This document shows, piece after piece, positions 1 through 64,000 of a DNA stretch of 64,000 nucleotides. Under the pieces are notes generated by a model that saw nothing but the letters and a program-made list of their open reading frames with translations, ran no database searches and had not been told where the DNA came from. Numbering within the stretch: the first letter of the stretch is position 1; every line of letters begins with the position of its first letter. This stretch comes from Escherichia coli. GTDB taxonomy: Bacteria; Pseudomonadota; Gammaproteobacteria; Enterobacterales; Enterobacteriaceae. The position numbers and the translations under genes were made by a program. The DNA lies in assembly GCF_044647545.1 (NCBI RefSeq), contig NZ_CP172818.1. One strand, given 5' to 3'.

Positions 1-743
1 AACACATACTTGGTGAGGATCTCTTTACGCGTCAGCCCTGCCCCTTCTTGTTGTTGAGCAATCTCCAGCGCGTCGTGCCGCCATTCACCAACCGCTGGTA
101 AACCTAACGCCTGCGGGCGATCGCGCAGCCGCCAGCAGAGAAAAATCCCCACGACGATCGCCATACAACCAGCAATCATCATCCCGGCACGCCAGCCGTA
201 ATGCAGCGCAGCTGCTGCCATCACAATGGGAATGAGCGCACCGCCAACGTTATGCGCCGTGTTCCATAATGCCCACCAACCGCCGCGCTCGGTACGAGAA
301 TACCAGGCGGTTAACAGACGCGCACACACCGGTGAACCCCAGCCCTGGAAAAAGGCGTTCAACACCCAGAGCACGGCAAACGCCCATAGCGACGTCGAGA
401 AGCCAAACAGAATGTTGATAATGCCCGTGGCGATAAGCCCTATCCCCATAAAATAACGGGCATTTGAGCGGTCGCTGACAATGCCGGAGACAAACTTCGA
501 CACGCCGTAAGTAATGTAAAACAGGGTCGCTAACAGGCCGATATCGCTACGGCTGAGCACGCCGTTAGCAAGGATTTCTGGTACGGCGGCGTTAAAACTT
601 TTACGCGTGAAGTAAAACAGCGCGTAACCCAGCCAGATGGTCAGCAGAATATGCCGACGCCAGTAGCGATAGCGGGCATCAATTTCATGTTTATCAGTCA
701 TTAATGGCGCATCGGCAGGCGCTTTCAGAAACGGCAACATCAT
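1..743 (-). CDS. uhpC: Hexose-phosphate sensor membrane protein UhpC (MFS family), N-terminal part; gene continues beyond window start
   Basis: Reverse-strand translation from ATG at 741-743 gives MLPFLKAPADAPLMTDKHEIDARYRYWRRHIL..., matching UhpC as I recall it; lies immediately downstream of uhpB as in the uhpABCT operon. Confidence 0.9.
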   Translation of the reverse strand, partial: MMLPFLKAPADAPLMTDKHEIDARYRYWRRHILLTIWLGYALFYFTRKSFNAAVPEILANGVLSRSDIGLLATLFYITYGVSKFVSGIVSDRSNARYFMGIGLIATGIINILFGFSTSLWAFAVLWVLNAFFQGWGSPVCARLLTAWYSRTERGGWWALWNTAHNVGGALIPIVMAAAALHYGWRAGMMIAGCMAIVVGIFLCWRLRDRPQALGLPAVGEWRHDALEIAQQQEGAGLTRKEILTKYV

Positions 744-749
744 CGAACC

Positions 750-2255
750 TTAGACATAGCGTTGAGGTAGAGAAACGCTGACACGCGTGCCGTGCAAACA
801 GGAGATGGTCAAGGTGCCGCCCAGCGCCGTTACGCGCTCGCGCATTCCGGTGAGGCCAAAACCTTGTTGCCCGGAACCCGGCGGCAAACCGCTGCCATCG
901 TCTTCAATTACCAGCATCAACCGTTCATCCTGCTGCCAGCCTTGCAGGGTGACCGCGCTGGCATCGGCATGTTTCACAATGTTGTTCAACCCTTCCTGGC
1001 AGACGCGAAACAGCGTCACGCGCTGGTTTTCGCTTAACGCTGATTCATCGATTCGCCATTCGAGATGACTGACAATGCCGCGCCCTTCCAGCTCCATTTC
1101 CCGCATCAGTGAGCGGATGGCCTGCTCCAGGGTGAGATCATCCAGCTGGCGCGGACGTAACCGCCCTAACAAACGGCGCACCGCATCGTAAACACCCAGC
1201 GACAGTTGTTCGATGAGCTGCCCGCTCTGCTTCACGCTGGCGTTATCTGCCGCCAGCCGCTGAACAATACCTGCTTGAGTACGAATAGCAGTGATGGTCT
1301 GACCGATATCGTCGTGCAGCTCACGCGCCACATCACGGCGCACGCTCTCTTCAGTTTCTAACAAACGTTCAGCCAGATGCTGATTGCGCGCTAGTTCCTT
1401 TTGCAGCGACTGGTTAAGTTCACGCAACCGCTGGATGCCTGCGCCCAGTAACAACCCTGTCAGACTTTGCACCAGCAGCGAGAGCAATAAATCCACCGAA
1501 TGATCGCGCCAGGTTTGACTGGCGATCAGCGCGATGGCGTTCATCAACGTCGCAATCAGCGCCCCTTGCCAGCCGTAGTGCCAGGCCAGCGCGATAATCG
1601 GCAGCGCCAGGCAGAATGGCGTAAAGCGCGACAGTTCGTCCGGCAATCCCAACTGGAGCCAGAGACTGATAACAAACAGCAGCAAGTACCAGACCAGATG
1701 CCGCCCGCGCCAGTTGATCGGTTGAGAAACTAACGACGGCCCGAGCGGCAGCCAGATGTTATTGGCGAGATAGTGCCAGAACACCAGACATATCGGGGCC
1801 AGCGTCAGGCCGCCAGTTAAAGTCAGCAACAGCGCATTCCACGACTCTTTCCCGTGCCAAAGCCAGGGCAGCGACTGCAACAACGCCGCCGCCGTCAGCG
1901 CCGCACCCTGTAACAGCAAGGTGCGCCAGTCACGTTGATGGCGATAGCGCGAGATCAGCGCCACGGGCAATAACGTCAGTAAACTACCGATCATCAATAA
2001 GGAGAAATGGGTTAAACCGACCGCCTGCATTAGCCAGTAAATCAGCAGCCACTCCGCACCCAGTAGCACCGGCCAGTATCCGCGCGGGCATTGCAGCATT
2101 AGCCCTAGCCGCAGGCCAAACGGAAATAACAGCACCGCCATATCAGGGCGCTCAACAAGGTGCAGGCTGATACTCCACAGGCAAAACCATGCGGCAGAGA
2201 AGATAAAAAAGCAGGCAATAACGGTAATTAAGCGAGAGAAAAACGTCTTCATCAC
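750..2255 (-). CDS. uhpB: Sensor histidine kinase UhpB
   Basis: 501-aa ORF (500 aa if the second Met is the start) with N-terminal membrane segments and a C-terminal HisKA_3/HATPase region (HDDIGQ...); start overlaps uhpA stop. Confidence 0.95.
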
Positions 2256-2842
2256 CAGCCATCAAACATGCGGCGCGCCAGTTCAACGTCGTTACTGACG
2301 CCCAGTTTTTCCATCAGGTTAGCGCGATGGACGTGTACCGTTTTCGGTGACAAGCCCAGTTCGGCGGCAATCTCTTTCACCGCCATTCCTTGCGCCAGTT
2401 TTTCCGCCACCTGGCGTTCGCGTTTGGTCAGCGGGTCCTGGCGACCGGATGCCAGTTTAATGGCAATATCCGGCGTCAGATAACAGCCGCCCGTGGCAAC
2501 CGTATGCACCGCAGCAATCAGTTCGTCAGGGCTACAACGCTTGGAGAGAAAGCCGCGCGCCCCCGCGTTAAGCGCCTGCTCAACCAGCGCCGGACTGTCA
2601 TGAACAGAGAGCATAATCGTCGCCATACCTTTCGGCAGCTGGCTTAGCAGCTCCAGACCGGAGATATCGGGCATGGAGATATCGCAAATACACACCTGCA
2701 CACCGCGCCCCGGCAGCCCCGCCAACGCCTCGCGCCCCGAACCAAACTCGGCAACTACCTGCAAATCAGGTTCCAGCCCCAGCAGCTGCGCAAAGCCGGA
2801 GCGGACGATGAGGTGATCGTCTATAAGTGCAACGGTGATCAT
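2252..2842 (-). CDS. uhpA: Response regulator UhpA (NarL/FixJ family)
   Basis: 196-aa product [17 protein letters not shown]... from ATG at 2840-2842; receiver domain plus LuxR-type HTH; the 216-aa track ORF is an upstream in-frame extension. Confidence 0.95.
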
Positions 2843-3139
2843 GATTGGGTCCTGGCGGATAAAAAACGCGCATACCTTAACGATAAGCGCGATGTTGTTC
2901 AAGTTGGATATGGGGTATGTATTCTTAATGATGTTGTCTTATCTCAAAACTTACGAAAGTAACGTTGTAGTTTATTCGAAAAACGAATTATTTGTAGTTC
3001 GATTGCAATATTCCTGAAAAATTTCTCCTCCTTCGAAATCTTTTCAGTAACAAAGATCATCCAAAACCTATAATCTTCACGGAACCTCATTAAGAGATCA
3101 TCCACGAGTCGTTATGAATATAATCCTCACCGTATTCGA

Positions 3140-4737
3140 TAAAAGAAATAAAAAATAAAACTAACAATCTATTGTTTTAAAAAAAAAAGGTTGGGAAAGA
3201 AGGGAAAAACAAGAAAAAAAATTTTTTCCCAAGAAAAAAAAAAACCGGGTAACAACAAACCGGGAAAAAAAAAAAAGGTTCCTGATAAAATACCCCCTAT
3301 CAACCGACAGAAACCTTGAACAACATAATACATTACCTATTCCTGAAATACTGAACAAGAAATAATTTTCGTTTTTTCCAACAATTAAAAATTCCAAAAA
3401 ATAAATCAGCAAAAAAATTCAAAAAAAATTCGGAAATTTTTCCAACCACAAAAAACTTATCCCAAAATCAGATGGCATTAATTTTAACCAAAAAAAGAAA
3501 ATGACCCCCCAATTTCGCCAAAGAAAAAAGGAAAAACCCCAAAAAAAATTTTTAAAATTAAAAAAAAAAAGAAATAATTAAGAATAATGATTTCTATATA
3601 TTAATGGCAACAAACAAATATTAAATTACAACACAACACAAACAAACTTTAAGTAAATTACTATACAAATCAATAACAATAACACCTTAACACACAAAAC
3701 AACCTACATTTCACAGTCATAACGAAAAAAATCATAAAACCACTCAATAAATAAAACACCGAAACAAATATAAAAAACATAAAAAAAAAAAAAAAAAAAA
3801 AACAAGAAAAAAAAAAAAAATAAAATAAAAATAAAAAAAAAAACGAAACGAAAAAATAATAAACAATAAAAGACCCCCACAAACAAACAAATCAAAACTA
3901 CACTCACTCCCCCTGATTGATTAAAAAAACATCTCTCAGATATAAAATACATAAAACAAACAAAAAAATAAATGAAAAAAAACAACAAATAAATAATTTA
4001 ATAATAAAAATAAAAATATTACGCAACAACAACTATCAACAAAAAAAATAAAAAAAAAAAACAAAGATAAGAAACGTAAGAAAAAAAAAAAAAAAAAAAA
4101 AAAAGACGAAAAAAAAAAAAAACTATGAATCCGAACAAGTAAAAAAAAAAAAAAAGAACAAACAATAACCAATCAAAAAAAAAAAAATAAATAAAAAAAA
4201 AAAATTCATTTAAAAAATGAAAAAAACACAAAAAAATAGAAAACAAAAAAAATAAAACAAACGGAAAAAAAAAAAAAAAAAAAAGAAGACTGAAGAAAAA
4301 AAATACTAAAAAAATAATTAATATTAAACCAAAAATAAAAAAAAATAAAAAATAAAAAACTAAAAAAACACAAAAAATCAACAAAAAATAAAAAAAAATA
4401 AACAAACCAAAAAAAAAAAAAAAAAAAAACGAAAACATTAAAATATATAACAAAATAAAAACTAAAAAAACAAAAAACAAACAAAAAAAAAAAAGAAATA
4501 ACAATAAAAAAAAAATTATAAACAACCAAAACAAATATAAAAAAAAAAACGAAAACAAAAAAAAATTAAAAAAAAAAAGAAAAATATAAAAAAAAAGAAA
4601 AAAGAAGAAAAATACAAAAAACAAAAAAATAAAAAAAAAAAAAAACACAAAAAAAAAAAAGAAAAACGAAAACAAGAAAAAAAAGAAAAATGTAAAATCA
4701 GCAAAATTCAGAAAATTTGAAAGAGAAAAAACCAAAA
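3140..4737. repeat. Poly(A)-dominated low-complexity tract on the + strand (T-rich on the - strand), non-coding
   Basis: Read directly: A runs longer than 20 nt (e.g. 3781-3802, 4081-4104) separated by single C/G/T or short motifs; frequent stop codons on the + strand; - strand gives only poly-Phe/Leu pseudo-ORFs. Boundaries approximate. Confidence 0.9.
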
Positions 4738-5028
4738 TTACTGAAAAAACACCACGATCTTGTTAAACATCGTCGGATTAGACTGATTACGCTGCACTTT
4801 CACCACATCTTCCAGCTTATCGATTTGGCTTATCACCTACTCCAGACGCTGGTCATCCTTGACCAGTAGCCAGATATGGCTTTTGTCGCTGTCCTGAATC
4901 GGCAGGCAGAGAATGCCTTCAACGTTAAAAGCGCGACGGGCAAAAAGCCCACAAACGTGAGTCATTACGCCCGGATGGTTGCGAACGGTGAGTTCGAGAA
5001 TCACGTTGTCATGAGTTGTGTTTTGCAT
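4738..5028 (-). pseudogene. ilvN: Acetolactate synthase I small (regulatory) subunit IlvN, interrupted by an in-frame TAG at codon 64
   Basis: Codons 1-63 read [63 protein letters not shown], then TAG (+ strand cta at 4837-4839), then 32 further in-frame ilvN-like codons ([32 protein letters not shown]) to TAA at 4738-4740. Confidence 0.85.
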
Positions 5029-5031
5029 GGC

Positions 5032-6720
5032 TTATTCCCCCACCATTTCAGTATTCGCCGCACCTGGCGGCACCATCGGGTACACTTTTTCTTCGGCATC
5101 AATACGCACATGGATCAGCGCCGGGCCAGGGCGATTGATGATTTCCTGTAATGCAGCCTGCGGATCGGTTTCGTTATTCAAATCACAGGTTTCGAGGCCG
5201 AATCCGGCGGCAATCTGCATAAAGTTGATTTTTCCCGGATAGGTAGCGGCAAAAACGCCCTGCTTGTAGAACAGACTCTGTTGCTGATGTACCAGCCCCA
5301 GCGCTTCGTTGTTCATCAGAATGATTTTGACATCCAGCTGATTTTCACTGGCGGTCGCCATCTCCTGAATATTCATCATCAGGCTGCCGTCGCCGGAGAA
5401 ACACAACACTTTGCGATCCGGGTTCGCCAGCGCTGCGCCAATCGCCGCAGGCAGGCCAAAGCCCATCGTGCCCAGCCCGCCGGAGGTCAGCCACTGGCGC
5501 GGGCGATTGAGCGGATAAGCCTGCGCCGTCCACATCTGATGCTGACCCACGTCGGTGGTGATAATCGCGCTGTCATCGACACAGGCGGCAACAGCGTTGA
5601 TCAGGCCGTAATGCGTTAACGGATCGCACGCTTTCGGGATTGGACACGGGAATTCGCGCTGCAAATCCGCCACCAACTGGTGCCACTCTGCACGCGGTTG
5701 CGCTTCCACCAGCGGGATCAATTGCGCCAGCACGTCATCAACATCCGCCTGAATCGCTACGTGCGGTTGCTTGATTTTGCCCAGCTCTGCACGGTCGATA
5801 TCGACATGAATGATTTTCGCATTCGGGCAGAACTGCTCGGTTTTGCCAATCGCCCGGTCATCAAAACGCGCACCGAGCACAATCAGCAGATCCGCCTCCT
5901 GCAGTATATAGTTGGTGCTGCGCACGCCGTGCATCCCCAGCATACCCAGCGACAGCGGATTCGCTTTTGGCAGCATGCCCAGCGCCATTAAGGTCATGGT
6001 AGTTGGCAATTGCGCTTTCTCTGCCAGTTCACGCACCCGTGCGGGCGCATTGATCACACCGCCGCCCAGATAAAGCACCGGGCGTTTGGCGGCGTTAATC
6101 ATTGCCGCTGCGTCACGAATGCTTTCTTCGCTAAAGGCGGGTGCGGCGGCTTTTTCTGCCATAGCTGGCTGTGCTTCAATCTCAAAAACCGCCGTTTGCA
6201 CATCTTTAGGAATGTCTATCCACACCGGGCCAGGGCGGCCTGATTGCGCAATGCGGAAGGCATCGCTCATGACCTGCGGGAGTTCTTCGATATGTCTGAC
6301 CAGATAGTTGTGTTTGGTGATGGGGATAGAGATGCCGTAGGTGTCCACTTCCTGGAAGGCGTCGGTGCCGATCATCGAGGCAGGAACCTGACCGGTGATG
6401 CAAATCAGCGGGATGGAATCCAGCCGCGCATCGGCAATGGCGGTCACCAGGTTAGTCGCACCCGGTCCGCTACAGGCCATACAGACCGCCGGTTTACCGT
6501 CGGTGCGCGCCATTCCCTGAGCGATAAACCCCGCGCCCTGTTCATGGCGAGCCAGAATATGGCGGATTTGCGTGCTTTGGCTTAAGGCATCGTAAACAGG
6601 CAGGATAGAACCGCCCGGAATGCCCGTCACAATCTTAATGCCCTGCTGTTCCAGGAAATGAACGATAAATTCTGCGCCGGTAAAGCGCTTACGCGTCGAT
6701 GTTGTGCCCGAACTTGCCAT
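5032..6720 (-). CDS. ilvB: Acetolactate synthase I large subunit IlvB (ThDP/FAD enzyme)
   Basis: 562-aa ORF with ThDP-binding acetohydroxyacid synthase signature (GDGSLMMNIQE...); immediately upstream of ilvN with a 3-nt gap. Confidence 0.95.
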   Translation of the reverse strand: MASSGTTSTRKRFTGAEFIVHFLEQQGIKIVTGIPGGSILPVYDALSQSTQIRHILARHEQGAGFIAQGMARTDGKPAVCMACSGPGATNLVTAIADARLDSIPLICITGQVPASMIGTDAFQEVDTYGISIPITKHNYLVRHIEELPQVMSDAFRIAQSGRPGPVWIDIPKDVQTAVFEIEAQPAMAEKAAAPAFSEESIRDAAAMINAAKRPVLYLGGGVINAPARVRELAEKAQLPTTMTLMALGMLPKANPLSLGMLGMHGVRSTNYILQEADLLIVLGARFDDRAIGKTEQFCPNAKIIHVDIDRAELGKIKQPHVAIQADVDDVLAQLIPLVEAQPRAEWHQLVADLQREFPCPIPKACDPLTHYGLINAVAACVDDSAIITTDVGQHQMWTAQAYPLNRPRQWLTSGGLGTMGFGLPAAIGAALANPDRKVLCFSGDGSLMMNIQEMATASENQLDVKIILMNNEALGLVHQQQSLFYKQGVFAATYPGKINFMQIAAGFGLETCDLNNETDPQAALQEIINRPGPALIHVRIDAEEKVYPMVPPGAANTEMVGE

Positions 6721-6765
6721 GCTCCAGTCCTTTTCTTCTGGGCCGACTTTCCGGGAGGTGCTTAA

Positions 6766-6798
6766 ACGAAAAACCCCGCCCGGTTTGCGCCGGCGGGG
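6766..6798 (-). terminator. ilvB attenuator (rho-independent terminator downstream of the leader peptide)
   Basis: GC-rich inverted repeat ccccgcc...ggcgggg (6774-6798) followed on the - strand by a U-run, between ivbL and ilvB. Confidence 0.75.
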
Positions 6799-6825
6799 TT
6801 TTGGAATCGTGTGTTGTTCCAGTCC

Positions 6826-6924
6826 CTACGGCGCATTGCCGACGACGACCACCACACGCACGACGACCACTGCGGCGGATGGCGCAGTTGGTAGTAGTTT
6901 TGCGTTGAGCATGGAAGTAGTCAT
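6826..6924 (-). CDS. ivbL: ilvB operon leader peptide (Val/Leu-rich attenuation peptide)
   Basis: Translated by hand: MTTSMLNAKLLPTAPSAAVVVVRVVVVVGNAP (32 aa), with the classic Val run. Confidence 0.9.
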   Translation of the reverse strand: MTTSMLNAKLLPTAPSAAVVVVRVVVVVGNAP

Positions 6925-7084
6925 TGGGGACCTTGTTGGTTTTGTGTTTAACAATATTTATACAAGCACAGCTTTACAGGGGAGACAATGGAAAATTTTT
7001 CAGCAAGGGAAAATTGAGGGGTTGATCACGTTTTGTACTGAATTGCGGGTAACAAAAAACCCCGCCGGAGCGAGGTTTCGTCAG

Positions 7085-7230
7085 TCGCCTGCGGCTGGTA
7101 ACCGCAAAGCACACTGTATTATGTCAACACTGAAAGTATACGTGTTCCGCGCAGAACGCGCAATTTCGGCACGAATTTTGACGTATTTAGTACATAGTTG
7201 AGTATCGTTCACAGTTTTCGTTTTGTCCAA
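7085..7230 (-). ncRNA. istR: Probable IstR antitoxin sRNA region (IstR-1/IstR-2), divergent from tisB; boundaries approximate
   Basis: Position between ivbL and the LexA box/tisB matches the known istR-tisAB arrangement; exact ends cannot be fixed from sequence alone. Confidence 0.4.
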
Positions 7231-7234
7231 ATAT

Positions 7235-7254
7235 TACTGTTTATTTATACAGTA
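7235..7254. promoter_or_regulatory. LexA (SOS) box at the tisAB/istR-2 promoter
   Basis: TACTGTTTATTTATACAGTA fits the CTGT-N8-ACAG LexA consensus; a TATAAT -10 hexamer follows at 7261-7266. Confidence 0.85.
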
Positions 7255-7488
7255 AACTTCTATAATATCACTGTACGCAATGTGTTATGCGGGGGCCGCA
7301 TCGTTACCCGGCGCACTAAGTCCTGGCTGAAACGGGTGGTGCCGTCAGCGCCTTAACCCCGCGTGAGCACACTGTGTTATGTCAACAAGCACAACGTTTC
7401 TCCTTGAGATACCGCGTGCACAACAGCTGGCAACAGGCAGCGGAAAGGTACGTCAGCTGGCAGTGCTCCTGAACCACAGGAGACGCGT

Positions 7489-7578
7489 ATGAGCCTGGTG
7501 GATATCGCCATTCTTATCCTCAAACTCATTGTTGCAGCACTGCAACTGCTTGATACTGTTCTGAAATACCTGAAGTAA
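7489..7578 (+). CDS. tisB: Type I toxin TisB (SOS-induced small membrane peptide)
   Basis: Translated by hand: MSLVDIAILILKLIVAALQLLDTVLKYLK (29 aa), downstream of the LexA box. Confidence 0.85.
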   Translation: MSLVDIAILILKLIVAALQLLDTVLKYLK

Positions 7579-7600
7579 TTCAGATTCAAGTCGCACCAAA

Positions 7601-7630
7601 GGGGAGCGGGTAACCGCTCCCCTTTCATAT
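7601..7630 (+). terminator. Rho-independent terminator after tisB
   Basis: Hairpin ggggagcgg/ccgctcccc followed by a T-rich stretch. Confidence 0.7.
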
Positions 7631-7857
7631 TTAGCGTGCGGGTTGGTGTCGGATGCAATGCTGATGCATCTTATCCGCCCTACCATCCCTCCCGGCAACA
7701 TTTATTGCCGCTTTTGTTTACATATTCTGCCGCTAAACAATTCCCCATTCCTGGCGTATATCTGGCTAACATTTATCAATGTGATAGATTCCTCTCCCGC
7801 ATTTATGGGAATGCGTAGTGACTTATTCTAATTATTTTTATAAAAGCATCCGTGATA

Positions 7858-9042
7858 ATGAAAAGGCATAGAAACGTCAATTTGTTATTGATGTTGGTAT
7901 TACTCGTGGCCGTCGGTCAGATGGCGCAAACCATATATATTCCAGCTATTGCCGATATGGCGCGCGATCTCAACGTCCGTGAAGGGGCGGTGCAGAGCGT
8001 AATGGGCGCTTATCTGCTGACTTACGGTGTCTCACAGCTGTTTTATGGCCCGATTTCCGACCGTGTGGGTCGCCGACCGGTGATCCTCGTCGGAATGTCC
8101 ATTTTTATGCTGGCAACGCTGGTCGCGGTCACGACCTCCAGTTTGACAGTATTGATTGCCGCCAGCGCGATGCAGGGGATGGGCACCGGCGTTGGCGGCG
8201 TAATGGCGCGTACTTTGCCGCGTGATTTATATGAACGGACACAGTTGCGCCATGCTAATAGCCTGTTAAACATGGGAATTCTTGTCAGTCCGTTGCTCGC
8301 ACCGCTAATCGGCGGTCTGCTGGATACGATGTGGAACTGGCGCGCCTGTTATCTCTTTTTGTTGGTACTTTGTGCCGGTGTGACCTTCAGTATGGCCCGC
8401 TGGATGCCGGAAACGCGTCCGGTCGACGCACCGCGCACGCGCCTGCTTACCAGTTATAAAACGCTTTTCGGTAACAGCGGTTTTAACTGTTATTTGCTGA
8501 TGCTGATTGGCGGTCTGGCCGGGATTGCCGCCTTTGAAGCCTGCTCCGGCGTGCTGATGGGCGCGGTGTTAGGGTTGAGCAGTATGACGGTCAGTATTTT
8601 GTTTATTCTGCCGATTCCGGCGGCATTTTTTGGGGCATGGTTTGCCGGACGTCCTAATAAACGCTTCTCAACGTTGATGTGGCAGTCGGTTATCTGCTGC
8701 CTGCTGGCTGGCTTACTGATGTGGATCCCCGACTGGTTTGGCGTGATGAATGTCTGGACGCTGCTCGTTCCCGCCGCGCTGTTCTTTTTCGGTGCCGGGA
8801 TGCTGTTTCCGCTGGCGACCAGCGGCGCGATGGAGCCGTTCCCTTTCCTGGCGGGCACGGCTGGCGCGCTGGTCGGCGGTCTACAAAACATTGGTTCCGG
8901 CGTGCTGGCGTCGCTCTCTGCGATGTTGCCGCAAACCGGTCAGGGCAGCCTGGGGTTGTTGATGACCTTAATGGGATTGTTGATCGTGCTGTGCTGGCTA
9001 CCGCTGGCGACGCGGATGTCGCATCAGGGGCAGCCTGTTTAA
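7858..9042 (+). CDS. emrD: Multidrug efflux MFS transporter EmrD
   Basis: 394 aa from ATG at 7858 (MKRHRNVNLLLMLVLLVAVGQMAQTIYIP...); the track ORF starts two codons upstream at GTG. Confidence 0.95.
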   Translation: MKRHRNVNLLLMLVLLVAVGQMAQTIYIPAIADMARDLNVREGAVQSVMGAYLLTYGVSQLFYGPISDRVGRRPVILVGMSIFMLATLVAVTTSSLTVLIAASAMQGMGTGVGGVMARTLPRDLYERTQLRHANSLLNMGILVSPLLAPLIGGLLDTMWNWRACYLFLLVLCAGVTFSMARWMPETRPVDAPRTRLLTSYKTLFGNSGFNCYLLMLIGGLAGIAAFEACSGVLMGAVLGLSSMTVSILFILPIPAAFFGAWFAGRPNKRFSTLMWQSVICCLLAGLLMWIPDWFGVMNVWTLLVPAALFFFGAGMLFPLATSGAMEPFPFLAGTAGALVGGLQNIGSGVLASLSAMLPQTGQGSLGLLMTLMGLLIVLCWLPLATRMSHQGQPV

Positions 9043-9049
9043 GCTCACG

Positions 9050-9547
9050 TCACCGCAGCATCGTCATCAGCTCCATGGGAGAACGATGCTGCTTTATCAG
9101 ATCACGCATCACCCGCATATGCGGCGCGGAGTAAGAATAAAACGCCTGATAGCCCGCACAAAGCACGTTGTCTGGCGTCTCCTCCCGAGCGTGCGGGCAC
9201 AGGCGATGCCAGTCGCACGCCTGGCAGCCACGACGCGGTTGCGGGTTTTCGCTGCCACACCATTTTTGTAGGGTGGCGTCAAAAAGCTCAATCGAAATAC
9301 GACTGATATCTGCCCGTACCCAACACTCGAACAGGGCAATTAAAAATTTCCCCCACAGCTCTGCTGTCACCGAAGCGGCCGTCAGATCGCCCCGGTCATC
9401 AAATTCAAGATGGGGAATAAGCTGTACGGAGCGGATACCCCGTTGTTTGAAATTGTGATAAAAATCGGCAGGTTGCAGAGCATCCTTGTACTCTACAACC
9501 AGTTTATGCCTGTCCTCTTCAGCATCAATGACCTGACTTCCTGTCAT
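9050..9547 (-). CDS. yidF: YidF, Cys-rich SPASM-like protein (putative sulfatase-maturating enzyme lacking a radical-SAM core)
   Basis: 165-aa ORF with clustered cysteines (CGSENPQPRRGCQACDWHRLCPHA) but no CxxxCxxC motif; adjacent to sulfatase yidJ. Confidence 0.8.
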   Translation of the reverse strand: MTGSQVIDAEEDRHKLVVEYKDALQPADFYHNFKQRGIRSVQLIPHLEFDDRGDLTAASVTAELWGKFLIALFECWVRADISRISIELFDATLQKWCGSENPQPRRGCQACDWHRLCPHAREETPDNVLCAGYQAFYSYSAPHMRVMRDLIKQHRSPMELMTMLR

Positions 9548-9906
9548 GCGACTCTCTCAATAAATACGATAAGTTGATGTATATGCGTTACAGCAAACAG
9601 TATTGCGAGAGATAACACCGCGAGGGAGATCAAAAATTTGTCACGGACTACGTGAAATTGGGAAAAATCGCTATTCGTGACATCCATTAAATTGCGATTA
9701 CGGGTGTAGTGCCAGAGGATCAGCGCCACAATGGCGAGAATGCCAATCGAAATCCAGAATAACATGCCCGCCTGGTGCCAGTTGTGTTTGATAGCCAACG
9801 CCATCAACGCGCCGTAGCCCAGCATGGTACGAAACCACGCCAGTGATGTACGCTCCGGCTGCAGCCCTGGGTCGGCAATGCGTCTGGCTTTGCGGCTATC
9901 CGGCAT
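9544..9906 (-). CDS. yidG: Inner membrane protein YidG
   Basis: 120-aa hydrophobic ORF, overlapping yidF start and yidH stop. Confidence 0.8.
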   Translation of the reverse strand: MPDSRKARRIADPGLQPERTSLAWFRTMLGYGALMALAIKHNWHQAGMLFWISIGILAIVALILWHYTRNRNLMDVTNSDFSQFHVVRDKFLISLAVLSLAILFAVTHIHQLIVFIERVA

Positions 9907-10243
9907 ACAACACCAGTCCCATAACGATCACCGCCACGACCATCAATATTAAGCTGATGATTAATAAGCTGTTGGTGTAGGGCAGGTCCTCTTTCAGACG
10001 CATCGCTTTTTCATTGCGTAACCAGCGCAGGTAGCCATACATCGCTAACCCGCCGGAAAACAGACACAACAACAACGCCAGCAGTTCGCGAATGACGGGC
10101 GTGGCGAAATCTGGCGCAAGTTGATCAAGCCCAACCCCCGCCGCCAGAAAGCCTAGTGCGGTACGGATCCACGCCAGAAAAGTACGCTCATTAGCCAGCG
10201 AGAAGCGATAATCAGGTGCTTCTCCGAGGCGGGAAATTTTCAT
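9896..10243 (-). CDS. yidH: Inner membrane protein YidH (DUF202-like)
   Basis: 115-aa hydrophobic ORF with an AGGAG ribosome-binding site upstream. Confidence 0.8.
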   Translation of the reverse strand: MKISRLGEAPDYRFSLANERTFLAWIRTALGFLAAGVGLDQLAPDFATPVIRELLALLLCLFSGGLAMYGYLRWLRNEKAMRLKEDLPYTNSLLIISLILMVVAVIVMGLVLYAG

Positions 10244-10302
10244 TGTTGCTCCTTAACTGTTCCTCGCCGAAAAAAGTAGGCCAGGAAAACAGCAATAATG
10301 CA

Positions 10303-11796
10303 TCAGAACTTCTGTTTTTTCTCTTCCACCTTCACCCCTTGTGTCGGTAGGCCGGTGTCATAGTCGCGTACCACTGGCGAATAGCCATCTTGTGGGCGTG
10401 GACGAAACGCCCCCATCCAGCGCGGTCGTGCATCTTTACGCCACGGACGCAGACTCCATTGGTAACTGCGGAACGGATCGCGAATTTTGTCCATGTAATC
10501 CAATAAGGCGTCATGCATTTTGCGGCGAACGTCGGCAAAACGGATATCATCGATCAGATTATGCATTTCATTTGAATCATTACGGCGATCGTAAAGTTCA
10601 TCACTGGTGAAGAGGTTGAGTACCAGTTTAAAGTCATCCGTCACCCAGCAACGCACCGGAATAAAACCGCCAAAGCTGTCATGCTCAATCTCGTAGCGGT
10701 TAAATTCCACCATTACACCGCGTGGCTCTTTCACGGCAAGGATATTTTCCCCCGGCAGAATCTCTGGTTTTTCAATATCTGCCAGCGCCATCATTGTCGG
10801 CAGTAAATCGATATGACTGACTGGCGTATCGACCTGTCGCCGCTCCCCTTGCGGCGAACGGATGATCAGCGGAATGCGGGTGATGTCGTCATACATCGCC
10901 GCCCCTTTACTGATCAGCTTATGTGCGCCCATCATTTCGCCGTGATCGGAGGTATAAATAACCCACGTATTTTCACGTTGCTCTGGCGTTAAGGCATTGA
11001 TGACCCGTCCGATTTGGTCATCAACAAAGTCATTGCAGGCAAAATAGAGCGGATGGTGATAAAGCCCGTCATCACCGACTGGCGATGGCATCGCCTGCGC
11101 CCATAAGCGGTGATGTTCCGGTTTGTTCGCCAGGTCATCCTGTGATTTCTCGCCAAGTTCGTAGTAAAAATCAGCGTATTTCTCTAAATACTCCACCGGA
11201 CAGGTGAACGGGTGATGCGGCTCATCATACGAAACCACCATCAGGAAGGGTTCCTCGGCGCGCGCGGGCTGTTGCAGAAAATCTACCGCCCGATTGCTGA
11301 TGCGGTGCGCCCAGGTGAAGGTTTCGTCGATATGGTTCGCCTGTAAATCCTCAACGCTGTTTAGGCCATTGCGCCACAGGCTGATCTCTTTTTCCGTCAG
11401 TTCGCTAAGGTAGTTCGCCCCATCGAACCAGTAATCAGCGTCCCACTCCGGCGGACACTCGCCAGTGCCGAAATAGTCATGACCGTCGAGATGCCATTTG
11501 CCGATGTAACAGGTGTGATAGCCCGCATCCTTAAAGTAGCGTCCCATAGTGGAGATGTTTTTGCCCGGCGCGACGTTGTTGGTCCACGGGCCGGACTGGT
11601 TAGCGTAGATACCGGTAAACAGCCCGGCGCGCGCTGGTGTACAAACCGGTGAACAGGTGTAGGCGGAATTAAAGCGAATACTTTCCGCCGCCAGACTATC
11701 AATATTTTGCGTATTCAGCGGCTTACCGCTATAGCAACCGACCATATTGGTGGCCTGGGTATCGGTCATGATGAACAGAAAATTGGGGCGTTTCAT
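10303..11796 (-). CDS. yidJ: Cys-type sulfatase YidJ
   Basis: 497-aa ORF with sulfatase signature CTPAR (C-x-P-x-R) in ...AYTCSPVCTPARAGLFTG...; N-terminal MKRPNFLFIMTD metal-binding motif. Confidence 0.9.
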   Translation of the reverse strand: MKRPNFLFIMTDTQATNMVGCYSGKPLNTQNIDSLAAESIRFNSAYTCSPVCTPARAGLFTGIYANQSGPWTNNVAPGKNISTMGRYFKDAGYHTCYIGKWHLDGHDYFGTGECPPEWDADYWFDGANYLSELTEKEISLWRNGLNSVEDLQANHIDETFTWAHRISNRAVDFLQQPARAEEPFLMVVSYDEPHHPFTCPVEYLEKYADFYYELGEKSQDDLANKPEHHRLWAQAMPSPVGDDGLYHHPLYFACNDFVDDQIGRVINALTPEQRENTWVIYTSDHGEMMGAHKLISKGAAMYDDITRIPLIIRSPQGERRQVDTPVSHIDLLPTMMALADIEKPEILPGENILAVKEPRGVMVEFNRYEIEHDSFGGFIPVRCWVTDDFKLVLNLFTSDELYDRRNDSNEMHNLIDDIRFADVRRKMHDALLDYMDKIRDPFRSYQWSLRPWRKDARPRWMGAFRPRPQDGYSPVVRDYDTGLPTQGVKVEEKKQKF

Positions 11797-13508
11797 AGGC
11801 TATCCTTCGCGTCGGGAGTAAAGGTTACGGCTGGGTCGTGACGATGCCGCCAGCTGTCAAAAATCAGGTAGACAATCACTACGGCAGCGATGAAATAACT
11901 GATCATCGCTAACCAGCGCGTACCGTAGCCGCCGAATTCAGCCAGCCCGGCATAGACGCCAATCATAGCGAACAGGATGCCAATTGACGCGATCTTGACG
12001 TTTTTCCACGGTTTCATGTCCACCGCAAACGCATCTTTGAAGGTGAACGGCGTGGCGCGCGGTTTGATAAAACCGATCACCAGCATCACGACCACGTTGA
12101 TGCAGAACGTACAGGCCAGCACATAGAGGAAATGGAAGTCGAACTTCACCAGATAGTTGATGGTGATGTAGCTGATTATGCCAATCCCCATCGCCACTTT
12201 TGCCGCCAGCGCTGGAATGCGCGGGAAGAAAAAGCCCATAATGATGATGGTAACCAGCGGCACGTTGTAAATACCGTTGAGCTGTTTCATCCAGCTATAC
12301 AGCCCCTGCGGCGCGTTGGCGATCCACGGCGCGACCAGCACCGAAACGATAGCGATAAAGAAACCAAATTTGCGCCCGACGGTGACCAGCTGCTGCGGCT
12401 CGGCATTCTGGTTAATGATGCGACGGTAAATACCCATACTGAATAACGTACTGGCGCTATTCAGAAAGCCGTTGAAGGTACTGATCACCGCACCAAATAA
12501 CACCGCGCCGAAGAAACCCACCAGTGGCACTGGCAGAACGTTATTGACCAGCGTCGGGTAGGCCATGTCGGCTTTCGGTAGATCCTGATACAGATGAAAC
12601 GCAATCAACCCTGGCAGCACCAGTACCAGCGGGTCGAGCATTTTCAGCACCGCCGTTAACAGCGCCCCCTTTTGCCCTTCCGCCAGGCTTTTTGACGCCA
12701 GCGTGCGTTGCACGATGCCCTGATTTGTACACCAGTAAAAGGTGTTCACCAGAATCAAACCGGTAAATGCCGCGCCAATCGGCAAGGGATCGGTCGGGCC
12801 ACCGACTGAGTTTAATTTCTCGGCGTGAACGGTGGTGAGTTGCTCAATGCCCTGCATAAAGCTGCCCTTGCCCATCGCGATCAGGCCAAATATCGGCACC
12901 ATCAACCCGCCAATAACCAGCCCAATACCGTTGATGGAGTCCGCCACTGCCATTGCGCGCAGTCCGCCGATCACCGCATACAAAATTCCCGCCAGACCAA
13001 GCAAAATTACCAATAGCCAGATAGCCGCACCGTGAGAAATCTGTAGCGATTCCCCGACGTGAAACAGGCTGTTGAGCGCCAACGCGCCGGAGTAGAGAAC
13101 AATCGGCAGAAAGCAGACGCCGGTGGCAATGAGGAAGCAGAAGTCGATGATAATACGCGTCGTTTTATCATAACGTTCCTCCAGAAAATCGGGGATGGTG
13201 GCAATGCCGCGCTTCAGATAGCGTGGTAAAAAGATTAGCGCGAGGAAGATCAGCGTCACCGCTGAAGTCACTTCCCAGCCCATCACCGACATGCCGCTTT
13301 TGTAGGCCTGCCCGGAAAGACCAACCAGTTGTTCCGTGGAAAGGTTGGTTAACATTAACGAAGCGGCAATAACCGGCGCTTTTAGTGAACGTCCGGCAAG
13401 AAAATAGCCTTGTTGCGATCCGGTATCTGTTTTGCGAACCTTCCACCAGGTGATGATCGCCACCAGCAGCGTAAAACCGACAAAACTCAAGATTTGTAAC
13501 GAATTCAT
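11793..13508 (-). CDS. yidK: Sodium:solute symporter family transporter YidK
   Basis: 571-aa polytopic membrane ORF; 4-bp overlap with yidJ implies co-transcription. Confidence 0.9.
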   Translation of the reverse strand: MNSLQILSFVGFTLLVAIITWWKVRKTDTGSQQGYFLAGRSLKAPVIAASLMLTNLSTEQLVGLSGQAYKSGMSVMGWEVTSAVTLIFLALIFLPRYLKRGIATIPDFLEERYDKTTRIIIDFCFLIATGVCFLPIVLYSGALALNSLFHVGESLQISHGAAIWLLVILLGLAGILYAVIGGLRAMAVADSINGIGLVIGGLMVPIFGLIAMGKGSFMQGIEQLTTVHAEKLNSVGGPTDPLPIGAAFTGLILVNTFYWCTNQGIVQRTLASKSLAEGQKGALLTAVLKMLDPLVLVLPGLIAFHLYQDLPKADMAYPTLVNNVLPVPLVGFFGAVLFGAVISTFNGFLNSASTLFSMGIYRRIINQNAEPQQLVTVGRKFGFFIAIVSVLVAPWIANAPQGLYSWMKQLNGIYNVPLVTIIIMGFFFPRIPALAAKVAMGIGIISYITINYLVKFDFHFLYVLACTFCINVVVMLVIGFIKPRATPFTFKDAFAVDMKPWKNVKIASIGILFAMIGVYAGLAEFGGYGTRWLAMISYFIAAVVIVYLIFDSWRHRHDPAVTFTPDAKDSL

Positions 13509-13674
13509 CTCATAGCCCTTATTTATGTTTATGTCCCGGACGCATGAATATAGGGAGAGGTAAAATGCGTCGGGTCAGGCAGTCAGATTCTTAAAATACA
13601 AACATCGTATCCCTGAACGGATTGTTTTCTGTTAAGTTCAGGTTGTGAGCATAATTCGCCGGAGGGATATTAAA

Positions 13675-17021
<3,347 letters not shown>

Positions 17022-17316
17022 TTCCACATCCTCTTTTCTCAATTCTGTAAGTAGGAAGCCTGATTGGTTATGCGGCAGGCCTGGAGCGAGGATAGGAAGA
17101 TGCGATCGGCAGAACATGACGACCCAATGGGATTCGTGATCGCTTTCATGCTTTTCGTTGGGCGGTAGAGATCTACGTTTTCGCAAAAAAGTAGACATCT
17201 GTGAGCACTGGTACACAGCAACGAACACATCTTTAAAAAAAAGATGTTTTTTCAATCGATTAAGCAGAACTTGTGGGCGCATTACCCGGGCTTGCAGGCA
17301 AAAAAGAGATCTAGAG

Positions 17317-18033
17317 ATGATCTACAAAAGCATTGCGGAGCGGTTAAGAATTCGACTTAATTCCGCAGATTTCACGCTAAACAGCCTTCTTCCCGGTGAA
17401 AAAAAGCTGGCGGAAGAGTTTGCGGTATCGCGGATGACCATCCGTAAAGCCATTGATCTGCTGGTAGCGTGGGGGCTGGTGGTCCGCCGCCACGGTAGCG
17501 GTACTTACCTGGTGCGCAAAGATGTATTGCATCAAACCGCCAGCCTGACCGGGCTGGTGGAGGTGTTAAAACGCCAGGGAAAAACTGTCACCAGCCAGGT
17601 GCTGATTTTTGAAATCATGCCTGCGCCTCCGGCCATTGCCAGCCAGTTACGGATTCAAATCAACGAGCAGATCTACTTCTCCCGTCGCGTTCGTTTTGTG
17701 GAAGGGAAACCGCTGATGCTGGAAGACAGCTATATGCCGGTAAAACTGTTCCGCAACCTATCGCTGCAACATCTTGAAGGGTCGAAGTTTGAATATATTG
17801 AACAAGAGTGCGGGATTCTGATTGGCGGTAATTATGAAAGCCTGACGCCGGTGCTCGCCGATAGACTACTGGCGCGGCAAATGAAGGTAGCGGAACACAC
17901 GCCACTGCTGCGGATCACCTCGTTGTCATATAGCGAGAGCGGGGAGTTTTTGAATTATTCAGTAATGTTCAGAAATGCCAGTGAATACCAGGTGGAGTAC
18001 CATTTACGGCGACTCCACCCGGAAAAGAGTTAA
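17317..18033 (+). CDS. yidP: GntR/HutC-family transcriptional regulator YidP
   Basis: 238 aa from ATG at 17317 ([10 protein letters not shown]...) with winged-HTH N-terminus and UTRA-like C-terminus. Confidence 0.85.
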
Positions 18034-19691
18034 CCGATACTCCAAAAGAGCACCGCCAGTAATTGTGGGGTGATAATGCGCAGGAACATCACCAACGGAT
18101 AGACAGTGGCATAAGAGAGTGCCGCCGCACCGCTGGTTGGATGAAGATTATTAGCAAATGCCAGCGCCGGAGGATCGGTCATGGAGCCAGCCAGCATCCC
18201 GCACATGGTCAGGTAATTCATTTTGGCTAACATCCGCGCCAGAATGCCGACCGTAATCAGCGGAACGGCGGTGATCAGCGCACCATAACCAATCCAGCTT
18301 AGCCCTTCGCCATTGACCAGGGTATTCACAAAATCCCCACCAGATTTCAGACCAACGACCGAGAGGAACAGCACGATCCCCAGCTCCCGCAGCGCGAGGT
18401 TGGCACTTGGCGGCATAAACCAGTACAGCTTGCCGATACTGCCGATACGCCCGAGGATCAACGCCATAATCAGCGGACCGCCCGCCAGCCCCAGTTTCAA
18501 CGCGGCCGGGAATCCCGGCACAAAGACGGGAATAGAACCTAACAATACGCCAAGCCCGATACCAATAAACACCGGCAGCATCTGAACCTGTTGCAGTTTT
18601 TGCTGCGCATTCCCCAGCACATTGGCAACGGCATCAATTGCGGACGGACGCCCCACCAGGTTGAGGATATCGCCGAACTGCAGGCTGATATCGCCACTGG
18701 CGACCAGTTCGACCCCGGCACGGTTCAGGCGCGAGATAACAACGTCATAGCGTTCTTTAAAGTGCAGGTCGCGAATACGTTTACCGAGCACGTTTTCATT
18801 GGTGACCACCACACGCTCGACGCGTAAATCAGTGCCTTTCGTGGACAGCGAGGTATCGACCTCCTGACCAATCACCAGTTGCGCATTATGTAAATCCGCT
18901 GGCTGCCCCACCAGATGCAGCAAATCGCCCAGTTGGATAATGGTATCTGGCGAAGGTACTTTTAGGGTTTCTTCTCGTTTCAGACGCGAGCAGATAATTT
19001 TGTCGCCGTTGAGAATCGGTACATCTTTAATGGCTAAATCATGCAGGTTAGGGTTCTCAACGCGAATATTGATAGTCCTGATCAGCGCGCCGCCATTGGT
19101 GCGAGAAGACTCGTGCTGCTGGGCTTCTGTCTCGACATTGACGCGGAAAATAACCCGCAACATCCACATGGTGAACAAAATCCCGCAAATACCGAATGGA
19201 TACGCCATCGCGTAACTCATCCCCATCTGATCGACCATTTCCATTGGTGTACCCAGGTCGCGCAAGATCTGCTGCCCTGCCCCCAGCGCTGGCGTATTGG
19301 TTACCGCACCGGAGAAAATCCCCAGCACTACCGGCAGTGGAATATCAAACAGTTTATGCAGGATGGCGGTAACCAGACCCCCGATGATGACAATCAGAAC
19401 AGCAAACAGGTTGAGGCGTAATCCGGAGACGCGCAATGAGGCAAAGAAGCCCGGCCCTACCTGAATCCCGATGGTATAAACGAACAGGATCAGGCCAAAT
19501 TCCTGAATAACATGCAGCATATCGCTACTTAATGTCATCCCCGCCTGAGAAACAAAATGGCCGACGATGATCCCACCAAACAGCACGCCGCCAATACCTA
19601 ATCCTATGCCGCGAAATTTGACGTTGCCGATAAACAAACCGACGACTGCCACCAAAGCCAGAATACTGACCGTTAATGCTATATCACTCAT
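18030..19691 (-). CDS. yidE: Putative transporter YidE (AAE family, two TrkA_C domains)
   Basis: 553 aa from ATG at 19689-19691 ([14 protein letters not shown]...). Confidence 0.9.
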
Positions 19692-19886
19692 CGTCCATTT
19701 CTCTTGAGATAACATTTTAATTGCTACGGATTATGGCTGAATCGGTGAAGCAGATTTGCCTTATAGCGCACATTATCACGGGAAAGAACGTGCCGAAATA
19801 TCTTAAACAGGCGAAATTTAACGCATTGTTGAAGAAGAAAGACAAAAAAAGCCCCACCAGAATGGCGGGGCAAAGAGAATAGCTAG

Positions 19887-20315
19887 TTAGCTATTTAACG
19901 CGGGACGTTCGCTGATAGCGATACGCTGCGCTGCGATGGGTTCAGGCTCATTACGAATTAAATCAATATGCAGTAAACCGTTTACGAAGGTTGCACCAGA
20001 GACTTCCATATTTTCAGCCAGCGTAAAGCTCAGGCTAAATGGCTGATTCATAAGCCCTTGATGCAGCCATTTTTTCTCTTCTTTTGGCTGCTCCGGCGTG
20101 CCTTTTACGCTCAGGCGCGTACCTTCCAGTTGAATCTCTAAATCTTCCTGACGAAAACCTGCCAGCGCAAGGGTAATGCGGTAGTGGTTATCGTCGCTTT
20201 TTTCAATGTTGTACGGCGGGAAGCTCTGGCTTTCACCGGCGTTTTGCAGTGCGTTGGCCAGTTTGTCAAAACCGATCCATTGACGCATCAGTGGGGATAA
20301 ATCGAAGTTACGCAT
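19887..20315 (-). CDS. ibpB: Small heat-shock protein IbpB
   Basis: 142 aa [24 protein letters not shown]..., alpha-crystallin domain. Confidence 0.95.
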
Positions 20316-20426
20316 AGTCATTTCTCCTTCTAAGAAGCGAGTAAGTACCTGCAAATCCGAAGATTCGCATATGCTCCCTGACGGCGAGCATGGAGATGTC
20401 AGGCCGCGCCAGGCGGCCTTAGGGAA

Positions 20427-20840
20427 TTAGTTGATTTCGATACGGCGCGGTTTTTTCGCTTCCGGAATCACGCGTTCAAGATCGATATACAGCAGACCAT
20501 TCACCAGGTTAGCACCACGAACATGAATGTTCTCAGCTAACTGGAATTTGCGTTCAAAGTTGCGTTCAGCGATGCCCTGGTACAGATAGGTGCGCTCTTT
20601 TTGTTCGTCGGCGTGAGCACCTTTCACCACCAGCAGATTATCCTGGGCGGTAATTTCCAGTTCGCTCTCAGCAAAACCAGCCACAGCGATAGCAATGCGG
20701 TAATGGTTTTCGTCTACCAGTTCAACGTTATACGGAGGGTAGCCGCCATTACTCTGGCTCTGGTTGTTTTCTAAGTGGTTAAACAAACGGTCAAATCCAA
20801 TAGCAGAACGGTAAAGCGGGGATAAATCAAAGTTACGCAT
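20427..20840 (-). CDS. ibpA: Small heat-shock protein IbpA
   Basis: 137 aa [25 protein letters not shown]... Confidence 0.95.
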
Positions 20841-20960
20841 AATCAATAGCTCCTGAAATCAGCGAGAATGTAAGACCTTCCACAATGGACAGGTCAGGTA
20901 GCCAGAACACCCATCAGGCGCGTCCTCATCGGCTACGATGTAAAAATGGGTCTGGAAATG
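20841..20960 (-). promoter_or_regulatory. ibpA 5' UTR and heat-shock promoter region (expected sigma-32 promoter and RNA thermometer)
   Basis: Positional inference from known ibpAB regulation; motifs not individually verified. Confidence 0.45.
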
Positions 20961-21145
20961 AACTTTTCAAGCCTTATCAGCGGACTTTTTTTTGCAGTTT
21001 ATGGTCTATTGCATAGACTGAGGGGGCAGCACGAAACGTTAAAGTGCGATAGCCGCCACAGTGCGACGTAATGATGATGTTATTTTCAGCAAGGGATCGC
21101 TATAACTCATCAGGCCAACACCCACGATCAACAGATGAATTTATT

Positions 21146-21478
21146 ATGATAAGAAATGTGTTGTTAGCGTTCATGATATGCAGCGGAATGACATTACTCG
21201 GAGGATGCTCCAGCGTGATGTCCCATACCGGGGGGAAAGAAGGAACGTATCCCGGCACCCGCGCCAGCGCCACCATGATTGGCGACGATGAAACCAACTG
21301 GGGCACTAAGTCGCTGGCGATTCTCGATATGCCGTTTACCGCTGTGATGGACACGCTTTTACTGCCGTGGGATGTGTTCCGCAAAGACAGCTCGGTGCGC
21401 TCACGCGTTGAAAAAAGCGAAGCCAACGCGCAAGCCACCAATGCGGTTATTCCACCGGCCAGAATGCCTGATAACTGA
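21146..21478 (+). CDS. yidQ: Putative lipoprotein YidQ
   Basis: 110 aa from ATG at 21146 with lipoprotein signal (MIRNVLLAFMICSGMTLLGGCSS). Confidence 0.8.
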   Translation: MIRNVLLAFMICSGMTLLGGCSSVMSHTGGKEGTYPGTRASATMIGDDETNWGTKSLAILDMPFTAVMDTLLLPWDVFRKDSSVRSRVEKSEANAQATNAVIPPARMPDN

Positions 21479-21479
21479 T

Positions 21480-22730
21480 TTAGCGATCAGTTTCGGTGAT
21501 CCACAGCTGGCCGCCTTCCATCCACGCCAGCCATTGACCATCCGGCGAGAAGACCACGGCGTCCGCAGAAGGTGGATTGGCGTGGTTTTCGGTTAAATAC
21601 TCAACCTCGCCGCTTTGCGCATGGGCGCAAGCAATTCGATTATCCAGCACAAAGCCCAACCATTCTCCTGACGGATGCCAGTTAAATGCAGACTGAATAT
21701 CCGTTTTGTTATGGGTTAACTGGCGCGGCTCGCCGCCCTGTGGCGAGATAAGCCACAGTTGCACAATGCCGTTATCATCACGCATTAAAAACGCGATTTG
21801 CGTACCCTGCGGATTACAGCGCACCCAGTGGCGCGGGACGTTGACTAACCCCGGATAAGCCCGATGGTGGGTAAAGGTTAAACGTCGCTGCACGACGCCG
21901 CGCGGTGGCGCAGGCAGGGTTGTTTCCGTTCCACTTAACGGCGCATCACCTGCCGCTTTCCAGCCAGCTTCATCTTGCGGTAACTCAACGATAAATAGCT
22001 CCGGCACTTTCTCGCCCTTTGCCGAAAGTGTGTCGCCAATAAACGCCAGTGCGTGATTTCCTACCCATCCTTCTTCATAAGCACGATTGATTTCATCACT
22101 GCCTGGCTGTGGCGTGGGCGTGGTTTTACTTACCAGCACGCACCAGTGGCTACCGCTGTATTCACGCGGATGCTGCTTTTGTACGTTGACCGGGCCAAAC
22201 GGTGCAGCAACACCGACGTTTCGCAAATCCAGCACCGGATCGAGTTCATGCATTACATGGTCATTATAGGTAAAGCTCACCCTTTCACCGTTTGGGCTAA
22301 AAACATGTACATGACTGCCGCCGCGCAGCGCTCCTGGCGTATATGGCGCGGTAATATCCATTGCATCGAGATTGCTCACCTTGCCGCCTTCAACAATCAC
22401 TCCACGCCGATGATGGAAGTCGTAATACCATGTTTCATCAGGATTTTCCGGGCCGTGGATGAAAACATATTTCTCTGATTTCGGATGAACGGTCACCACG
22501 CCGACGTACGCGCCCTGTGACGCGCGATAGATAACCTCGACCTCGCCGGTATGGATATTCACACGCTCAATGGTCTCGCCGGTAAACGACGCGCCAGAAG
22601 GACGCACGTCAAATACCAGCCACTGGCTGTCGGGCGTCCAGGTATTGGTATTGGTGAGCAGGTGATTACGGGGAGCAAAGGTTATCTGTTTCATGGCGCG
22701 GTCCTGATACAAAACGGGTCCCGCCATCAT
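21480..22730 (-). CDS. yidR: YidR, beta-propeller-like protein of unknown function
   Basis: About 415-aa ORF; start may be at an internal Met (MKQITFAP). Confidence 0.8.
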   Translation of the reverse strand: MMAGPVLYQDRAMKQITFAPRNHLLTNTNTWTPDSQWLVFDVRPSGASFTGETIERVNIHTGEVEVIYRASQGAYVGVVTVHPKSEKYVFIHGPENPDETWYYDFHHRRGVIVEGGKVSNLDAMDITAPYTPGALRGGSHVHVFSPNGERVSFTYNDHVMHELDPVLDLRNVGVAAPFGPVNVQKQHPREYSGSHWCVLVSKTTPTPQPGSDEINRAYEEGWVGNHALAFIGDTLSAKGEKVPELFIVELPQDEAGWKAAGDAPLSGTETTLPAPPRGVVQRRLTFTHHRAYPGLVNVPRHWVRCNPQGTQIAFLMRDDNGIVQLWLISPQGGEPRQLTHNKTDIQSAFNWHPSGEWLGFVLDNRIACAHAQSGEVEYLTENHANPPSADAVVFSPDGQWLAWMEGGQLWITETDR

Positions 22731-22794
22731 ACTTCACAAGGACTTCACTTTCAGACAATAGTCTTTCGCCATCGTGATGAATGTGAGTGAAAAG

Positions 22795-23859
22795 ATGGAA
22801 CATTTCGACGTGGCGATTATTGGCCTCGGCCCGGCAGGGTCGGCGTTGGCACGAAAGTTAGCAGGCAAAATGCAGGTGATCGCGCTGGATAAAAAGCACC
22901 AGTGTGGTACTGAAGGTTTCAGCAAACCCTGCGGCGGTCTGCTGGCACCGGACGCGCAGCGATCTTTTATTCGCGATGGACTGACGCTTCCTGTCGATGT
23001 GATCGCCAATCCACAGATTTTCAGCGTCAAAACTGTCGACGTCGCCGCATCGCTCACGCGTAACTACCAGCGAAGCTATATCAATATTAATCGCCATGCT
23101 TTCGACTTGTGGATGAAATCGCTGATCCCCGCCAGCGTTGAGGTTTACCACGACAGCCTGTGTCGAAAAATCTGGCGTGAGGATGATAAATGGCATGTCA
23201 TTTTTCGTGCAGACGGTTGGGAGCAGCATATTTCTGCCCGCTATCTGGTCGGTGCCGATGGTGCCAACTCGATGGTGCGGCGACATCTCTACCCGGATCA
23301 TCAAATTCGTAAATATGTCGCTATCCAGCAGTGGTTCGCAGAGAAACATCCGGTGCCGTTCTACTCCTGCATCTTTGATAATGCGATAACTGACTGTTAC
23401 TCATGGAGTATCAGCAAAGACGGTTATTTTATCTTTGGCGGTGCCTATCCCATGAAAGACGGTCAGACGCGTTTCACGACGCTGAAAGAGAAAATGAACG
23501 CCTTTCAGTTCCAGTTTGGCAAAGCGGTGAAAAGTGAGAAATGTACCGTGTTGTTTCCCTCACGCTGGCAGGATTTTGTCTGCGGTAAGGACAATGCCTT
23601 TCTGATTGGTGAAGCGGCGGGATTTATCAGCGCCAGCTCGCTGGAGGGGATTAGCTATGCGCTGGATAGCGCAGAGATTCTGCGTTCGGTGTTACTGAAG
23701 CAGCCGGAGAAGATCAACGCCGCCTACTGGCGCGCCACCCGCAAACTGCGTTTAAAGCTCTATGGCAAGATAGTCAAAAGCCGATGCCTGACCGCACCGG
23801 CTTTAAGAAAGTGGATTATGCGCAGTGGTGTGGCGCATATTCCACAGTTGAAAGATTAG
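22795..23859 (+). CDS. cbrA: FAD-dependent oxidoreductase-like protein CbrA (colicin E2 tolerance)
   Basis: 354 aa from ATG at 22795 ([24 protein letters not shown]), Rossmann GxGxxG motif. Confidence 0.85.
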
Positions 23860-25148
23860 CCAACGCGCTTCACATCGCCCACCAGCAGGATGTAAGAGAG
23901 CGCGCCAATCAACGCAACGGCGGAGATATAAACCAGTGCAGGCGCGAAACCGTAACCCTGCGCCAGGTACCCCACCACCAGAGGAACGGTGATGCCGCCC
24001 AGACCACCGACAAAGTTAAACACGCCGCCGGTTAAACCAATCAGGCGCATCGGTGCCAGAGAAGAGACCAGCGACCAGGTAATCGAAGCAAAACCGTTGC
24101 CGAAGAATGCCAGCGCCATCAGGCACATAATCATCATCGGATCGTTAGTGTAGTTAGCGCCCATAATGCAGGTGGAGATCAGCAAGCCGCAGATAATCGG
24201 CGTTTTACGCGCAAAGCCCAGTGAAAAGCCCTTACGTACCAGCAGATCCGCGACCCAGCCAGAGAGCAGGACGCCGACAAACGCCGCGAGGAACGGTACC
24301 GTGGTCATAAAGCCTGCTTTCAGCGCCGTGATTCCTTTTTCCTGGGTTAAATAGTTCGGGAACCAGGTTAAAAAAAACCACAGTGTAGAAGCCACCGCAA
24401 ATTGCCCAAGATAGACACCGATCAGTTTACGATGGAACACCAGTTTCCAGTCTTTGGCTGTTAACGGCTGACGCGCCTCTTTTTTCACCGGCGCATCACC
24501 ATCCACCAGACCGCCGCCATCACGAATGTAATCCAGTTCAGCTTTGCTGATGCCTTTAGTCAGGCGCGGCGGCTGATAAACCTTAAACCAAATCAGCGAC
24601 CAGATAATGCCGATACCACCGGTGACAATGAACACCCAGTGCCAGCTCAACATTTCCTGAATCCAGATCAGCAGCGGAGTCAGAAACGCCAGACCGACAA
24701 ACTGACCAGACGTATAAAAACCAACGGCAGAAGCGCGTTCATGTTCCGGGAACCAGCTGGTCACCATCCGGTTATTGGTCGGGAAAGCGGGCGCTTCGAA
24801 AATACCGGTTATCGCGCGCAGACCAATTAATGACATTAATCCCGTGGCAAAGCCCTGGAATAACGTCGCCACTGACCAGCCAAATATCGCAATAAAATAA
24901 GTCACGCGTGAACCTACGCGATCTAAAAACCAACCGCCGGGGATCTGACATAGCGTATAAAGCCAGGCGAAGGCCGAAAATACATAGCCCATTTCCGCTT
25001 TCGTAATACCGAACTCTTCCTGAATATGGGCGGAAGCCACGGCCAGGTTAGCGCGGTCAACATAACAAATGACCACCGTAATAAAGATCATCACCAGCGT
25101 CAGATAACGCCGACGCCCCGGCTTTGCTGCATTAACGGGAATATCCAT
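23856..25148 (-). CDS. dgoT: D-galactonate:H+ symporter DgoT (MFS)
   Basis: 430 aa from internal Met ([22 protein letters not shown]...). Confidence 0.9.
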
Positions 25149-25267
25149 AGCGAGCTTTCTCCAGATTTTGGGCATAGCGAAGCCGCTCACCATGCCCTGT
25201 AATTTACAGAGGGTTATATTTTTGTATTGCTGTTTTAGTGCCCGATGAGGGGCTTACGTGGCAGGAA

Positions 25268-26416
25268 TTACCACTCTGCTACGCTGTTATCTTCATGACG
25301 CCAGAGCGGATTACGCCAGTCCGGGGCATTTTTACTGAACTCAATAACTTTAGCTTCGTCGATTTCCACGCCTAAGCCCGGTTTCGTTAGCGGTTTAAAG
25401 AAGCCGCCAACCATGCTGAAGTCTTCTTTGTTTTTCACAAAGTCGAGTAACTCCGCGCCTTTGTTGTAATGAATTCCCATACTTTGTTCCTGAAGTACGG
25501 CGTTATAGGAAACAAAGTCGATATGCAGACAAGCTGCCAGTGCAATCGGTCCGAGCGGACAGTGCGGCGCAAGGGTCACGTCATAGGCTTCTGCCATTCC
25601 GGCAATTTTGTAGCATTCGGTAATACCGCCTGCATGAGAGAGATCTGGTTGCAGAATCGAAATACCGCCCGCCTCCAGCACGCGTTTAAAATCGAAACGT
25701 GAGAACATGCGTTCACCCGCCGCCAGAGGAATATGCGTTTGTGCCGCCAGTTTCGGGTAGTATTCGGCCTGTTCCGCCAGCACCGGCTCTTCAATAAACA
25801 GCGGGCGATACGGTTCCAGTTCTTTAATCAGTACTTTCGCCATCGGCGCGCTGACGCGACCGTGGAAATCAAGACCAAACTCAATCTGATTGCCAAAAGC
25901 TTCACGAATTTGTGCCACGGTGTTGACTGCCGCATCTACCGCGCGGGAGTTATCAATTAGCCCCAGTTCTTCACAACCGTTCAGTTTGAAGGTATCGAAG
26001 CCGATTTCGCGCAGGGTTTTAATGCCGTCGATAACATTCGCCGGACGATCGCCGCCGACCCAACTGTAGGCTTTAATTTTGTCACGAACCAGGCCACCCA
26101 TCAGTTGCCAGACCGGCGCATTCAGCACTTTACCTTTGATATCCCATAACGCCTGGTCGATCCCGGCGATGGCGCTCATCAGGATCGGACCGCCACGATA
26201 AAATCCGGCGCGATACATCACTTGCCATAAGTCATTGATGCGCGATGGATCCTGACCAATCAAATAGTCACTCAGCTCGTGAACTGCCGCTTCCACCGTA
26301 CGAGCGCGGCCTTCGATCACGGGCTCGCCCCAACCGACCACGCCTTCATCGGTTTCAATTTTCAGGAACATCCAGCGGGGAGGTAAACGATACGTAGTAA
26401 TTTTGGTGATTTTCAT
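25268..26416 (-). CDS. dgoD: D-galactonate dehydratase DgoD (enolase superfamily)
   Basis: 382-aa [35 protein letters not shown]... Confidence 0.95.
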
Positions 26417-27030
26417 TGCACTGCCTCTCGATACGCCTTAACAAATGCTGCTGCCTGCTGCGCGGTGCGTTCTACGGATTGCCCGGCGCGATAGAGATCG
26501 CTGCCTAAGCCCGCCCCTGCACAACCTGCGTCTATCCACTGCGCCAGGTTTTCTGGCGTCACACCGCCAACGGCAAAGACTGCGATGTCCTGCGGTAATA
26601 CCGCTTTTAACGCTTTGATGTATTGCGGACCAAAAGCCGATGACGGGAATATTTTCAGCGCCTGCGCGCCCGCGTCGATCGCGGTAAAGGCTTCAGTCGC
26701 CGTCGCGCAGCCGGGGCAAACGGTCATGCCATAGCCCACCGCGCGGCGGATCACTTCACTATGGATATTGGGCGTAACGATGAGCTGGCAGCCCATCCTG
26801 GCGAGCGTATCGACCTGTTCAGGTTTCAGTACCGTACCTGCGCCAATCAACGCCTTATCGCCGTACGCATCAACGATGGCGGGAATGCTTTTCTCCCATT
26901 GAGGGGAATTCAGCGGGATTTCAACCGCGTCGAACCCGGCGTCAATCACCGCGCCAACATGCGCCAGCGCCTCGTCGGGCGTAATACCGCGCAAAATGGC
27001 GATCAGCGGGAGTTTAGTTTGCCACTGCAT
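26413..27030 (-). CDS. dgoA: 2-dehydro-3-deoxy-6-phosphogalactonate aldolase DgoA
   Basis: 205-aa ORF, overlaps dgoD start. Confidence 0.95.
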
Positions 27031-27892
27031 GAGCGATGCTCCTTATACCAGCCTGAAATGCCTTGTCGCCCGCTACCACCGCCACGTCGCAACCCATCGC
27101 CTGAAAGGCTTGCTGGTAGCGCGCGGTCAGCGATGTTCCGGCGACAAGGGTGATGGCGTGTTGATGGGTCACATAGTCGCGCATACTGGCAACCTCTGCG
27201 CCAATCAACAAACCAGAGAGAAATTCGCTGACCTGTTCACGGGGAAGCGTTCCCAGCACATGCGATGCGCGAACTTCAAAAAGCTGCGGCAATATGGCGG
27301 GCGCATTAAGGCCACGCTCAAGGCCAGCCGCGAAGGCATCGGCAGAGTTTTCCTGCGGCGGCAAACCTGCGCCAATCAATGAGTGATTTAACAGTAAATG
27401 ATGTAATTCACCGGTCATTACGGTGCGAAAATCGTTGATTTGCTGGCTATCGGCCTGCACCCATTTGCAATGCGTACCGGGCATGACATAAAGAGAGGAA
27501 GGAGCCAAAGCACGCGCGCCGATCAATTGTGTTTCTTCGCCGCGCATCACATTGTGGTTATCGTCATGAGAAACGCATAATCCGGGAATAATCCAGATAT
27601 TGTCGCCAACAGACGTTAATTGTTCGCCAATAGATGAAAAACGGGCAGGAACAGATAAATACGGTGCAACTTTCCAGCCGACATTGCTGCCGACCATTCC
27701 TGCCATCACCACTGGCGTATTCTCTTCACGCCAGTCGGCCGTGACTTCTGCTAACACCGCAGCCGGAGATTTTCCGTTCAGGCGCGTGACGCCTGCTTCT
27801 GATTGCCTGCTCTCCAGGCAGTGGTCGCCCTGATAAAGCCAGGCGCGCAGATTGGTCGATCCCCAGTCAATTGCGATGTAGCGAGCTGTCAT
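27014..27892 (-). CDS. dgoK: 2-dehydro-3-deoxygalactonokinase DgoK
   Basis: 292-aa ORF, overlaps dgoA and dgoR. Confidence 0.95.
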   Translation of the reverse strand: MTARYIAIDWGSTNLRAWLYQGDHCLESRQSEAGVTRLNGKSPAAVLAEVTADWREENTPVVMAGMVGSNVGWKVAPYLSVPARFSSIGEQLTSVGDNIWIIPGLCVSHDDNHNVMRGEETQLIGARALAPSSLYVMPGTHCKWVQADSQQINDFRTVMTGELHHLLLNHSLIGAGLPPQENSADAFAAGLERGLNAPAILPQLFEVRASHVLGTLPREQVSEFLSGLLIGAEVASMRDYVTHQHAITLVAGTSLTARYQQAFQAMGCDVAVVAGDKAFQAGIRSIAHAVAN

Positions 27893-28578
27893 GTGATTTC
27901 CTTTAACCTTCGTGTCGAGCTGGCGATCATGGTAAGCGCCGCCTGCTCTGCCGCATCGCCGTCCTGATGCCGTATCGCATCAAACAGCGCCTTATGTTCC
28001 TGGAGCGTTTGCGGCATGTTGGCCTCATCACCCATCCAGGTTCGTTCAAATACCGCCCGCTGCAGCGAACTGATCGCAATGCTAAGTTGCTGTAACACCG
28101 GGTTATGCACCGACTGCAGCACCGCCTCGTGGTAGCGAATATCCGCTTCGTTAAACGCTTCGCGGTCCTGATTGTTGGCAATCATCTCGTTCAGCGCTGA
28201 TTCAATCTGCGCCAGATCGCTGGAAGTCGCGCGCTCTGCCGCCCAACGGGCAATCGCCGGTTCCACCAGATTTCGCACTTCGCTCATTGCACTGATAAGC
28301 CGTGGGTCGTAGTCGTTTTCCAGCACCCATTGCAGTACGTCAGTATCGAGGTAATTCCACTGATTACGCGGTGCCACAAACGCCCCGCGATAACGTTTCA
28401 TTTCAATCAGCCGCTTCGCCATCAGCGAACGGAACACCTCACGGATGATGTTGCGCGAGGTTGCAAACTCCTCACAGAGCTCCGCCTCAGCCGGAAGCGG
28501 CGAGCCTGGTACGTATTTGCCGTGAACGATCTGTTTACCCAGCGTAATGACGATGCGATCGGTTTTATTGAGAGTCAT
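27889..28578 (-). CDS. dgoR: GntR/FadR-family repressor of the dgo operon DgoR
   Basis: 229-aa ORF with N-terminal wHTH; first gene of dgoRKADT. Confidence 0.95.
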   Translation of the reverse strand: MTLNKTDRIVITLGKQIVHGKYVPGSPLPAEAELCEEFATSRNIIREVFRSLMAKRLIEMKRYRGAFVAPRNQWNYLDTDVLQWVLENDYDPRLISAMSEVRNLVEPAIARWAAERATSSDLAQIESALNEMIANNQDREAFNEADIRYHEAVLQSVHNPVLQQLSIAISSLQRAVFERTWMGDEANMPQTLQEHKALFDAIRHQDGDAAEQAALTMIASSTRRLKEIT

Positions 28579-28855
28579 GGAGAGTCCTTGTGCTCTGTAT
28601 GTTCTTCTCTACTTTACCCCGATCGATGCATAACGCGGCAACTTTGTAGTACCAGCGTGATGACGTTCGCGTTTTCCGTGTGCGTAATGTAGTACAAGCT
28701 TATATTACTGTACTACAATTTAGATCACAAAAAGAACAATGCATAAAAAAATGACATGCGTCGGGCAGAAATCTGAAAAGGGATAACAGGCGCTAAACAG
28801 GAGGGAAAGAAGAGTATGCTTTCAACGACTTAGCTACTCGTTTAAAGGATTAATC

Positions 28856-29512
28856 ATGAAGTTGAATTTTAAGGGATTTTTTAAGGCTGCCGGTTTGTGT
28901 TCTTTGGCATTTGCGTTGACCGGATGTATCACCTGGGGATTGGTTTCCAATACTGCAAGCCGTCCACATGCCGAGCAATGGCGGTCAGACACGATTAAGG
29001 GTTTATCGCTGGCAGAAGATAGTAACGGTACGAAAGGCTATGTTTTTGTTGGTGAATCATTGGACTATCTGTTGACCACCGGCGGCGATGAGGTAGTTAA
29101 AATGCTGAACGATCCGGCAATCCATGGTGAAAGAATCACCGTTTCTGATAACGCGAAATTTATTTTAAGCAGCAGTGATACTAATTTTTCTGGTTCAATA
29201 ACGCTCTATTACGACTGGGATAATGAGGAAGATAAAGCACTGGCGACACAATATGGTTTTATTTGTAATACCCAGCGTTGTACCTGGGCACTTGACGGCC
29301 TGAAAGGCTCTATCCACCAGAAAAATAAAAAAGCGGATTACTCAAACGTGATGGTTTTCCATCAACCCTTTACGGTGGGATTTTATAAGTACAAAGCAAC
29401 TGATGGCGTTCCGCGCGGCCTCGCTAATGCGCTGCTACCAGTCACTCTTACGCTGGATATAGTAACGTCACCACTCCAGTTCCTGATTTTATGCACGACC
29501 AGAAATTGTTAA
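28856..29512 (+). CDS. yidX: Putative lipoprotein YidX
   Basis: 218-aa ORF with signal/lipobox ([11 protein letters not shown]). Confidence 0.8.
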
Positions 29513-29555
29513 TCGCTGCGGGCAAACGCATTTATGCAGTTTGCCCGCCCACTGA

Positions 29556-30368
29556 TTAATTCAGCACATACTTCTCAATAGCAAACGCCACGCCATCTTC
29601 CAGGTTGGATTTGGTGACAAAGTTCGCCACTTCTTTCACCGAAGGAATAGCGTTATCCATTGCCACACCAACACCTGCGTATTCAATCATTGCGATGTCG
29701 TTTTCCTGATCGCCAATCGCCATGATTTCTTCCGGTTTAATACCTAACACGTCGGCCAGTGATTTCACACCCGTACCTTTGTTAACGCGTTTATCGAGGA
29801 TTTCGAGGAAGTACGGCGCACTTTTCAGCACGGTGTATTTTTCTTTCACTTCCTGCGGAATACGCGCAATGGCCTGGTCGAGGATGGCGGGTTCATCAAT
29901 CATCATCACTTTCAGGAACTGGGTATTGGGGTCCATTTTCTCCGCTTCGCAGAACACCAGTGGAATGGTGGCAACGAAAGATTCATGCACCGTGTAGTAG
30001 CTGATATCTCGGTTGGCGGTGTACAGCGTGGTGCGGTCCAGGGCGTGGAAATGAGAACCGACTTCGCGAGAGAGTTTTTCCAGGAAACGGTAGTCGTCAT
30101 AGCTGAGAGCGGTTTGCGCCACGGTGCTACCATCAGCGGCCTTCTGTACCAGCGCGCCGTTATAAGTAATGCAGTAGTCGCCCGGCTGTTCCATATGCAG
30201 CTCTTTCAGGTAATTGTGAACACCTGCATAAGGGCGACCCGTCGTCAGCACGACATTCACGCCACGGGCGCGAGCTGCGGCAATCGCATTTTTAACGGCG
30301 GGTGAAATGGTGTGATCGGGCAGCAGAAGGGTGCCATCCATATCGATAGCAATGAGTTTGATAGCCAT
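29556..30368 (-). CDS. yidA: HAD-superfamily sugar phosphatase YidA (Cof-like)
   Basis: 270-aa ORF MAIKLIAIDMDGTLL... (DxD HAD motif I). Confidence 0.9.
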   Translation of the reverse strand: MAIKLIAIDMDGTLLLPDHTISPAVKNAIAAARARGVNVVLTTGRPYAGVHNYLKELHMEQPGDYCITYNGALVQKAADGSTVAQTALSYDDYRFLEKLSREVGSHFHALDRTTLYTANRDISYYTVHESFVATIPLVFCEAEKMDPNTQFLKVMMIDEPAILDQAIARIPQEVKEKYTVLKSAPYFLEILDKRVNKGTGVKSLADVLGIKPEEIMAIGDQENDIAMIEYAGVGVAMDNAIPSVKEVANFVTKSNLEDGVAFAIEKYVLN

Positions 30369-30482
30369 GAGTTCCCCAGGTAGATTGGTTCCTGACCCAT
30401 GCTAACGCGATTCCGCTCAAAAATCAGTACAACACCCGAGGGAAAAGGGGGATGCAATGCGGGTTGCATGCTCCCCATTTGC

Positions 30483-30881
30483 TTAGCGGAAGAGTTTCCC
30501 TTTCAGCAGTTCCATGCCTGCGGAAAGCAGATCGTTATTGGCTTGTGCTGACACTTCACCTTGCGGTGAGAGTGCATCAATAATCTTCGGCAATTGTTCT
30601 GCCAGTAAACTGGAAGCTGTACTGGTATCCACGCCCAGTTTTTGCCCGAGATCGGACACCGCATTTGTGCCGAGCGCTGATTCCAGTTGCTCGCCGCTAA
30701 CTGGTTGGTTGCCCTGTTGATTACTCAGCCAGGTTGAGAGAATGGCACCTAAACCGCCACTTTGCAGTTTTTCCAGCAGCACCTGAATGCCGCCCTGCTC
30801 CTCAACCCAGCTCAAAATCGCCTGATATTTCCCCGCATCGCCTTTCAGAAAGGCACCGACAACGTCATCAAAAAGCCCCAT
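30483..30881 (-). CDS. yidB: DUF937-family protein YidB
   Basis: 132 aa from MGLFDDVVGAF... Confidence 0.85.
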   Translation of the reverse strand: MGLFDDVVGAFLKGDAGKYQAILSWVEEQGGIQVLLEKLQSGGLGAILSTWLSNQQGNQPVSGEQLESALGTNAVSDLGQKLGVDTSTASSLLAEQLPKIIDALSPQGEVSAQANNDLLSAGMELLKGKLFR

Positions 30882-31015
30882 GATAATCACCTGTAAAGCG
30901 TTACGTGTTGACCCAAAAAGTATAGATCTGCGGGATGATAATTGCGGATTGCAGAAATAAAAAGGGCGGAGATGATCTCCCGCGACTAAGTCATTTTATC
31001 AGCAACAAAAAGCCA

Positions 31016-34531
<3,516 letters not shown>

Positions 34532-34532
<1 letters not shown>

Positions 34533-35632
34533 TACAGTCTCATTGGCATGACAACATAGGCAGCCGACTGTGATGCGGCATCTTCAATCTGCACGCTGGA
34601 AACCGAATCGGTCAGCATCATGCGGACGTTTTCGCATTTCAGCGCGTTGAGAACATCCAGCACATAGCTGACGTTGAAGCCGATTTCCATCTCCGCACCG
34701 CTATAGGTAACGTCGAGGATCTCTTCCGCTTCTTCCTGTTCTGGGTTGTTGGCGGTGATTTTCAGCTGGTTTTCGCTGACATACAGACGCACGCCGCGGA
34801 ATTTCTCGTTAGAGAGAATTGCCGCACGGGCAAACGCCTGCTTGAGCAGATCACAGCCAGCTTCCAGATGCTTGTCCGGGTTCTTCGGCAGAACGCGGCG
34901 GTAATCCGGGAAGCGACCATCCACCAGTTTCGAGGTGAAGATAAAGTCGCCAACGTGGGCGCGAATGTTGTTGCTGCCAATCTGCACGCGCAGCGGATTG
35001 TCGCCACCGTCGAGCATACGCATCAGTTCAATCACGCCTTTACGCGGCACGATCACCGAATGGCTTGGCAAAGATTGACCAATTGGCATTGAACAGACCG
35101 CCAGACGGTGACCATCGGTCGCCACGGTGCGCAGTTCTTCACCTTCAGTTTCGAACAGCATACCGTTTAAGTAATAGCGAACGTCCTGATGCGCCATAGA
35201 AAACTGGGTCGCTTCAATCAGACGCTTCATCGTCGCCTGCGGCAGGGTAAATTCGACTTCGCTCTGCCAGTCATCAAGATTCGGGAAATCCGCCGCTGGC
35301 AGGGTAGACAGCGAAAAACGGCTACGCCCGGAGCGCACCAGCATCCGCTCACCTTCCAGCTGCACGGCAATTTCCGCGCCTTCAGGCAGACCACGGCAGA
35401 TATCAAAGAATTTGCGCGCTGGAACGGTCGTCGCCCCTGGTTCGTGTGGCTGAACCAGCGCAACGCGTGCCACCATTTCCATCTCGAGATCAGTACCGGT
35501 CAGCGACAACGTACCGTCAGCAACCTGTAACAGCAGATTACCGAGAATCGGTAGCGTAGGACGACCACCTAACGGCCCGCTCACCTGTTGTAGCGGTTTT
35601 AATAAATGCTCACGTTCTACGGTAAATTTCAT
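34532..35632 (-). CDS. dnaN: DNA polymerase III beta sliding clamp
   Basis: 366-aa [39 protein letters not shown]... Confidence 0.98.
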
Positions 35633-35636
35633 AGGT

Positions 35637-37040
35637 TTACGATGACAATGTTCTGATTAAATTGGAAAAATCTTCTTTGATATCGTGGCTCTCTTCACGC
35701 AGCTGCTCGATCTTACGGCAGGCATGAAGCACCGTCGTGTGGTCACGGCCACCAAACGCATCGCCAATCTCCGGCAGACTGTGGTTAGTCAGTTCTTTCG
35801 CCAGCGCCATCGCCATCTGGCGCGGACGCGCCACCGAGCGGGATCGACGCTTGGAAAGGAGATCCGCGACTTTGATCTTGTAGTACTCCGCCACCGTCTT
35901 CTGAATATTGTCGATGGTGACCAGTTTTTCCTGCAATGCCAGCAAGTCGCGCAGCGCCTCACGCACGAAGTCGATGGTGATCGCACGTCCGGTAAAGTTG
36001 GCGTTAGCAATAACGCGGTTCAGCGCGCCTTCCAGCTCACGTACGTTAGATCGTAGACGCTTGGCGATAAAGAACGCCACTTCGCCCGGCAAACGAATGT
36101 CGTTTTCGTCGGCCTTTTTCATCAGGATCGCCACGCGGGTTTCCAGCTCTGGCGGTTCGATCGCCACAGTCAGTCCCCAGCCGAAGCGGGATTTCAAACG
36201 ATCCTCAACGCCGTTGATCTCTTTCGGATAGCGATCGGAGGTGAGAATGATCTGTTGATTACCTTCCAGCAGGGCGTTGAAGGTGTGGAAAAACTCTTCC
36301 TGAGATCGTTCTTTATTAGCAAAAAACTGAATATCGTCGATCAGCAGTGCATCTACGGAACGGTAGTAGCGTTTAAACTCTTCGATCGCGTTGTTTTGCA
36401 GGGCTTTAACCATGTCCTGAACAAAGCGCTCGGAGTGCATATAAACCACTTTGGCATTCGGCTTGCGCGCCATAATGCCGTTACCCACCGCATGCAGCAG
36501 GTGAGTTTTACCCAAACCCGTGCCGCCATAAAGGAACAACGGGTTATAAGCACCGCCAGGGTTATCTGCCACCTGGCGAGCCGCCGCGCGCGCCAGTTGG
36601 TTAGATTTACCTTCAACGAAGTTATCAAACGTGTGTTTGACGTTTACGTTAGAACGATAGGTCGGTTCTGCCGGAGCCGGGACGTTATCCCAACCCGAGC
36701 GCGTAGAAGGCGCAGCACGTTGCGGCTGCGTTTGCGCCACCTGTGCAGGGGCCGCGACGTTGCTCGTCACTGCCGCTTGTGGCGTTTGCGTCACCGGTTT
36801 GGTGCCGACTTCAAAACGCAGCTGTGGGGCATCCGCTCCGCAGAAACTGGTTAGCAGTCCATTGATATTATTAAGGTACTTGTCCCGTACCCAATCGAGG
36901 ACAAAACGGTTTGGCGCGTACAGGGCCAGCGTGTTATCGCTCAGTTCCGCCTGCAATGGGCGTATCCACATACTGAATTCTGTGGCTGGTAACTCATCCT
37001 GCAATCGGGCAAGACACTGCTGCCAAAGCGAAAGTGACAC
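35637..37040 (-). CDS. dnaA: Chromosomal replication initiator DnaA (GTG start)
   Basis: 467 aa from GTG at 37038-37040 ([30 protein letters not shown]...), AAA+ Walker [10 protein letters not shown]; track ORF extends to an upstream ATG. Confidence 0.98.
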
Positions 37041-37249
37041 GGCGGACTCCACTCGAACAAAAGTCGATAATGACTAAGGCTGAAACATTCATGATTGTTG
37101 ACGTACGTCGAAAAGACCCTGCATGAGGGTGACGCACGAACCGCTGTCTGCGGTTATATGCCCGATCAAGATCCTGCAAAACGATCGGGACCGCGGATCA
37201 TAGCCTAAACTGCGCAAGAGATCTTCTGTTTCTCACAGATTTTCCCGAT

Positions 37250-37258
37250 TTATCCACA
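37250..37258. promoter_or_regulatory. DnaA box in the dnaA promoter region (autoregulation)
   Basis: ttatccaca matches the 9-mer DnaA box consensus; surrounding region 37040-37640 is GATC-rich. Confidence 0.7.
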
Positions 37259-37634
37259 GGACTTTCCAGAACTCGCTAAGTGTAAACGATCCTGCCGCGG
37301 GCCGGACACGATTTACGCCGCATATTGGAAAATTTAATGACCATAGACAAAAATTGACTTAATCGATCTAATAAAGATCCAGGACGATCCTTGCGCTTTA
37401 CCCGTCAGCCCGTATAATCCTCCACCCGGCGCGCCATGCTGGTTTTCACTGGTGTGAGGCCGTACGTTTTCCCTGCGAAAAGGTGCGGAAAAGCGCGGTA
37501 AATAAGGAAAGAGAATTGACTCCGGAGTGTACAATTATTACAATCCGGCCTCTTTAATCACCCATGGCTTCGGTGTCCATCGTTTCATTTTTCGGCGGAT
37601 ATCCAATAAAGCCATTGAATTTATTCAAGTTTAG

Positions 37635-37787
<153 letters not shown>

Positions 37788-37803
37788 TAAAGCTAACCCC
37801 TGA

Positions 37804-38163
37804 GTGGTTAAGCTCGCATTTCCCAGGGAGTTACGCTTGTTAACTCCCAGTCAATTCACATTCGTCTTCCAGCAGCCACAACGGGCTGGCACGCCGCAAA
37901 TTACCATTCTCGGCCGCCTGAATTCGCTGGGGCATCCCCGTATCGGTCTTACAGTCGCCAAGAAAAACGTTCGACGCGCCCATGAACGCAATCGGATTAA
38001 ACGTCTGACGCGTGAAAGCTTCCGTCTGCGCCAACATGAACTCCCGGCTATGGATTTCGTGGTGGTGGCGAAAAAAGGGGTTGCCGACCTCGATAACCGT
38101 GCTCTCTCGGAAGCGTTGGAAAAATTATGGCGCCGCCACTGTCGCCTGGCTCGCGGGTCCTGA
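37804..38163 (+). CDS. rnpA: RNase P protein component
   Basis: 119-aa ORF (GTG start) [37 protein letters not shown]... Confidence 0.95.
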
Positions 38164-38384
38164 TAGCCCTCATTCGGGTCTATCAACGCCTGATTAGTCC
38201 GCTACTCGGGCCGCATTGTCGTTTCACTCCAACCTGTTCAAGCTACGGAATTGAGGCATTGCGCAGGTTTGGAGTGATAAAAGGCAGTTGGTTGACGGTG
38301 AAACGCGTATTAAAATGCCACCCTTTACACCCTGGTGGTGACGATCCCGTCCCGCCCGGACCATTTGATACCAGAGAACACTAA
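38127..38384 (+). CDS. yidD: Membrane protein insertion efficiency factor YidD
   Basis: 85-aa ORF overlapping the rnpA 3' end, immediately upstream of yidC. Confidence 0.9.
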
Positions 38385-38386
38385 CG

Positions 38387-40033
38387 ATGGATTCGCAACG
38401 CAATCTTTTAGTCATCGCTTTGCTGTTCGTGTCTTTCATGATCTGGCAAGCCTGGGAGCAGGATAAAAACCCGCAACCTCAGGCCCAACAGACCACGCAG
38501 ACAACGACCACCGCAGCGGGTAGCGCCGCCGACCAGGGCGTACCGGCCAGTGGCCAGGGGAAACTGATCTCGGTTAAGACCGACGTGCTTGATCTGACCA
38601 TCAACACCCGTGGTGGTGATGTTGAGCAAGCTCTGCTGCCTGCTTACCCGAAAGAGCTAAACTCTACCCAGCCGTTCCAGCTGCTGGAAACTTCACCGCA
38701 GTTTATTTATCAGGCACAGAGCGGTCTGACCGGTCGTGATGGCCCGGATAACCCGGCTAACGGCCCGCGTCCGCTGTATAACGTTGAAAAGGACGCTTAT
38801 GTGCTGGCTGAAGGTCAAAACGAACTGCAGGTGCCGATGACGTATACCGACGCGGCAGGTAACACGTTTACCAAAACGTTTGTCCTGAAACGTGGTGATT
38901 ACGCTGTCAACGTCAACTACAACGTGCAGAACGCTGGCGAGAAACCGCTGGAAATCTCCACCTTTGGTCAGTTGAAGCAATCCATCACTCTGCCACCGCA
39001 TCTCGATACCGGAAGCAGCAATTTCGCACTGCACACCTTCCGTGGCGCGGCGTACTCCACGCCTGACGAGAAGTACGAGAAATACAAGTTCGATACCATT
39101 GCCGATAACGAAAACCTGAACATCTCTTCGAAAGGTGGTTGGGTGGCGATGCTGCAACAGTATTTCGCGACGGCGTGGATCCCGCATAACGACGGTACCA
39201 ATAACTTCTATACTGCTAATCTGGGTAACGGCATCGCCGCTATCGGCTATAAATCTCAGCCGGTACTGGTTCAGCCTGGTCAGACTGGCGCGATGAACAG
39301 CACCCTGTGGGTTGGCCCGGAAATTCAGGACAAAATGGCAGCTGTTGCTCCGCACCTGGATCTGACCGTTGATTACGGTTGGTTGTGGTTCATCTCTCAG
39401 CCGCTGTTCAAACTGCTGAAATGGATCCATAGCTTTGTGGGTAACTGGGGCTTCTCCATTATCATCATCACCTTTATCGTTCGTGGCATCATGTACCCGC
39501 TGACCAAAGCGCAGTACACCTCCATGGCGAAGATGCGTATGCTGCAGCCGAAGATTCAGGCGATGCGTGAGCGTCTGGGCGATGACAAACAGCGTATCAG
39601 CCAGGAAATGATGGCGCTGTACAAAGCTGAGAAGGTTAACCCGCTGGGCGGCTGCTTCCCGCTGCTGATCCAGATGCCAATCTTCCTGGCGTTGTACTAC
39701 ATGCTGATGGGTTCCGTTGAACTGCGTCAGGCACCGTTTGCACTGTGGATCCACGACCTGTCTGCACAGGACCCGTACTACATCCTGCCGATCCTGATGG
39801 GCGTAACGATGTTCTTCATTCAGAAGATGTCGCCGACCACCGTGACCGACCCGATGCAGCAGAAGATCATGACCTTTATGCCGGTCATCTTCACCGTGTT
39901 CTTCCTGTGGTTCCCGTCAGGTCTGGTGCTGTACTATATCGTCAGCAACCTGGTAACCATTATTCAGCAGCAGCTGATTTACCGTGGTCTGGAAAAACGT
40001 GGCCTGCATAGCCGCGAGAAGAAAAAATCCTGA
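38387..40033 (+). CDS. yidC: Membrane protein insertase YidC
   Basis: 548-aa [38 protein letters not shown]... Confidence 0.98.
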
Positions 40034-40057
40034 TTCGGTGAGTTTTCGCTAAAATAA

Positions 40058-40086
40058 GGGCGGTCAGTTGACCGCCTTTTTTTTTC
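40058..40086 (+). terminator. Rho-independent terminator after yidC
   Basis: Hairpin gggcggtcagttgaccgcc followed by a T-run. Confidence 0.75.
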
Positions 40087-40141
40087 TTTTCGTAGGGCGG
40101 ATAAGCACCGCGTATCCGCCACACAAAGCAACAGGAACATC

Positions 40142-41506
40142 ATGAGCGATAATGACACTATCGTAGCCCAGGCCACGCCTCCGGGACGTGGCGGCGTTGG
40201 CATCCTGCGCATCTCCGGCCTCAAAGCCCGTGAGGTTGCCGAAACCGTGCTGGGTAAACTGCCAAAGCCGCGCTACGCCGATTATCTTCCGTTTAAAGAC
40301 GCCGACGGCAGCGTGCTCGATCAGGGGATTGCGCTATGGTTCCCTGGCCCGAACTCGTTCACCGGCGAAGATGTGCTGGAACTGCAAGGTCATGGCGGTC
40401 CGGTGATCCTCGACCTGCTGTTAAAACGCATTCTGACCATTCCCGGCCTGCGGATTGCCCGCCCTGGTGAGTTTTCCGAACGCGCATTTCTGAACGATAA
40501 ACTCGACTTAGCCCAGGCCGAGGCGATTGCGGATCTTATCGACGCCAGCTCGGAACAGGCGGCCCGTTCGGCGCTAAACTCGCTGCAAGGCGCATTCTCC
40601 GCACGGGTCAACCATCTGGTGGAAGCCCTCACCCACTTGCGCATTTACGTCGAAGCGGCAATTGATTTCCCGGATGAAGAGATCGATTTCCTCTCCGACG
40701 GCAAAATTGAAGCCCAGCTCAATGACGTTATTGCCGATCTTGATGCAGTGCGTGCTGAAGCACGTCAGGGTAGTTTGTTGCGCGAAGGGATGAAAGTGGT
40801 GATTGCCGGACGTCCTAACGCCGGTAAATCGAGCCTGTTAAACGCGCTGGCGGGCCGTGAAGCGGCAATCGTAACCGATATCGCCGGAACCACGCGTGAC
40901 GTGCTGCGTGAGCATATCCACATTGACGGAATGCCGCTGCATATCATCGATACCGCCGGGCTACGTGAAGCCAGTGACGAAGTAGAACGTATTGGTATCG
41001 AGCGCGCGTGGCAGGAAATTGAACAGGCCGACCGCGTGCTGTTTATGGTCGATGGCACCACGACAGACGCCGTTGATCCGGCAGAGATCTGGCCGGAATT
41101 TATCGCCCGTCTGCCCGCGAAACTGCCGATCACCGTGGTGCGCAATAAAGCCGATATCACCGGCGAAACGCTGGGAATGAGTGAAGTGAACGGTCATGCG
41201 TTGATTCGTCTCTCGGCAAGGACTGGCGAAGGCGTGGACGTGCTGCGTAACCATCTCAAACAGAGCATGGGCTTTGACACCAATATGGAAGGCGGCTTCC
41301 TGGCGCGTCGTCGTCACCTACAGGCGCTGGAACAGGCGGCAGAGCATTTGCAGCAAGGTAAAGCGCAACTGTTAGGTGCCTGGGCGGGTGAACTGCTGGC
41401 GGAAGAGTTGCGCCTGGCGCAGCAGAACTTAAGCGAAATCACCGGGGAATTTACTTCAGACGACCTGTTGGGGCGGATTTTCTCCAGCTTCTGTATTGGT
41501 AAGTAA
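40142..41506 (+). CDS. mnmE: tRNA modification GTPase MnmE (TrmE)
   Basis: 454-aa ORF with G-domain motifs (GRPNAGKSS), C-terminal CIGK. Confidence 0.97.
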
Positions 41507-41657
41507 CCGCGCTTGCGAAGCCGCATTCTGACTGTCAGATGCGGCTTCGCTTCATTGTTAGTACTCCTGTTACTCCTCAACCCTTTTTTTAAACATTAAA
41601 ATTCTTACGTAATTTATAATCTTTAAAAAAAGCATTTAATATTGCTTCCCGAACGAT

Positions 41658-41673
41658 TGTGATTCGATTCACA
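41658..41673. promoter_or_regulatory. CRP-binding site of the tna promoter
   Basis: tgtgattcgattcaca is a perfect TGTGA-N6-TCACA palindrome about 75 nt upstream of tnaC. Confidence 0.8.
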
Positions 41674-41748
41674 TTTAAACAATTTCAGAATAGACAAATT
41701 TCTTGAGTATTATACTGTAGCCTCGTGTCTTTCGAGGATAAGTGCATT

Positions 41749-41823
41749 ATGAATATCTTACATATATGTGTGACCTCAAAATGGTTCAATATCGACAATA
41801 AGATTGTCGATCACCGCCCTTAA
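41749..41823 (+). CDS. tnaC: Tryptophanase operon leader peptide TnaC
   Basis: Translated by hand: MNILHICVTSKWFNIDNKIVDHRP (24 aa) with Trp12 and C-terminal Pro. Confidence 0.95.
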   Translation: MNILHICVTSKWFNIDNKIVDHRP

Positions 41824-42043
41824 TTTACCCTTCTGTAGCCATCACCAGAGCCAAACCGATTAGATTCAATGTGATCGATTAGTTTGCTATATCTTAATTT
41901 TGTCTTTTGCAAAGGCTATCTCTCATTTATTTACTTGTTTTAGTAAATGTTGGCCTTTGTATATATATCTGACGAATTAATGGATATTGCAAATGTAATA
42001 TTCACAGGGATCACTGTAATTAAAATAAATGAAGGATTATGTA

Positions 42044-43459
42044 ATGGAAAACTTTAAACATCTCCCTGAACCGTTCCGCATTCGTGTTATTGAGCCAGTA
42101 AAACGTACCACTCGCGCTTATCGTGAAGAGGCAATTATTAAATCCGGTATGAACCCGTTCCTGCTGGATAGCGAAGATGTGTTTATCGATTTACTGACCG
42201 ACAGCGGCACCGGGGCGGTGACGCAGAGCATGCAGGCCGCGATGATGCGCGGCGACGAAGCCTACAGCGGCAGTCGCAGCTACTATGCGTTAGCCGAGTC
42301 AGTGAAAAATATCTTTGGTTATCAATACACCATTCCGACTCACCAGGGCCGTGGCGCAGAACAAATCTATATTCCGGTACTGATTAAAAAACGCGAGCAG
42401 GAAAAAGGCCTGGATCGCAGCAAAATGGTGGCGTTCTCTAACTATTTCTTTGATACCACGCAGGGCCATAGCCAGATTAACGGCTGTACCGTGCGTAACG
42501 TCTATATCAAAGAAGCCTTCGATACTGGCGTGCGTTACGACTTTAAAGGCAACTTTGACCTTGAGGGATTAGAACGCGGTATTGAAGAAGTTGGCCCGAA
42601 TAACGTGCCGTATATCGTTGCAACCATCACCAGTAACTCCGCAGGTGGTCAGCCGGTTTCACTGGCAAACTTAAAAGCGATGTACAGCATCGCGAAGAAA
42701 TACGATATTCCGGTGGTCATGGACTCCGCACGCTTTGCCGAAAACGCCTATTTCATCAAGCAGCGTGAAGCAGAATACAAAGACTGGACCATCGAGCAGA
42801 TCACCCGCGAAACCTACAAATATGCCGATATGCTGGCGATGTCCGCCAAGAAAGATGCGATGGTGCCGATGGGCGGCTTGCTGTGCATGAAAGACGACAG
42901 CTTCTTTGATGTGTACACCGAATGCAGAACCCTTTGCGTGGTACAGGAAGGCTTCCCGACATATGGCGGCCTGGAAGGCGGCGCGATGGAGCGTCTGGCG
43001 GTAGGTCTGTATGACGGCATGAATCTGGACTGGCTGGCTTATCGTATCGCGCAGGTGCAGTATCTGGTCGATGGTCTGGAAGAGATTGGCGTTGTCTGCC
43101 AGCAGGCGGGCGGTCACGCGGCATTCGTTGATGCCGGTAAACTGCTGCCGCATATCCCGGCAGATCAGTTCCCAGCACAGGCGCTGGCCTGCGAGTTGTA
43201 TAAAGTCGCCGGTATCCGTGCGGTAGAAATTGGCTCTTTCCTGTTAGGCCGCGACCCGAAAACCGGTAAACAACTACCATGCCCGGCTGAACTGCTGCGT
43301 TTAACCATTCCGCGCGCAACATATACTCAAACACATATGGACTTCATTATTGAAGCCTTCAAACATGTGAAAGAGAACGCGGCGAATATTAAAGGGTTAA
43401 CCTTTACCTATGAGCCAAAAGTATTGCGTCACTTCACCGCAAAACTGAAAGAAGTTTAA
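42044..43459 (+). CDS. tnaA: Tryptophanase
   Basis: 471 aa [41 protein letters not shown]...; track ORF starts five codons upstream. Confidence 0.98.
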
Positions 43460-43549
43460 TTAATACTACAGAGTGGCTATAAGGATGTTAGCCACTCTCT
43501 TACCCTACATCCTCAATAACAAAAATAGCCTTCCTCTAAAGGTGGCATC

Positions 43550-44797
43550 ATGACTGATCAAGCTGAAAAAAAGCACTCTGCATTTTGGGGTGTTATGGTT
43601 ATAGCAGGTACAGTAATTGGTGGAGGTATGTTTGCTTTACCTGTTGATCTTGCCGGTGCCTGGTTTTTCTGGGGTGCCTTTATCCTTATCATTGCCTGGT
43701 TTTCAATGCTTCATTCCGGGTTATTGTTATTAGAAGCAAATTTAAATTATCCTGTCGGCTCCAGTTTTAACACCATCACCAAAGATTTAATCGGTAACAC
43801 CTGGAACATTATCAGCGGTATTACCGTTGCCTTCGTTCTCTATATCCTCACTTATGCCTATATCTCTGCTAATGGTGCGATCATTAGTGAAACAATATCA
43901 ATGAATTTGGGCTATCACGCTAATCCGCGTATTGTCGGGATCTGCACAGCCATTTTCGTTGCCAGCGTATTGTGGATAAGCTCGTTAGCCGCCAGTCGTA
44001 TTACCTCATTGTTCCTCGGGCTGAAGATTATCTCCTTTGTGATCGTGTTTGGTTCTTTCTTCTTCCAGGTCGATTACTCCATTCTGCGCGATGCCACCAG
44101 CACCACTGCGGGAACGTCTTACTTCCCGTATATCTTTATGGCTTTGCCGGTGTGTCTGGCGTCATTTGGTTTTCACGGCAATATTCCCAGCCTGATTATT
44201 TGCTATGGCAAACGCAAAGATAAGTTAATCAAAAGCGTGGTCTTTGGTTCGCTGCTGGCGCTGGTGATTTATCTCTTCTGGCTCTATTGCACGATGGGGA
44301 ATATTCCGCGCGAAAGCTTTAAGGCGATAATCTCCTCAGGCGGCAACGTTGATTCGCTGGTGAAATCGTTCCTCGGCACCAAACAGCATGGGATTATCGA
44401 GTTTTGCCTGCTGGTGTTCTCCAACTTAGCTGTTGCCAGTTCGTTCTTTGGTGTCACGCTGGGATTGTTCGATTATCTGGCGGATCTGTTTAAGATTGAT
44501 AACTCCCACGGCGGGCGTTTCAAAACCGTGCTGTTAACCTTCCTGCCACCTGCTTTGTTGTATCTGATCTTCCCGAACGGCTTCATTTACGGGATCGGCG
44601 GTGCCGGACTGTGCGCCACCATCTGGGCGGTCATTATTCCCGCAGTGCTGGCAATCAAAGCTCGCAAGAAGTTTCCCAATCAGATGTTCACGGTCTGGGG
44701 CGGCAATCTTATTCCGGCGATTGTCATTCTCTTTGGTATAACCGTAATTTTATGCTGGTTCGGTAACGTCTTTAACGTGTTACCTAAATTTGGCTAA
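43550..44797 (+). CDS. tnaB: Low-affinity tryptophan permease TnaB
   Basis: 415-aa polytopic ORF immediately after tnaA. Confidence 0.95.
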   Translation: MTDQAEKKHSAFWGVMVIAGTVIGGGMFALPVDLAGAWFFWGAFILIIAWFSMLHSGLLLLEANLNYPVGSSFNTITKDLIGNTWNIISGITVAFVLYILTYAYISANGAIISETISMNLGYHANPRIVGICTAIFVASVLWISSLAASRITSLFLGLKIISFVIVFGSFFFQVDYSILRDATSTTAGTSYFPYIFMALPVCLASFGFHGNIPSLIICYGKRKDKLIKSVVFGSLLALVIYLFWLYCTMGNIPRESFKAIISSGGNVDSLVKSFLGTKQHGIIEFCLLVFSNLAVASSFFGVTLGLFDYLADLFKIDNSHGGRFKTVLLTFLPPALLYLIFPNGFIYGIGGAGLCATIWAVIIPAVLAIKARKKFPNQMFTVWGGNLIPAIVILFGITVILCWFGNVFNVLPKFG

Positions 44798-44928
44798 ATC
44801 CTTCAAGAAGCCAGCCATTCGCTGGCTTCTTGCCTGACAGGAAATCACTTATGTCCAAATGGCAACTCGCCTGATTCTCCTTCACCACGTATGCTTTGCG
44901 TCACCTTACTATCAGGACGCTTTAGCCC

Positions 44929-46104
44929 ATGTCCCGCTTTTTGGTTTGTAGTTTTGCCCTGGTTTTACTTTATCCCGCCGGGATTGATATGTACCTCGTT
45001 GGTTTACCGCGCATCGCCGCCGATCTCAATGCCAGCGAAGCGCAGTTGCATATTGCGTTCTCCGTTTATCTGGCGGGCATGGCAGCTGCGATGTTATTTG
45101 CCGGTAAAGTGGCCGATCGTTCAGGGAGAAAGCCTGTCACCATACCCGGCGCGGCGCTATTTATTATCGCCTCGGTGTTCTGTTCACTGGCTGAAACCAG
45201 CACGTTATTTCTTGCAGGGCGCTTTCTACAGGGGTTGGGCGCGGGCTGTTGTTACGTGGTGGCGTTCGCCATTTTACGCGACACGCTGGATGATCGACGT
45301 CGGGCTAAAGTGCTGTCGTTACTCAACGGCATTACCTGCATCATTCCGGTGTTAGCGCCGGTGCTCGGACACCTGATTATGCTTAAATTCCCTTGGCAGA
45401 GTCTGTTCTGGACGATGGCAACGATGGGCATCGCGGTACTGATGTTGTCTTTGTTTATTTTAAAAGAAACGCGCCCTGCGGCCCCCGCAGCTTCGGACAA
45501 ACCACGAGAAAATAGCGAGTCACTGCTTAACCGGTTTTTCCTCAGCCGTGTGGTTATCACCACCCTCAGCGTTTCGGTGATCCTCACCTTCGTCAACACG
45601 TCGCCAGTATTGCTGATGGAAATCATGGGTTTTGAGCGCGGAGAATACGCCACCATTATGGCGTTGACCGCTGGCGTCAGCATGACCGTTTCATTCTCCA
45701 CGCCGTTTGCGCTGGGAATTTTTAAGCCACGTACGTTGATGATCACCTCACAGGTGTTATTCCTGGCGGCGGGGATCACCCTTGCCGTTTCACCTTCCCA
45801 TGCGGTTTCGCTGTTTGGTATCACGCTGATTTGCGCCGGTTTCTCGGTAGGTTTTGGCGTAGCGATGAGTCAGGCGTTAGGGCCGTTTTCACTACGCGCG
45901 GGCGTAGCCAGCTCGACCTTAGGTATTGCGCAAGTTTGCGGTTCGTCACTGTGGATTTGGCTGGCGGCGGTGGTTGGTATCGGCGCATGGAATATGCTGA
46001 TCGGGATTCTGATTGCCTGTAGCATAGTGAGCCTGTTGCTGATTATGTTCGTCGCGCCTGGACGCCCGGTTGCCGCTCATGAAGAAATCCATCACCACGC
46101 TTGA
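44929..46104 (+). CDS. mdtL: Multidrug efflux MFS transporter MdtL
   Basis: 391-aa [47 protein letters not shown]... Confidence 0.9.
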
Positions 46105-47038
46105 TCTCAATCTGCTGCTCTGTCTGCAACTGCTGATGCAGGAGCGTAGCGTGACCAAAGCGGCGAAGCGGATGAACGTGACCCCTTCGGCGGTGAGTAA
46201 GTCGCTGGCAAAGTTAAGAGCGTGGTTTGACGATCCGCTCTTTGTGAACTCACCGCTGGGGCTGTCGCCCACACCGCTAATGGTCAGCATGGAGCAAAAT
46301 CTGGCGGAGTGGATGCAAATGAGCAACCTGCTGCTGGATAAACCGCACCACCAGACACCGCGCGGCCTGAAGTTTGAGCTGGCAGCAGAATCACCGCTAA
46401 TGATGATCATGCTTAATGCGCTGTCGAAACGGATCTACCAACGTTACCCGCAGGCGACCATCAAATTACGTAACTGGGATTACGATTCCTTAGATGCCAT
46501 TACTCGTGGTGAAGTGGATATTGGTTTTTCCGGTCGCGAAAGTCATCCCCGTTCGCGGGAGCTGTTAAGCTCGCTACCGTTAGCCATTGATTATGAAGTG
46601 CTGTTTAGTGATGTGCCCTGCGTCTGGTTACGCAAAGATCATCCGGCACTGCATGAAGCATGGAATCTGGACACCTTTTTACGTTATCCGCATATCAGCA
46701 TTTGCTGGGAACAGAGCGATACCTGGGCGCTGGACAATGTGTTACAGGAGCTGGGGCGCGAACGCACGATTGCTATGAGCATGCCGGAATTCGAGCAGTC
46801 ACTGTTTATGGCAGCACAGCCCGACAATCTGTTACTGGCGACCGCGCCGCGCTACTGCCAGTACTACAATCAACTCCACCAACTGCCGTTGGTTGCTCTT
46901 CCTCTCCCGTTTGATGAAAGCCAGCAAAAAAAGCTGGAAGTCCCTTTTACCCTTCTGTGGCATAAACGGAACAGCCGTAATCCGAAGATCGTCTGGTTAC
47001 GGGAAACCATTAAAAATCTTTACGCGTCGATGGCATAA
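46079..47038 (+). CDS. yidZ: LysR-family transcriptional regulator YidZ
   Basis: 319 aa from [40 protein letters not shown] (LysR HTH); overlaps mdtL 3' end. Confidence 0.85.
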
Positions 47039-47194
47039 CCGAATCGTATGAAACGCGACCCAATTTCACAATGAAATGTAAAAAAGTTGTAATAAACTTA
47101 TCTGAATCGAACTTTTAGTCGCTTTAGTCTGTCCATCATTCCAGTAAATGATTACTCTTGTATTCATAATGGACCATTAAGCATGGAGCGAAAA

Positions 47195-47944
47195 ATGGCG
47201 ACTCACTTTGCCCGAGGGATTTTAACGGAAGGACATCTGATTTCTGTTCGTCTCCCCTCCCAGTGTCATCAAGAAGCCCGAAACATTCCCCCTCATCGTC
47301 AAAGCCGTTTTCTGGCGTCCAGAGGTTTACTCGCAGAACTGATGTTCATGCTGTATGGCATTGGCGAATTGCCGGAAATCGTCACCCTGCCGAAAGGTAA
47401 ACCGGTTTTCAGCGATAAAAATTTGCCTTCGTTTTCTATTTCCTATGCCGGGAATATGGTTGGCGTGGCGTTAACAACCGAAGGTGAATGTGGCCTCGAT
47501 ATGGAACTGCAGCGTGCGACGCGCGGGTTTCATAGCCCACACGCGCCCGATAACCACACCTTTTCCAGCAATGAATCGCTATGGATCAGTAAACAAAACG
47601 ATCCTAACGAAGCGCGGGCGCAGCTCATCACGCTGCGCCGAAGCGTGCTAAAACTAACCGGTGATGTTTTGAATGACGATCCGCGCGATCTGCAGCTGCT
47701 GCCCATTGCCGGACGCCTGAAATGTGCTCATGTAAATCATGTAGAAGCGTTATGCGACGCGGAGGACGTGCTGGTGTGGTCCGTGGCGGTCACGCCCACG
47801 ATTGAAAAGCTCAGTGTCTGGGAGTTAGATGGCAAACACGGCTGGAAAAGCCTGCCCGATATTCACAGCCGCGCCAACAATCCTACCAGCCGGATGATGC
47901 GTTTTGCCCAGCTCTCTACCGTGAAGGCTTTTTCGCCAAATTGA
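47195..47944 (+). CDS. yieE: YieE, putative 4'-phosphopantetheinyl transferase-like protein
   Basis: About 249 aa from MATHFARGILTEGHLISV...; start uncertain (track ORF begins 4 codons upstream). Confidence 0.75.
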   Translation: MATHFARGILTEGHLISVRLPSQCHQEARNIPPHRQSRFLASRGLLAELMFMLYGIGELPEIVTLPKGKPVFSDKNLPSFSISYAGNMVGVALTTEGECGLDMELQRATRGFHSPHAPDNHTFSSNESLWISKQNDPNEARAQLITLRRSVLKLTGDVLNDDPRDLQLLPIAGRLKCAHVNHVEALCDAEDVLVWSVAVTPTIEKLSVWELDGKHGWKSLPDIHSRANNPTSRMMRFAQLSTVKAFSPN

Positions 47945-47965
47945 TAGACAACCACAGGAGTCATC

Positions 47966-48532
47966 ATGTCTGAAAAATTGCAGGTGGTTACGTTACTGGG
48001 GAGCCTGCGCAAAGGCTCATTTAATGGCATGGTTGCACGTACCCTGCCGAAAATTGCTCCGGCGAGCATGGAAGTCAATGCGTTACCTTCCATTGCCGAC
48101 ATTCCCTTGTATGACGCTGACGTACAGCAGGAAGAAGGTTTTCCAGCAACGGTTGAAGCTCTGGCGGAACAGATCCGTCAGGCTGACGGTGTGGTGATCG
48201 TCACGCCGGAATATAACTACTCGGTACCGGGCGGGCTGAAAAATGCCATCGACTGGCTTTCCCGCCTGCCGGATCAACCGCTGGCCGGTAAACCGGTGTT
48301 GATTCAGACCAGCTCAATGGGCGTGATTGGCGGCGCGCGCTGTCAGTATCACCTGCGCCAGATTCTGGTTTTCCTCGATGCAATGGTGATGAACAAGCCG
48401 GAATTTATGGGCGGCGTGATTCAGAACAAAGTTGATCCGCAAACCGGAGAAGTGATTGATCAGGGTACGCTGGACCACCTGACCGGGCAATTAACCGCAT
48501 TTGGTGAGTTTATTCAGCGAGTTAAGATCTAA
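47966..48532 (+). CDS. chrR: NAD(P)H-dependent FMN reductase / chromate reductase ChrR (YieF)
   Basis: 188-aa ORF MSEKLQVVTLLGSLRKGSFNGMVARTL..., flavodoxin-like fold. Confidence 0.9.
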   Translation: MSEKLQVVTLLGSLRKGSFNGMVARTLPKIAPASMEVNALPSIADIPLYDADVQQEEGFPATVEALAEQIRQADGVVIVTPEYNYSVPGGLKNAIDWLSRLPDQPLAGKPVLIQTSSMGVIGGARCQYHLRQILVFLDAMVMNKPEFMGGVIQNKVDPQTGEVIDQGTLDHLTGQLTAFGEFIQRVKI

Positions 48533-48533
48533 A

Positions 48534-48570
48534 TAAAAAACCCGCCAGCAATCATGCATGGCGGGTTTTT
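48534..48570. terminator. Bidirectional rho-independent terminator between chrR and adeP
   Basis: Hairpin cccgcca...tggcggg flanked by an A-run and a T-run, between convergent genes. Confidence 0.7.
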
Positions 48571-48585
48571 AACGCGCTATCGATT

Positions 48586-49923
48586 TTAGTGAGCGTCGAT
48601 AAACACAATCTTCAGGATAAACAGCAGCGCAACGATGATTACGCACGGGCTTAGATCACGCAGACGTCCGGTACCGATTTTCATCACGCAGTAGGAGATA
48701 AAGCCCAGCGCAATACCTTCGGTAATCGAGAAGCTGAACGGCATCATCACAGCGGTAATAAACGCCGGAACAGATTCAGTAAGATCCTGCCAGTTCACGC
48801 GAGCAAGACTTGAGGTCATCAACACGCCAACGTAAATCAGCGCGCCAGCTGCGGCATATCCCGGCACCATCCCCGCCAGCGGCGACAGGAAGATAACCAG
48901 CAGGAACAGCAGACCAACAACGACTGCCGTCAGGCCGGTACGCCCCCCAACGGAAACGCCGGAAGAAGACTCGATATACGCCGTAACAGAAGAAGTCCCG
49001 ATAAACGAACCGGTCACGGAAGAGATGCTGTCGACATACAGCGCCTGCTTCATGCGCGGGAATTTACCTTTATCATCAGCCAGACCTGCTTTATCGGTCA
49101 CGCCAATCAGCGTACCGGAGGAGTCAAACAAGTTGACCAGCATGAAAGAGAAAATCACCCCTGCCAGCCCGAGGTTAAACGACCCGGCTAAATCTACATG
49201 ACCCACGACAGTCATTACGCTCGGCGGCGCAGAAACGATGCCGTTGTAGTGCACATCACCCAGCATCCAGCCCAGCAGCGTTGTCACCACGATGGAAACC
49301 AGCACCGCCGCGTGAATATTGCGCGAGGCCAGAATGGCGATGATGAAGAAGCCGAGGATCCCCAGCAGCACGCTGTGAGAAGTCAGGTTACCGATGCTCA
49401 CCAGCGTTTCCGGGTTAGCGACAATCACACCTGCGTTTTTCAGCCCCATCATGCCAATAAACAGACCGATACCACTGGTGATGCCCACACGTAGACTTAC
49501 CGGAATGTTGGCTATCATCCAGTAGCGAACGCGGAAAATCGTCAGTAACAGCAGACCAATCGCACCCCAGAAGATTGCGCCCATCCCGACTTGCCACGGC
49601 AAGCCCATCGCCTGCACAACCACAAAAGCGAAGAACGCATTCAGGCCCATAGCGGGTGCCAGTGCAACTGGCAGGTTAGCAAACAGTCCCATCATAATAC
49701 TGCCGAATGCAGCAATCAGACAGGTAGTGACGAAGACGGCGCTGGTATCCATGCCAGCAACGCCAAGAATTTGCGGGTTAACAAAAACGATGTAAACCAT
49801 CGTCAGGAAGGTGGTAAAACCGGCGATCACTTCGGTCCGTGCCGTCGTGCCATGTTCGCGCAGTTTAAACACGCGTTCCAGCATCCCCTGGCCAGAAGCC
49901 TGGGTTGTGTGTTGTTGACTCAT
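48586..49923 (-). CDS. adeP: Adenine permease AdeP (NCS2/AzgA family)
   Basis: 445-aa polytopic ORF MSQQHTTQASGQGMLERVFKLREHGTTARTEVIAGF... Confidence 0.9.
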   Translation of the reverse strand: MSQQHTTQASGQGMLERVFKLREHGTTARTEVIAGFTTFLTMVYIVFVNPQILGVAGMDTSAVFVTTCLIAAFGSIMMGLFANLPVALAPAMGLNAFFAFVVVQAMGLPWQVGMGAIFWGAIGLLLLTIFRVRYWMIANIPVSLRVGITSGIGLFIGMMGLKNAGVIVANPETLVSIGNLTSHSVLLGILGFFIIAILASRNIHAAVLVSIVVTTLLGWMLGDVHYNGIVSAPPSVMTVVGHVDLAGSFNLGLAGVIFSFMLVNLFDSSGTLIGVTDKAGLADDKGKFPRMKQALYVDSISSVTGSFIGTSSVTAYIESSSGVSVGGRTGLTAVVVGLLFLLVIFLSPLAGMVPGYAAAGALIYVGVLMTSSLARVNWQDLTESVPAFITAVMMPFSFSITEGIALGFISYCVMKIGTGRLRDLSPCVIIVALLFILKIVFIDAH

Positions 49924-50089
49924 TATCTATTTCCGAACAAGGAGGGAAAATCCGTCGCTATCGTATACCAAAATGAGACAATATGGACGGCTGAAGATAA
50001 CTTTTTTTCATTGTATTTGCTTATACGGCAACGATTGCGTCATGCGAATTGGCATGACGAAAACGTTAAACTAACGATAAAGGAAAGAC

Positions 50090-50755
50090 ATGTCCCAGAT
50101 AGAAGCGGTATTTTTCGACTGCGACGGTACGCTGGTCGATAGCGAGGTCATTTGCTCTCGCGCCTATGTCACGATGTTCAGGGAATTTGGCATTCACGTT
50201 GACCTGGAGGAGATTTTTACCCGTTTTAAAGGCGTAAAACTCTACGAAATCATCGACATCATCAGTAAAGAACAGGGCGTGACGATGATCCAGGCCGATG
50301 CCGAGCACGTTTACCGCGCAGAAGTGGCGCGTCTGTTTGATACCGAACTTGAGGACATCGCAGGAGCGAACGAATTGCTGGCGAGCATTAACGTGCCGAT
50401 GTGCGTCGTCTCTAACGGTCCGATCAACAAAATGCAGCATTCGCTGGGTAAGCTCAAGATGCTGCACTACTTCCCGGAAAAACTGTTCAGCGGCTACGAT
50501 ATCCAGCGTTGGAAGCCCGACCCGGCGTTAATGTTCCATGCGGCAAAAGCGATGAATGTAAACGTTGAAAACTGCATTCTGGTCGATGACTCCAGCGCCG
50601 GTGCGCAATCAGGGATAGATGCCGGAATGGAAGTGTTTTACTTCTGCGCTGACCCGCACAATAAACCGATCGTTCACCCGAAAGTCACCACATTTACCGA
50701 GCTGGCGCAGCTGCCTGCACTCTGGAAGGCACGCGGCTGGAATATAACGGCATAG
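50090..50755 (+). CDS. yieH: HAD-superfamily phosphatase YieH
   Basis: 221-aa ORF MSQIEAVFFDCDGTLVDSE (DxDGT HAD motif I). Confidence 0.9.
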   Translation: MSQIEAVFFDCDGTLVDSEVICSRAYVTMFREFGIHVDLEEIFTRFKGVKLYEIIDIISKEQGVTMIQADAEHVYRAEVARLFDTELEDIAGANELLASINVPMCVVSNGPINKMQHSLGKLKMLHYFPEKLFSGYDIQRWKPDPALMFHAAKAMNVNVENCILVDDSSAGAQSGIDAGMEVFYFCADPHNKPIVHPKVTTFTELAQLPALWKARGWNITA

Positions 50756-50821
50756 TTCTTCACACTCCCTTCACTTACCCCGCTTAAATTGGCGCTCAAA
50801 GGTAAGTAAAGGGAGTTTGAT

Positions 50822-51289
50822 ATGTCTGTTTCACGTCGGGTAATACATCACGGACTTTATTTTGCAGTTTTAGGACCGTTAATTGGTGTTCTGTTTCTTG
50901 TCCTCTACATATTCTTCGCAAAAGAACCGCTGGTTCTTTGGGTGATAATACATCCAATTTTTCTCTTATTGTCGATAACTACGGGAGCTATTCCTGCGTT
51001 GTTAACCGGTGTAATGGTTGCCTGTCTGCCGGAAAAGATCGGGTCACAGAAACGTTATCGTTGTCTGGCTGGTGGCATAGGTGGCGTCGTTATCACCGAG
51101 ATCTATTGTGCAGTTATTGTACATATTAAGGGCATGGCTTCCTCGGAGTTGTTTGAAAACATTCTTTCTGGTGACAGTCTCGTTGTCCGCATCATTCCTG
51201 CATTGCTGGCAGGTGTGGTGATGAGCAGAATCATTACCCGTCTACCCGGATTGGATATTTCATGTCCTGAAACAGACTCTTTAAGTTAA
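50822..51289 (+). CDS. cbrB: Inner membrane protein CbrB (CreBC-regulated)
   Basis: 155-aa hydrophobic ORF. Confidence 0.8.
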   Translation: MSVSRRVIHHGLYFAVLGPLIGVLFLVLYIFFAKEPLVLWVIIHPIFLLLSITTGAIPALLTGVMVACLPEKIGSQKRYRCLAGGIGGVVITEIYCAVIVHIKGMASSELFENILSGDSLVVRIIPALLAGVVMSRIITRLPGLDISCPETDSLS

Positions 51290-59973
<8,684 letters not shown>

Positions 59974-60130
59974 AGTCATTTATTAATGGTTTTTATAACG
60001 AACATCCAGGTTCGGAAATTAATTTAATTGCGTGCAGAGAAAATAGCAATGCGCTATTGATAAAAATATGACCATGCTCGCAGTTATTAACTTTGTGTAA
60101 TTTTAGGAATTTATAAAGTTATATATAACA

Positions 60131-60160
60131 AATCCCAATAATTAAGTTATTGGGATTTGT
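60131..60160 (-). terminator. Rho-independent terminator after phoU
   Basis: Hairpin aaatcccaataa...ttattgggattt just downstream of the phoU stop. Confidence 0.6.
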
Positions 60161-60168
60161 CTGGTGAA

Positions 60169-60894
60169 TTATTTGTCGCTATCTTTTCCGGCCAGCAGTT
60201 TATCCAGCTCATCACCGCCTACATGACGGAAATCCTGCCCCTTCACGTAGTAGAAGATAAACTCACAAATATTCTGGCAGCGGTCGCCGATACGTTCGAT
60301 TGAACGCGCACAGAATAGCGCGGTAAGTACGCTCGGAATGGTGCGCGAATCTTCCATCATGTAGGTCATCAGTTGACGAACAATACCTTCGTACTCCTGA
60401 TCGACTTTTTTATCTTCCCGATAAATACGTACCGCTTCGTCAATGTCCATCCGCGCGAACGCGTCCAGCACGTCGTGCAGCATCTGGATGGTATGACGGC
60501 CCAGCGACTCCAGACTTACCAGCAACGGCTGATGCTGCTGGGAGAATTTCTCCAGCGCAGTACGGCAGATTTTGTCCGCCACGTCGCCAATACGCTCCAG
60601 CTCGGCAATGGTTTTACTGATCACCATAACCAGACGCAGGTCGCTCGCCGTCGGCTGACGTTTGGCGATAATGCGCACGCAAGCTTCATCGATCGCCACT
60701 TCCATCATGTTGACGTTCTTGTCGCCTTCGATGACGCGCTTCGCCAGATCGCTGTCCTGGTTATGCATCGCGGTGATTGCATCAGAAAGCTGCTGCTCCA
60801 CCATGCCGCCCATGGTCATCACCTGCGTGCGGATACTTTCCAGTTCGGCGTTGAACTGGCCGGAAATATGTTTATTAAGATTGAGACTGTCCAT
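60169..60894 (-). CDS. phoU: Phosphate signalling protein PhoU
   Basis: 241 aa [36 protein letters not shown]... Confidence 0.97.
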
Positions 60895-60908
60895 AACGCA
60901 CTCCTGAA

Positions 60909-63623
<2,715 letters not shown>

Positions 63624-63663
63624 TTACTCTTCAGTTAAACGCGTTTACAAAGTCATTTTGTAA

Positions 63664-63697
63664 TGCCGGATGCGGCGTAAAACACCGTACCCGGCCT
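63664..63697. repeat. REP-like palindromic element between pstS and pstC
   Basis: gccggatgcggcg...ccggc partial palindrome typical of REP sequences. Confidence 0.5.
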
Positions 63698-63705
63698 GAA
63701 TTTTA

Positions 63706-64000
<295 letters not shown>

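What the first reader, a model, noticed from the sequence alone, without database searches (positions are those of the whole stretch)
2843..4860. Tract boundaries: gradual degeneration on the uhpA side, abrupt end at the ilvN stop codon with substitutions clustered in the adjacent ilvN 3' end
From about 2900 to 3140 the sequence is AT-rich but of normal complexity. From about 3140 to 3600 it passes through short doubled homopolymers (aaaa, ggg, ccc, tttt) before collapsing to near-pure A runs. On the other side the tract stops exactly at the ilvN TAA (4738-4740), and the last 32 codons of ilvN (4741-4836) carry several differences from the IlvN sequence as I recall it, while the first 63 codons appear unchanged. 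An error gradient approaching the junction looks more like a sequence-generation or assembly artefact than an insertion event, which would normally leave sharp ends and often target-site duplications.
Basis: partly seen in the sequence, partly recalled or inferred. Interest (0 to 1): 0.35.

Follow-up and report, generated by a model that had tools for sequence, protein, structure and literature searches.

The report
Corrupted copy of a known island
The A-rich tract between uhpA and ilvN is a garbled, non-biological rendering of a 3.4-kb accessory island that close E. coli relatives carry intact at this spot, and the neighbouring ilvN "errors" are bases mixed in from a second natural copy of the ilvN 3' end, so there is no new biology here.

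Summary
The window is an accurate E. coli sequence closest to strain RS571. It is 100% identical over 1-2923 and has no substitutions over 4961-14779.

RS571 and at least 644 complete genomes carry a 3.4-kb AT-rich island with two unknown-function genes between uhpA and ilvN. The natural junctions lie at 2903/2904 and at the ilvN stop codon.

The window's 1,834-nt tract is a decayed copy of that island:
- From 2924 it differs only by single-base losses, mostly G.
- Then T and C are lost or become A, while template A's are kept.
- Colinearity with the island is clear to about 3960, weak to about 4340 and absent beyond.
- There are no target-site duplications, no terminal repeats and no real ORFs.
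- A 40-mer from the tract is absent from two public collections.

All 10 substitutions in ilvN (4754-4960, including Q64*) equal the states of a paralogous ilvN' fragment found next to a DeoR/PfkB island in other E. coli. They alternate site by site with RS571 states, with 11 switches over 22 sites. This is template mixing, not random error and not a recombination tract.

The most likely cause is consensus or polishing failure. A generative or in-silico origin is the main rival. Interest is low.

The parts
2843..2903 (.). Conserved part of the uhpA-ilvN spacer, directly upstream of the uhpA start codon (complement at 2840-2842).
   Evidence: Identical to RS571 and homologous to the island-less spacer.
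2904..2923 (.). Intact first 20 nt of the RS571-type accessory island (TTGGATATGGGGTATGTATT). The natural left junction is 2903/2904.
   Evidence: Identical to RS571. Island-less genomes have CCTTGAGCGG at this position instead.
2924..3143 (.). Island copy with deletions only: 33 template bases missing (25 G, 5 T, 3 C), no substitutions, no insertions.
   Evidence: Megablast and global alignment to RS571.
3144..3960 (.). Progressively decayed island copy. Non-A bases are deleted or replaced by A in the order G, then T, then C. Template A's are kept at about 90-100% per 200-nt bin. The segment is still colinear with island positions of about 335-1600.
   Evidence: Per-base loss table. Colinearity z=24.9 for 2904-3560 and z=6.1 for 3561-3960 against block-shuffled island.
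3961..4340 (.). A-rich junk (A about 0.6-0.8) with only weak residual colinearity to the island.
   Evidence: Alignment z=2.0. Colinear 7-mer chain 21 versus 15±1.9, reached by 1 of 300 shuffles.
4341..4690 (.). A-rich junk (A about 0.8) with no detectable relation to any template.
   Evidence: z about 0. Only low-complexity repeats. The ORFs are poly-Phe or poly-Lys strings.
4691..4724 (-). Possible trace of the flank that follows the stop codon of the alternative (DeoR-island) ilvN allele.
   Evidence: Local alignment score 13.5 versus 8.5±1.5, reached by 4 of 1000 shuffles. The RS571 island end and the empty spacer show no similarity. This evidence is weak.
4738..5028 (-). ilvN. As written in the window it is truncated by TAG at codon 64 (4837-4839).
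   Evidence: Translation compared with RS571 IlvN.
4754..4960 (-). Zone of 10 substitutions. Every one equals the state of the paralogous ilvN' fragment, and they alternate with RS571 states.
   Evidence: Alignment A3 and site table. The pattern is RLRLRRRRLLLLLRRRRLRLRL, with 11 switches over 22 sites. The best identity of window ilvN to any of 5,421 complete genomes is 96.9%.
14780..14805 (.). Second glitch of the same flavour. About 505 nt inside the 6-phospho-alpha-glucosidase gene are replaced by TTTCCCACAAAAAACAAAAAAAAAAA, between direct repeats CCACCA...GTGGTTC.
   Evidence: Comparison with RS571. None of 4,274 genomes with the gene shows it.

Best explanation
The tract is not a biological element. 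The source strain almost certainly carries the ordinary 3.4-kb RS571-type accessory island between uhpA and ilvN. The sequence over about 2924-4960 is a failed consensus.

On the uhpA side, the caller followed the true island but increasingly dropped bases or defaulted to A as support faded, losing G first, then T, then C, until only A-rich noise remained.

On the ilvB side, the last roughly 240 nt of ilvN were called from a roughly 50:50 mixture of two real templates. One is the true ilvN. The other is a paralogous ilvN' fragment of the kind that sits next to a DeoR/PfkB island in other E. coli. This gave a column-by-column mosaic that happens to include an amber codon. The mixture ends at the stop codon because that is where homology between the two templates, and between island types, ends.

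Shown here: the template relationships, the error spectrum, the privacy of the tract and the mosaic.

Inferred: that the cause is read-level, meaning a poor long-read draft that short-read or neural polishing could repair only from the edges, plus cross-recruited paralog reads. The alternative is a purely computational corruption.
For: - The flanks are exact. There are no differences from RS571 in 1-2923 and no substitutions in 4961-14779. The bgl block 50757-60000 has 1 mismatch in 9.2 kb to strain G5. The window is therefore a real, accurate sequence with local failures.
- The tract is a subsequence-like copy of the RS571 island. It shows deletions only at first, then changes to A. Template A's are kept at about 100% and there are essentially no insertions. 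Colinearity is z=24.9, then 6.1, then 2.0, then 0.
- The intact island is in at least 644 complete genomes, 91 of them at 99% identity or more. The intact 46-mer is in 16 metagenome contigs. The window's G-dropped 40-mer is absent from genome and metagenome collections.
- All 10 ilvN differences are states of the ilvN' fragment of strain 4/1-1. They alternate with RS571 states, with 11 switches in 22 sites and adjacent bases 4780/4779 of opposite origin. My estimate of the chance of this under random error is about (21/240 × 1/3)^10, or about 2e-16.
- The mosaic 48-mer is absent from all fetched island-bearing loci and from the species-representative genomes. Natural island-bearing contigs carry the RS571 ilvN end.
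- Other private glitches of the same flavour, meaning base drops, added A's or A-rich filler, occur at 14780-14805, 10254-10287, 30980 and 61772.
- Low-complexity junk reads and read or assembly 'glitches' are documented for long-read data (PMC6966772).
Against: - No reads or assembly metadata are available, so the read-level cause is inference.
- I know of no specific pipeline documented to give loss in the order G, T, C together with A-filling.
- The junk-to-clean switch falls to the base on the stop codon. I explain this by the end of homology, but it would also fit a model that 'knows' gene ends.
- Whether the source genome contains the DeoR/PfkB island with ilvN' cannot be checked in this window. 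The closest relatives checked (for example FDAARGOS_497) show a single ilvN place.
- The corrupted span of 2,037 nt (2924-4960) is suspiciously close to 2,048.
Confidence: 0.6

Rival explanations
1. The block of about 2924-4960 was written by a computational sequence model or an in-silico corruption step. Examples are gap infilling or continuation from both flanks by a DNA language model, or an imperfect neural copy. Such a model recalls the island on one side and ilvN plus its alternative allele on the other, then collapses into a homopolymer.
For: - Quality decays progressively with distance from each good flank and ends in A runs. Low-complexity homopolymer collapse and degradation with distance from the seed are reported for Evo 2 generation (bioRxiv 10.64898/2026.01.17.700093).
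- The switch falls exactly at the stop codon.
- The ilvN changes preserve the frame length, and 6 of 10 are at third codon positions.
- All variant states are natural ones that a model could have learned.
- The jump between the repeated motifs CCACCA..GTGGTTC at 14780-14805 resembles a copy-model skip.
- The corrupted span is 2,037 nt, close to 2,048.
Against: - About 220 nt of the island are reproduced with deletions only and no substitution. Colinearity survives runs of about 20 or more A's up to about 3960 and perhaps 4340. This points to a process with continuous access to the true template, not to recall from memory.
- The ilvN mosaic alternates roughly 50:50 per site. It neither follows allele frequencies nor settles on one haplotype.
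- An amber codon was written in frame.
- Collapse to the same plus-strand base from both directions would be a coincidence.
- The remaining roughly 60 kb are exact natural sequence.
Confidence: 0.25
2. Two independent things are present. The ilvN 3' mosaic, including Q64*, is a real allele of the strain, created by gene conversion or recombination with an ilvN' copy at this island hot spot. Only the A-rich tract is an artefact.
For: - The exact 63-aa truncated IlvN product exists in nature. It is listed in 64 blocks of the collection, and in several contigs it is followed by a DeoR/PfkB island.
- The locus is a natural three-state hot spot: empty, RS571 island or DeoR island.
- All 10 changes are natural states.
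Against: - There are 11 switches over 22 sites within 220 nt, including opposite origins at adjacent bases. This is not what recombination tracts look like.
- This mosaic was found in none of 5,421 complete genomes (best 96.9%), in no species representative and in no fetched locus.
- The natural 63-aa alleles differ from the window at the RS571-state sites.
- The mosaic abuts the junk, and its extent matches the paralog's homology.
Confidence: 0.1
3. The tract is real DNA. It would be an in-vivo decayed or hypermutated version of the island, for example from strand-biased deamination plus deletions, or from error-prone templated resynthesis.
For: - There is a strand-specific bias. Plus-strand G is lost first, and 5 of the 10 ilvN changes are G>A on the plus strand.
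- The tract stays colinear with the island.
Against: - About 45% of the bases are removed one at a time, and T, C and G are converted to A. Meanwhile 2,923 nt on one side and about 9.8 kb on the other carry no substitution relative to RS571. To my knowledge, no known mutational process does this.
- The ilvN changes are paralog states, not deamination products.
- A second A-filled glitch occurs 10 kb away.
- The variant is absent from every collection searched.
Confidence: 0.02

Closest known systems
RS571-type accessory island at the ilvN-uhpA spacer (two 'hypothetical protein' genes; RS571 NZ_CP034389.1 32795-36218)
   Same: The left junction and first 20 nt are identical. The next roughly 1,050 nt of the tract (and up to about 1,400 on weaker evidence) are colinear with the island. 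The flanking genes and strain background are the same.
   Different: About 45% of the bases are missing, A is 61% instead of 30%, no ORF survives, and the right-hand roughly 400-780 nt have no relation to the island.
Long-read junk (low-complexity) sequence and read or assembly glitches, left unrepaired by polishing
   Same: Low-complexity filler with skipped template sits between otherwise perfect flanks. There are several such sites in one sequence, plus small homopolymer-type indels elsewhere (PMC6966772).
   Different: The ordered G, T, C loss with A retention, and a graded decay over about 1.4 kb, are not a documented signature that I can cite. No reads are available to test it.
Collapsed-paralog or cross-mapped-read consensus (mosaic of two repeat copies)
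   Same: The ilvN 3' end alternates per column between the true gene and the ilvN' pseudogene fragment. The extent of the mosaic fits the stretch homologous to that fragment.
   Different: The presence of the paralog in the source genome is not shown.
Homopolymer or low-complexity collapse of autoregressive genome language models
   Same: Quality is lost progressively with distance from good context and ends in runs of one base.
   Different: Here the output tracks a specific real template base by base for more than 1 kb with deletion-only errors. The reported collapses occur after hundreds of kilobases.
Natural truncated ilvN allele (63 aa, K57, amber at codon 64) linked to a DeoR/PfkB island
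   Same: The window's ilvN encodes exactly this 63-aa product and shares its states at 8 of the 10 changed sites. The ilvN' fragment of strain 4/1-1 accounts for all 10.
   Different: The window keeps the RS571 state at 12 of the 22 sites that distinguish RS571 from the strain 4/1-1 ilvN' fragment, and is followed by junk rather than by the DeoR island.

Membership tests
Mobile-element insertion (IS or transposon) | Terminal inverted repeats | tested here: not met
   No inverted-repeat pairs in 2700-5000.
Mobile-element insertion (IS or transposon) | Target-site duplication at the junctions | tested here: not met
   The only direct repeats are A-run low complexity. Relative to island-less genomes, 10 bp (CCTTGAGCGG) are replaced and nothing is duplicated.
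Mobile-element insertion (IS or transposon) | Transposase or other coding capacity | tested here: not met
   The ORFs in the tract are poly-Phe or poly-Lys strings.
RS571-type ilvN-uhpA accessory island | Same junctions with the core genome | tested here: met
   The left junction 2903/2904 and the first 20 nt are identical. The right junction is at the ilvN stop codon, as in RS571.
RS571-type ilvN-uhpA accessory island | Sequence similarity along the whole island | tested here: inconclusive
   Colinear and significant for 2904-3960, weak to about 4340, none for 4341-4737.
RS571-type ilvN-uhpA accessory island | Two intact paralogous ORFs (about 430 and 479 aa) | tested here: not met
   No ORF of the island survives in the window. 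The ORFs are intact in L019 and L021.
Sequencing or assembly artefact | Absent from independent genomes and samples while the true version is common | tested here: met
   No record holds the tract. The G-dropped 40-mer has 0 hits and the intact 46-mer has 16 hits. The island is in at least 644 genomes.
Sequencing or assembly artefact | Error spectrum incompatible with mutation and selection, next to error-free flanks | tested here: met
   Deletion-only, then deletion plus changes to A. A's are retained and there are no insertions. No flank substitutions.
Sequencing or assembly artefact | Abnormal or mixed read support over the region | not testable with these tools
   No reads or provenance are available. 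The source record was not found by exact-protein look-ups.
Paralog-mixed consensus | Every variant equals the paralog's state and origins alternate per column | tested here: met
   10 of 10 differences are L018 states. There are 11 switches over 22 sites.
Paralog-mixed consensus | The paralog is present in the same genome or sample | not testable with these tools
   Only 64 kb of the source are available, and no ilvN' lies within them.
Generative-model collapse | Output loses all relation to a specific template once off-prompt | tested here: not met
   Template colinearity persists for more than 1 kb through A runs. It is lost only in the last roughly 400-780 nt.
Generative-model collapse | Provenance from a model run | not testable with these tools
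   The origin of the window is not disclosed.

The most novel reading that the evidence does not exclude
The A-rich tract and the mosaic ilvN end are real DNA in a living strain. In this reading they are the product of an unknown error-prone, template-following resynthesis of the island that drops or replaces non-A bases and switches between paralogous templates, and the product was then fixed in the chromosome.
Probability: 0.02. Interest if true: 0.75.

Novelty: not a real feature. Interest (0 to 1): 0.06.

Why it matters
The result matters mainly for data hygiene. Taken at face value, the window suggests three things that are all spurious:
- a 1.8-kb poly-A-rich insertion;
- an amber-truncated ilvN;
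- a deleted glucosidase gene.

Annotation or comparative pipelines, and sequence models trained on such records, would inherit them.

The analysis also gives a usable recipe for recognising this class of artefact:
- flanks identical to a near relative;
- subsequence-type decay of a known template;
- per-column paralog mosaics;
- several A-filled glitches in one sequence.

There is one genuine by-product. The intact island that belongs at this locus encodes an uncharacterised, Escherichia-restricted pair of paralogs. The predicted fold of the 479-aa member resembles EspG/VirA type III effectors.

Tried and rejected
- **Insertion element.** No terminal inverted repeat, target-site duplication or coding capacity.
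- **Divergent species origin for the flanks.** The first megablast gave at most 97.4% identity because it ranked island-less genomes first. Against RS571 the flanks are exact.
- **Random errors in ilvN.** Rejected. All 10 differences are paralog states.
- **Natural allele in public data.** The exact 63-aa product exists. The nucleotide mosaic is absent from complete genomes, species representatives and fetched loci.
- **Whole tract as a subsequence of the island.** LCS and weighted global alignments show this only up to about 3960-4340. My 60-nt chunk scan was too insensitive past 3560.
- **Right end templated by the RS571 island end or by the empty spacer.** No similarity was found. There is a weak hit to the DeoR-island flank only.
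- **Finding the source record.** Exact-protein look-ups of the glitch-fusion ORF and of the poly-Phe ORF found nothing on record. The IlvB look-up returned only normal island contexts.
- **Function of the island proteins by sequence.** No hit in Pfam, NCBIfam, PADLOC, PHROGs or PDB sequences.
- **dgo SNP patch as evidence for strain mixing.** Inconclusive. It looks like an ordinary recombination import.
- **Post-hoc base hierarchy in the mosaic picks.** Plus-strand G lost at 10 of 13 G-involving sites (my count from the site table; p about 0.05). This is suggestive only.
Full report
**What is in the window**

The region reads uhpA (minus strand, start codon complement at 2840-2842), then a 1,895-nt spacer (2843-4737), then ilvN (minus strand, 4738-5028) and ilvB. 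A content climbs from 0.29 to about 0.8 along the spacer and GC falls to 0.10. No other 100-nt window in the 64 kb has any base above 55%. The compositional observation and its coordinates are therefore real.

**What the locus looks like elsewhere**

Most E. coli have a 72-bp spacer at this locus. The genome closest to this window is strain RS571 (NZ_CP034389.1).
- Window 1-2923 matches RS571 with no difference of any kind.
- Window 4961-14779 matches with no substitution.
- All 10 mismatches of 4738-14779 lie in 4754-4960.

In RS571 the spacer is 3,424 bp and holds two annotated hypothetical genes. The island is present at 80% coverage or more in 644 complete genomes, 91 of them at 99% identity or more. 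Relative to island-less genomes it replaces 10 bp (CCTTGAGCGG). Its ends are sharp, at window 2903/2904 and exactly at the ilvN stop codon, and there is no duplication. A genuine insertion with clean ends therefore belongs at this position. Part of the 'abrupt end at the TAA' is a natural property of the locus.

**The tract is a decayed copy of that island**

- Window 2904-2923 equals the island start.
- From 2924 to 3143 the window differs from RS571 only by 33 missing bases (25 G, 5 T, 3 C). There are no substitutions and no insertions.
- From 3144 on, T, C and G are increasingly deleted or written as A.
- In 200-nt bins of the island, G loss (deleted or changed) rises through 28%, 48%, 54% and 70% to 93%.
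- T loss rises through 3%, 26%, 46% and 51% to 82%.
- C loss rises through 11%, 17%, 31% and 47% to 72%.
- Template A's are kept at about 90-100% per bin, and 100% in the first three bins. Insertions are essentially absent.
- Decay is not monotonic. Window 3144-3290 is poor and 3290-3350 again shows deletions only.

Colinearity with the island, tested against a block-shuffled island, falls off along the tract:

| Window segment | Result |
|---|---|
| 2904-3560 | z = 24.9 |
| 3561-3960 | z = 6.1 |
| 3961-4340 | z = 2.0; 7-mer chain test reached by 1 of 300 shuffles |
| 4341-4737 | z about 0 |

In total, 1,834 nt stand in for 3,363 nt.

There are no terminal inverted repeats and no target-site duplications, only low-complexity repeats. 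The ORFs are poly-Phe or poly-Lys strings.

The version in the window is private. No complete E. coli genome holds it. A 40-mer spanning the first G-drops is absent from 100,044 species-representative genomes and from the metagenome collection. The intact 46-mer has 16 metagenome hits.

**The ilvN substitutions**

Relative to RS571 the window differs at 4754, 4771, 4779, 4836, 4839, 4855, 4858, 4876, 4948 and 4960. These are codons 92, 86, 84, 65, 64, 58, 57, 51, 27 and 23. They give N57K, Q64* (TAG), M65V, D84N and A92V.

No complete genome exceeds 96.9% identity to this ilvN. Even so, the changes are not random.
- The exact 63-aa product occurs in nature, in 64 blocks of the collection. In several contigs it is followed by a DeoR/PfkB island.
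- In some E. coli a 3' fragment of ilvN lies as a pseudogene beside such an island elsewhere on the chromosome (strain 4/1-1).
- All 10 window differences equal that fragment's state.
- At 12 other sites that distinguish the fragment from RS571, the window keeps the RS571 state.
- The pattern is RLRLRRRRLLLLLRRRRLRLRL, with 11 switches over 22 sites. Adjacent bases 4780 and 4779 have opposite origin.
- The fragment's homology to ilvN starts at about nt 52 (window about 4977). The first changed base is 4960.

Random substitutions would match the fragment at all 10 sites with a probability of about 2e-16 by my estimate. A recombination tract would be contiguous. This is a per-column mixture of two real templates.

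The mosaic 48-mer is absent from species representatives and from every fetched locus. Natural island-bearing contigs carry the RS571 ilvN end.

The last roughly 35 nt of the tract (4691-4724) weakly resemble the DeoR-island flank just after that allele's stop codon, a score reached by 4 of 1000 shuffles. They do not resemble the RS571 island end or the empty spacer.

**Other glitches in the same window**

- At 14780-14805, about 505 nt inside the 6-phospho-alpha-glucosidase gene are replaced by TTTCCCACAAAAAACAAAAAAAAAAA, between repeats CCACCA..GTGGTTC. None of 4,274 genomes with the gene shows this.
- Small private indel clusters that drop bases or add A's occur at 10254-10287, 30980-30982 and 61772.

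Elsewhere the window is accurate natural sequence. The bgl block 50757-60000 has 1 mismatch in 9.2 kb to strain G5. A 43-SNP patch in the dgo genes looks like an ordinary recombination import.

**Mechanism**

Real biology is excluded for practical purposes. About 45% of the bases are removed singly and non-A bases are converted to A, next to kilobases with no substitution relative to RS571. To my knowledge, no known process does this, and the ilvN changes are paralog states.

The best-supported reading is a consensus failure, which I rate at about 0.6.
- On the uhpA side, a template-following caller with fading support defaulted to 'no base' or 'A'.
- On the ilvB side, the ilvN 3' end was called from mixed templates.
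- The switch falls at the stop codon because homology between the two templates ends there.
- Junk low-complexity reads and read or assembly glitches are documented for long-read data (PMC6966772).

The main rival, at about 0.25, is a computational origin: model infilling or continuation from both flanks, or an in-silico corruption.
- For it: homopolymer collapse and decay with distance from the seed are documented for genome language models. The corrupted span of 2,037 nt is close to 2,048.
- Against it: deletion-only tracking of a specific template for more than 1 kb, and a roughly 50:50 per-site mosaic.

A third option, at about 0.1, is that the ilvN mosaic is a real allele and only the tract is an artefact.

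None of these can be settled without reads or provenance. Exact-protein look-ups did not find the source record.

**Comparison with what is known, and verdict**

The tract fails every defining feature of a mobile-element insertion. It shares the junctions, but not the content, of the known island. It meets the testable criteria of a production artefact: it is private, its error spectrum is non-biological, its flanks are exact, and the same sequence holds several glitches.

My classification is 'not a real feature', with interest of about 0.06.

It is wrong in treating the ilvN changes as an error gradient and in ruling out an underlying genuine insertion.

**Side observation**

The intact island's two proteins (about 430 and 479 aa) are paralogs (28% identity, E 1e-25). 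They have no hit in Pfam, NCBIfam, PADLOC, PHROGs or PDB sequences. Their homologs are found only as E. coli hypothetical proteins.

An AlphaFold model of the 479-aa protein (mean pLDDT 68, pTM 0.62) hits only EspG/VirA type III effectors among solved structures. These are the top 25 hits, with E from 3e-7 to 3e-5 and probability 1.0, but TM-scores of only 0.25-0.44. This is a lead, not a finding.

Noticed in passing
window 14780-14805: A second private glitch. About 505 nt inside the 6-phospho-alpha-glucosidase gene are replaced by a 26-nt A-rich filler (TTTCCCACAAAAAACAAAAAAAAAAA), between direct repeats CCACCA..GTGGTTC. It is absent from all 4,274 complete genomes that carry the gene.
   Followed up: partly
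window 10254-10287; 30980-30982; 61772: Small private indel clusters relative to the references that cover each site (RS571 at all three, AP025214 at the first). The changes are: loss of GTA, A5 to A6 and GGAACAGC to GGAAAACAGC; 9 nt dropped from a terminator hairpin; and TT dropped from GTGTTAACC. All lie in intergenic DNA. They may be residual consensus errors or real strain differences.
   Followed up: partly
L019 9808-11247 and L021 8246-9529 (intact island in relatives; corresponds to window 2904-4737): The island that belongs at this locus encodes two paralogous orphan proteins restricted to Escherichia, with no family or PDB sequence hit. The predicted fold of the 479-aa protein (pLDDT 68) matches only EspG/VirA type III effectors by Foldseek, with probability 1.0 but low TM-scores (0.25-0.44).
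   Followed up: partly
L008-L010, L014-L017, L006/L012; L018 6015-6241: The ilvN-uhpA junction is a natural three-state hot spot: empty 72-bp spacer, RS571-type island, or DeoR/PfkB island. A natural ilvN allele truncated to 63 aa (K57, amber at codon 64) is widespread. An ilvN 3' pseudogene fragment also travels with a DeoR/PfkB/fucP island elsewhere on some E. coli chromosomes.
   Followed up: partly
window 24010-28828: There are 43 SNPs relative to RS571 in the dgo operon, with none in the flanking tens of kilobases. No complete E. coli genome matches this patch better than RS571 (99.1%). It looks like a recombination import from an unsampled donor. A strain-mixture origin was not excluded.
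   Followed up: partly
window 50757-60000: The cbrBC-yieKL-bglHBFG block is identical, apart from 1 mismatch in 9.2 kb, to strain G5. It sits where RS571 carries a block annotated with a type III effector and two hypothetical proteins. This is an ordinary accessory-block replacement between RS571-type yieH and phoU.
   Followed up: yes
window 2924-4960: The corrupted span is 2,037 nt from the first to the last deviation, close to 2,048. At the mosaic sites that involve a plus-strand G, the G state lost 10 of 13 times, the same direction as the G-first loss in the tract (p about 0.05). Both points are unexplained and may be coincidence.
   Followed up: no

Follow-up and report, generated by a model that had tools for sequence, protein, structure and literature searches.

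The 64 kb window, by which we mean the whole stretch of E. coli DNA that was analysed, contains between uhpA and ilvN an interval that consists largely of A, and the question raised by this locus is whether the interval is a genetic element or a fault in the record. In the part that was first noticed (3140-4737), the composition is 66.7% A, 14.6% T, 12.8% C and 5.9% G; the segment 3780-4737 is 75% A, and the GC content drops to 10-12% at 4300-4700. Outside the tract, A makes up 24.4% of the window and the longest A run is 11 nt. All 14 A runs of at least 12 nt in the 64 kb lie inside the tract, the longest being 24 nt, and T runs of at least 10 nt were not found anywhere in the window. These counts bear out the A-dominated, strand-asymmetric composition that was described in an earlier note on this DNA.

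The same note had reported no credible ORF, periodicity or inverted repeats, and this held up. The long minus-strand ORFs of the tract are poly-Phe read-throughs. TRF and repeat searches of the tract returned just 64-70% 'matches', which are explained by A-richness alone, and revealed neither periodicity nor inverted repeats. An Rfam search of the tract gave zero matches, and no direct or inverted repeats were found at its boundaries. It was also right that mobile-element genes are lacking, as there are none in the flanks and a comparison of phage and plasmid collections with the tract returned nothing beyond low-complexity junk and the natural island described below.

The island between uhpA and ilvN

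A short spacer between uhpA and ilvN had been expected, and many E. coli do have one, of 72 bp in the genome L001. However, many other E. coli carry there an island of ~3.4 kb that contains two hypothetical genes (for example L002), and so do the closest relatives of the lineage to which the window belongs. The closest of all is E. coli RS571 (NZ_CP034389.1), which is 99.8% identical over 24 kb and has a 3,424 bp island between uhpA and ilvN at NZ_CP034389.1 32795-36218 (L004 5315-8738). For this lineage, a 'short wild-type intergenic region' was the wrong expectation, and the true sequence at the site of the tract is most likely a 3.4 kb island rather than a short spacer. A second natural example of the island is found in MS1050 (NZ_CP097726.1 33435-36900).

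The natural island is 36% GC and codes for two paralogous proteins of about 435-496 aa that share 25% identity (E = 3e-22). Searches of the island proteins against NCBIfam and PADLOC returned no credible family match; a sub-threshold NCBIfam match of an island protein to blaLAP (E = 0.006, 15.6 bits against a 600-bit cut-off) was taken as chance. Annotation of the island genes is inconsistent, the second gene being called at just 160 aa and the first being frameshifted in RS571. The two genes of the natural island lie at L002 9145-12197 (NZ_CP097726.1) and at L004 5476-8700 (RS571). One PLSDB 'plasmid', NZ_CP141089.1, is a 4.9 Mb E. coli record with the uhpA-ilvN island and, as it carries this island, appears to be a chromosome.

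When the window was compared with RS571, positions 1-2923 were 100% identical, with zero differences. On the right side there are ten differences, all at 4754-4960, and none at 4961-9000. As divergence in both flanks is otherwise zero, the abnormal interval replaces the island on an essentially undiverged backbone. The uhpA-ilvN interval of the window is 1,895 bp compared with 3,424 bp for the RS571 island, a loss of ~45% of the length. The features of the locus are as follows.

2252-2842, minus strand: uhpA, intact, a 216/196-aa ORF that is 100% identical to RS571
2843-2902: spacer upstream of uhpA, ending ...GTTGTTCAAG, conserved whether or not a genome has the island, as seen when L001, L004 and the window are aligned
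2903-2923: first 21 nt of the island, intact and identical to the RS571 island (L004 5375-5395)
2924-3643: degraded island sequence that can still be traced (to L004 about 5396-6377); at the start only G drops out, and further on T and C are deleted as well and bases are replaced by A
3644-4737: A-dominated, information-poor residue, consistent with further collinear decimation of the remaining island
4738-5028, minus strand: ilvN, homology being regained exactly at its stop codon, the right boundary of the island
5032-6720, minus strand: ilvB, the right flank beyond ilvN

The first 81 bp past the uhpA start codon, comprising the 60 bp common spacer and 21 nt of island, are intact (2843-2923 is identical to RS571), and the left junction, ...GTTGTTCAAG followed by TTGGATATGGGG..., is present. 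From 2924 onwards there are serial deletions of single bases, nearly all of them G, and deeper in the tract deletions are more frequent and are accompanied by replacement with A. Among the initial 250 positions of the island, the deleted fraction is 47% for G, 6% for C, 6% for T and 0% for A (72/72 kept), and there are zero substitutions; the loss of G differs from that of the other bases at p = 3e-13 (Fisher's test). The abnormality is already present from 2924 and not, as had been stated, from 3140, the stretch between these positions looking normal by eye with approximately half of its G's missing. In the deeper tract, C, G and T have been deleted at 70-87% while about 90-95% of A is kept, and ~10-15% of the survivors have been rewritten as A. 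The deep part contains 858 A's compared with 775 in the island, so A's must have been written in, beyond mere retention.

The order of the remaining bases identifies their source. All 337 non-A bases of 2924-3540 occur in the island in the same order, as a perfect subsequence of its 549 non-A bases, compared with 299 +/- 2.5 for shuffles, and there are no non-A substitutions or insertions among these 617 damaged bases. Gapped alignment of 200-nt segments lost the homology past ~3540 because its penalties are too harsh for 50-85% deletion. LCS and a channel-aware DP, which scores each position as keep, delete or write-A and takes significance from permutation of the non-A letters in 120-nt segments, traced it to ~3643 and then again at 3884-4003. 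With the DP, the whole tract fits collinearly with the island and every non-A base is matched. The z values per 120 nt over 2924-3643 are 17.7, 17.2, 6.8, 17.7, 8.1 and 4.2, and the patch at 3884-4003 (z = 4.6) falls at the island position predicted by collinearity, about 6800-7003. Other deep segments, in which the information content is low, have z values of about 0-3. The ilvN stop codon, where homology is regained, is the point at which genomes with and without the island re-align.

The tract and the natural island share the same site, left junction and right boundary, and base order is kept for at least 1.6 kb of the island. They differ in that the natural island is 3.4 kb with two genes, whereas the copy in the window is 1.9 kb, A-filled and encodes nothing, none of the island ORFs having survived. 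Far from being featureless, as it had seemed, the tract retains the ordered information of the uhpA-ilvN island. From these sequence comparisons, we conclude that it is a collinear, decimated copy of an RS571-type island and no new genetic element. An insertion of a retroelement or other poly(A)-tailed sequence was rejected, given a collinear local remnant, no repeat boundaries and no mobile genes in the flanks.

Further lesions and variation in the window

None of 5,426 complete E. coli genomes carries the tract, and it was likewise missing from the public collections of genes and contigs that were searched. An exact 48-mer had no match in GTDB genomes or JGI metagenomes, and neither of two lesion-specific ORFs was found by exact look-up in the public gene index. 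The window was accounted for by comparison with RS571 (L004 and L011) and strain G5 (L012), and the 64 kb includes at least three, and probably four, further lesions of the same kind, with non-A bases deleted and A's added.

14780-14805: 505 bp of a 6-phospho-alpha-glucosidase gene (L004 18781-19285) replaced by the 26-nt A-rich sequence TTTCCCACAAAAAACAAAAAAAAAAA
10255-10287, yidH-yidJ spacer: GTA deleted, then A and AA added
30981-30983, between yidB and gyrB: 9 nt of a terminator hairpin deleted
61772-61773, pstA-pstB spacer: TT deleted, converting GTGTTAACC to GTGAACC, seen against RS571 only

None of the 4,269 complete genomes covering the site lacks the 505 bp that are missing from the glucosidase gene, and the 7-mer GTGGTTC bounds the missing segment on both sides. 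The fusion ORF made by this lesion is absent from the public gene index. For 10255-10287, the closest match in natural genomes has the sequence unaltered (96.3%), and the homopolymer miscounts involve only A (AAAAA to AAAAAA and AA to AAAA). The yidB-gyrB hairpin is intact in RS571 and in three natural metagenome contigs of the same lineage. Each of the lesions at 14780-14805, 10255-10287 and 30981 was absent from every natural genome examined. Apart from the tract and these lesions, the window is error-free relative to natural relatives, and the failure is therefore local and the assembly not poor in general.

The ten substitutions in ilvN relative to RS571 (4754-4960) include a CAG to TAG change that leaves a 63-aa ORF (4837-5028, minus strand) in place of 96 aa. 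An identical 63-aa IlvN (AHAS I small subunit) was found on 40 public contigs (NCBI, ENA, Logan), which either lack the uhpA-ilvN island or have a DeoR/PfkB segment in its place. Those natural contigs share the variants of eight of the ten sites, and the changes at the remaining two are synonymous. At the DNA level, searches of GTDB genomes, JGI metagenomes and complete E. coli genomes returned no exact copy of the ilvN allele. As the changes include T to C, C to T, A to C and G to C, they fall outside the error channel of the tract, and the natural 63-aa allele together with these channel-incompatible substitution types rules them out as tract damage. A suspicious 'mosaic' was also rejected, since interleaved shared sites are expected on a tree (compare the dgo alleles below). 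We read the patch, which directly abuts the tract lesion, as natural variation, probably a short recombination import.

Two other regions differ from RS571. In dgoT-dgoR (24010-28828), the window departs from RS571 by 43 substitutions: 29 are synonymous, 7 change an amino acid and 7 are intergenic. The best match to this region in a complete genome is still RS571 (99.1%), the DgoK protein allele of the window also occurs in ENA metagenome contigs, and the region resembles a divergent allele of natural origin or a recombination tract. Further along, sequence identical to RS571, including a very divergent yieH allele, ends precisely with the yieH stop codon (50749-50760), and a cbrB-yieKL-bglHBFG block follows that has a single difference from strain G5 in 9.4 kb. 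The return from the G5-type block is at about 60181, near the phoU stop. The combination of an RS571-type yieH with a G5-type bgl block was found in no complete E. coli genome (best 98.7%).

Origin of the tract

The tract is almost certainly an artefact and not a real genomic feature. Taking all non-biological origins together, we have very little doubt that one of them applies, as the earlier note had proposed; this is borne out by the uniqueness of the tract, the 100% identical flanks and the keep/delete/write-A transform of an RS571-type island. The tract is absent from close relatives and its error pattern is explicable by a calling rule, two of the marks by which an artefact would be recognised, and the main lesion is restricted to the segment that separates genomes with the island from genomes without it. 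As the keep/delete/write-A channel contains no non-A error, neither mutation nor raw read noise accounts for it and a software step is indicated. A collapse in raw basecalling, which had also been suggested, fits poorly with zero non-A substitutions or insertions in 617 damaged bases.

An error at the assembly or consensus stage is our preferred version and has about an even prospect of being the right one. A software step would have worked through the true island sequence position by position and left the tract behind. We infer that the program responsible was most likely a column-wise consensus caller or a polisher, working on a stretch where read support was poor or contradictory. Each base of the true sequence would have been output as itself, as nothing (a gap) or as the default letter A. 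Support would fall from left to right, with G lost first and T and C next, and with A always favoured the output would shrink to 55% of the true length and drift to 75% A. Normal calling would come back abruptly at the right island boundary, the ilvN stop codon. That the A's are always on the + strand fits a process acting on the assembled strand and not on randomly oriented reads.

Polishers introduce errors, including large deletions, at poor depth (PMC11261834), and published polisher and consensus errors resemble the tract in being local damage, deletions included, in an otherwise correct, high-quality assembly (PMC11261834). However, the errors in print are small and scattered, with an occasional large deletion, whereas the tract is a graded keep/delete/write-A transform of 1.8 kb. 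A literature search for a 'gap or A' failure mode of a polisher or consensus caller returned general reports only. We know of no documented polisher or consensus caller with a failure mode that is exactly 'gap or A'. Also telling against a consensus-stage error are the smooth decay over 1.8 kb and abrupt reset, which lack a proven cause, and the 505-bp lesion, as the gene that it interrupts is ordinary and widely conserved and would not be expected to have poor read support. Polishing against the majority of homologues, in the manner of Homopolish, would predict majority ilvN alleles; those of the window look minority-like against L001, L002 and L004 (few genomes aligned) and the K-12 ilvN sequence. 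As this comparison covers a handful of sequences, it weakens the Homopolish-like idea for substitutions only.

Rewriting in silico after assembly is a serious possibility, if somewhat short of an even prospect. Here, a neural sequence model copying or regenerating a real genome, or deliberate corruption of one, would have dropped characters, drifted to an 'A' attractor in accessory or intergenic DNA that is hard to predict, and re-synchronised at a distinctive anchor. The clean keep/delete/write-A channel and the A-only homopolymer miscounts are what such a process would leave, and the 505-bp skip lies between copies of the repeated 7-mer GTGGTTC. Lesions lie in accessory or intergenic sequence of low predictability, the main one stopping exactly at a gene and island boundary, and they are in no public record searched. 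An RS571-type yieH beside a G5-type bgl block, with the switch at a stop codon and no complete genome alike, points the same way.

Genome language models do collapse into multi-kb homopolymer runs (bioRxiv 10.64898/2026.01.17.700093). In the collapse reported for Evo 2-type models, pure single-nucleotide runs appear after hundreds of kb and there is no recovery (bioRxiv 10.64898/2026.01.17.700093). The likeness to the tract is in the drift to a multi-kilobase near-homopolymer, with quality decaying with distance; unlike that collapse, the tract has exact natural flanks, a collinear real template and in-register recovery. Free autoregressive generation cannot yield 100.00% identity over tens of kb on both sides, nor in-register recovery, and the collapse of a free-running generative model was rejected given the exact natural sequence on both sides and the recovery in register at 4738. 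As the retained bases are collinear with the island for at least 1.6 kb, the process must have had the true sequence as input, meaning copying or corruption and not generation. A loss that takes G first and A never is also no obvious design for a corruption script.

A very unlikely source is one aberrant long read of low-complexity junk that entered the draft and, as good reads failed to align there, escaped polishing. Public assemblies do include such junk, as in RefSeq NZ_CP095532.1, which matches the reverse strand of the tract at 69%, and partial polishing from the edges could give a gradient of fidelity. However, noise this severe would include non-A substitutions and insertions, which the 617 damaged bases lack, and the four other lesions would need four more bad reads in the same orientation.

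NZ_CP095532.1 (E. coli GN06156 'plasmid unnamed1') is 14.5 kb and linear and contains two copies of frameshifted cusS/cusR fragments. Each copy is joined to several kb of T/G low-complexity sequence, with hypothetical proteins of up to 1,160 aa, and the record is almost certainly a junk long-read contig in RefSeq. Like the tract, it is strand-asymmetric low-complexity sequence in a public E. coli assembly with long 'hypothetical protein' ORFs. It passes abruptly from real sequence to T/G noise with no template order, whereas the tract has graded decay and ordered remnants. As a precedent for the tract itself it was rejected, the BLAST similarity being compositional only.

That the tract is real DNA is highly improbable. 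A horizontally acquired island would then have become an A-tract through local hypermutation or erosion, or the site would have been filled by a polymerase that is non-templated or biased to A. In favour of this, the backbone is a genuine E. coli lineage and the neighbouring ilvN nonsense allele is natural. Against it, more than 1,500 events would have to fall in 1.8 kb, while the adjoining 2.9 kb on the left and 4 kb on the right (past 4960) have zero changes, and dozens of separate single-G deletions would have to occur without one substitution. The same signature is found at unlinked sites, one of them inside a conserved gene, and the tract is absent from the complete genomes and the public gene and contig collections searched. 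A tract physically in the chromosome would be a new island converted in situ to a strand-specific A-tract by a targeted process, which is scarcely credible, and that process would have to delete G, T and C, add A and scar other loci too, which we find equally hard to credit. We know of no mutational or repair process that deletes G, T and C while sparing A on one strand.

The earlier note had also listed a chimeric join to contaminant DNA that contains poly(A). Such a join, for example with eukaryotic cDNA or a poly(A) tail, would account for the A-richness and strand asymmetry only and is vanishingly unlikely, indeed refuted: collinearity with the local island starts at the first base of the tract, the bacterial flanks are in register at both junctions, and the phage and plasmid searches matched only junk and the island.

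Consequences for the record

As no new element is present, the tract has no biological importance. What it does affect is data hygiene, as the record silently destroys a 3.4 kb two-gene island and breaks a glucosidase gene. Gene callers would make long spurious poly-Phe 'proteins' from the tract. The damage has a signature that can easily be screened for, namely an excess of A on one strand, non-A bases that are an ordered subsequence of a relative, G lost first, and several lesions per record, and such a screen is applicable to other assemblies or to generated sequences.

Follow-up and report, generated by a model that had tools for sequence, protein, structure and literature searches.

The amber codon (TAG) at position 64 of the ilvN gene described here is very probably not a property of the organism, and sequence comparison suggests that it belongs to a technical patchwork of two paralogous sequences. 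The gene encodes the small subunit of acetohydroxyacid synthase I (AHAS I) and occupies positions 4738..5028 on the minus strand (96 codons) of the window, by which we mean the whole 64,000-nt stretch of Escherichia coli DNA that was analyzed. We propose that the 3′ two-thirds of ilvN as presented would be a per-site mix of the true gene and a 227-bp ilvN pseudogene fragment that is found elsewhere in many E. coli chromosomes. At each site at which the two copies differ, the state would have been picked more or less by chance, except that plus-strand G was disfavored. We infer a technical origin from the patchwork itself, from its randomness, from its absence in finished genomes, and from its adjacency to corrupted sequence. 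The real ilvN of the strain most likely reads CAG at codon 64 and is an ordinary gene of 96 codons.

The ilvN reading frame and its surroundings

The window runs through uhpCBA, ilvNB, ivbL, tisB, and emrD and on to dnaA, tnaA, bgl, and pst. For comparison we used the closest complete genome, E. coli FDAARGOS_497 (NZ_CP033850.1). On the left, positions 1-2923 aligned to this reference with 0 mismatches over 2,923 bases (reference stretch L001, offset 222), and this identical flank includes an intact uhpA (2252..2842, minus strand; L001 2474-3064). On the right, positions 4961-10254 also had 0 mismatches to FDAARGOS_497, over 5,294 bases, and positions 5029-9029 were 100.0% identical to it and to many other genomes. 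This side contains ilvB (5032..6720, minus strand), the gene for the large subunit of AHAS I, which was identified by its open reading frame and by annotation in relatives and is intact at 562 amino acids. Farther right, the window and FDAARGOS_497 differ at a rate of 1.25 per kb. Given this background, the occurrence of at least 10 substitutions in the 223 nt bordering an A-rich tract next to ilvN has a Poisson probability of about 6 × 10−13; the density of substitutions in ilvN is far above chance divergence.

The original prediction described an ilvN frame that is intact for 63 codons, reads TAG at codon 64, and then continues in frame to the normal TAA, and this is confirmed in the sequence as given. 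The TAG appears on the plus strand as CTA at 4837-4839, where codon 64 of true ilvN is CAG. The frame is thereby divided into two open reading frames on the minus strand. The first (4837..5028) encodes 63 amino acids, MQNTT...DDQRLE, and ends with TAG; the second (4738..4836), in frame with ilvN, begins with GTG and comprises 32 codons up to the normal TAA, the last base of which is position 4738. Compared to its ortholog in FDAARGOS_497, ilvN has exactly 10 substitutions (at 4754, 4771, 4779, 4836, 4839, 4855, 4858, 4876, 4948, and 4960) and 0 indels. Five of these alter the protein (N57K, Q64*, M65V, D84N, and A92V), and the other 5 are silent. The IlvN protein of FDAARGOS_497 is 100% identical to PDB 2LVW (also 5YPP), and by alignment to it the IlvN residues expected in the original prediction proved right at every position cited (N57, Gln64, M65, SDP, and IAVFFQ). 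The 5′ part of the gene, consisting of codons 1-22 and the first two bases of codon 23 (4961..5028, minus strand), had 0 mismatches to the ortholog and lies almost wholly outside the segment that ilvN has in common with the pseudogene fragment.

Apart from these changes, the gene resembles known E. coli IlvN (PDB 2LVW, 5YPP, and 6LPI; NCBIfam NF006036) in its arrangement as ivbL-ilvB-ilvN upstream of uhpA and in its length and frame. Codons 1-56 encode an identical protein, and the differences at the protein level are K57, TAG64, V65, N84, and V92. With codon 64 read as Gln, the 96-amino-acid product scored 178.4 bits in NF006036, above the curated cutoff of 128 bits, compared with 185.8 bits for the reference; the 63-amino-acid open reading frame alone scored 128.1 bits, at the cutoff. 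The operon position is also that of IlvN, with the start of ilvN at 5028 directly after ilvB in ivbL-ilvBN, a gene order that agrees with annotated genomes. What the gene lacks among the hallmarks of IlvN is an unbroken 96-codon reading frame, owing to the TAG at codon 64.

A pseudogene fragment and the patchwork at 4754-4960

When we searched with a short query across the TAG, an ilvN pseudogene fragment was a better match than any true ilvN. The fragment is 227 bp long and lies beside an island with a DeoR-family regulator, rbsK, and fucP, for example at 4928597-4928823 of NZ_CP023844.1. In RefSeq it is named either “acetolactate synthase small subunit” (pseudo) or “ACT domain-containing protein.” Fragment and flank together were matched, over 80% or more of the query, in 1,585 of 5,426 complete E. 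coli genomes (about 30%). Besides truncated versions, there are two main types, A and B, which have about 92% identity over a 381-nt query reaching into the flanks. Copies of the fragment lie at L004 3943-4169, L005 3943-4169, L006 3064-3290, L007 1064-1340, and L008 1064-1210. We examined types A-D for the amber codon, and every type examined carries TAG at codon 64 (plus-strand A at 4839, where the ortholog has G). Together with TAG64, the fragment has the states K57, V65, N84, and V92 as well as a 1-bp deletion at 4942. The fragment often adjoins IS3-family elements, and it may be what is left of a former insertion or rearrangement at ilvN.

In window coordinates the annotated 227 bp span 4738-4964, and about 10-15 nt upstream of 4960 the fragment ceases to resemble ilvN, which accounts for the lack of any mismatch from 4961 onward. 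Among the matches listed, FDAARGOS_497 showed 1 ilvN-like place and other close relatives showed 2; the DeoR-adjacent locus falls outside the 64-kb window. The fragment carries all 10 of the deviant states of the window ilvN, including the TAG and the four amino-acid changes. It differs from the window ilvN in lying at another locus, without the first ~21 codons and without ilvB; the window, in turn, lacks its 1-bp deletion and some 10 more of its substitutions. The window copy, for its part, is not simply the pseudogene: it is full length, it follows ilvB, and it carries 10 of the 21 states that make up the full diagnostic set of the pseudogene.

We compared the two copies site by site across the resulting patchwork zone (4754..4960, minus strand), which comprises 10 sites in the pseudogene state and 11 in the true-ilvN state. 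All 10 changes in the window, TAG included, are the state of the type A pseudogene, an outcome with a chance of about 4 × 10−17 for 10 random substitutions; the apparent errors in ilvN are pseudogene-derived states, not random noise. At the 11 other sites that distinguish type A from true ilvN, the window has the true-ilvN state, which includes the lack of the 1-bp deletion. With P for pseudogene and O for ortholog, the order of states is POPOPOOOOPPPPPOOOOPOP, so that over 21 sites and 207 bp the state changes 10 times, once between the neighboring bases 4779 and 4780. When the order was permuted at random, 49.6% of the arrangements had 10 or fewer switches, and the observed order is indistinguishable from an independent choice at each site. 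The deviations are thus all of paralog state, all inside the shared 227 bp, and interleaved rather than contiguous; one or a few contiguous donor tracts, the pattern of gene conversion, were not found.

The states also fail to follow a single line of descent. Three states specific to type A are present in the window (4754, 4836, and 4858), and seven states common to all pseudogene types are absent from it (4756, 4780, 4792, 4809, 4822, 4942, and 4956). Since type A-specific states occur here without these seven common ones, the pattern is not tree-like and matches no single branching history. The window ilvN lies at 10 differences from the ortholog and 11 from pseudogene type A. Among the 12 sites at which one of the two copies offers a G on the plus strand, the window has the non-G state at 10 (binomial p = 0.019).

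Corrupted sequence next to ilvN and elsewhere in the window

The A-rich tract that borders ilvN (2924..4737, no strand assigned; 1,814 nt) was delimited by composition and alignment and is degenerate. Per 100 nt, its A content is up to 74-81% and its G content down to 0-8%. At the same place, between uhpA and ilvN, FDAARGOS_497 and thousands of other genomes have a 3,343-bp island of 36% GC with two hypothetical genes. The onset of the tract (about 230 nt) is this island with bases missing: the alignment has 258 matches, 36 deleted bases, 26 of which are G, and 3 T>A changes. The bias against plus-strand G in the ilvN patchwork mirrors these G deletions. Beyond the onset, similarity to the island fades, and the tract as a whole is 46% shorter than the island. 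Its right half had no significant similarity to anything tested and was unalignable, and the tract breaks off sharply at the stop codon of ilvN. The long minus-strand poly-Phe “ORFs” in the tract are meaningless.

Two accounts of the tract were tried and rejected. If the whole locus had been swapped, the tract could be a degraded DeoR flank of the pseudogene; a first alignment was suggestive of this, but with either flank the scores did not stand out from shuffled controls (z of −1.2 to 1.3). Strand-specific cytosine deamination, which would appear as G>A on the plus strand, was discarded on the grounds that T and C were also lost, that the tract is shortened, and that its onset consists of G deletion.

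Two smaller corrupted patches were found farther along the window. At 10255-10287, in the yidH-yidJ intergenic region, “GTA” is lost and three A’s are gained in short A runs compared to FDAARGOS_497, to which the adjoining sequence has 0 mismatches. At 14780-14802, a 23-nt A-rich filler, ATTTCCCACAAAAAACAAAAAAAAAAA, stands in place of 505 bp of the 6-phospho-alpha-glucosidase gene (L002 9752-10256), and after it the sequence resumes at a second copy of the 8-mer AGTGGTTC. This patch is corrupted in much the same manner as the main tract and would be mistaken for the disruption of a gene. Findings near 2924-4960, 10255-10287, and 14780-14802 should not be read as biology.

Other differences between the window and its relatives have a more ordinary appearance. 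From 24010 to 28828 (cbrA-dgoTDAKR), 45 substitutions compared to FDAARGOS_497, mostly transitions and without indels, lie between long stretches with 0 mismatches, and the cluster looks like an ordinary recombination patch. At 30981, in the yidB-gyrB intergenic region, there is a 9-bp deletion compared to the same genome; this indel and the substitutions at 24010-28828 look natural. Beyond yieH, at 50750-64000, the window departs from FDAARGOS_497, which has different genes there, and contains cbrBC-yieKL-bglHBFG-phoU-pst instead. In this region, positions 51000-60000 had 0 mismatches to K-12 MG1655 and positions 61773-64000 were only 96.7% identical to it, and 85 bp that lie between pstB and pstA in K-12 are missing from the window. 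The region at 50750-64000 may be a natural mosaic or the product of chimeric assembly.

Origin of the amber codon and what a truncated IlvN would mean

To place the window ilvN among other sequences, we searched finished genomes, public assemblies, and metagenomes. The genome to which the window belongs is not among 5,426 complete E. coli genomes. None of 5,421 such genomes has the allele; its best match there (96.2% over 238 nt) is a normal ilvN that shares only the natural polymorphism at 4960. No complete genome had at least 80% cover of an ilvB-ilvN-DeoR junction. The window-specific 32-amino-acid C-terminal open reading frame was not on record in the public assembly collection, and a 43-mer across the junction (TAG plus the next ortholog-state sites) had 0 hits in 241 million metagenome records. 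The identical 63-amino-acid product, by comparison, occurs in 64 blocks of public assemblies, and in 55 of these the contig is shorter than 2 kb.

The public contigs with this product that we examined (L009-L014) resemble the window in that they arrive at the 63 amino acids by switching from true ilvN to the pseudogene within the shared 227 bp. In L011-L013, ilvB runs into the DeoR flank of the pseudogene. L014 ends exactly at ...GAGTAGG, and L010 has a run of N right after TAGG and then the ortholog state again. The metagenome scaffold L009 (282 kb) has an ilvN, flanked by uhpA, in which pseudogene states form a clean, uninterrupted block; no ilvN with such a contiguous block was found in complete E. 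coli genomes (best match, 97.6%). These contigs thus show 1-2 switches, or a break or N gap at the TAG, whereas the window has about 10 switches and, unlike them, its patchwork is embedded in a long contig and adjoins an A-rich degenerate tract. The 227-bp repeat demonstrably yields assembly chimeras in short-read and metagenome assemblies. “Truncated IlvN” calls in databases are largely a recurrent artefact that reflects ilvN/pseudogene chimeras, and such gene calls can mislead surveys of pseudogenes and pangenomes.

Several processes could have produced the mix of states in the window. Reads from both copies may have entered consensus building or polishing where true coverage was poor, or a chain of bubbles may have been popped in an assembly graph. 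A further option is that a sequence-copying or generating process went out of register in the AT-rich island, slid into poly-A, and locked on again at the A-rich motif TTACTGAAAAAACACC. As this motif is common to both ilvN copies, the re-locked process would be ambiguous until the shared segment ends.

The original prediction had offered two readings of the amber codon, and the comparison favors the second. A real truncated IlvN with altered valine feedback finds no support, given that the TAG is one of 10 pseudogene states amid 11 true-ilvN states, in an allele that the complete genomes lack. A sequence error linked to the adjacent tract agrees with the results, in that the changes lie in the 223 nt bordering the 1.8-kb tract and, like the tract, avoid plus-strand G. 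Such an error did not arise at random: single-base substitutions next to a low-quality tract are what independent point mutations or sequencing noise would leave, one of them making the amber codon by chance, but all 10 fall at sites where the pseudogene differs and all 10 have its base. This agreement rules out independent mutation or random noise, to which we give practically no probability. An allele imported by homologous recombination from the source lineage of the pseudogene, as an ancestral or intermediate form, is very improbable. The window ilvN is about equidistant from ortholog and type A, as such a form might be, but a functional donor gene would not carry TAG, the allele occurs in no complete genome, and no enterobacterial ilvN with these 10 states was found here. 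An ancestral or intermediate allele is moreover ruled out by the non-tree-like pattern, with its three type A-specific states and its seven missing common ones.

More weight, though still little, goes to ectopic gene conversion, in which the strain’s own pseudogene fragment would have overwritten parts of ilvN, brought in the TAG, and knocked out or split the regulatory subunit of AHAS I. All 10 changes are donor states, and many E. coli genomes carry the donor. Indels abound in the adjacent tract but are absent from ilvN, which did not take over the deletion at 4942, so that the frame is kept as it would be in a real allele. The block in L009 would also be a suitable product of conversion. 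Against this, conversion would require some 10 junctions within 207 bp, including one between neighboring bases, in an order that looks random; none of the 5,421 complete genomes has any conversion of ilvN, and neither the junction 43-mer nor the C-terminal open reading frame has been seen elsewhere. The zone also touches the corrupted tract and shares its bias against G. We therefore consider conversion unlikely. A variant, in which ilvN of a wild phylogroup-F-like E. coli was inactivated by conversion with highly patchy mismatch repair, is a shade less likely again. A technical patchwork of ilvN and its paralog remains by far the most probable reading.

The valine feedback site of AHAS I is in the small subunit (PMC8406616). 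If the allele in the window were true, AHAS I would have a regulatory subunit that is either 63 residues long or split, and the case would be one of natural “poisoning” of a functional parent gene by its pseudogene. Mendel et al. 2003 reportedly found that C-terminal truncations of IlvH still activate AHAS III and lose valine sensitivity. The truncated IlvN is similar to these in concept, as a shortened ACT-domain subunit with altered feedback. It differs in that truncated IlvH retains its whole N-terminal ACT domain, whereas IlvN has a single ACT domain, which a stop at codon 64 of 96 would interrupt, presumably removing the second helix and the last strand of the ACT fold. The literature on truncations of IlvN itself yielded general background only. 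For such an AHAS small subunit, losing both regulation and the activation of IlvB would be likelier than altered feedback. A true allele would leave AHAS I without valine feedback and without most of its activity, a modest consequence given the other AHAS isozymes in E. coli. As biology, the amber codon is of little weight, and the strain most likely has a normal ilvN.

Follow-up and report, generated by a model that had tools for sequence, protein, structure and literature searches.

Our analysis of the window, i.e. the whole stretch of 64,000 nucleotides under study, revealed that it is E. coli chromosome and that its positions 7054-7630 are an intact tisB/istR-1 type I toxin-antitoxin locus. 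As judged from its sequence, the module is almost certain to work in the same way as tisB/istR-1 of E. coli K-12. The locus is already known and is ordinary apart from a minority toxin allele, with serine at position 2 and threonine at position 23 of TisB (S2/T23), that is itself already present in public databases. An intact tisB/istR locus had been proposed here by the earlier note on this DNA, and all the elements listed in it were found in place, IstR included. Only the start given in that note (7085) was too short, since the IstR terminator sits at 7054-7080 and would be lost; the locus is therefore taken as 7054-7630.

A 701-base query covering the locus (7000-7700) showed 100% identity with E. 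coli FDAARGOS_497 and 98.3% with K-12 derivatives, and the RefSeq annotation of both FDAARGOS_497 and K-12 places tisB at the matching spot, in the interval from ivbL to ysdE/emrD. In the window tisB/istR occupies its canonical chromosomal position between ilvB and emrD, a position reported to be invariant (PMC9040746). The neighbouring genes are the following:

5032-6720, minus strand: ilvB
6826-6924, minus strand: ivbL
7702-7776, minus strand: ysdE
7858-9042, plus strand: emrD

The antitoxin side of the locus was identified with the Rfam model RF01400, which matched the minus strand at 7054-7183 over its full length (model positions 1-130 of 130) with 150.1 bits and E = 3.7e-31, the gathering score of the model being 45 bits. 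Thus, the covariance-model search for IstR suggested in the earlier note was positive, and the room seen upstream of tisB for a divergent sRNA is indeed taken up by an IstR gene, adjacent to tisB and divergent from it. The elements of the antitoxin side and of the shared regulatory region are the following:

7054-7128, minus strand: istR-1, antitoxin sRNA of 75 nt, with a single-stranded 5' end, an internal stem-loop, a terminator hairpin at 7056-7080 and a U6 tail
7054-7194, minus strand: istR-2 transcription unit, the SOS-induced long form of about 141 nt, with its 3' end and terminator in common with IstR-1
7136-7164, minus strand: constitutive istR-1 promoter read from the sequence, -35 TTGCGC (7164-7159), 17-nt spacer, -10 TATACT (7141-7136)
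7201-7229, minus strand: istR-2 promoter from a promoter scan, -35 TGGACA (7229-7224), 17-nt spacer, -10 GATACT (7206-7201)
7235-7254, no strand: LexA box TACTGTTTATTTATACAGTA, common to the divergent tisAB and istR-2 promoters and identical to K-12
7261-7266, plus strand: tisAB -10 hexamer TATAAT, read from the sequence and identical to K-12

The length of IstR-1 is reportedly 75 nt, a value attributed to Vogel and colleagues in 2004, and from this length together with the TATACT hexamer upstream we infer that its 5' end is G7128; both forms of IstR stop at the U-run, at 7054. The fold predicted for IstR-1 leaves 12 nt free at the 5' end, followed by two hairpins. The RNA does not differ from that of K-12 (7054-7191 are identical), and IstR-2 carries one substitution relative to K-12, at 7192, near its 5' end. 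The latter end was placed near 7194 on the basis of the promoter (TGGACA and GATACT separated by 17 nt) and of the published length of IstR-2, about 140 nt (PMC9040746).

The box at 7235-7254, located between the tisAB -10 hexamer and the istR-2 -35 hexamer, is a predicted LexA operator for tisAB and also for istR-2. It departs from the palindromic consensus at two positions; 5 bp separate it from the istR-2 -35 hexamer, and 6 bp from the -10 hexamer of tisAB. Within the 64 kb of the window it is the sole match with three mismatches or fewer, and none of 100 dinucleotide-preserving shuffles gave any such match. The near-consensus LexA box and adjacent -10 hexamer described in the earlier note are hence confirmed. 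The same istR-1 and istR-2 hexamers, the TATAAT of tisAB and the ribosome binding site (RBS) AGGAGA are listed among the conserved elements of E. coli tis/istR loci in Table 1 of PMC11264685; the lengths of the open reading frames likewise agree with that publication. The istR-2 hexamers of the window are intact despite two substitutions in the spacer relative to K-12 (7208 and 7218).

On the toxin side, the transcription start of tisAB was calibrated on published mutated positions (CC at +50/+51, G57 and C74; PMC7708055), and only a +1 at 7273 brings all four landmarks onto the expected bases. This calibration puts the RBS at +206 and the AUG at +217. The toxin side comprises the following elements:

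7273-7630, plus strand: tisAB mRNA, with +1 at G7273, +42 at 7314 (active processed form) and +106 at 7378 (inactive form, IstR-1-directed cut)
7366-7386 (+94 to +114), plus strand: target of IstR-1 and single-stranded standby region for ribosomes, within the tisAB leader
7379-7492, plus strand: tisA open reading frame of 37 codons, identical to K-12
7478-7483, plus strand: Shine-Dalgarno sequence AGGAGA of tisB, 5 nt upstream of the AUG
7489-7578, plus strand: tisB, 29-aa membrane toxin, allele S2/T23 (WP_022646298.1), identified as an open reading frame and by Pfam
7598-7633, plus strand: intrinsic terminator of tisB, a perfect 12-bp hairpin (7598-7609/7614-7625) with a GTAA loop and the U-rich tail CATATTTA

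Throughout 7219-7492, which spans the promoter, the pseudoknot region, the standby site, tisA and the RBS, the tisAB leader is base-for-base that of K-12. The tisA frame has been described in >99% of loci, its translation being without experimental evidence, and the Shine-Dalgarno sequence of tisB is 100% conserved (PMC11264685).

The pairing of antitoxin and leader is recognizable in the DNA as a direct repeat of 22 nt, in which 7108-7129 and 7366-7387 differ by one mismatch that becomes a G-U pair in the RNA duplex. For IstR-1 starting at 7128, a duplex of 21 contiguous pairs with the leader is predicted, one G-U among them, located 92-112 nt upstream of the tisB RBS and containing the +106 cleavage position. 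This distance agrees with the published geometry of the standby site (PMC7708055), and the 5' end of IstR-1 is complementary to this site, some 100 nt upstream of the RBS, rather than to the RBS. Because the unconstrained prediction of the IstR/tisAB duplex surpassed shuffled sequences (-78 kcal/mol over about 70 nt vs -50 +/- 4 in shuffles), homology of istR and the tisAB leader beyond the 22-nt core, as expected for an antitoxin that arose by duplication, was also tested; the flanks aligned with a score of 18, which was reached by 51 of 1,000 shuffles and is not significant. A separate observation concerns a 12-nt motif, CA(A/C)TGT(G/A)TTATG, that occurs three times, at 7112-7123 in istR, at 7370-7381 in the IstR-1 target and at 7278-7289. 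The third copy corresponds to +6 to +17 of the primary tisAB transcript and may be due to chance.

The 29-codon TisB frame seen earlier stands, and its translation MSLVDIAILILKLIVAALQLLDTVLKYLK scored 35.5 bits (E = 1e-08) against Pfam PF13939 (TisB_toxin), for which the cut-off is 25 bits. The product is a small hydrophobic toxin of the TisB family that shares 27 of its 29 residues with TisB of K-12. Residues D5, K12, Q19, D22, K26 and K29, the charged and polar residues shown to be important for TisB toxicity (PMC11449926), are all present. The terminator claimed for TisB was likewise found, as the 12-bp hairpin and U-rich tail given above. It differs from that of K-12 in the loop (GTAA instead of GAAA, 7611) and in the tail (C instead of T, 7626), and the predicted energy of the hairpin is the same as in K-12, -28.8 kcal/mol. 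This terminator was not listed by a simple terminator scan, since with C in place of T at 7626 the tail has fewer T than the rule of the scan demands; the hairpin itself is unaltered on folding.

Alignment of 7000-7700 with the K-12 locus revealed 12 substitutions and no indels. Seven of these are point substitutions within 7054-7630, where there is no frameshift, stop, insertion or deletion, and the seven spare all promoter hexamers as well as the LexA box, leader, RBS and IstR-1 RNA. Like the locus of K-12 MG1655, the present one lies at the site from ivbL/ilvB to ysdE/emrD and has the divergent layout with a LexA box, a 29-codon tisB and the terminator hairpin; the istR-1 and tisAB promoters, the IstR-1 RNA and the tisAB leader with its standby site, pseudoknot, tisA and RBS are identical in both. 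The differences from K-12 MG1655 are found at 7192 (5' end of IstR-2), 7208 and 7218 (spacer of the istR-2 promoter), 7493 (TisB N2S), 7555 (TisB A23T), 7611 (terminator loop) and 7626 (terminator tail). The identity of RNA and DNA elements, the pairing geometry and the family membership of toxin and antitoxin were thus observed directly in the window.

Since the RNA and DNA elements are identical to those of the K-12 locus used for experiments, the mechanism worked out for tisB/istR of K-12 (PMC7708055, PMC11264685, PMC11449926) would be expected to apply, and expression, processing, toxicity and physiology are described here by analogy with the K-12 literature. In undamaged cells, LexA bound at 7235-7254 would repress the divergent tisAB and istR-2 promoters, while IstR-1 would be made constitutively from its own promoter. 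The primary tisAB transcript, starting at 7273, would be translationally inert, and its processing to the +42 form (7314) would expose the single-stranded standby site (7366-7386) and the 5' pseudoknot. Ribosomal protein S1 and the 30S subunit could then load at the standby site and slide to the structurally sequestered RBS of tisB (7478-7483). IstR-1, through its free 5' end, would form 21 bp with the standby site and thereby block standby binding and direct cleavage at +106, leaving an inactive mRNA. Upon heavy DNA damage LexA would be cleaved, tisAB mRNA would come to exceed IstR-1, and the 29-aa TisB would be made. Insertion of TisB in the inner membrane would dissipate the proton motive force and lower ATP, favouring a dormant drug-tolerant state (persistence).

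Whether the present copy still works as a toxin-antitoxin pair has to be weighed against the absence of tisB/istR from about 1,060 of 5,426 complete E. coli genomes (about 20%). A limit of the search was considered as the cause of these missing matches and was rejected, the absence being real as shown by the ivbL-ysdE spacer, which measures 244 bp in tisB-less genomes vs 777 bp, and already published: loss of tisB/istR in phylogroup B2 has been reported (PMC9040746). In tisB-less E. coli N12 (L004:2126-2369, corresponding to window positions 6925-7701) the missing part has its ends roughly at the IstR and tisB terminators. A survey in print found 15% of assemblies without a match and 3% with interrupted copies (PMC11264685). 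As part of E. coli genomes lack the locus, its intactness in the window is meaningful, though not new. Both the losses and the interrupted copies, as well as the in-frame deletion of 12 nt that removes K12 in strain FORC_042, would be in keeping with a decaying remnant that no longer works as a toxin-antitoxin pair. Against this speak the seven point substitutions as the only changes from K-12 in 7054-7630, without frameshift, stop or indel, and the passing of the RF01400 and PF13939 models at full length, and we regard decay of the present copy as very improbable. Even less credible is a chance co-occurrence of a short hydrophobic frame and a LexA-like palindrome that form no functional unit. 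Short open reading frames are abundant, thirty of at least 20 codons overlapping 6500-8300, but the E values obtained for the IstR RNA (3.7e-31) and the TisB peptide (1e-08) and the lack of a LexA-box match in 100 shuffles all argue against coincidence, as do the 4,150 complete genomes in which 80% or more of the 701-base query is covered, all with best places at least 95% identical. An intact tisB/istR-1 module is hence the preferred reading, and no feature of the sequence speaks against its function.

The deletion in E. coli FORC_042 (L005:801-878) is an observation in its own right. Loss of 12 nt in frame leaves a tisB product of 25 aa, MSLVDIAILILTALQLLDAVLKYLK, without the essential K12, and this product is probably a dead toxin. 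The short peptide is still annotated as TisB, and the tisA upstream of it is marked as frameshifted.

What distinguishes the present copy is its toxin allele. The earlier note had remarked on a threonine in place of alanine in TisB, and for position 23 this is correct; it is not the single difference from K-12, however, as N2S had been overlooked. In a survey of 2,212 assemblies serine was present at position 2 in 85% of loci, N2 being a variant of the K-12 lineage, and TisB-N2S was toxic on overproduction and somewhat more toxic than N2 at low induction (PMC11264685). The consensus E. coli TisB (N2S; WP_000060506.1), known from O104:H4 and from B-lineage laboratory strains, shares S2 and 28 of 29 residues with the present peptide and has A23 where T23 stands here, owing to a single G-to-A change at 7555; an O104:H4 genome carries S2/A23. 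Peptides of the same family encoded by tisB/istR of Salmonella, Citrobacter and Shigella differ at 1-3 positions, e.g., L18M, L25V and K29R. T23 occurs in none of the homologues listed from other genera, and among the family members listed the T23 protein is named from E. coli only.

The S2/T23 protein is public as WP_022646298.1, 'type I toxin-antitoxin system toxin TisB'. Its exact 90-nt coding sequence was found in 82 of the 5,426 complete E. coli genomes (about 1.5%), 4,358 of which carry tisB, and the occurrence of an identical sequence in 82 independent complete genomes rules out a sequencing error as the source of T23. The allele is carried, among others, by a strain with the name ST648 and by human, dog, pig, poultry and wild-bird isolates. 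The carriers have one flanking uhp sequence type in common, which suggests that they are a single lineage. No description of A23T was found in PMC11264685 (main text and one supplementary file) or in a broader literature search.

The S2/T23 toxin is expected to be functional, because S2 is the consensus residue, T23 is a conservative change and D5, K12, Q19, D22, K26 and K29 are intact. On a helical wheel, position 23 has an azimuth of 40 degrees, equal to that of D5, and belongs to the polar face made up of D5, K12, Q19, D22, K26 and K29; with threonine there the hydrophobic moment is slightly higher (0.371 vs 0.353). This location on the hydrophilic face, adjoining D22 and one turn from Q19 and K26, gives some ground for supposing that in an otherwise intact locus A23T measurably changes TisB activity, towards stronger or weaker pore formation and depolarisation. 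The neighbouring D22 and the same-face Q19 are functionally important (PMC11449926), and the other natural substitution, N2S, did shift toxicity at low induction (PMC11264685). Yet the replacement of alanine by threonine is conservative and leaves the charged and essential residues untouched, and the persistence of the allele unchanged in 82 complete genomes indicates that it is not strongly deleterious, while being silent on a subtle effect. We therefore consider a measurable effect of A23T unlikely. A little more doubtful still is the specific proposal that the hydroxyl of T23, placed by D22 on the polar and putatively pore-lining face, could alter pore assembly or proton conductance and so change SOS-dependent persister formation.

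Several observations were made elsewhere in the window. Across 2924-3135, 33 single bases, 26 of them G, are dropped relative to FDAARGOS_497 and all other top E. coli hits, and from there to 4737 follow 1.6 kb in which A makes up 67% (A 1059, C 204, G 93, T 232) and runs of more than 20 A occur. The degenerate stretch 2924-4737, which is covered by no complete E. coli genome and lies 2.7 kb upstream of tisB, most likely arose in the source record as an artefact of base calling or assembly; related genomes have there a 3.1-kb island of 35% GC with two hypothetical genes, between uhpA and ilvN. The tisB locus is not affected by this stretch, being corroborated by 82 independent genomes. The bgl operon region at 50749-60182 (bglG/F/B/H, yieL) is 99.8% identical to K-12, and FDAARGOS_497 has at the equivalent place a different insert, which encodes a 'type III effector protein' and hypothetical proteins; the strain of the window is thus not FDAARGOS_497 and is mosaic relative to it. 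At 14779-14803 an indel of about 480 bp separates the two, the window being shorter, in a region of 6-phospho-alpha-glucosidase and PTS (glv-like) genes. Two further RNA elements exceeded their Rfam gathering scores. ROSE_2, an RNA thermometer, was found on the minus strand at 20834-20906 (100.4 bits). The last letters of its consensus, AUGCGUA, are those of the start of a small heat-shock gene, and in the related genome a ROSE element is annotated upstream of ibpA. AsdA, described in Rfam as an antisense RNA of dnaA mRNA, was found on the plus strand at 36450-36530 (99.7 bits).

[quoted passage not shown] The contribution of the present copy is hence the record of an intact locus that carries the S2/T23 toxin allele. 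If A23T did affect TisB activity, the SOS-dependent persistence phenotype would be altered in its carriers, among them the strain named ST648, and a change in persister formation through T23 would concern a clinically relevant lineage, apparently a single one. Such an effect would be of interest for persistence in ST648-type strains and would leave the understanding of the tisB/istR system unchanged.

Follow-up and report, generated by a model that had tools for sequence, protein, structure and literature searches.

A described counterpart of the locus analysed here is found in Escherichia coli K-12 MG1655 (NC_000913.3), in which the yidH (b3676; 3855960–3856307, minus strand) and yidJ (b3678; 3856911–3858404, minus strand) genes are separated by a gap of 603 bp occupied by yidI (b3677; 3856415–3856864, plus strand). 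The yidI gene is oriented divergently to yidH and convergently to yidJ, and its product of 149 aa represents a family of uncharacterised inner-membrane proteins (PF27700). The same yidH–yidI–yidJ arrangement was observed in the K-12-like strain included in the comparisons. YidI is listed in a table of strain-variable genes (PMC10304320). A literature search revealed no study on the function of YidI or on a presence/absence polymorphism of yidI, the queries for 'yidI' being swamped by a personal name. The YidH protein was regarded as a candidate D-alanine exporter and did not lower D-alanine levels (PMC10299036).

Gene Order at the yidH–yidJ Locus

In the analysed window (the whole stretch of 64,000 nucleotides of E. 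coli DNA), the emrD gene on the plus strand precedes yidF, yidG, yidH, yidJ and yidK, all five of which were assigned to the minus strand in the list of open reading frames (ORFs). The features of the region are as follows:

9050..9547, minus strand: yidF, 165 aa, the short Escherichia form of a sulfatase-maturase homologue (ORF list; no Pfam match)
9544..9906, minus strand: yidG, DUF202 protein, 120 aa, overlapping yidH by 11 nt (ORF list and Pfam search)
9896..10243, minus strand: yidH, intact DUF202 inner-membrane protein, 115 aa (PF02656, E = 2.8e-19; 100% amino acid identity to the K-12-like YidH)
10244..10302, no strand: yidH–yidJ gap, yidI-less junction (603 bp at the K-12 equivalent)
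10244..10254, minus strand: retained 11 nt preceding the yidH start codon, TGTTGCTCCTT (read on the yidH strand as AAGGAGCAACA), the yidH Shine-Dalgarno region (identical to K-12 gap nt 1–11)
10255..10302, no strand: interior 48 nt replacing ~592 bp (the yidH–yidI intergenic region, yidI and a hairpin), with no significant similarity to the yidI region
10303..11796, minus strand: yidJ, intact sulfatase, 497 aa, stop codon TCA at 10303–10305 (PF00884, E = 2.8e-71; 99% amino acid identity to the K-12-like YidJ)
11793..13508, minus strand: yidK, sodium:solute symporter, 571 aa, overlapping the yidJ start by 4 nt (ORF list and annotation of a relative)

Measured between the start codon of yidH and the stop codon of yidJ in the sequence and the ORF list, the gap has 59 bp. 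Three ORFs touch it: 10212–10295 (minus strand, 27 aa), 10216–10350 (plus strand, 44 aa) and 10298–10363 (plus strand, 21 aa). A yidI ORF of ~149 codons on the plus strand was sought between yidH and yidJ and not found, none of the ORFs in the gap exceeding 44 codons. A tblastn search of the entire 64 kb window with a K-12-type YidI query returned noise only (best E = 0.65). The original prediction, based on the yidH–yidI–yidJ order of K-12, had proposed that yidI is missing between yidH and yidJ in this sequence. Both the order and the absence were borne out, and the MG1655 coordinates place yidI between yidH and yidJ. We infer that the strain makes no YidI.

The same prediction regarded the ATG at position 10298 as a possible remnant of the yidI start, which was refuted by the position of this codon, its motif context, the overlap with yidJ and the putative product. 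The start of yidI, a plus-strand gene, is on the yidH side, 108 nt away from the start codon of yidH. Position 10298 is on the yidJ side, in the part of the gap expected to match the 3' flank of yidI. The ATG is a part of AATAATGC, a motif that in K-12 belongs to the left hairpin arm, just past the yidI stop codon. From position 10303 on, the frame runs antisense to the conserved C-terminal codons of yidJ, and the product, MHQNFCFFSSTFTPCVGRPVS, has no similarity to YidI. The 21-codon ORF was, therefore, rejected as spurious.

The neighboring yidH contains a 20-nt motif (GCCAGCGAGAARCGRTARTC) whose DNA sequence is also conserved in the DUF202 genes of Actinobacteria such as Streptomyces and Micromonospora. 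The actinobacterial matches to this motif were true homologues of YidH, with 35–60% amino acid identity among the matches listed.

Structure of the Junction

The alignment with K-12 showed that the homology passes through the yidH start codon into 11 nt of upstream sequence, ends there and restarts at the yidJ stop codon. The retained TGTTGCTCCTT is the complement of the yidH Shine-Dalgarno sequence AAGGAG, and CTCCTT was invariant in five genera, including Escherichia, Citrobacter and a Klebsiella-like genome. Relative to K-12, the window lacks the ~107-nt yidH–yidI intergenic region, yidI itself and a strong hairpin located between yidI and yidJ. For this hairpin of K-12, the folding energy was −27.5 kcal/mol (z = −5.1), and the value for the gap of the window was −20 kcal/mol (z = −1.9).

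The 48 interior bases were compared by local alignment with the yidI regions of K-12, E. albertii, E. marmotae, C. youngae and the Klebsiella-like genome, and as many as 102 of 300 shuffled sequences scored as well. In the corresponding test against the gaps of other species that contain REP elements, the best match (AAAAGTAGGCCAGGAAA versus AAACGTAGGCCGGGTAA) was equalled by 66 of 300 shuffles. A REP remnant was also considered on the basis of GTAGGCCAGG, which resembles GTAGGCCGGG of the REP elements in Citrobacter/Pluralibacter gaps, a match that is not significant. A global alignment with cheap gap extension traced the interior bases to yidI through many matches of 4–11 nt and was discarded as overfitting. 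At the yidJ-proximal end, CAGCAATAATGC (10290–10301) may correspond to the K-12 sequence CAGCCTGAATAATGC just after the yidI stop codon, a colinear 12-nt match that is too short for significance.

No sign of a deletion mediated by an insertion sequence (IS) was found in the window sequence and the ORF list, the 59-bp gap being too short for an IS and containing no transposase ORF. Since the 48 interior bases gave no significant alignment with any sequence of the yidI region, the breakpoints are putative, and the junction could represent a simple deletion with filler or several steps of decay.

Frequency of the yidI-Less Junction in E. coli

The frequency of the junction was surveyed in 5426 complete RefSeq genomes of E. 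coli, 5420 of which have the locus. A genome was considered a carrier when at least 80% of the 121-nt junction query was covered. Such screening resulted in 1412 carriers (26% of the 5426 genomes), among them a strain of O25b:H4-ST131, with an identity to the window query of 93.5–95.2%. Most of the 603-bp yidI segment was detected in 3716 genomes and some of it in 4007. The two sets, 1412 and 4007, sum up to 5419 against the 5420 genomes with the locus, which indicates that the two states partition the species and that yidI was not relocated. RefSeq annotates yidH and yidJ as neighbors in the yidI-less genomes. The common form of the junction was also present in 13 metagenome contigs, all of which had matches to yidH and yidJ and none to yidI.

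The same data bear on the idea that yidI was moved to another locus in the source strain, which would leave the same gap between yidH and yidJ. The part of its genome inspected, i.e. the 64 kb window, holds no YidI-like sequence, and in the 5426 genomes yidI DNA occupied one place per genome (median) and two at the most, with yidI-less and yidI-bearing sets accounting for the genomes with the locus. Relocation is thus highly improbable.

The absence of yidI is, therefore, a common and previously annotated presence/absence polymorphism belonging to ordinary strain-to-strain variation, and the original prediction went too far in treating it as possibly unusual. Its importance is low, as yidI is an uncharacterised and dispensable accessory gene, and the annotations of thousands of public genomes already show whether it is present or absent. 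It serves as a caution that the gene order of K-12 is not the species norm at the yidH–yidJ locus.

Origin of the yidI-Less Allele

Homologues of YidI (PF27700) were identified in E. albertii, E. marmotae, Citrobacter, Klebsiella, Leclercia, Enterobacter, Yokenella and Intestinirhabdus. The outgroups compared at the locus were E. albertii, E. marmotae, Citrobacter youngae and a Klebsiella huaxiensis-like genome, the closer E. fergusonii and E. ruysiae not being among the matches listed, and in all four yidI adjoined yidH in the same orientation. At the DNA level, the identity between K-12 and the two species E. albertii and E. marmotae was 85.8% and 88.9% for yidI, 90.8% and 90.8% for yidH, and 82.7% and 86.1% for yidF, respectively, a pattern expected under vertical inheritance. 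The divergence of yidI in step with its neighbors, together with its shared position in the relatives, indicates that the presence of yidI is ancestral in Escherichia and the state of the window derived.

The 59-bp gaps of FDAARGOS_497 and Ecol_244 differed at one base of 59, with flanks differing by ~3–4%. Such a nearly identical gap on diverged flanks implies a single, old deletion event. Judged by their flanks, the yidI-less genomes do not form one group, and the flanks of the window were ~98% (97–99%) identical to K-12 in comparison with 95.5% to the haplotype of the Ecol_244 type. A single origin consequently requires recombination or the sorting of an old polymorphism.

The opposite polarity was also considered, in which absence is ancestral, yidI was inserted in the lineage from which K-12, O157 and related strains descend, and the window never had the gene. 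The diverged flanks of the yidI-less E. coli genomes would fit such a history, as would the interior of 48 nt devoid of a recognisable yidI remnant and the occurrence of yidJ directly beside yidH, with no yidI, in Citrobacter werkmanii, C. sedlakii, Pseudocitrobacter, Pluralibacter and Superficieibacter. However, an insertion confined to this lineage is at odds with the same place and orientation of yidI in the four outgroups and with its divergence paralleling that of yidH and yidF. Moreover, independent losses of yidI were seen directly in E. coli (strains 254D-1 and HH97), and the gaps of the yidI-less Citrobacter hold a REP-like element resembling the one downstream of C. youngae yidI. Ancestral absence was, therefore, judged unlikely.

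The window very probably carries a common, old deletion allele of the yidFGH–yidI–yidJK cluster, of single origin and derived from an ancestor possessing yidI. The ancestral arrangement in Escherichia would have consisted of yidH (minus strand), a divergent intergenic region of ~107 nt, yidI (plus strand), a strong hairpin and yidJ (minus strand). The deletion would have removed the whole segment between the yidJ stop codon and the 11 nt retained in front of yidH, and 48 nt of untraceable sequence now occupy its place. Both neighbors are intact, yidH with its Shine-Dalgarno sequence and start codon and yidJ with its stop codon. Having arisen once, the allele would now reside on diverged E. coli backgrounds.

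An observation on the adjacent gene was made in an E. albertii contig, in which yidJ (5499–6992) was 95.7–96.5% identical to E. coli yidJ at the DNA level, i.e. in the range found between E. coli strains, and the identity of the adjacent yidH, yidI and yidF was only 83–91%. This suggests a putative exchange of yidJ between E. albertii and E. coli.

Sequence Quality and Differences from FDAARGOS_497

The window was ~99.8–99.9% identical overall to FDAARGOS_497, with no substitutions at ~5–24 kb and a handful of indels in the aligned parts of the 64 kb. Its gap corresponds to the common yidI-less gap sequence apart from three small indels that distinguish it from all other copies: GTA is missing after position 10254, an A is added at 10275 and AA is added at 10286–10287. 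These changes fall within 34 nt and their net effect on length is zero. The exact gap variant was found in none of the 5426 complete genomes (best junction identity of 95.2%) and in no metagenome contig, the common variant, used as a positive control, giving 13. The three indels may represent one complex mutation or a sequence error.

Elsewhere in the window, a 1.6-kb stretch between uhpA and ilvN (within 2923–4740) consists of 67% A, with the GC content declining steadily from 39% to 11%. At 2923–3134, about 33 single-base gaps, nearly all of G, were detected relative to the closest relative, and the sequence beyond was unalignable until normal sequence resumed abruptly at 4738. The closest genome has at the uhpA–ilvN site a 3.1-kb AT-rich island with two hypothetical genes. 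No match to the A-rich stretch was found in other complete E. coli genomes, and the stretch appears to be a corrupted part of the source sequence or an artefact. The corrupted appearance of 3150–4740 calls for caution as to the reality of the indels in the gap.

An assembly or sequencing artefact, i.e. a collapsed or mis-joined region, could in principle account for the missing yidI as well, and the corrupted-looking region (3150–4740, 67% A, GC falling to 11%) together with three indels seen in no other genome would be in line with it. Nevertheless, the yidI-less junction recurs in 1412 independent complete genomes and 13 metagenome contigs, and yidH and yidJ are annotated as adjacent by RefSeq in genomes bearing the junction. 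An artefact was thereby refuted for the deletion itself and has a negligible probability as the cause of the absence of yidI.

Other differences from FDAARGOS_497 were scattered along the window. At 14779–14803, ~23 nt stand in place of ~500 nt of FDAARGOS_497, inside a gene annotated there as 6-phospho-alpha-glucosidase, and the allele of this gene in the window probably has an internal deletion or differs in another way. The region 50749–60182 (9.4 kb) did not align to the corresponding 7.4 kb of FDAARGOS_497, which hold hypothetical genes together with a type III effector gene and the pst operon, including phoU and pstB; it is a replaced or variable segment. All 56 substitutions relative to FDAARGOS_497 fell into two clusters (4754–4960 and 24010–28999), plus a lone one at position 3144; otherwise the aligned window was identical. 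The two clusters look like short recombination tracts in a clonal background. Further gaps comprised 9 nt at 30980 and 2 nt at 61772.

Predicted Consequences for Expression

With the deletion, yidHGF would lose its own upstream region and the hairpin separating it from yidKJ. As a consequence of this loss and the head-to-tail orientation of the genes, it is plausible that the co-directional yidK–yidJ–yidH–yidG–yidF constitute one predicted transcription unit. Promoter consensus scans of both alleles found no promoter-like site. The terminator-like calls did not exceed the expectation from shuffled sequences (1 and 4), and the obvious K-12 hairpin was missed, so that neither scan speaks for or against co-transcription.

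According to a broader proposal, the deletion would fuse yidKJ (sulfatase and symporter) with yidHGF (DUF202 proteins and maturase homologue) into one operon, carriers of the allele would regulate the cluster in another way than K-12, and the three private indels on a nearly clonal background would mark the spacer as a mutable element tuning yidH expression. We consider this combined proposal unlikely. If the operon fusion were real, the locus would provide a small example of a deletion rewiring regulation.

Comparison with Other Arrangements of the Cluster

Several other losses were noticed in the yidF–yidL cluster. In strain 254D-1, an IS200/IS605 element (tnpA and tnpB) stands in place of yidI through yidL. 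In Ecol_244, yidJ is split into two CDS, and E. marmotae has no yidJ after yidI, yidE following directly. No Pfam domain was found in E. coli YidF (165 aa), which aligned only to the C-terminal ~213 aa of a radical-SAM/SPASM protein of 370 aa whose gene occupies the corresponding position in Citrobacter youngae (35% identity). The E. coli protein thus appears to lack the N-terminal part predicted to bear the radical-SAM domain in the C. youngae protein. The short yidF, the split yidJ, the IS replacement and the yidJ missing after yidI in E. marmotae together suggest that the cluster is eroding in Escherichia.

A second, rare yidI-less allele was identified in HH97 (at 2462–2546 of the sequence compared) and HH45 (2 of 5426 genomes). 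It resembles the allele of the window in the removal of yidI, the intact yidH and yidJ and the presence of a short unexplained filler. In contrast to the window, its gap has 85 bp and retains the K-12 hairpin in full (43 nt), together with 20 nt in front of yidH. About 22 nt of this gap (CCGTATCGGGGCACTGTTCAGC) could not be traced to the K-12 yidI sequence. The flanks of the HH97/HH45 allele were 100% identical to K-12-like strains, which points to a separate, recent event. Because of these flanks, the HH97 allele was rejected as an intermediate toward that of the window.

Outside Escherichia, C. werkmanii, C. sedlakii, Pseudocitrobacter and Pluralibacter share with the window the co-directional yidK–yidJ–yidH–yidG–yidF order and a short gap (32–114 bp) with no yidI. 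The sequences of these gaps are unrelated to the 48 nt of the window, and the Citrobacter gaps hold REP-like elements.

In relation to K-12 MG1655, the window has the same flanking genes (emrD, yidF, yidG and yidH on one side and yidJ, yidK and yidL on the other) in the same order and orientation, with an identical yidH Shine-Dalgarno sequence and yidJ stop codon and flanks of 97–99% identity. The two differ in the segment between yidH and yidJ, which in MG1655 has 603 bp with yidI (149 aa, PF27700) and the strong hairpin, whereas the 59 bp of the window contain neither. A further counterpart is the yidI-less junction annotated in RefSeq genomes such as FDAARGOS_497, ECONIH1, Ecol_244 and the O25b:H4-ST131 strain, in which the breakpoints, the 59-bp length of the gap and the filler are the same as in the window.
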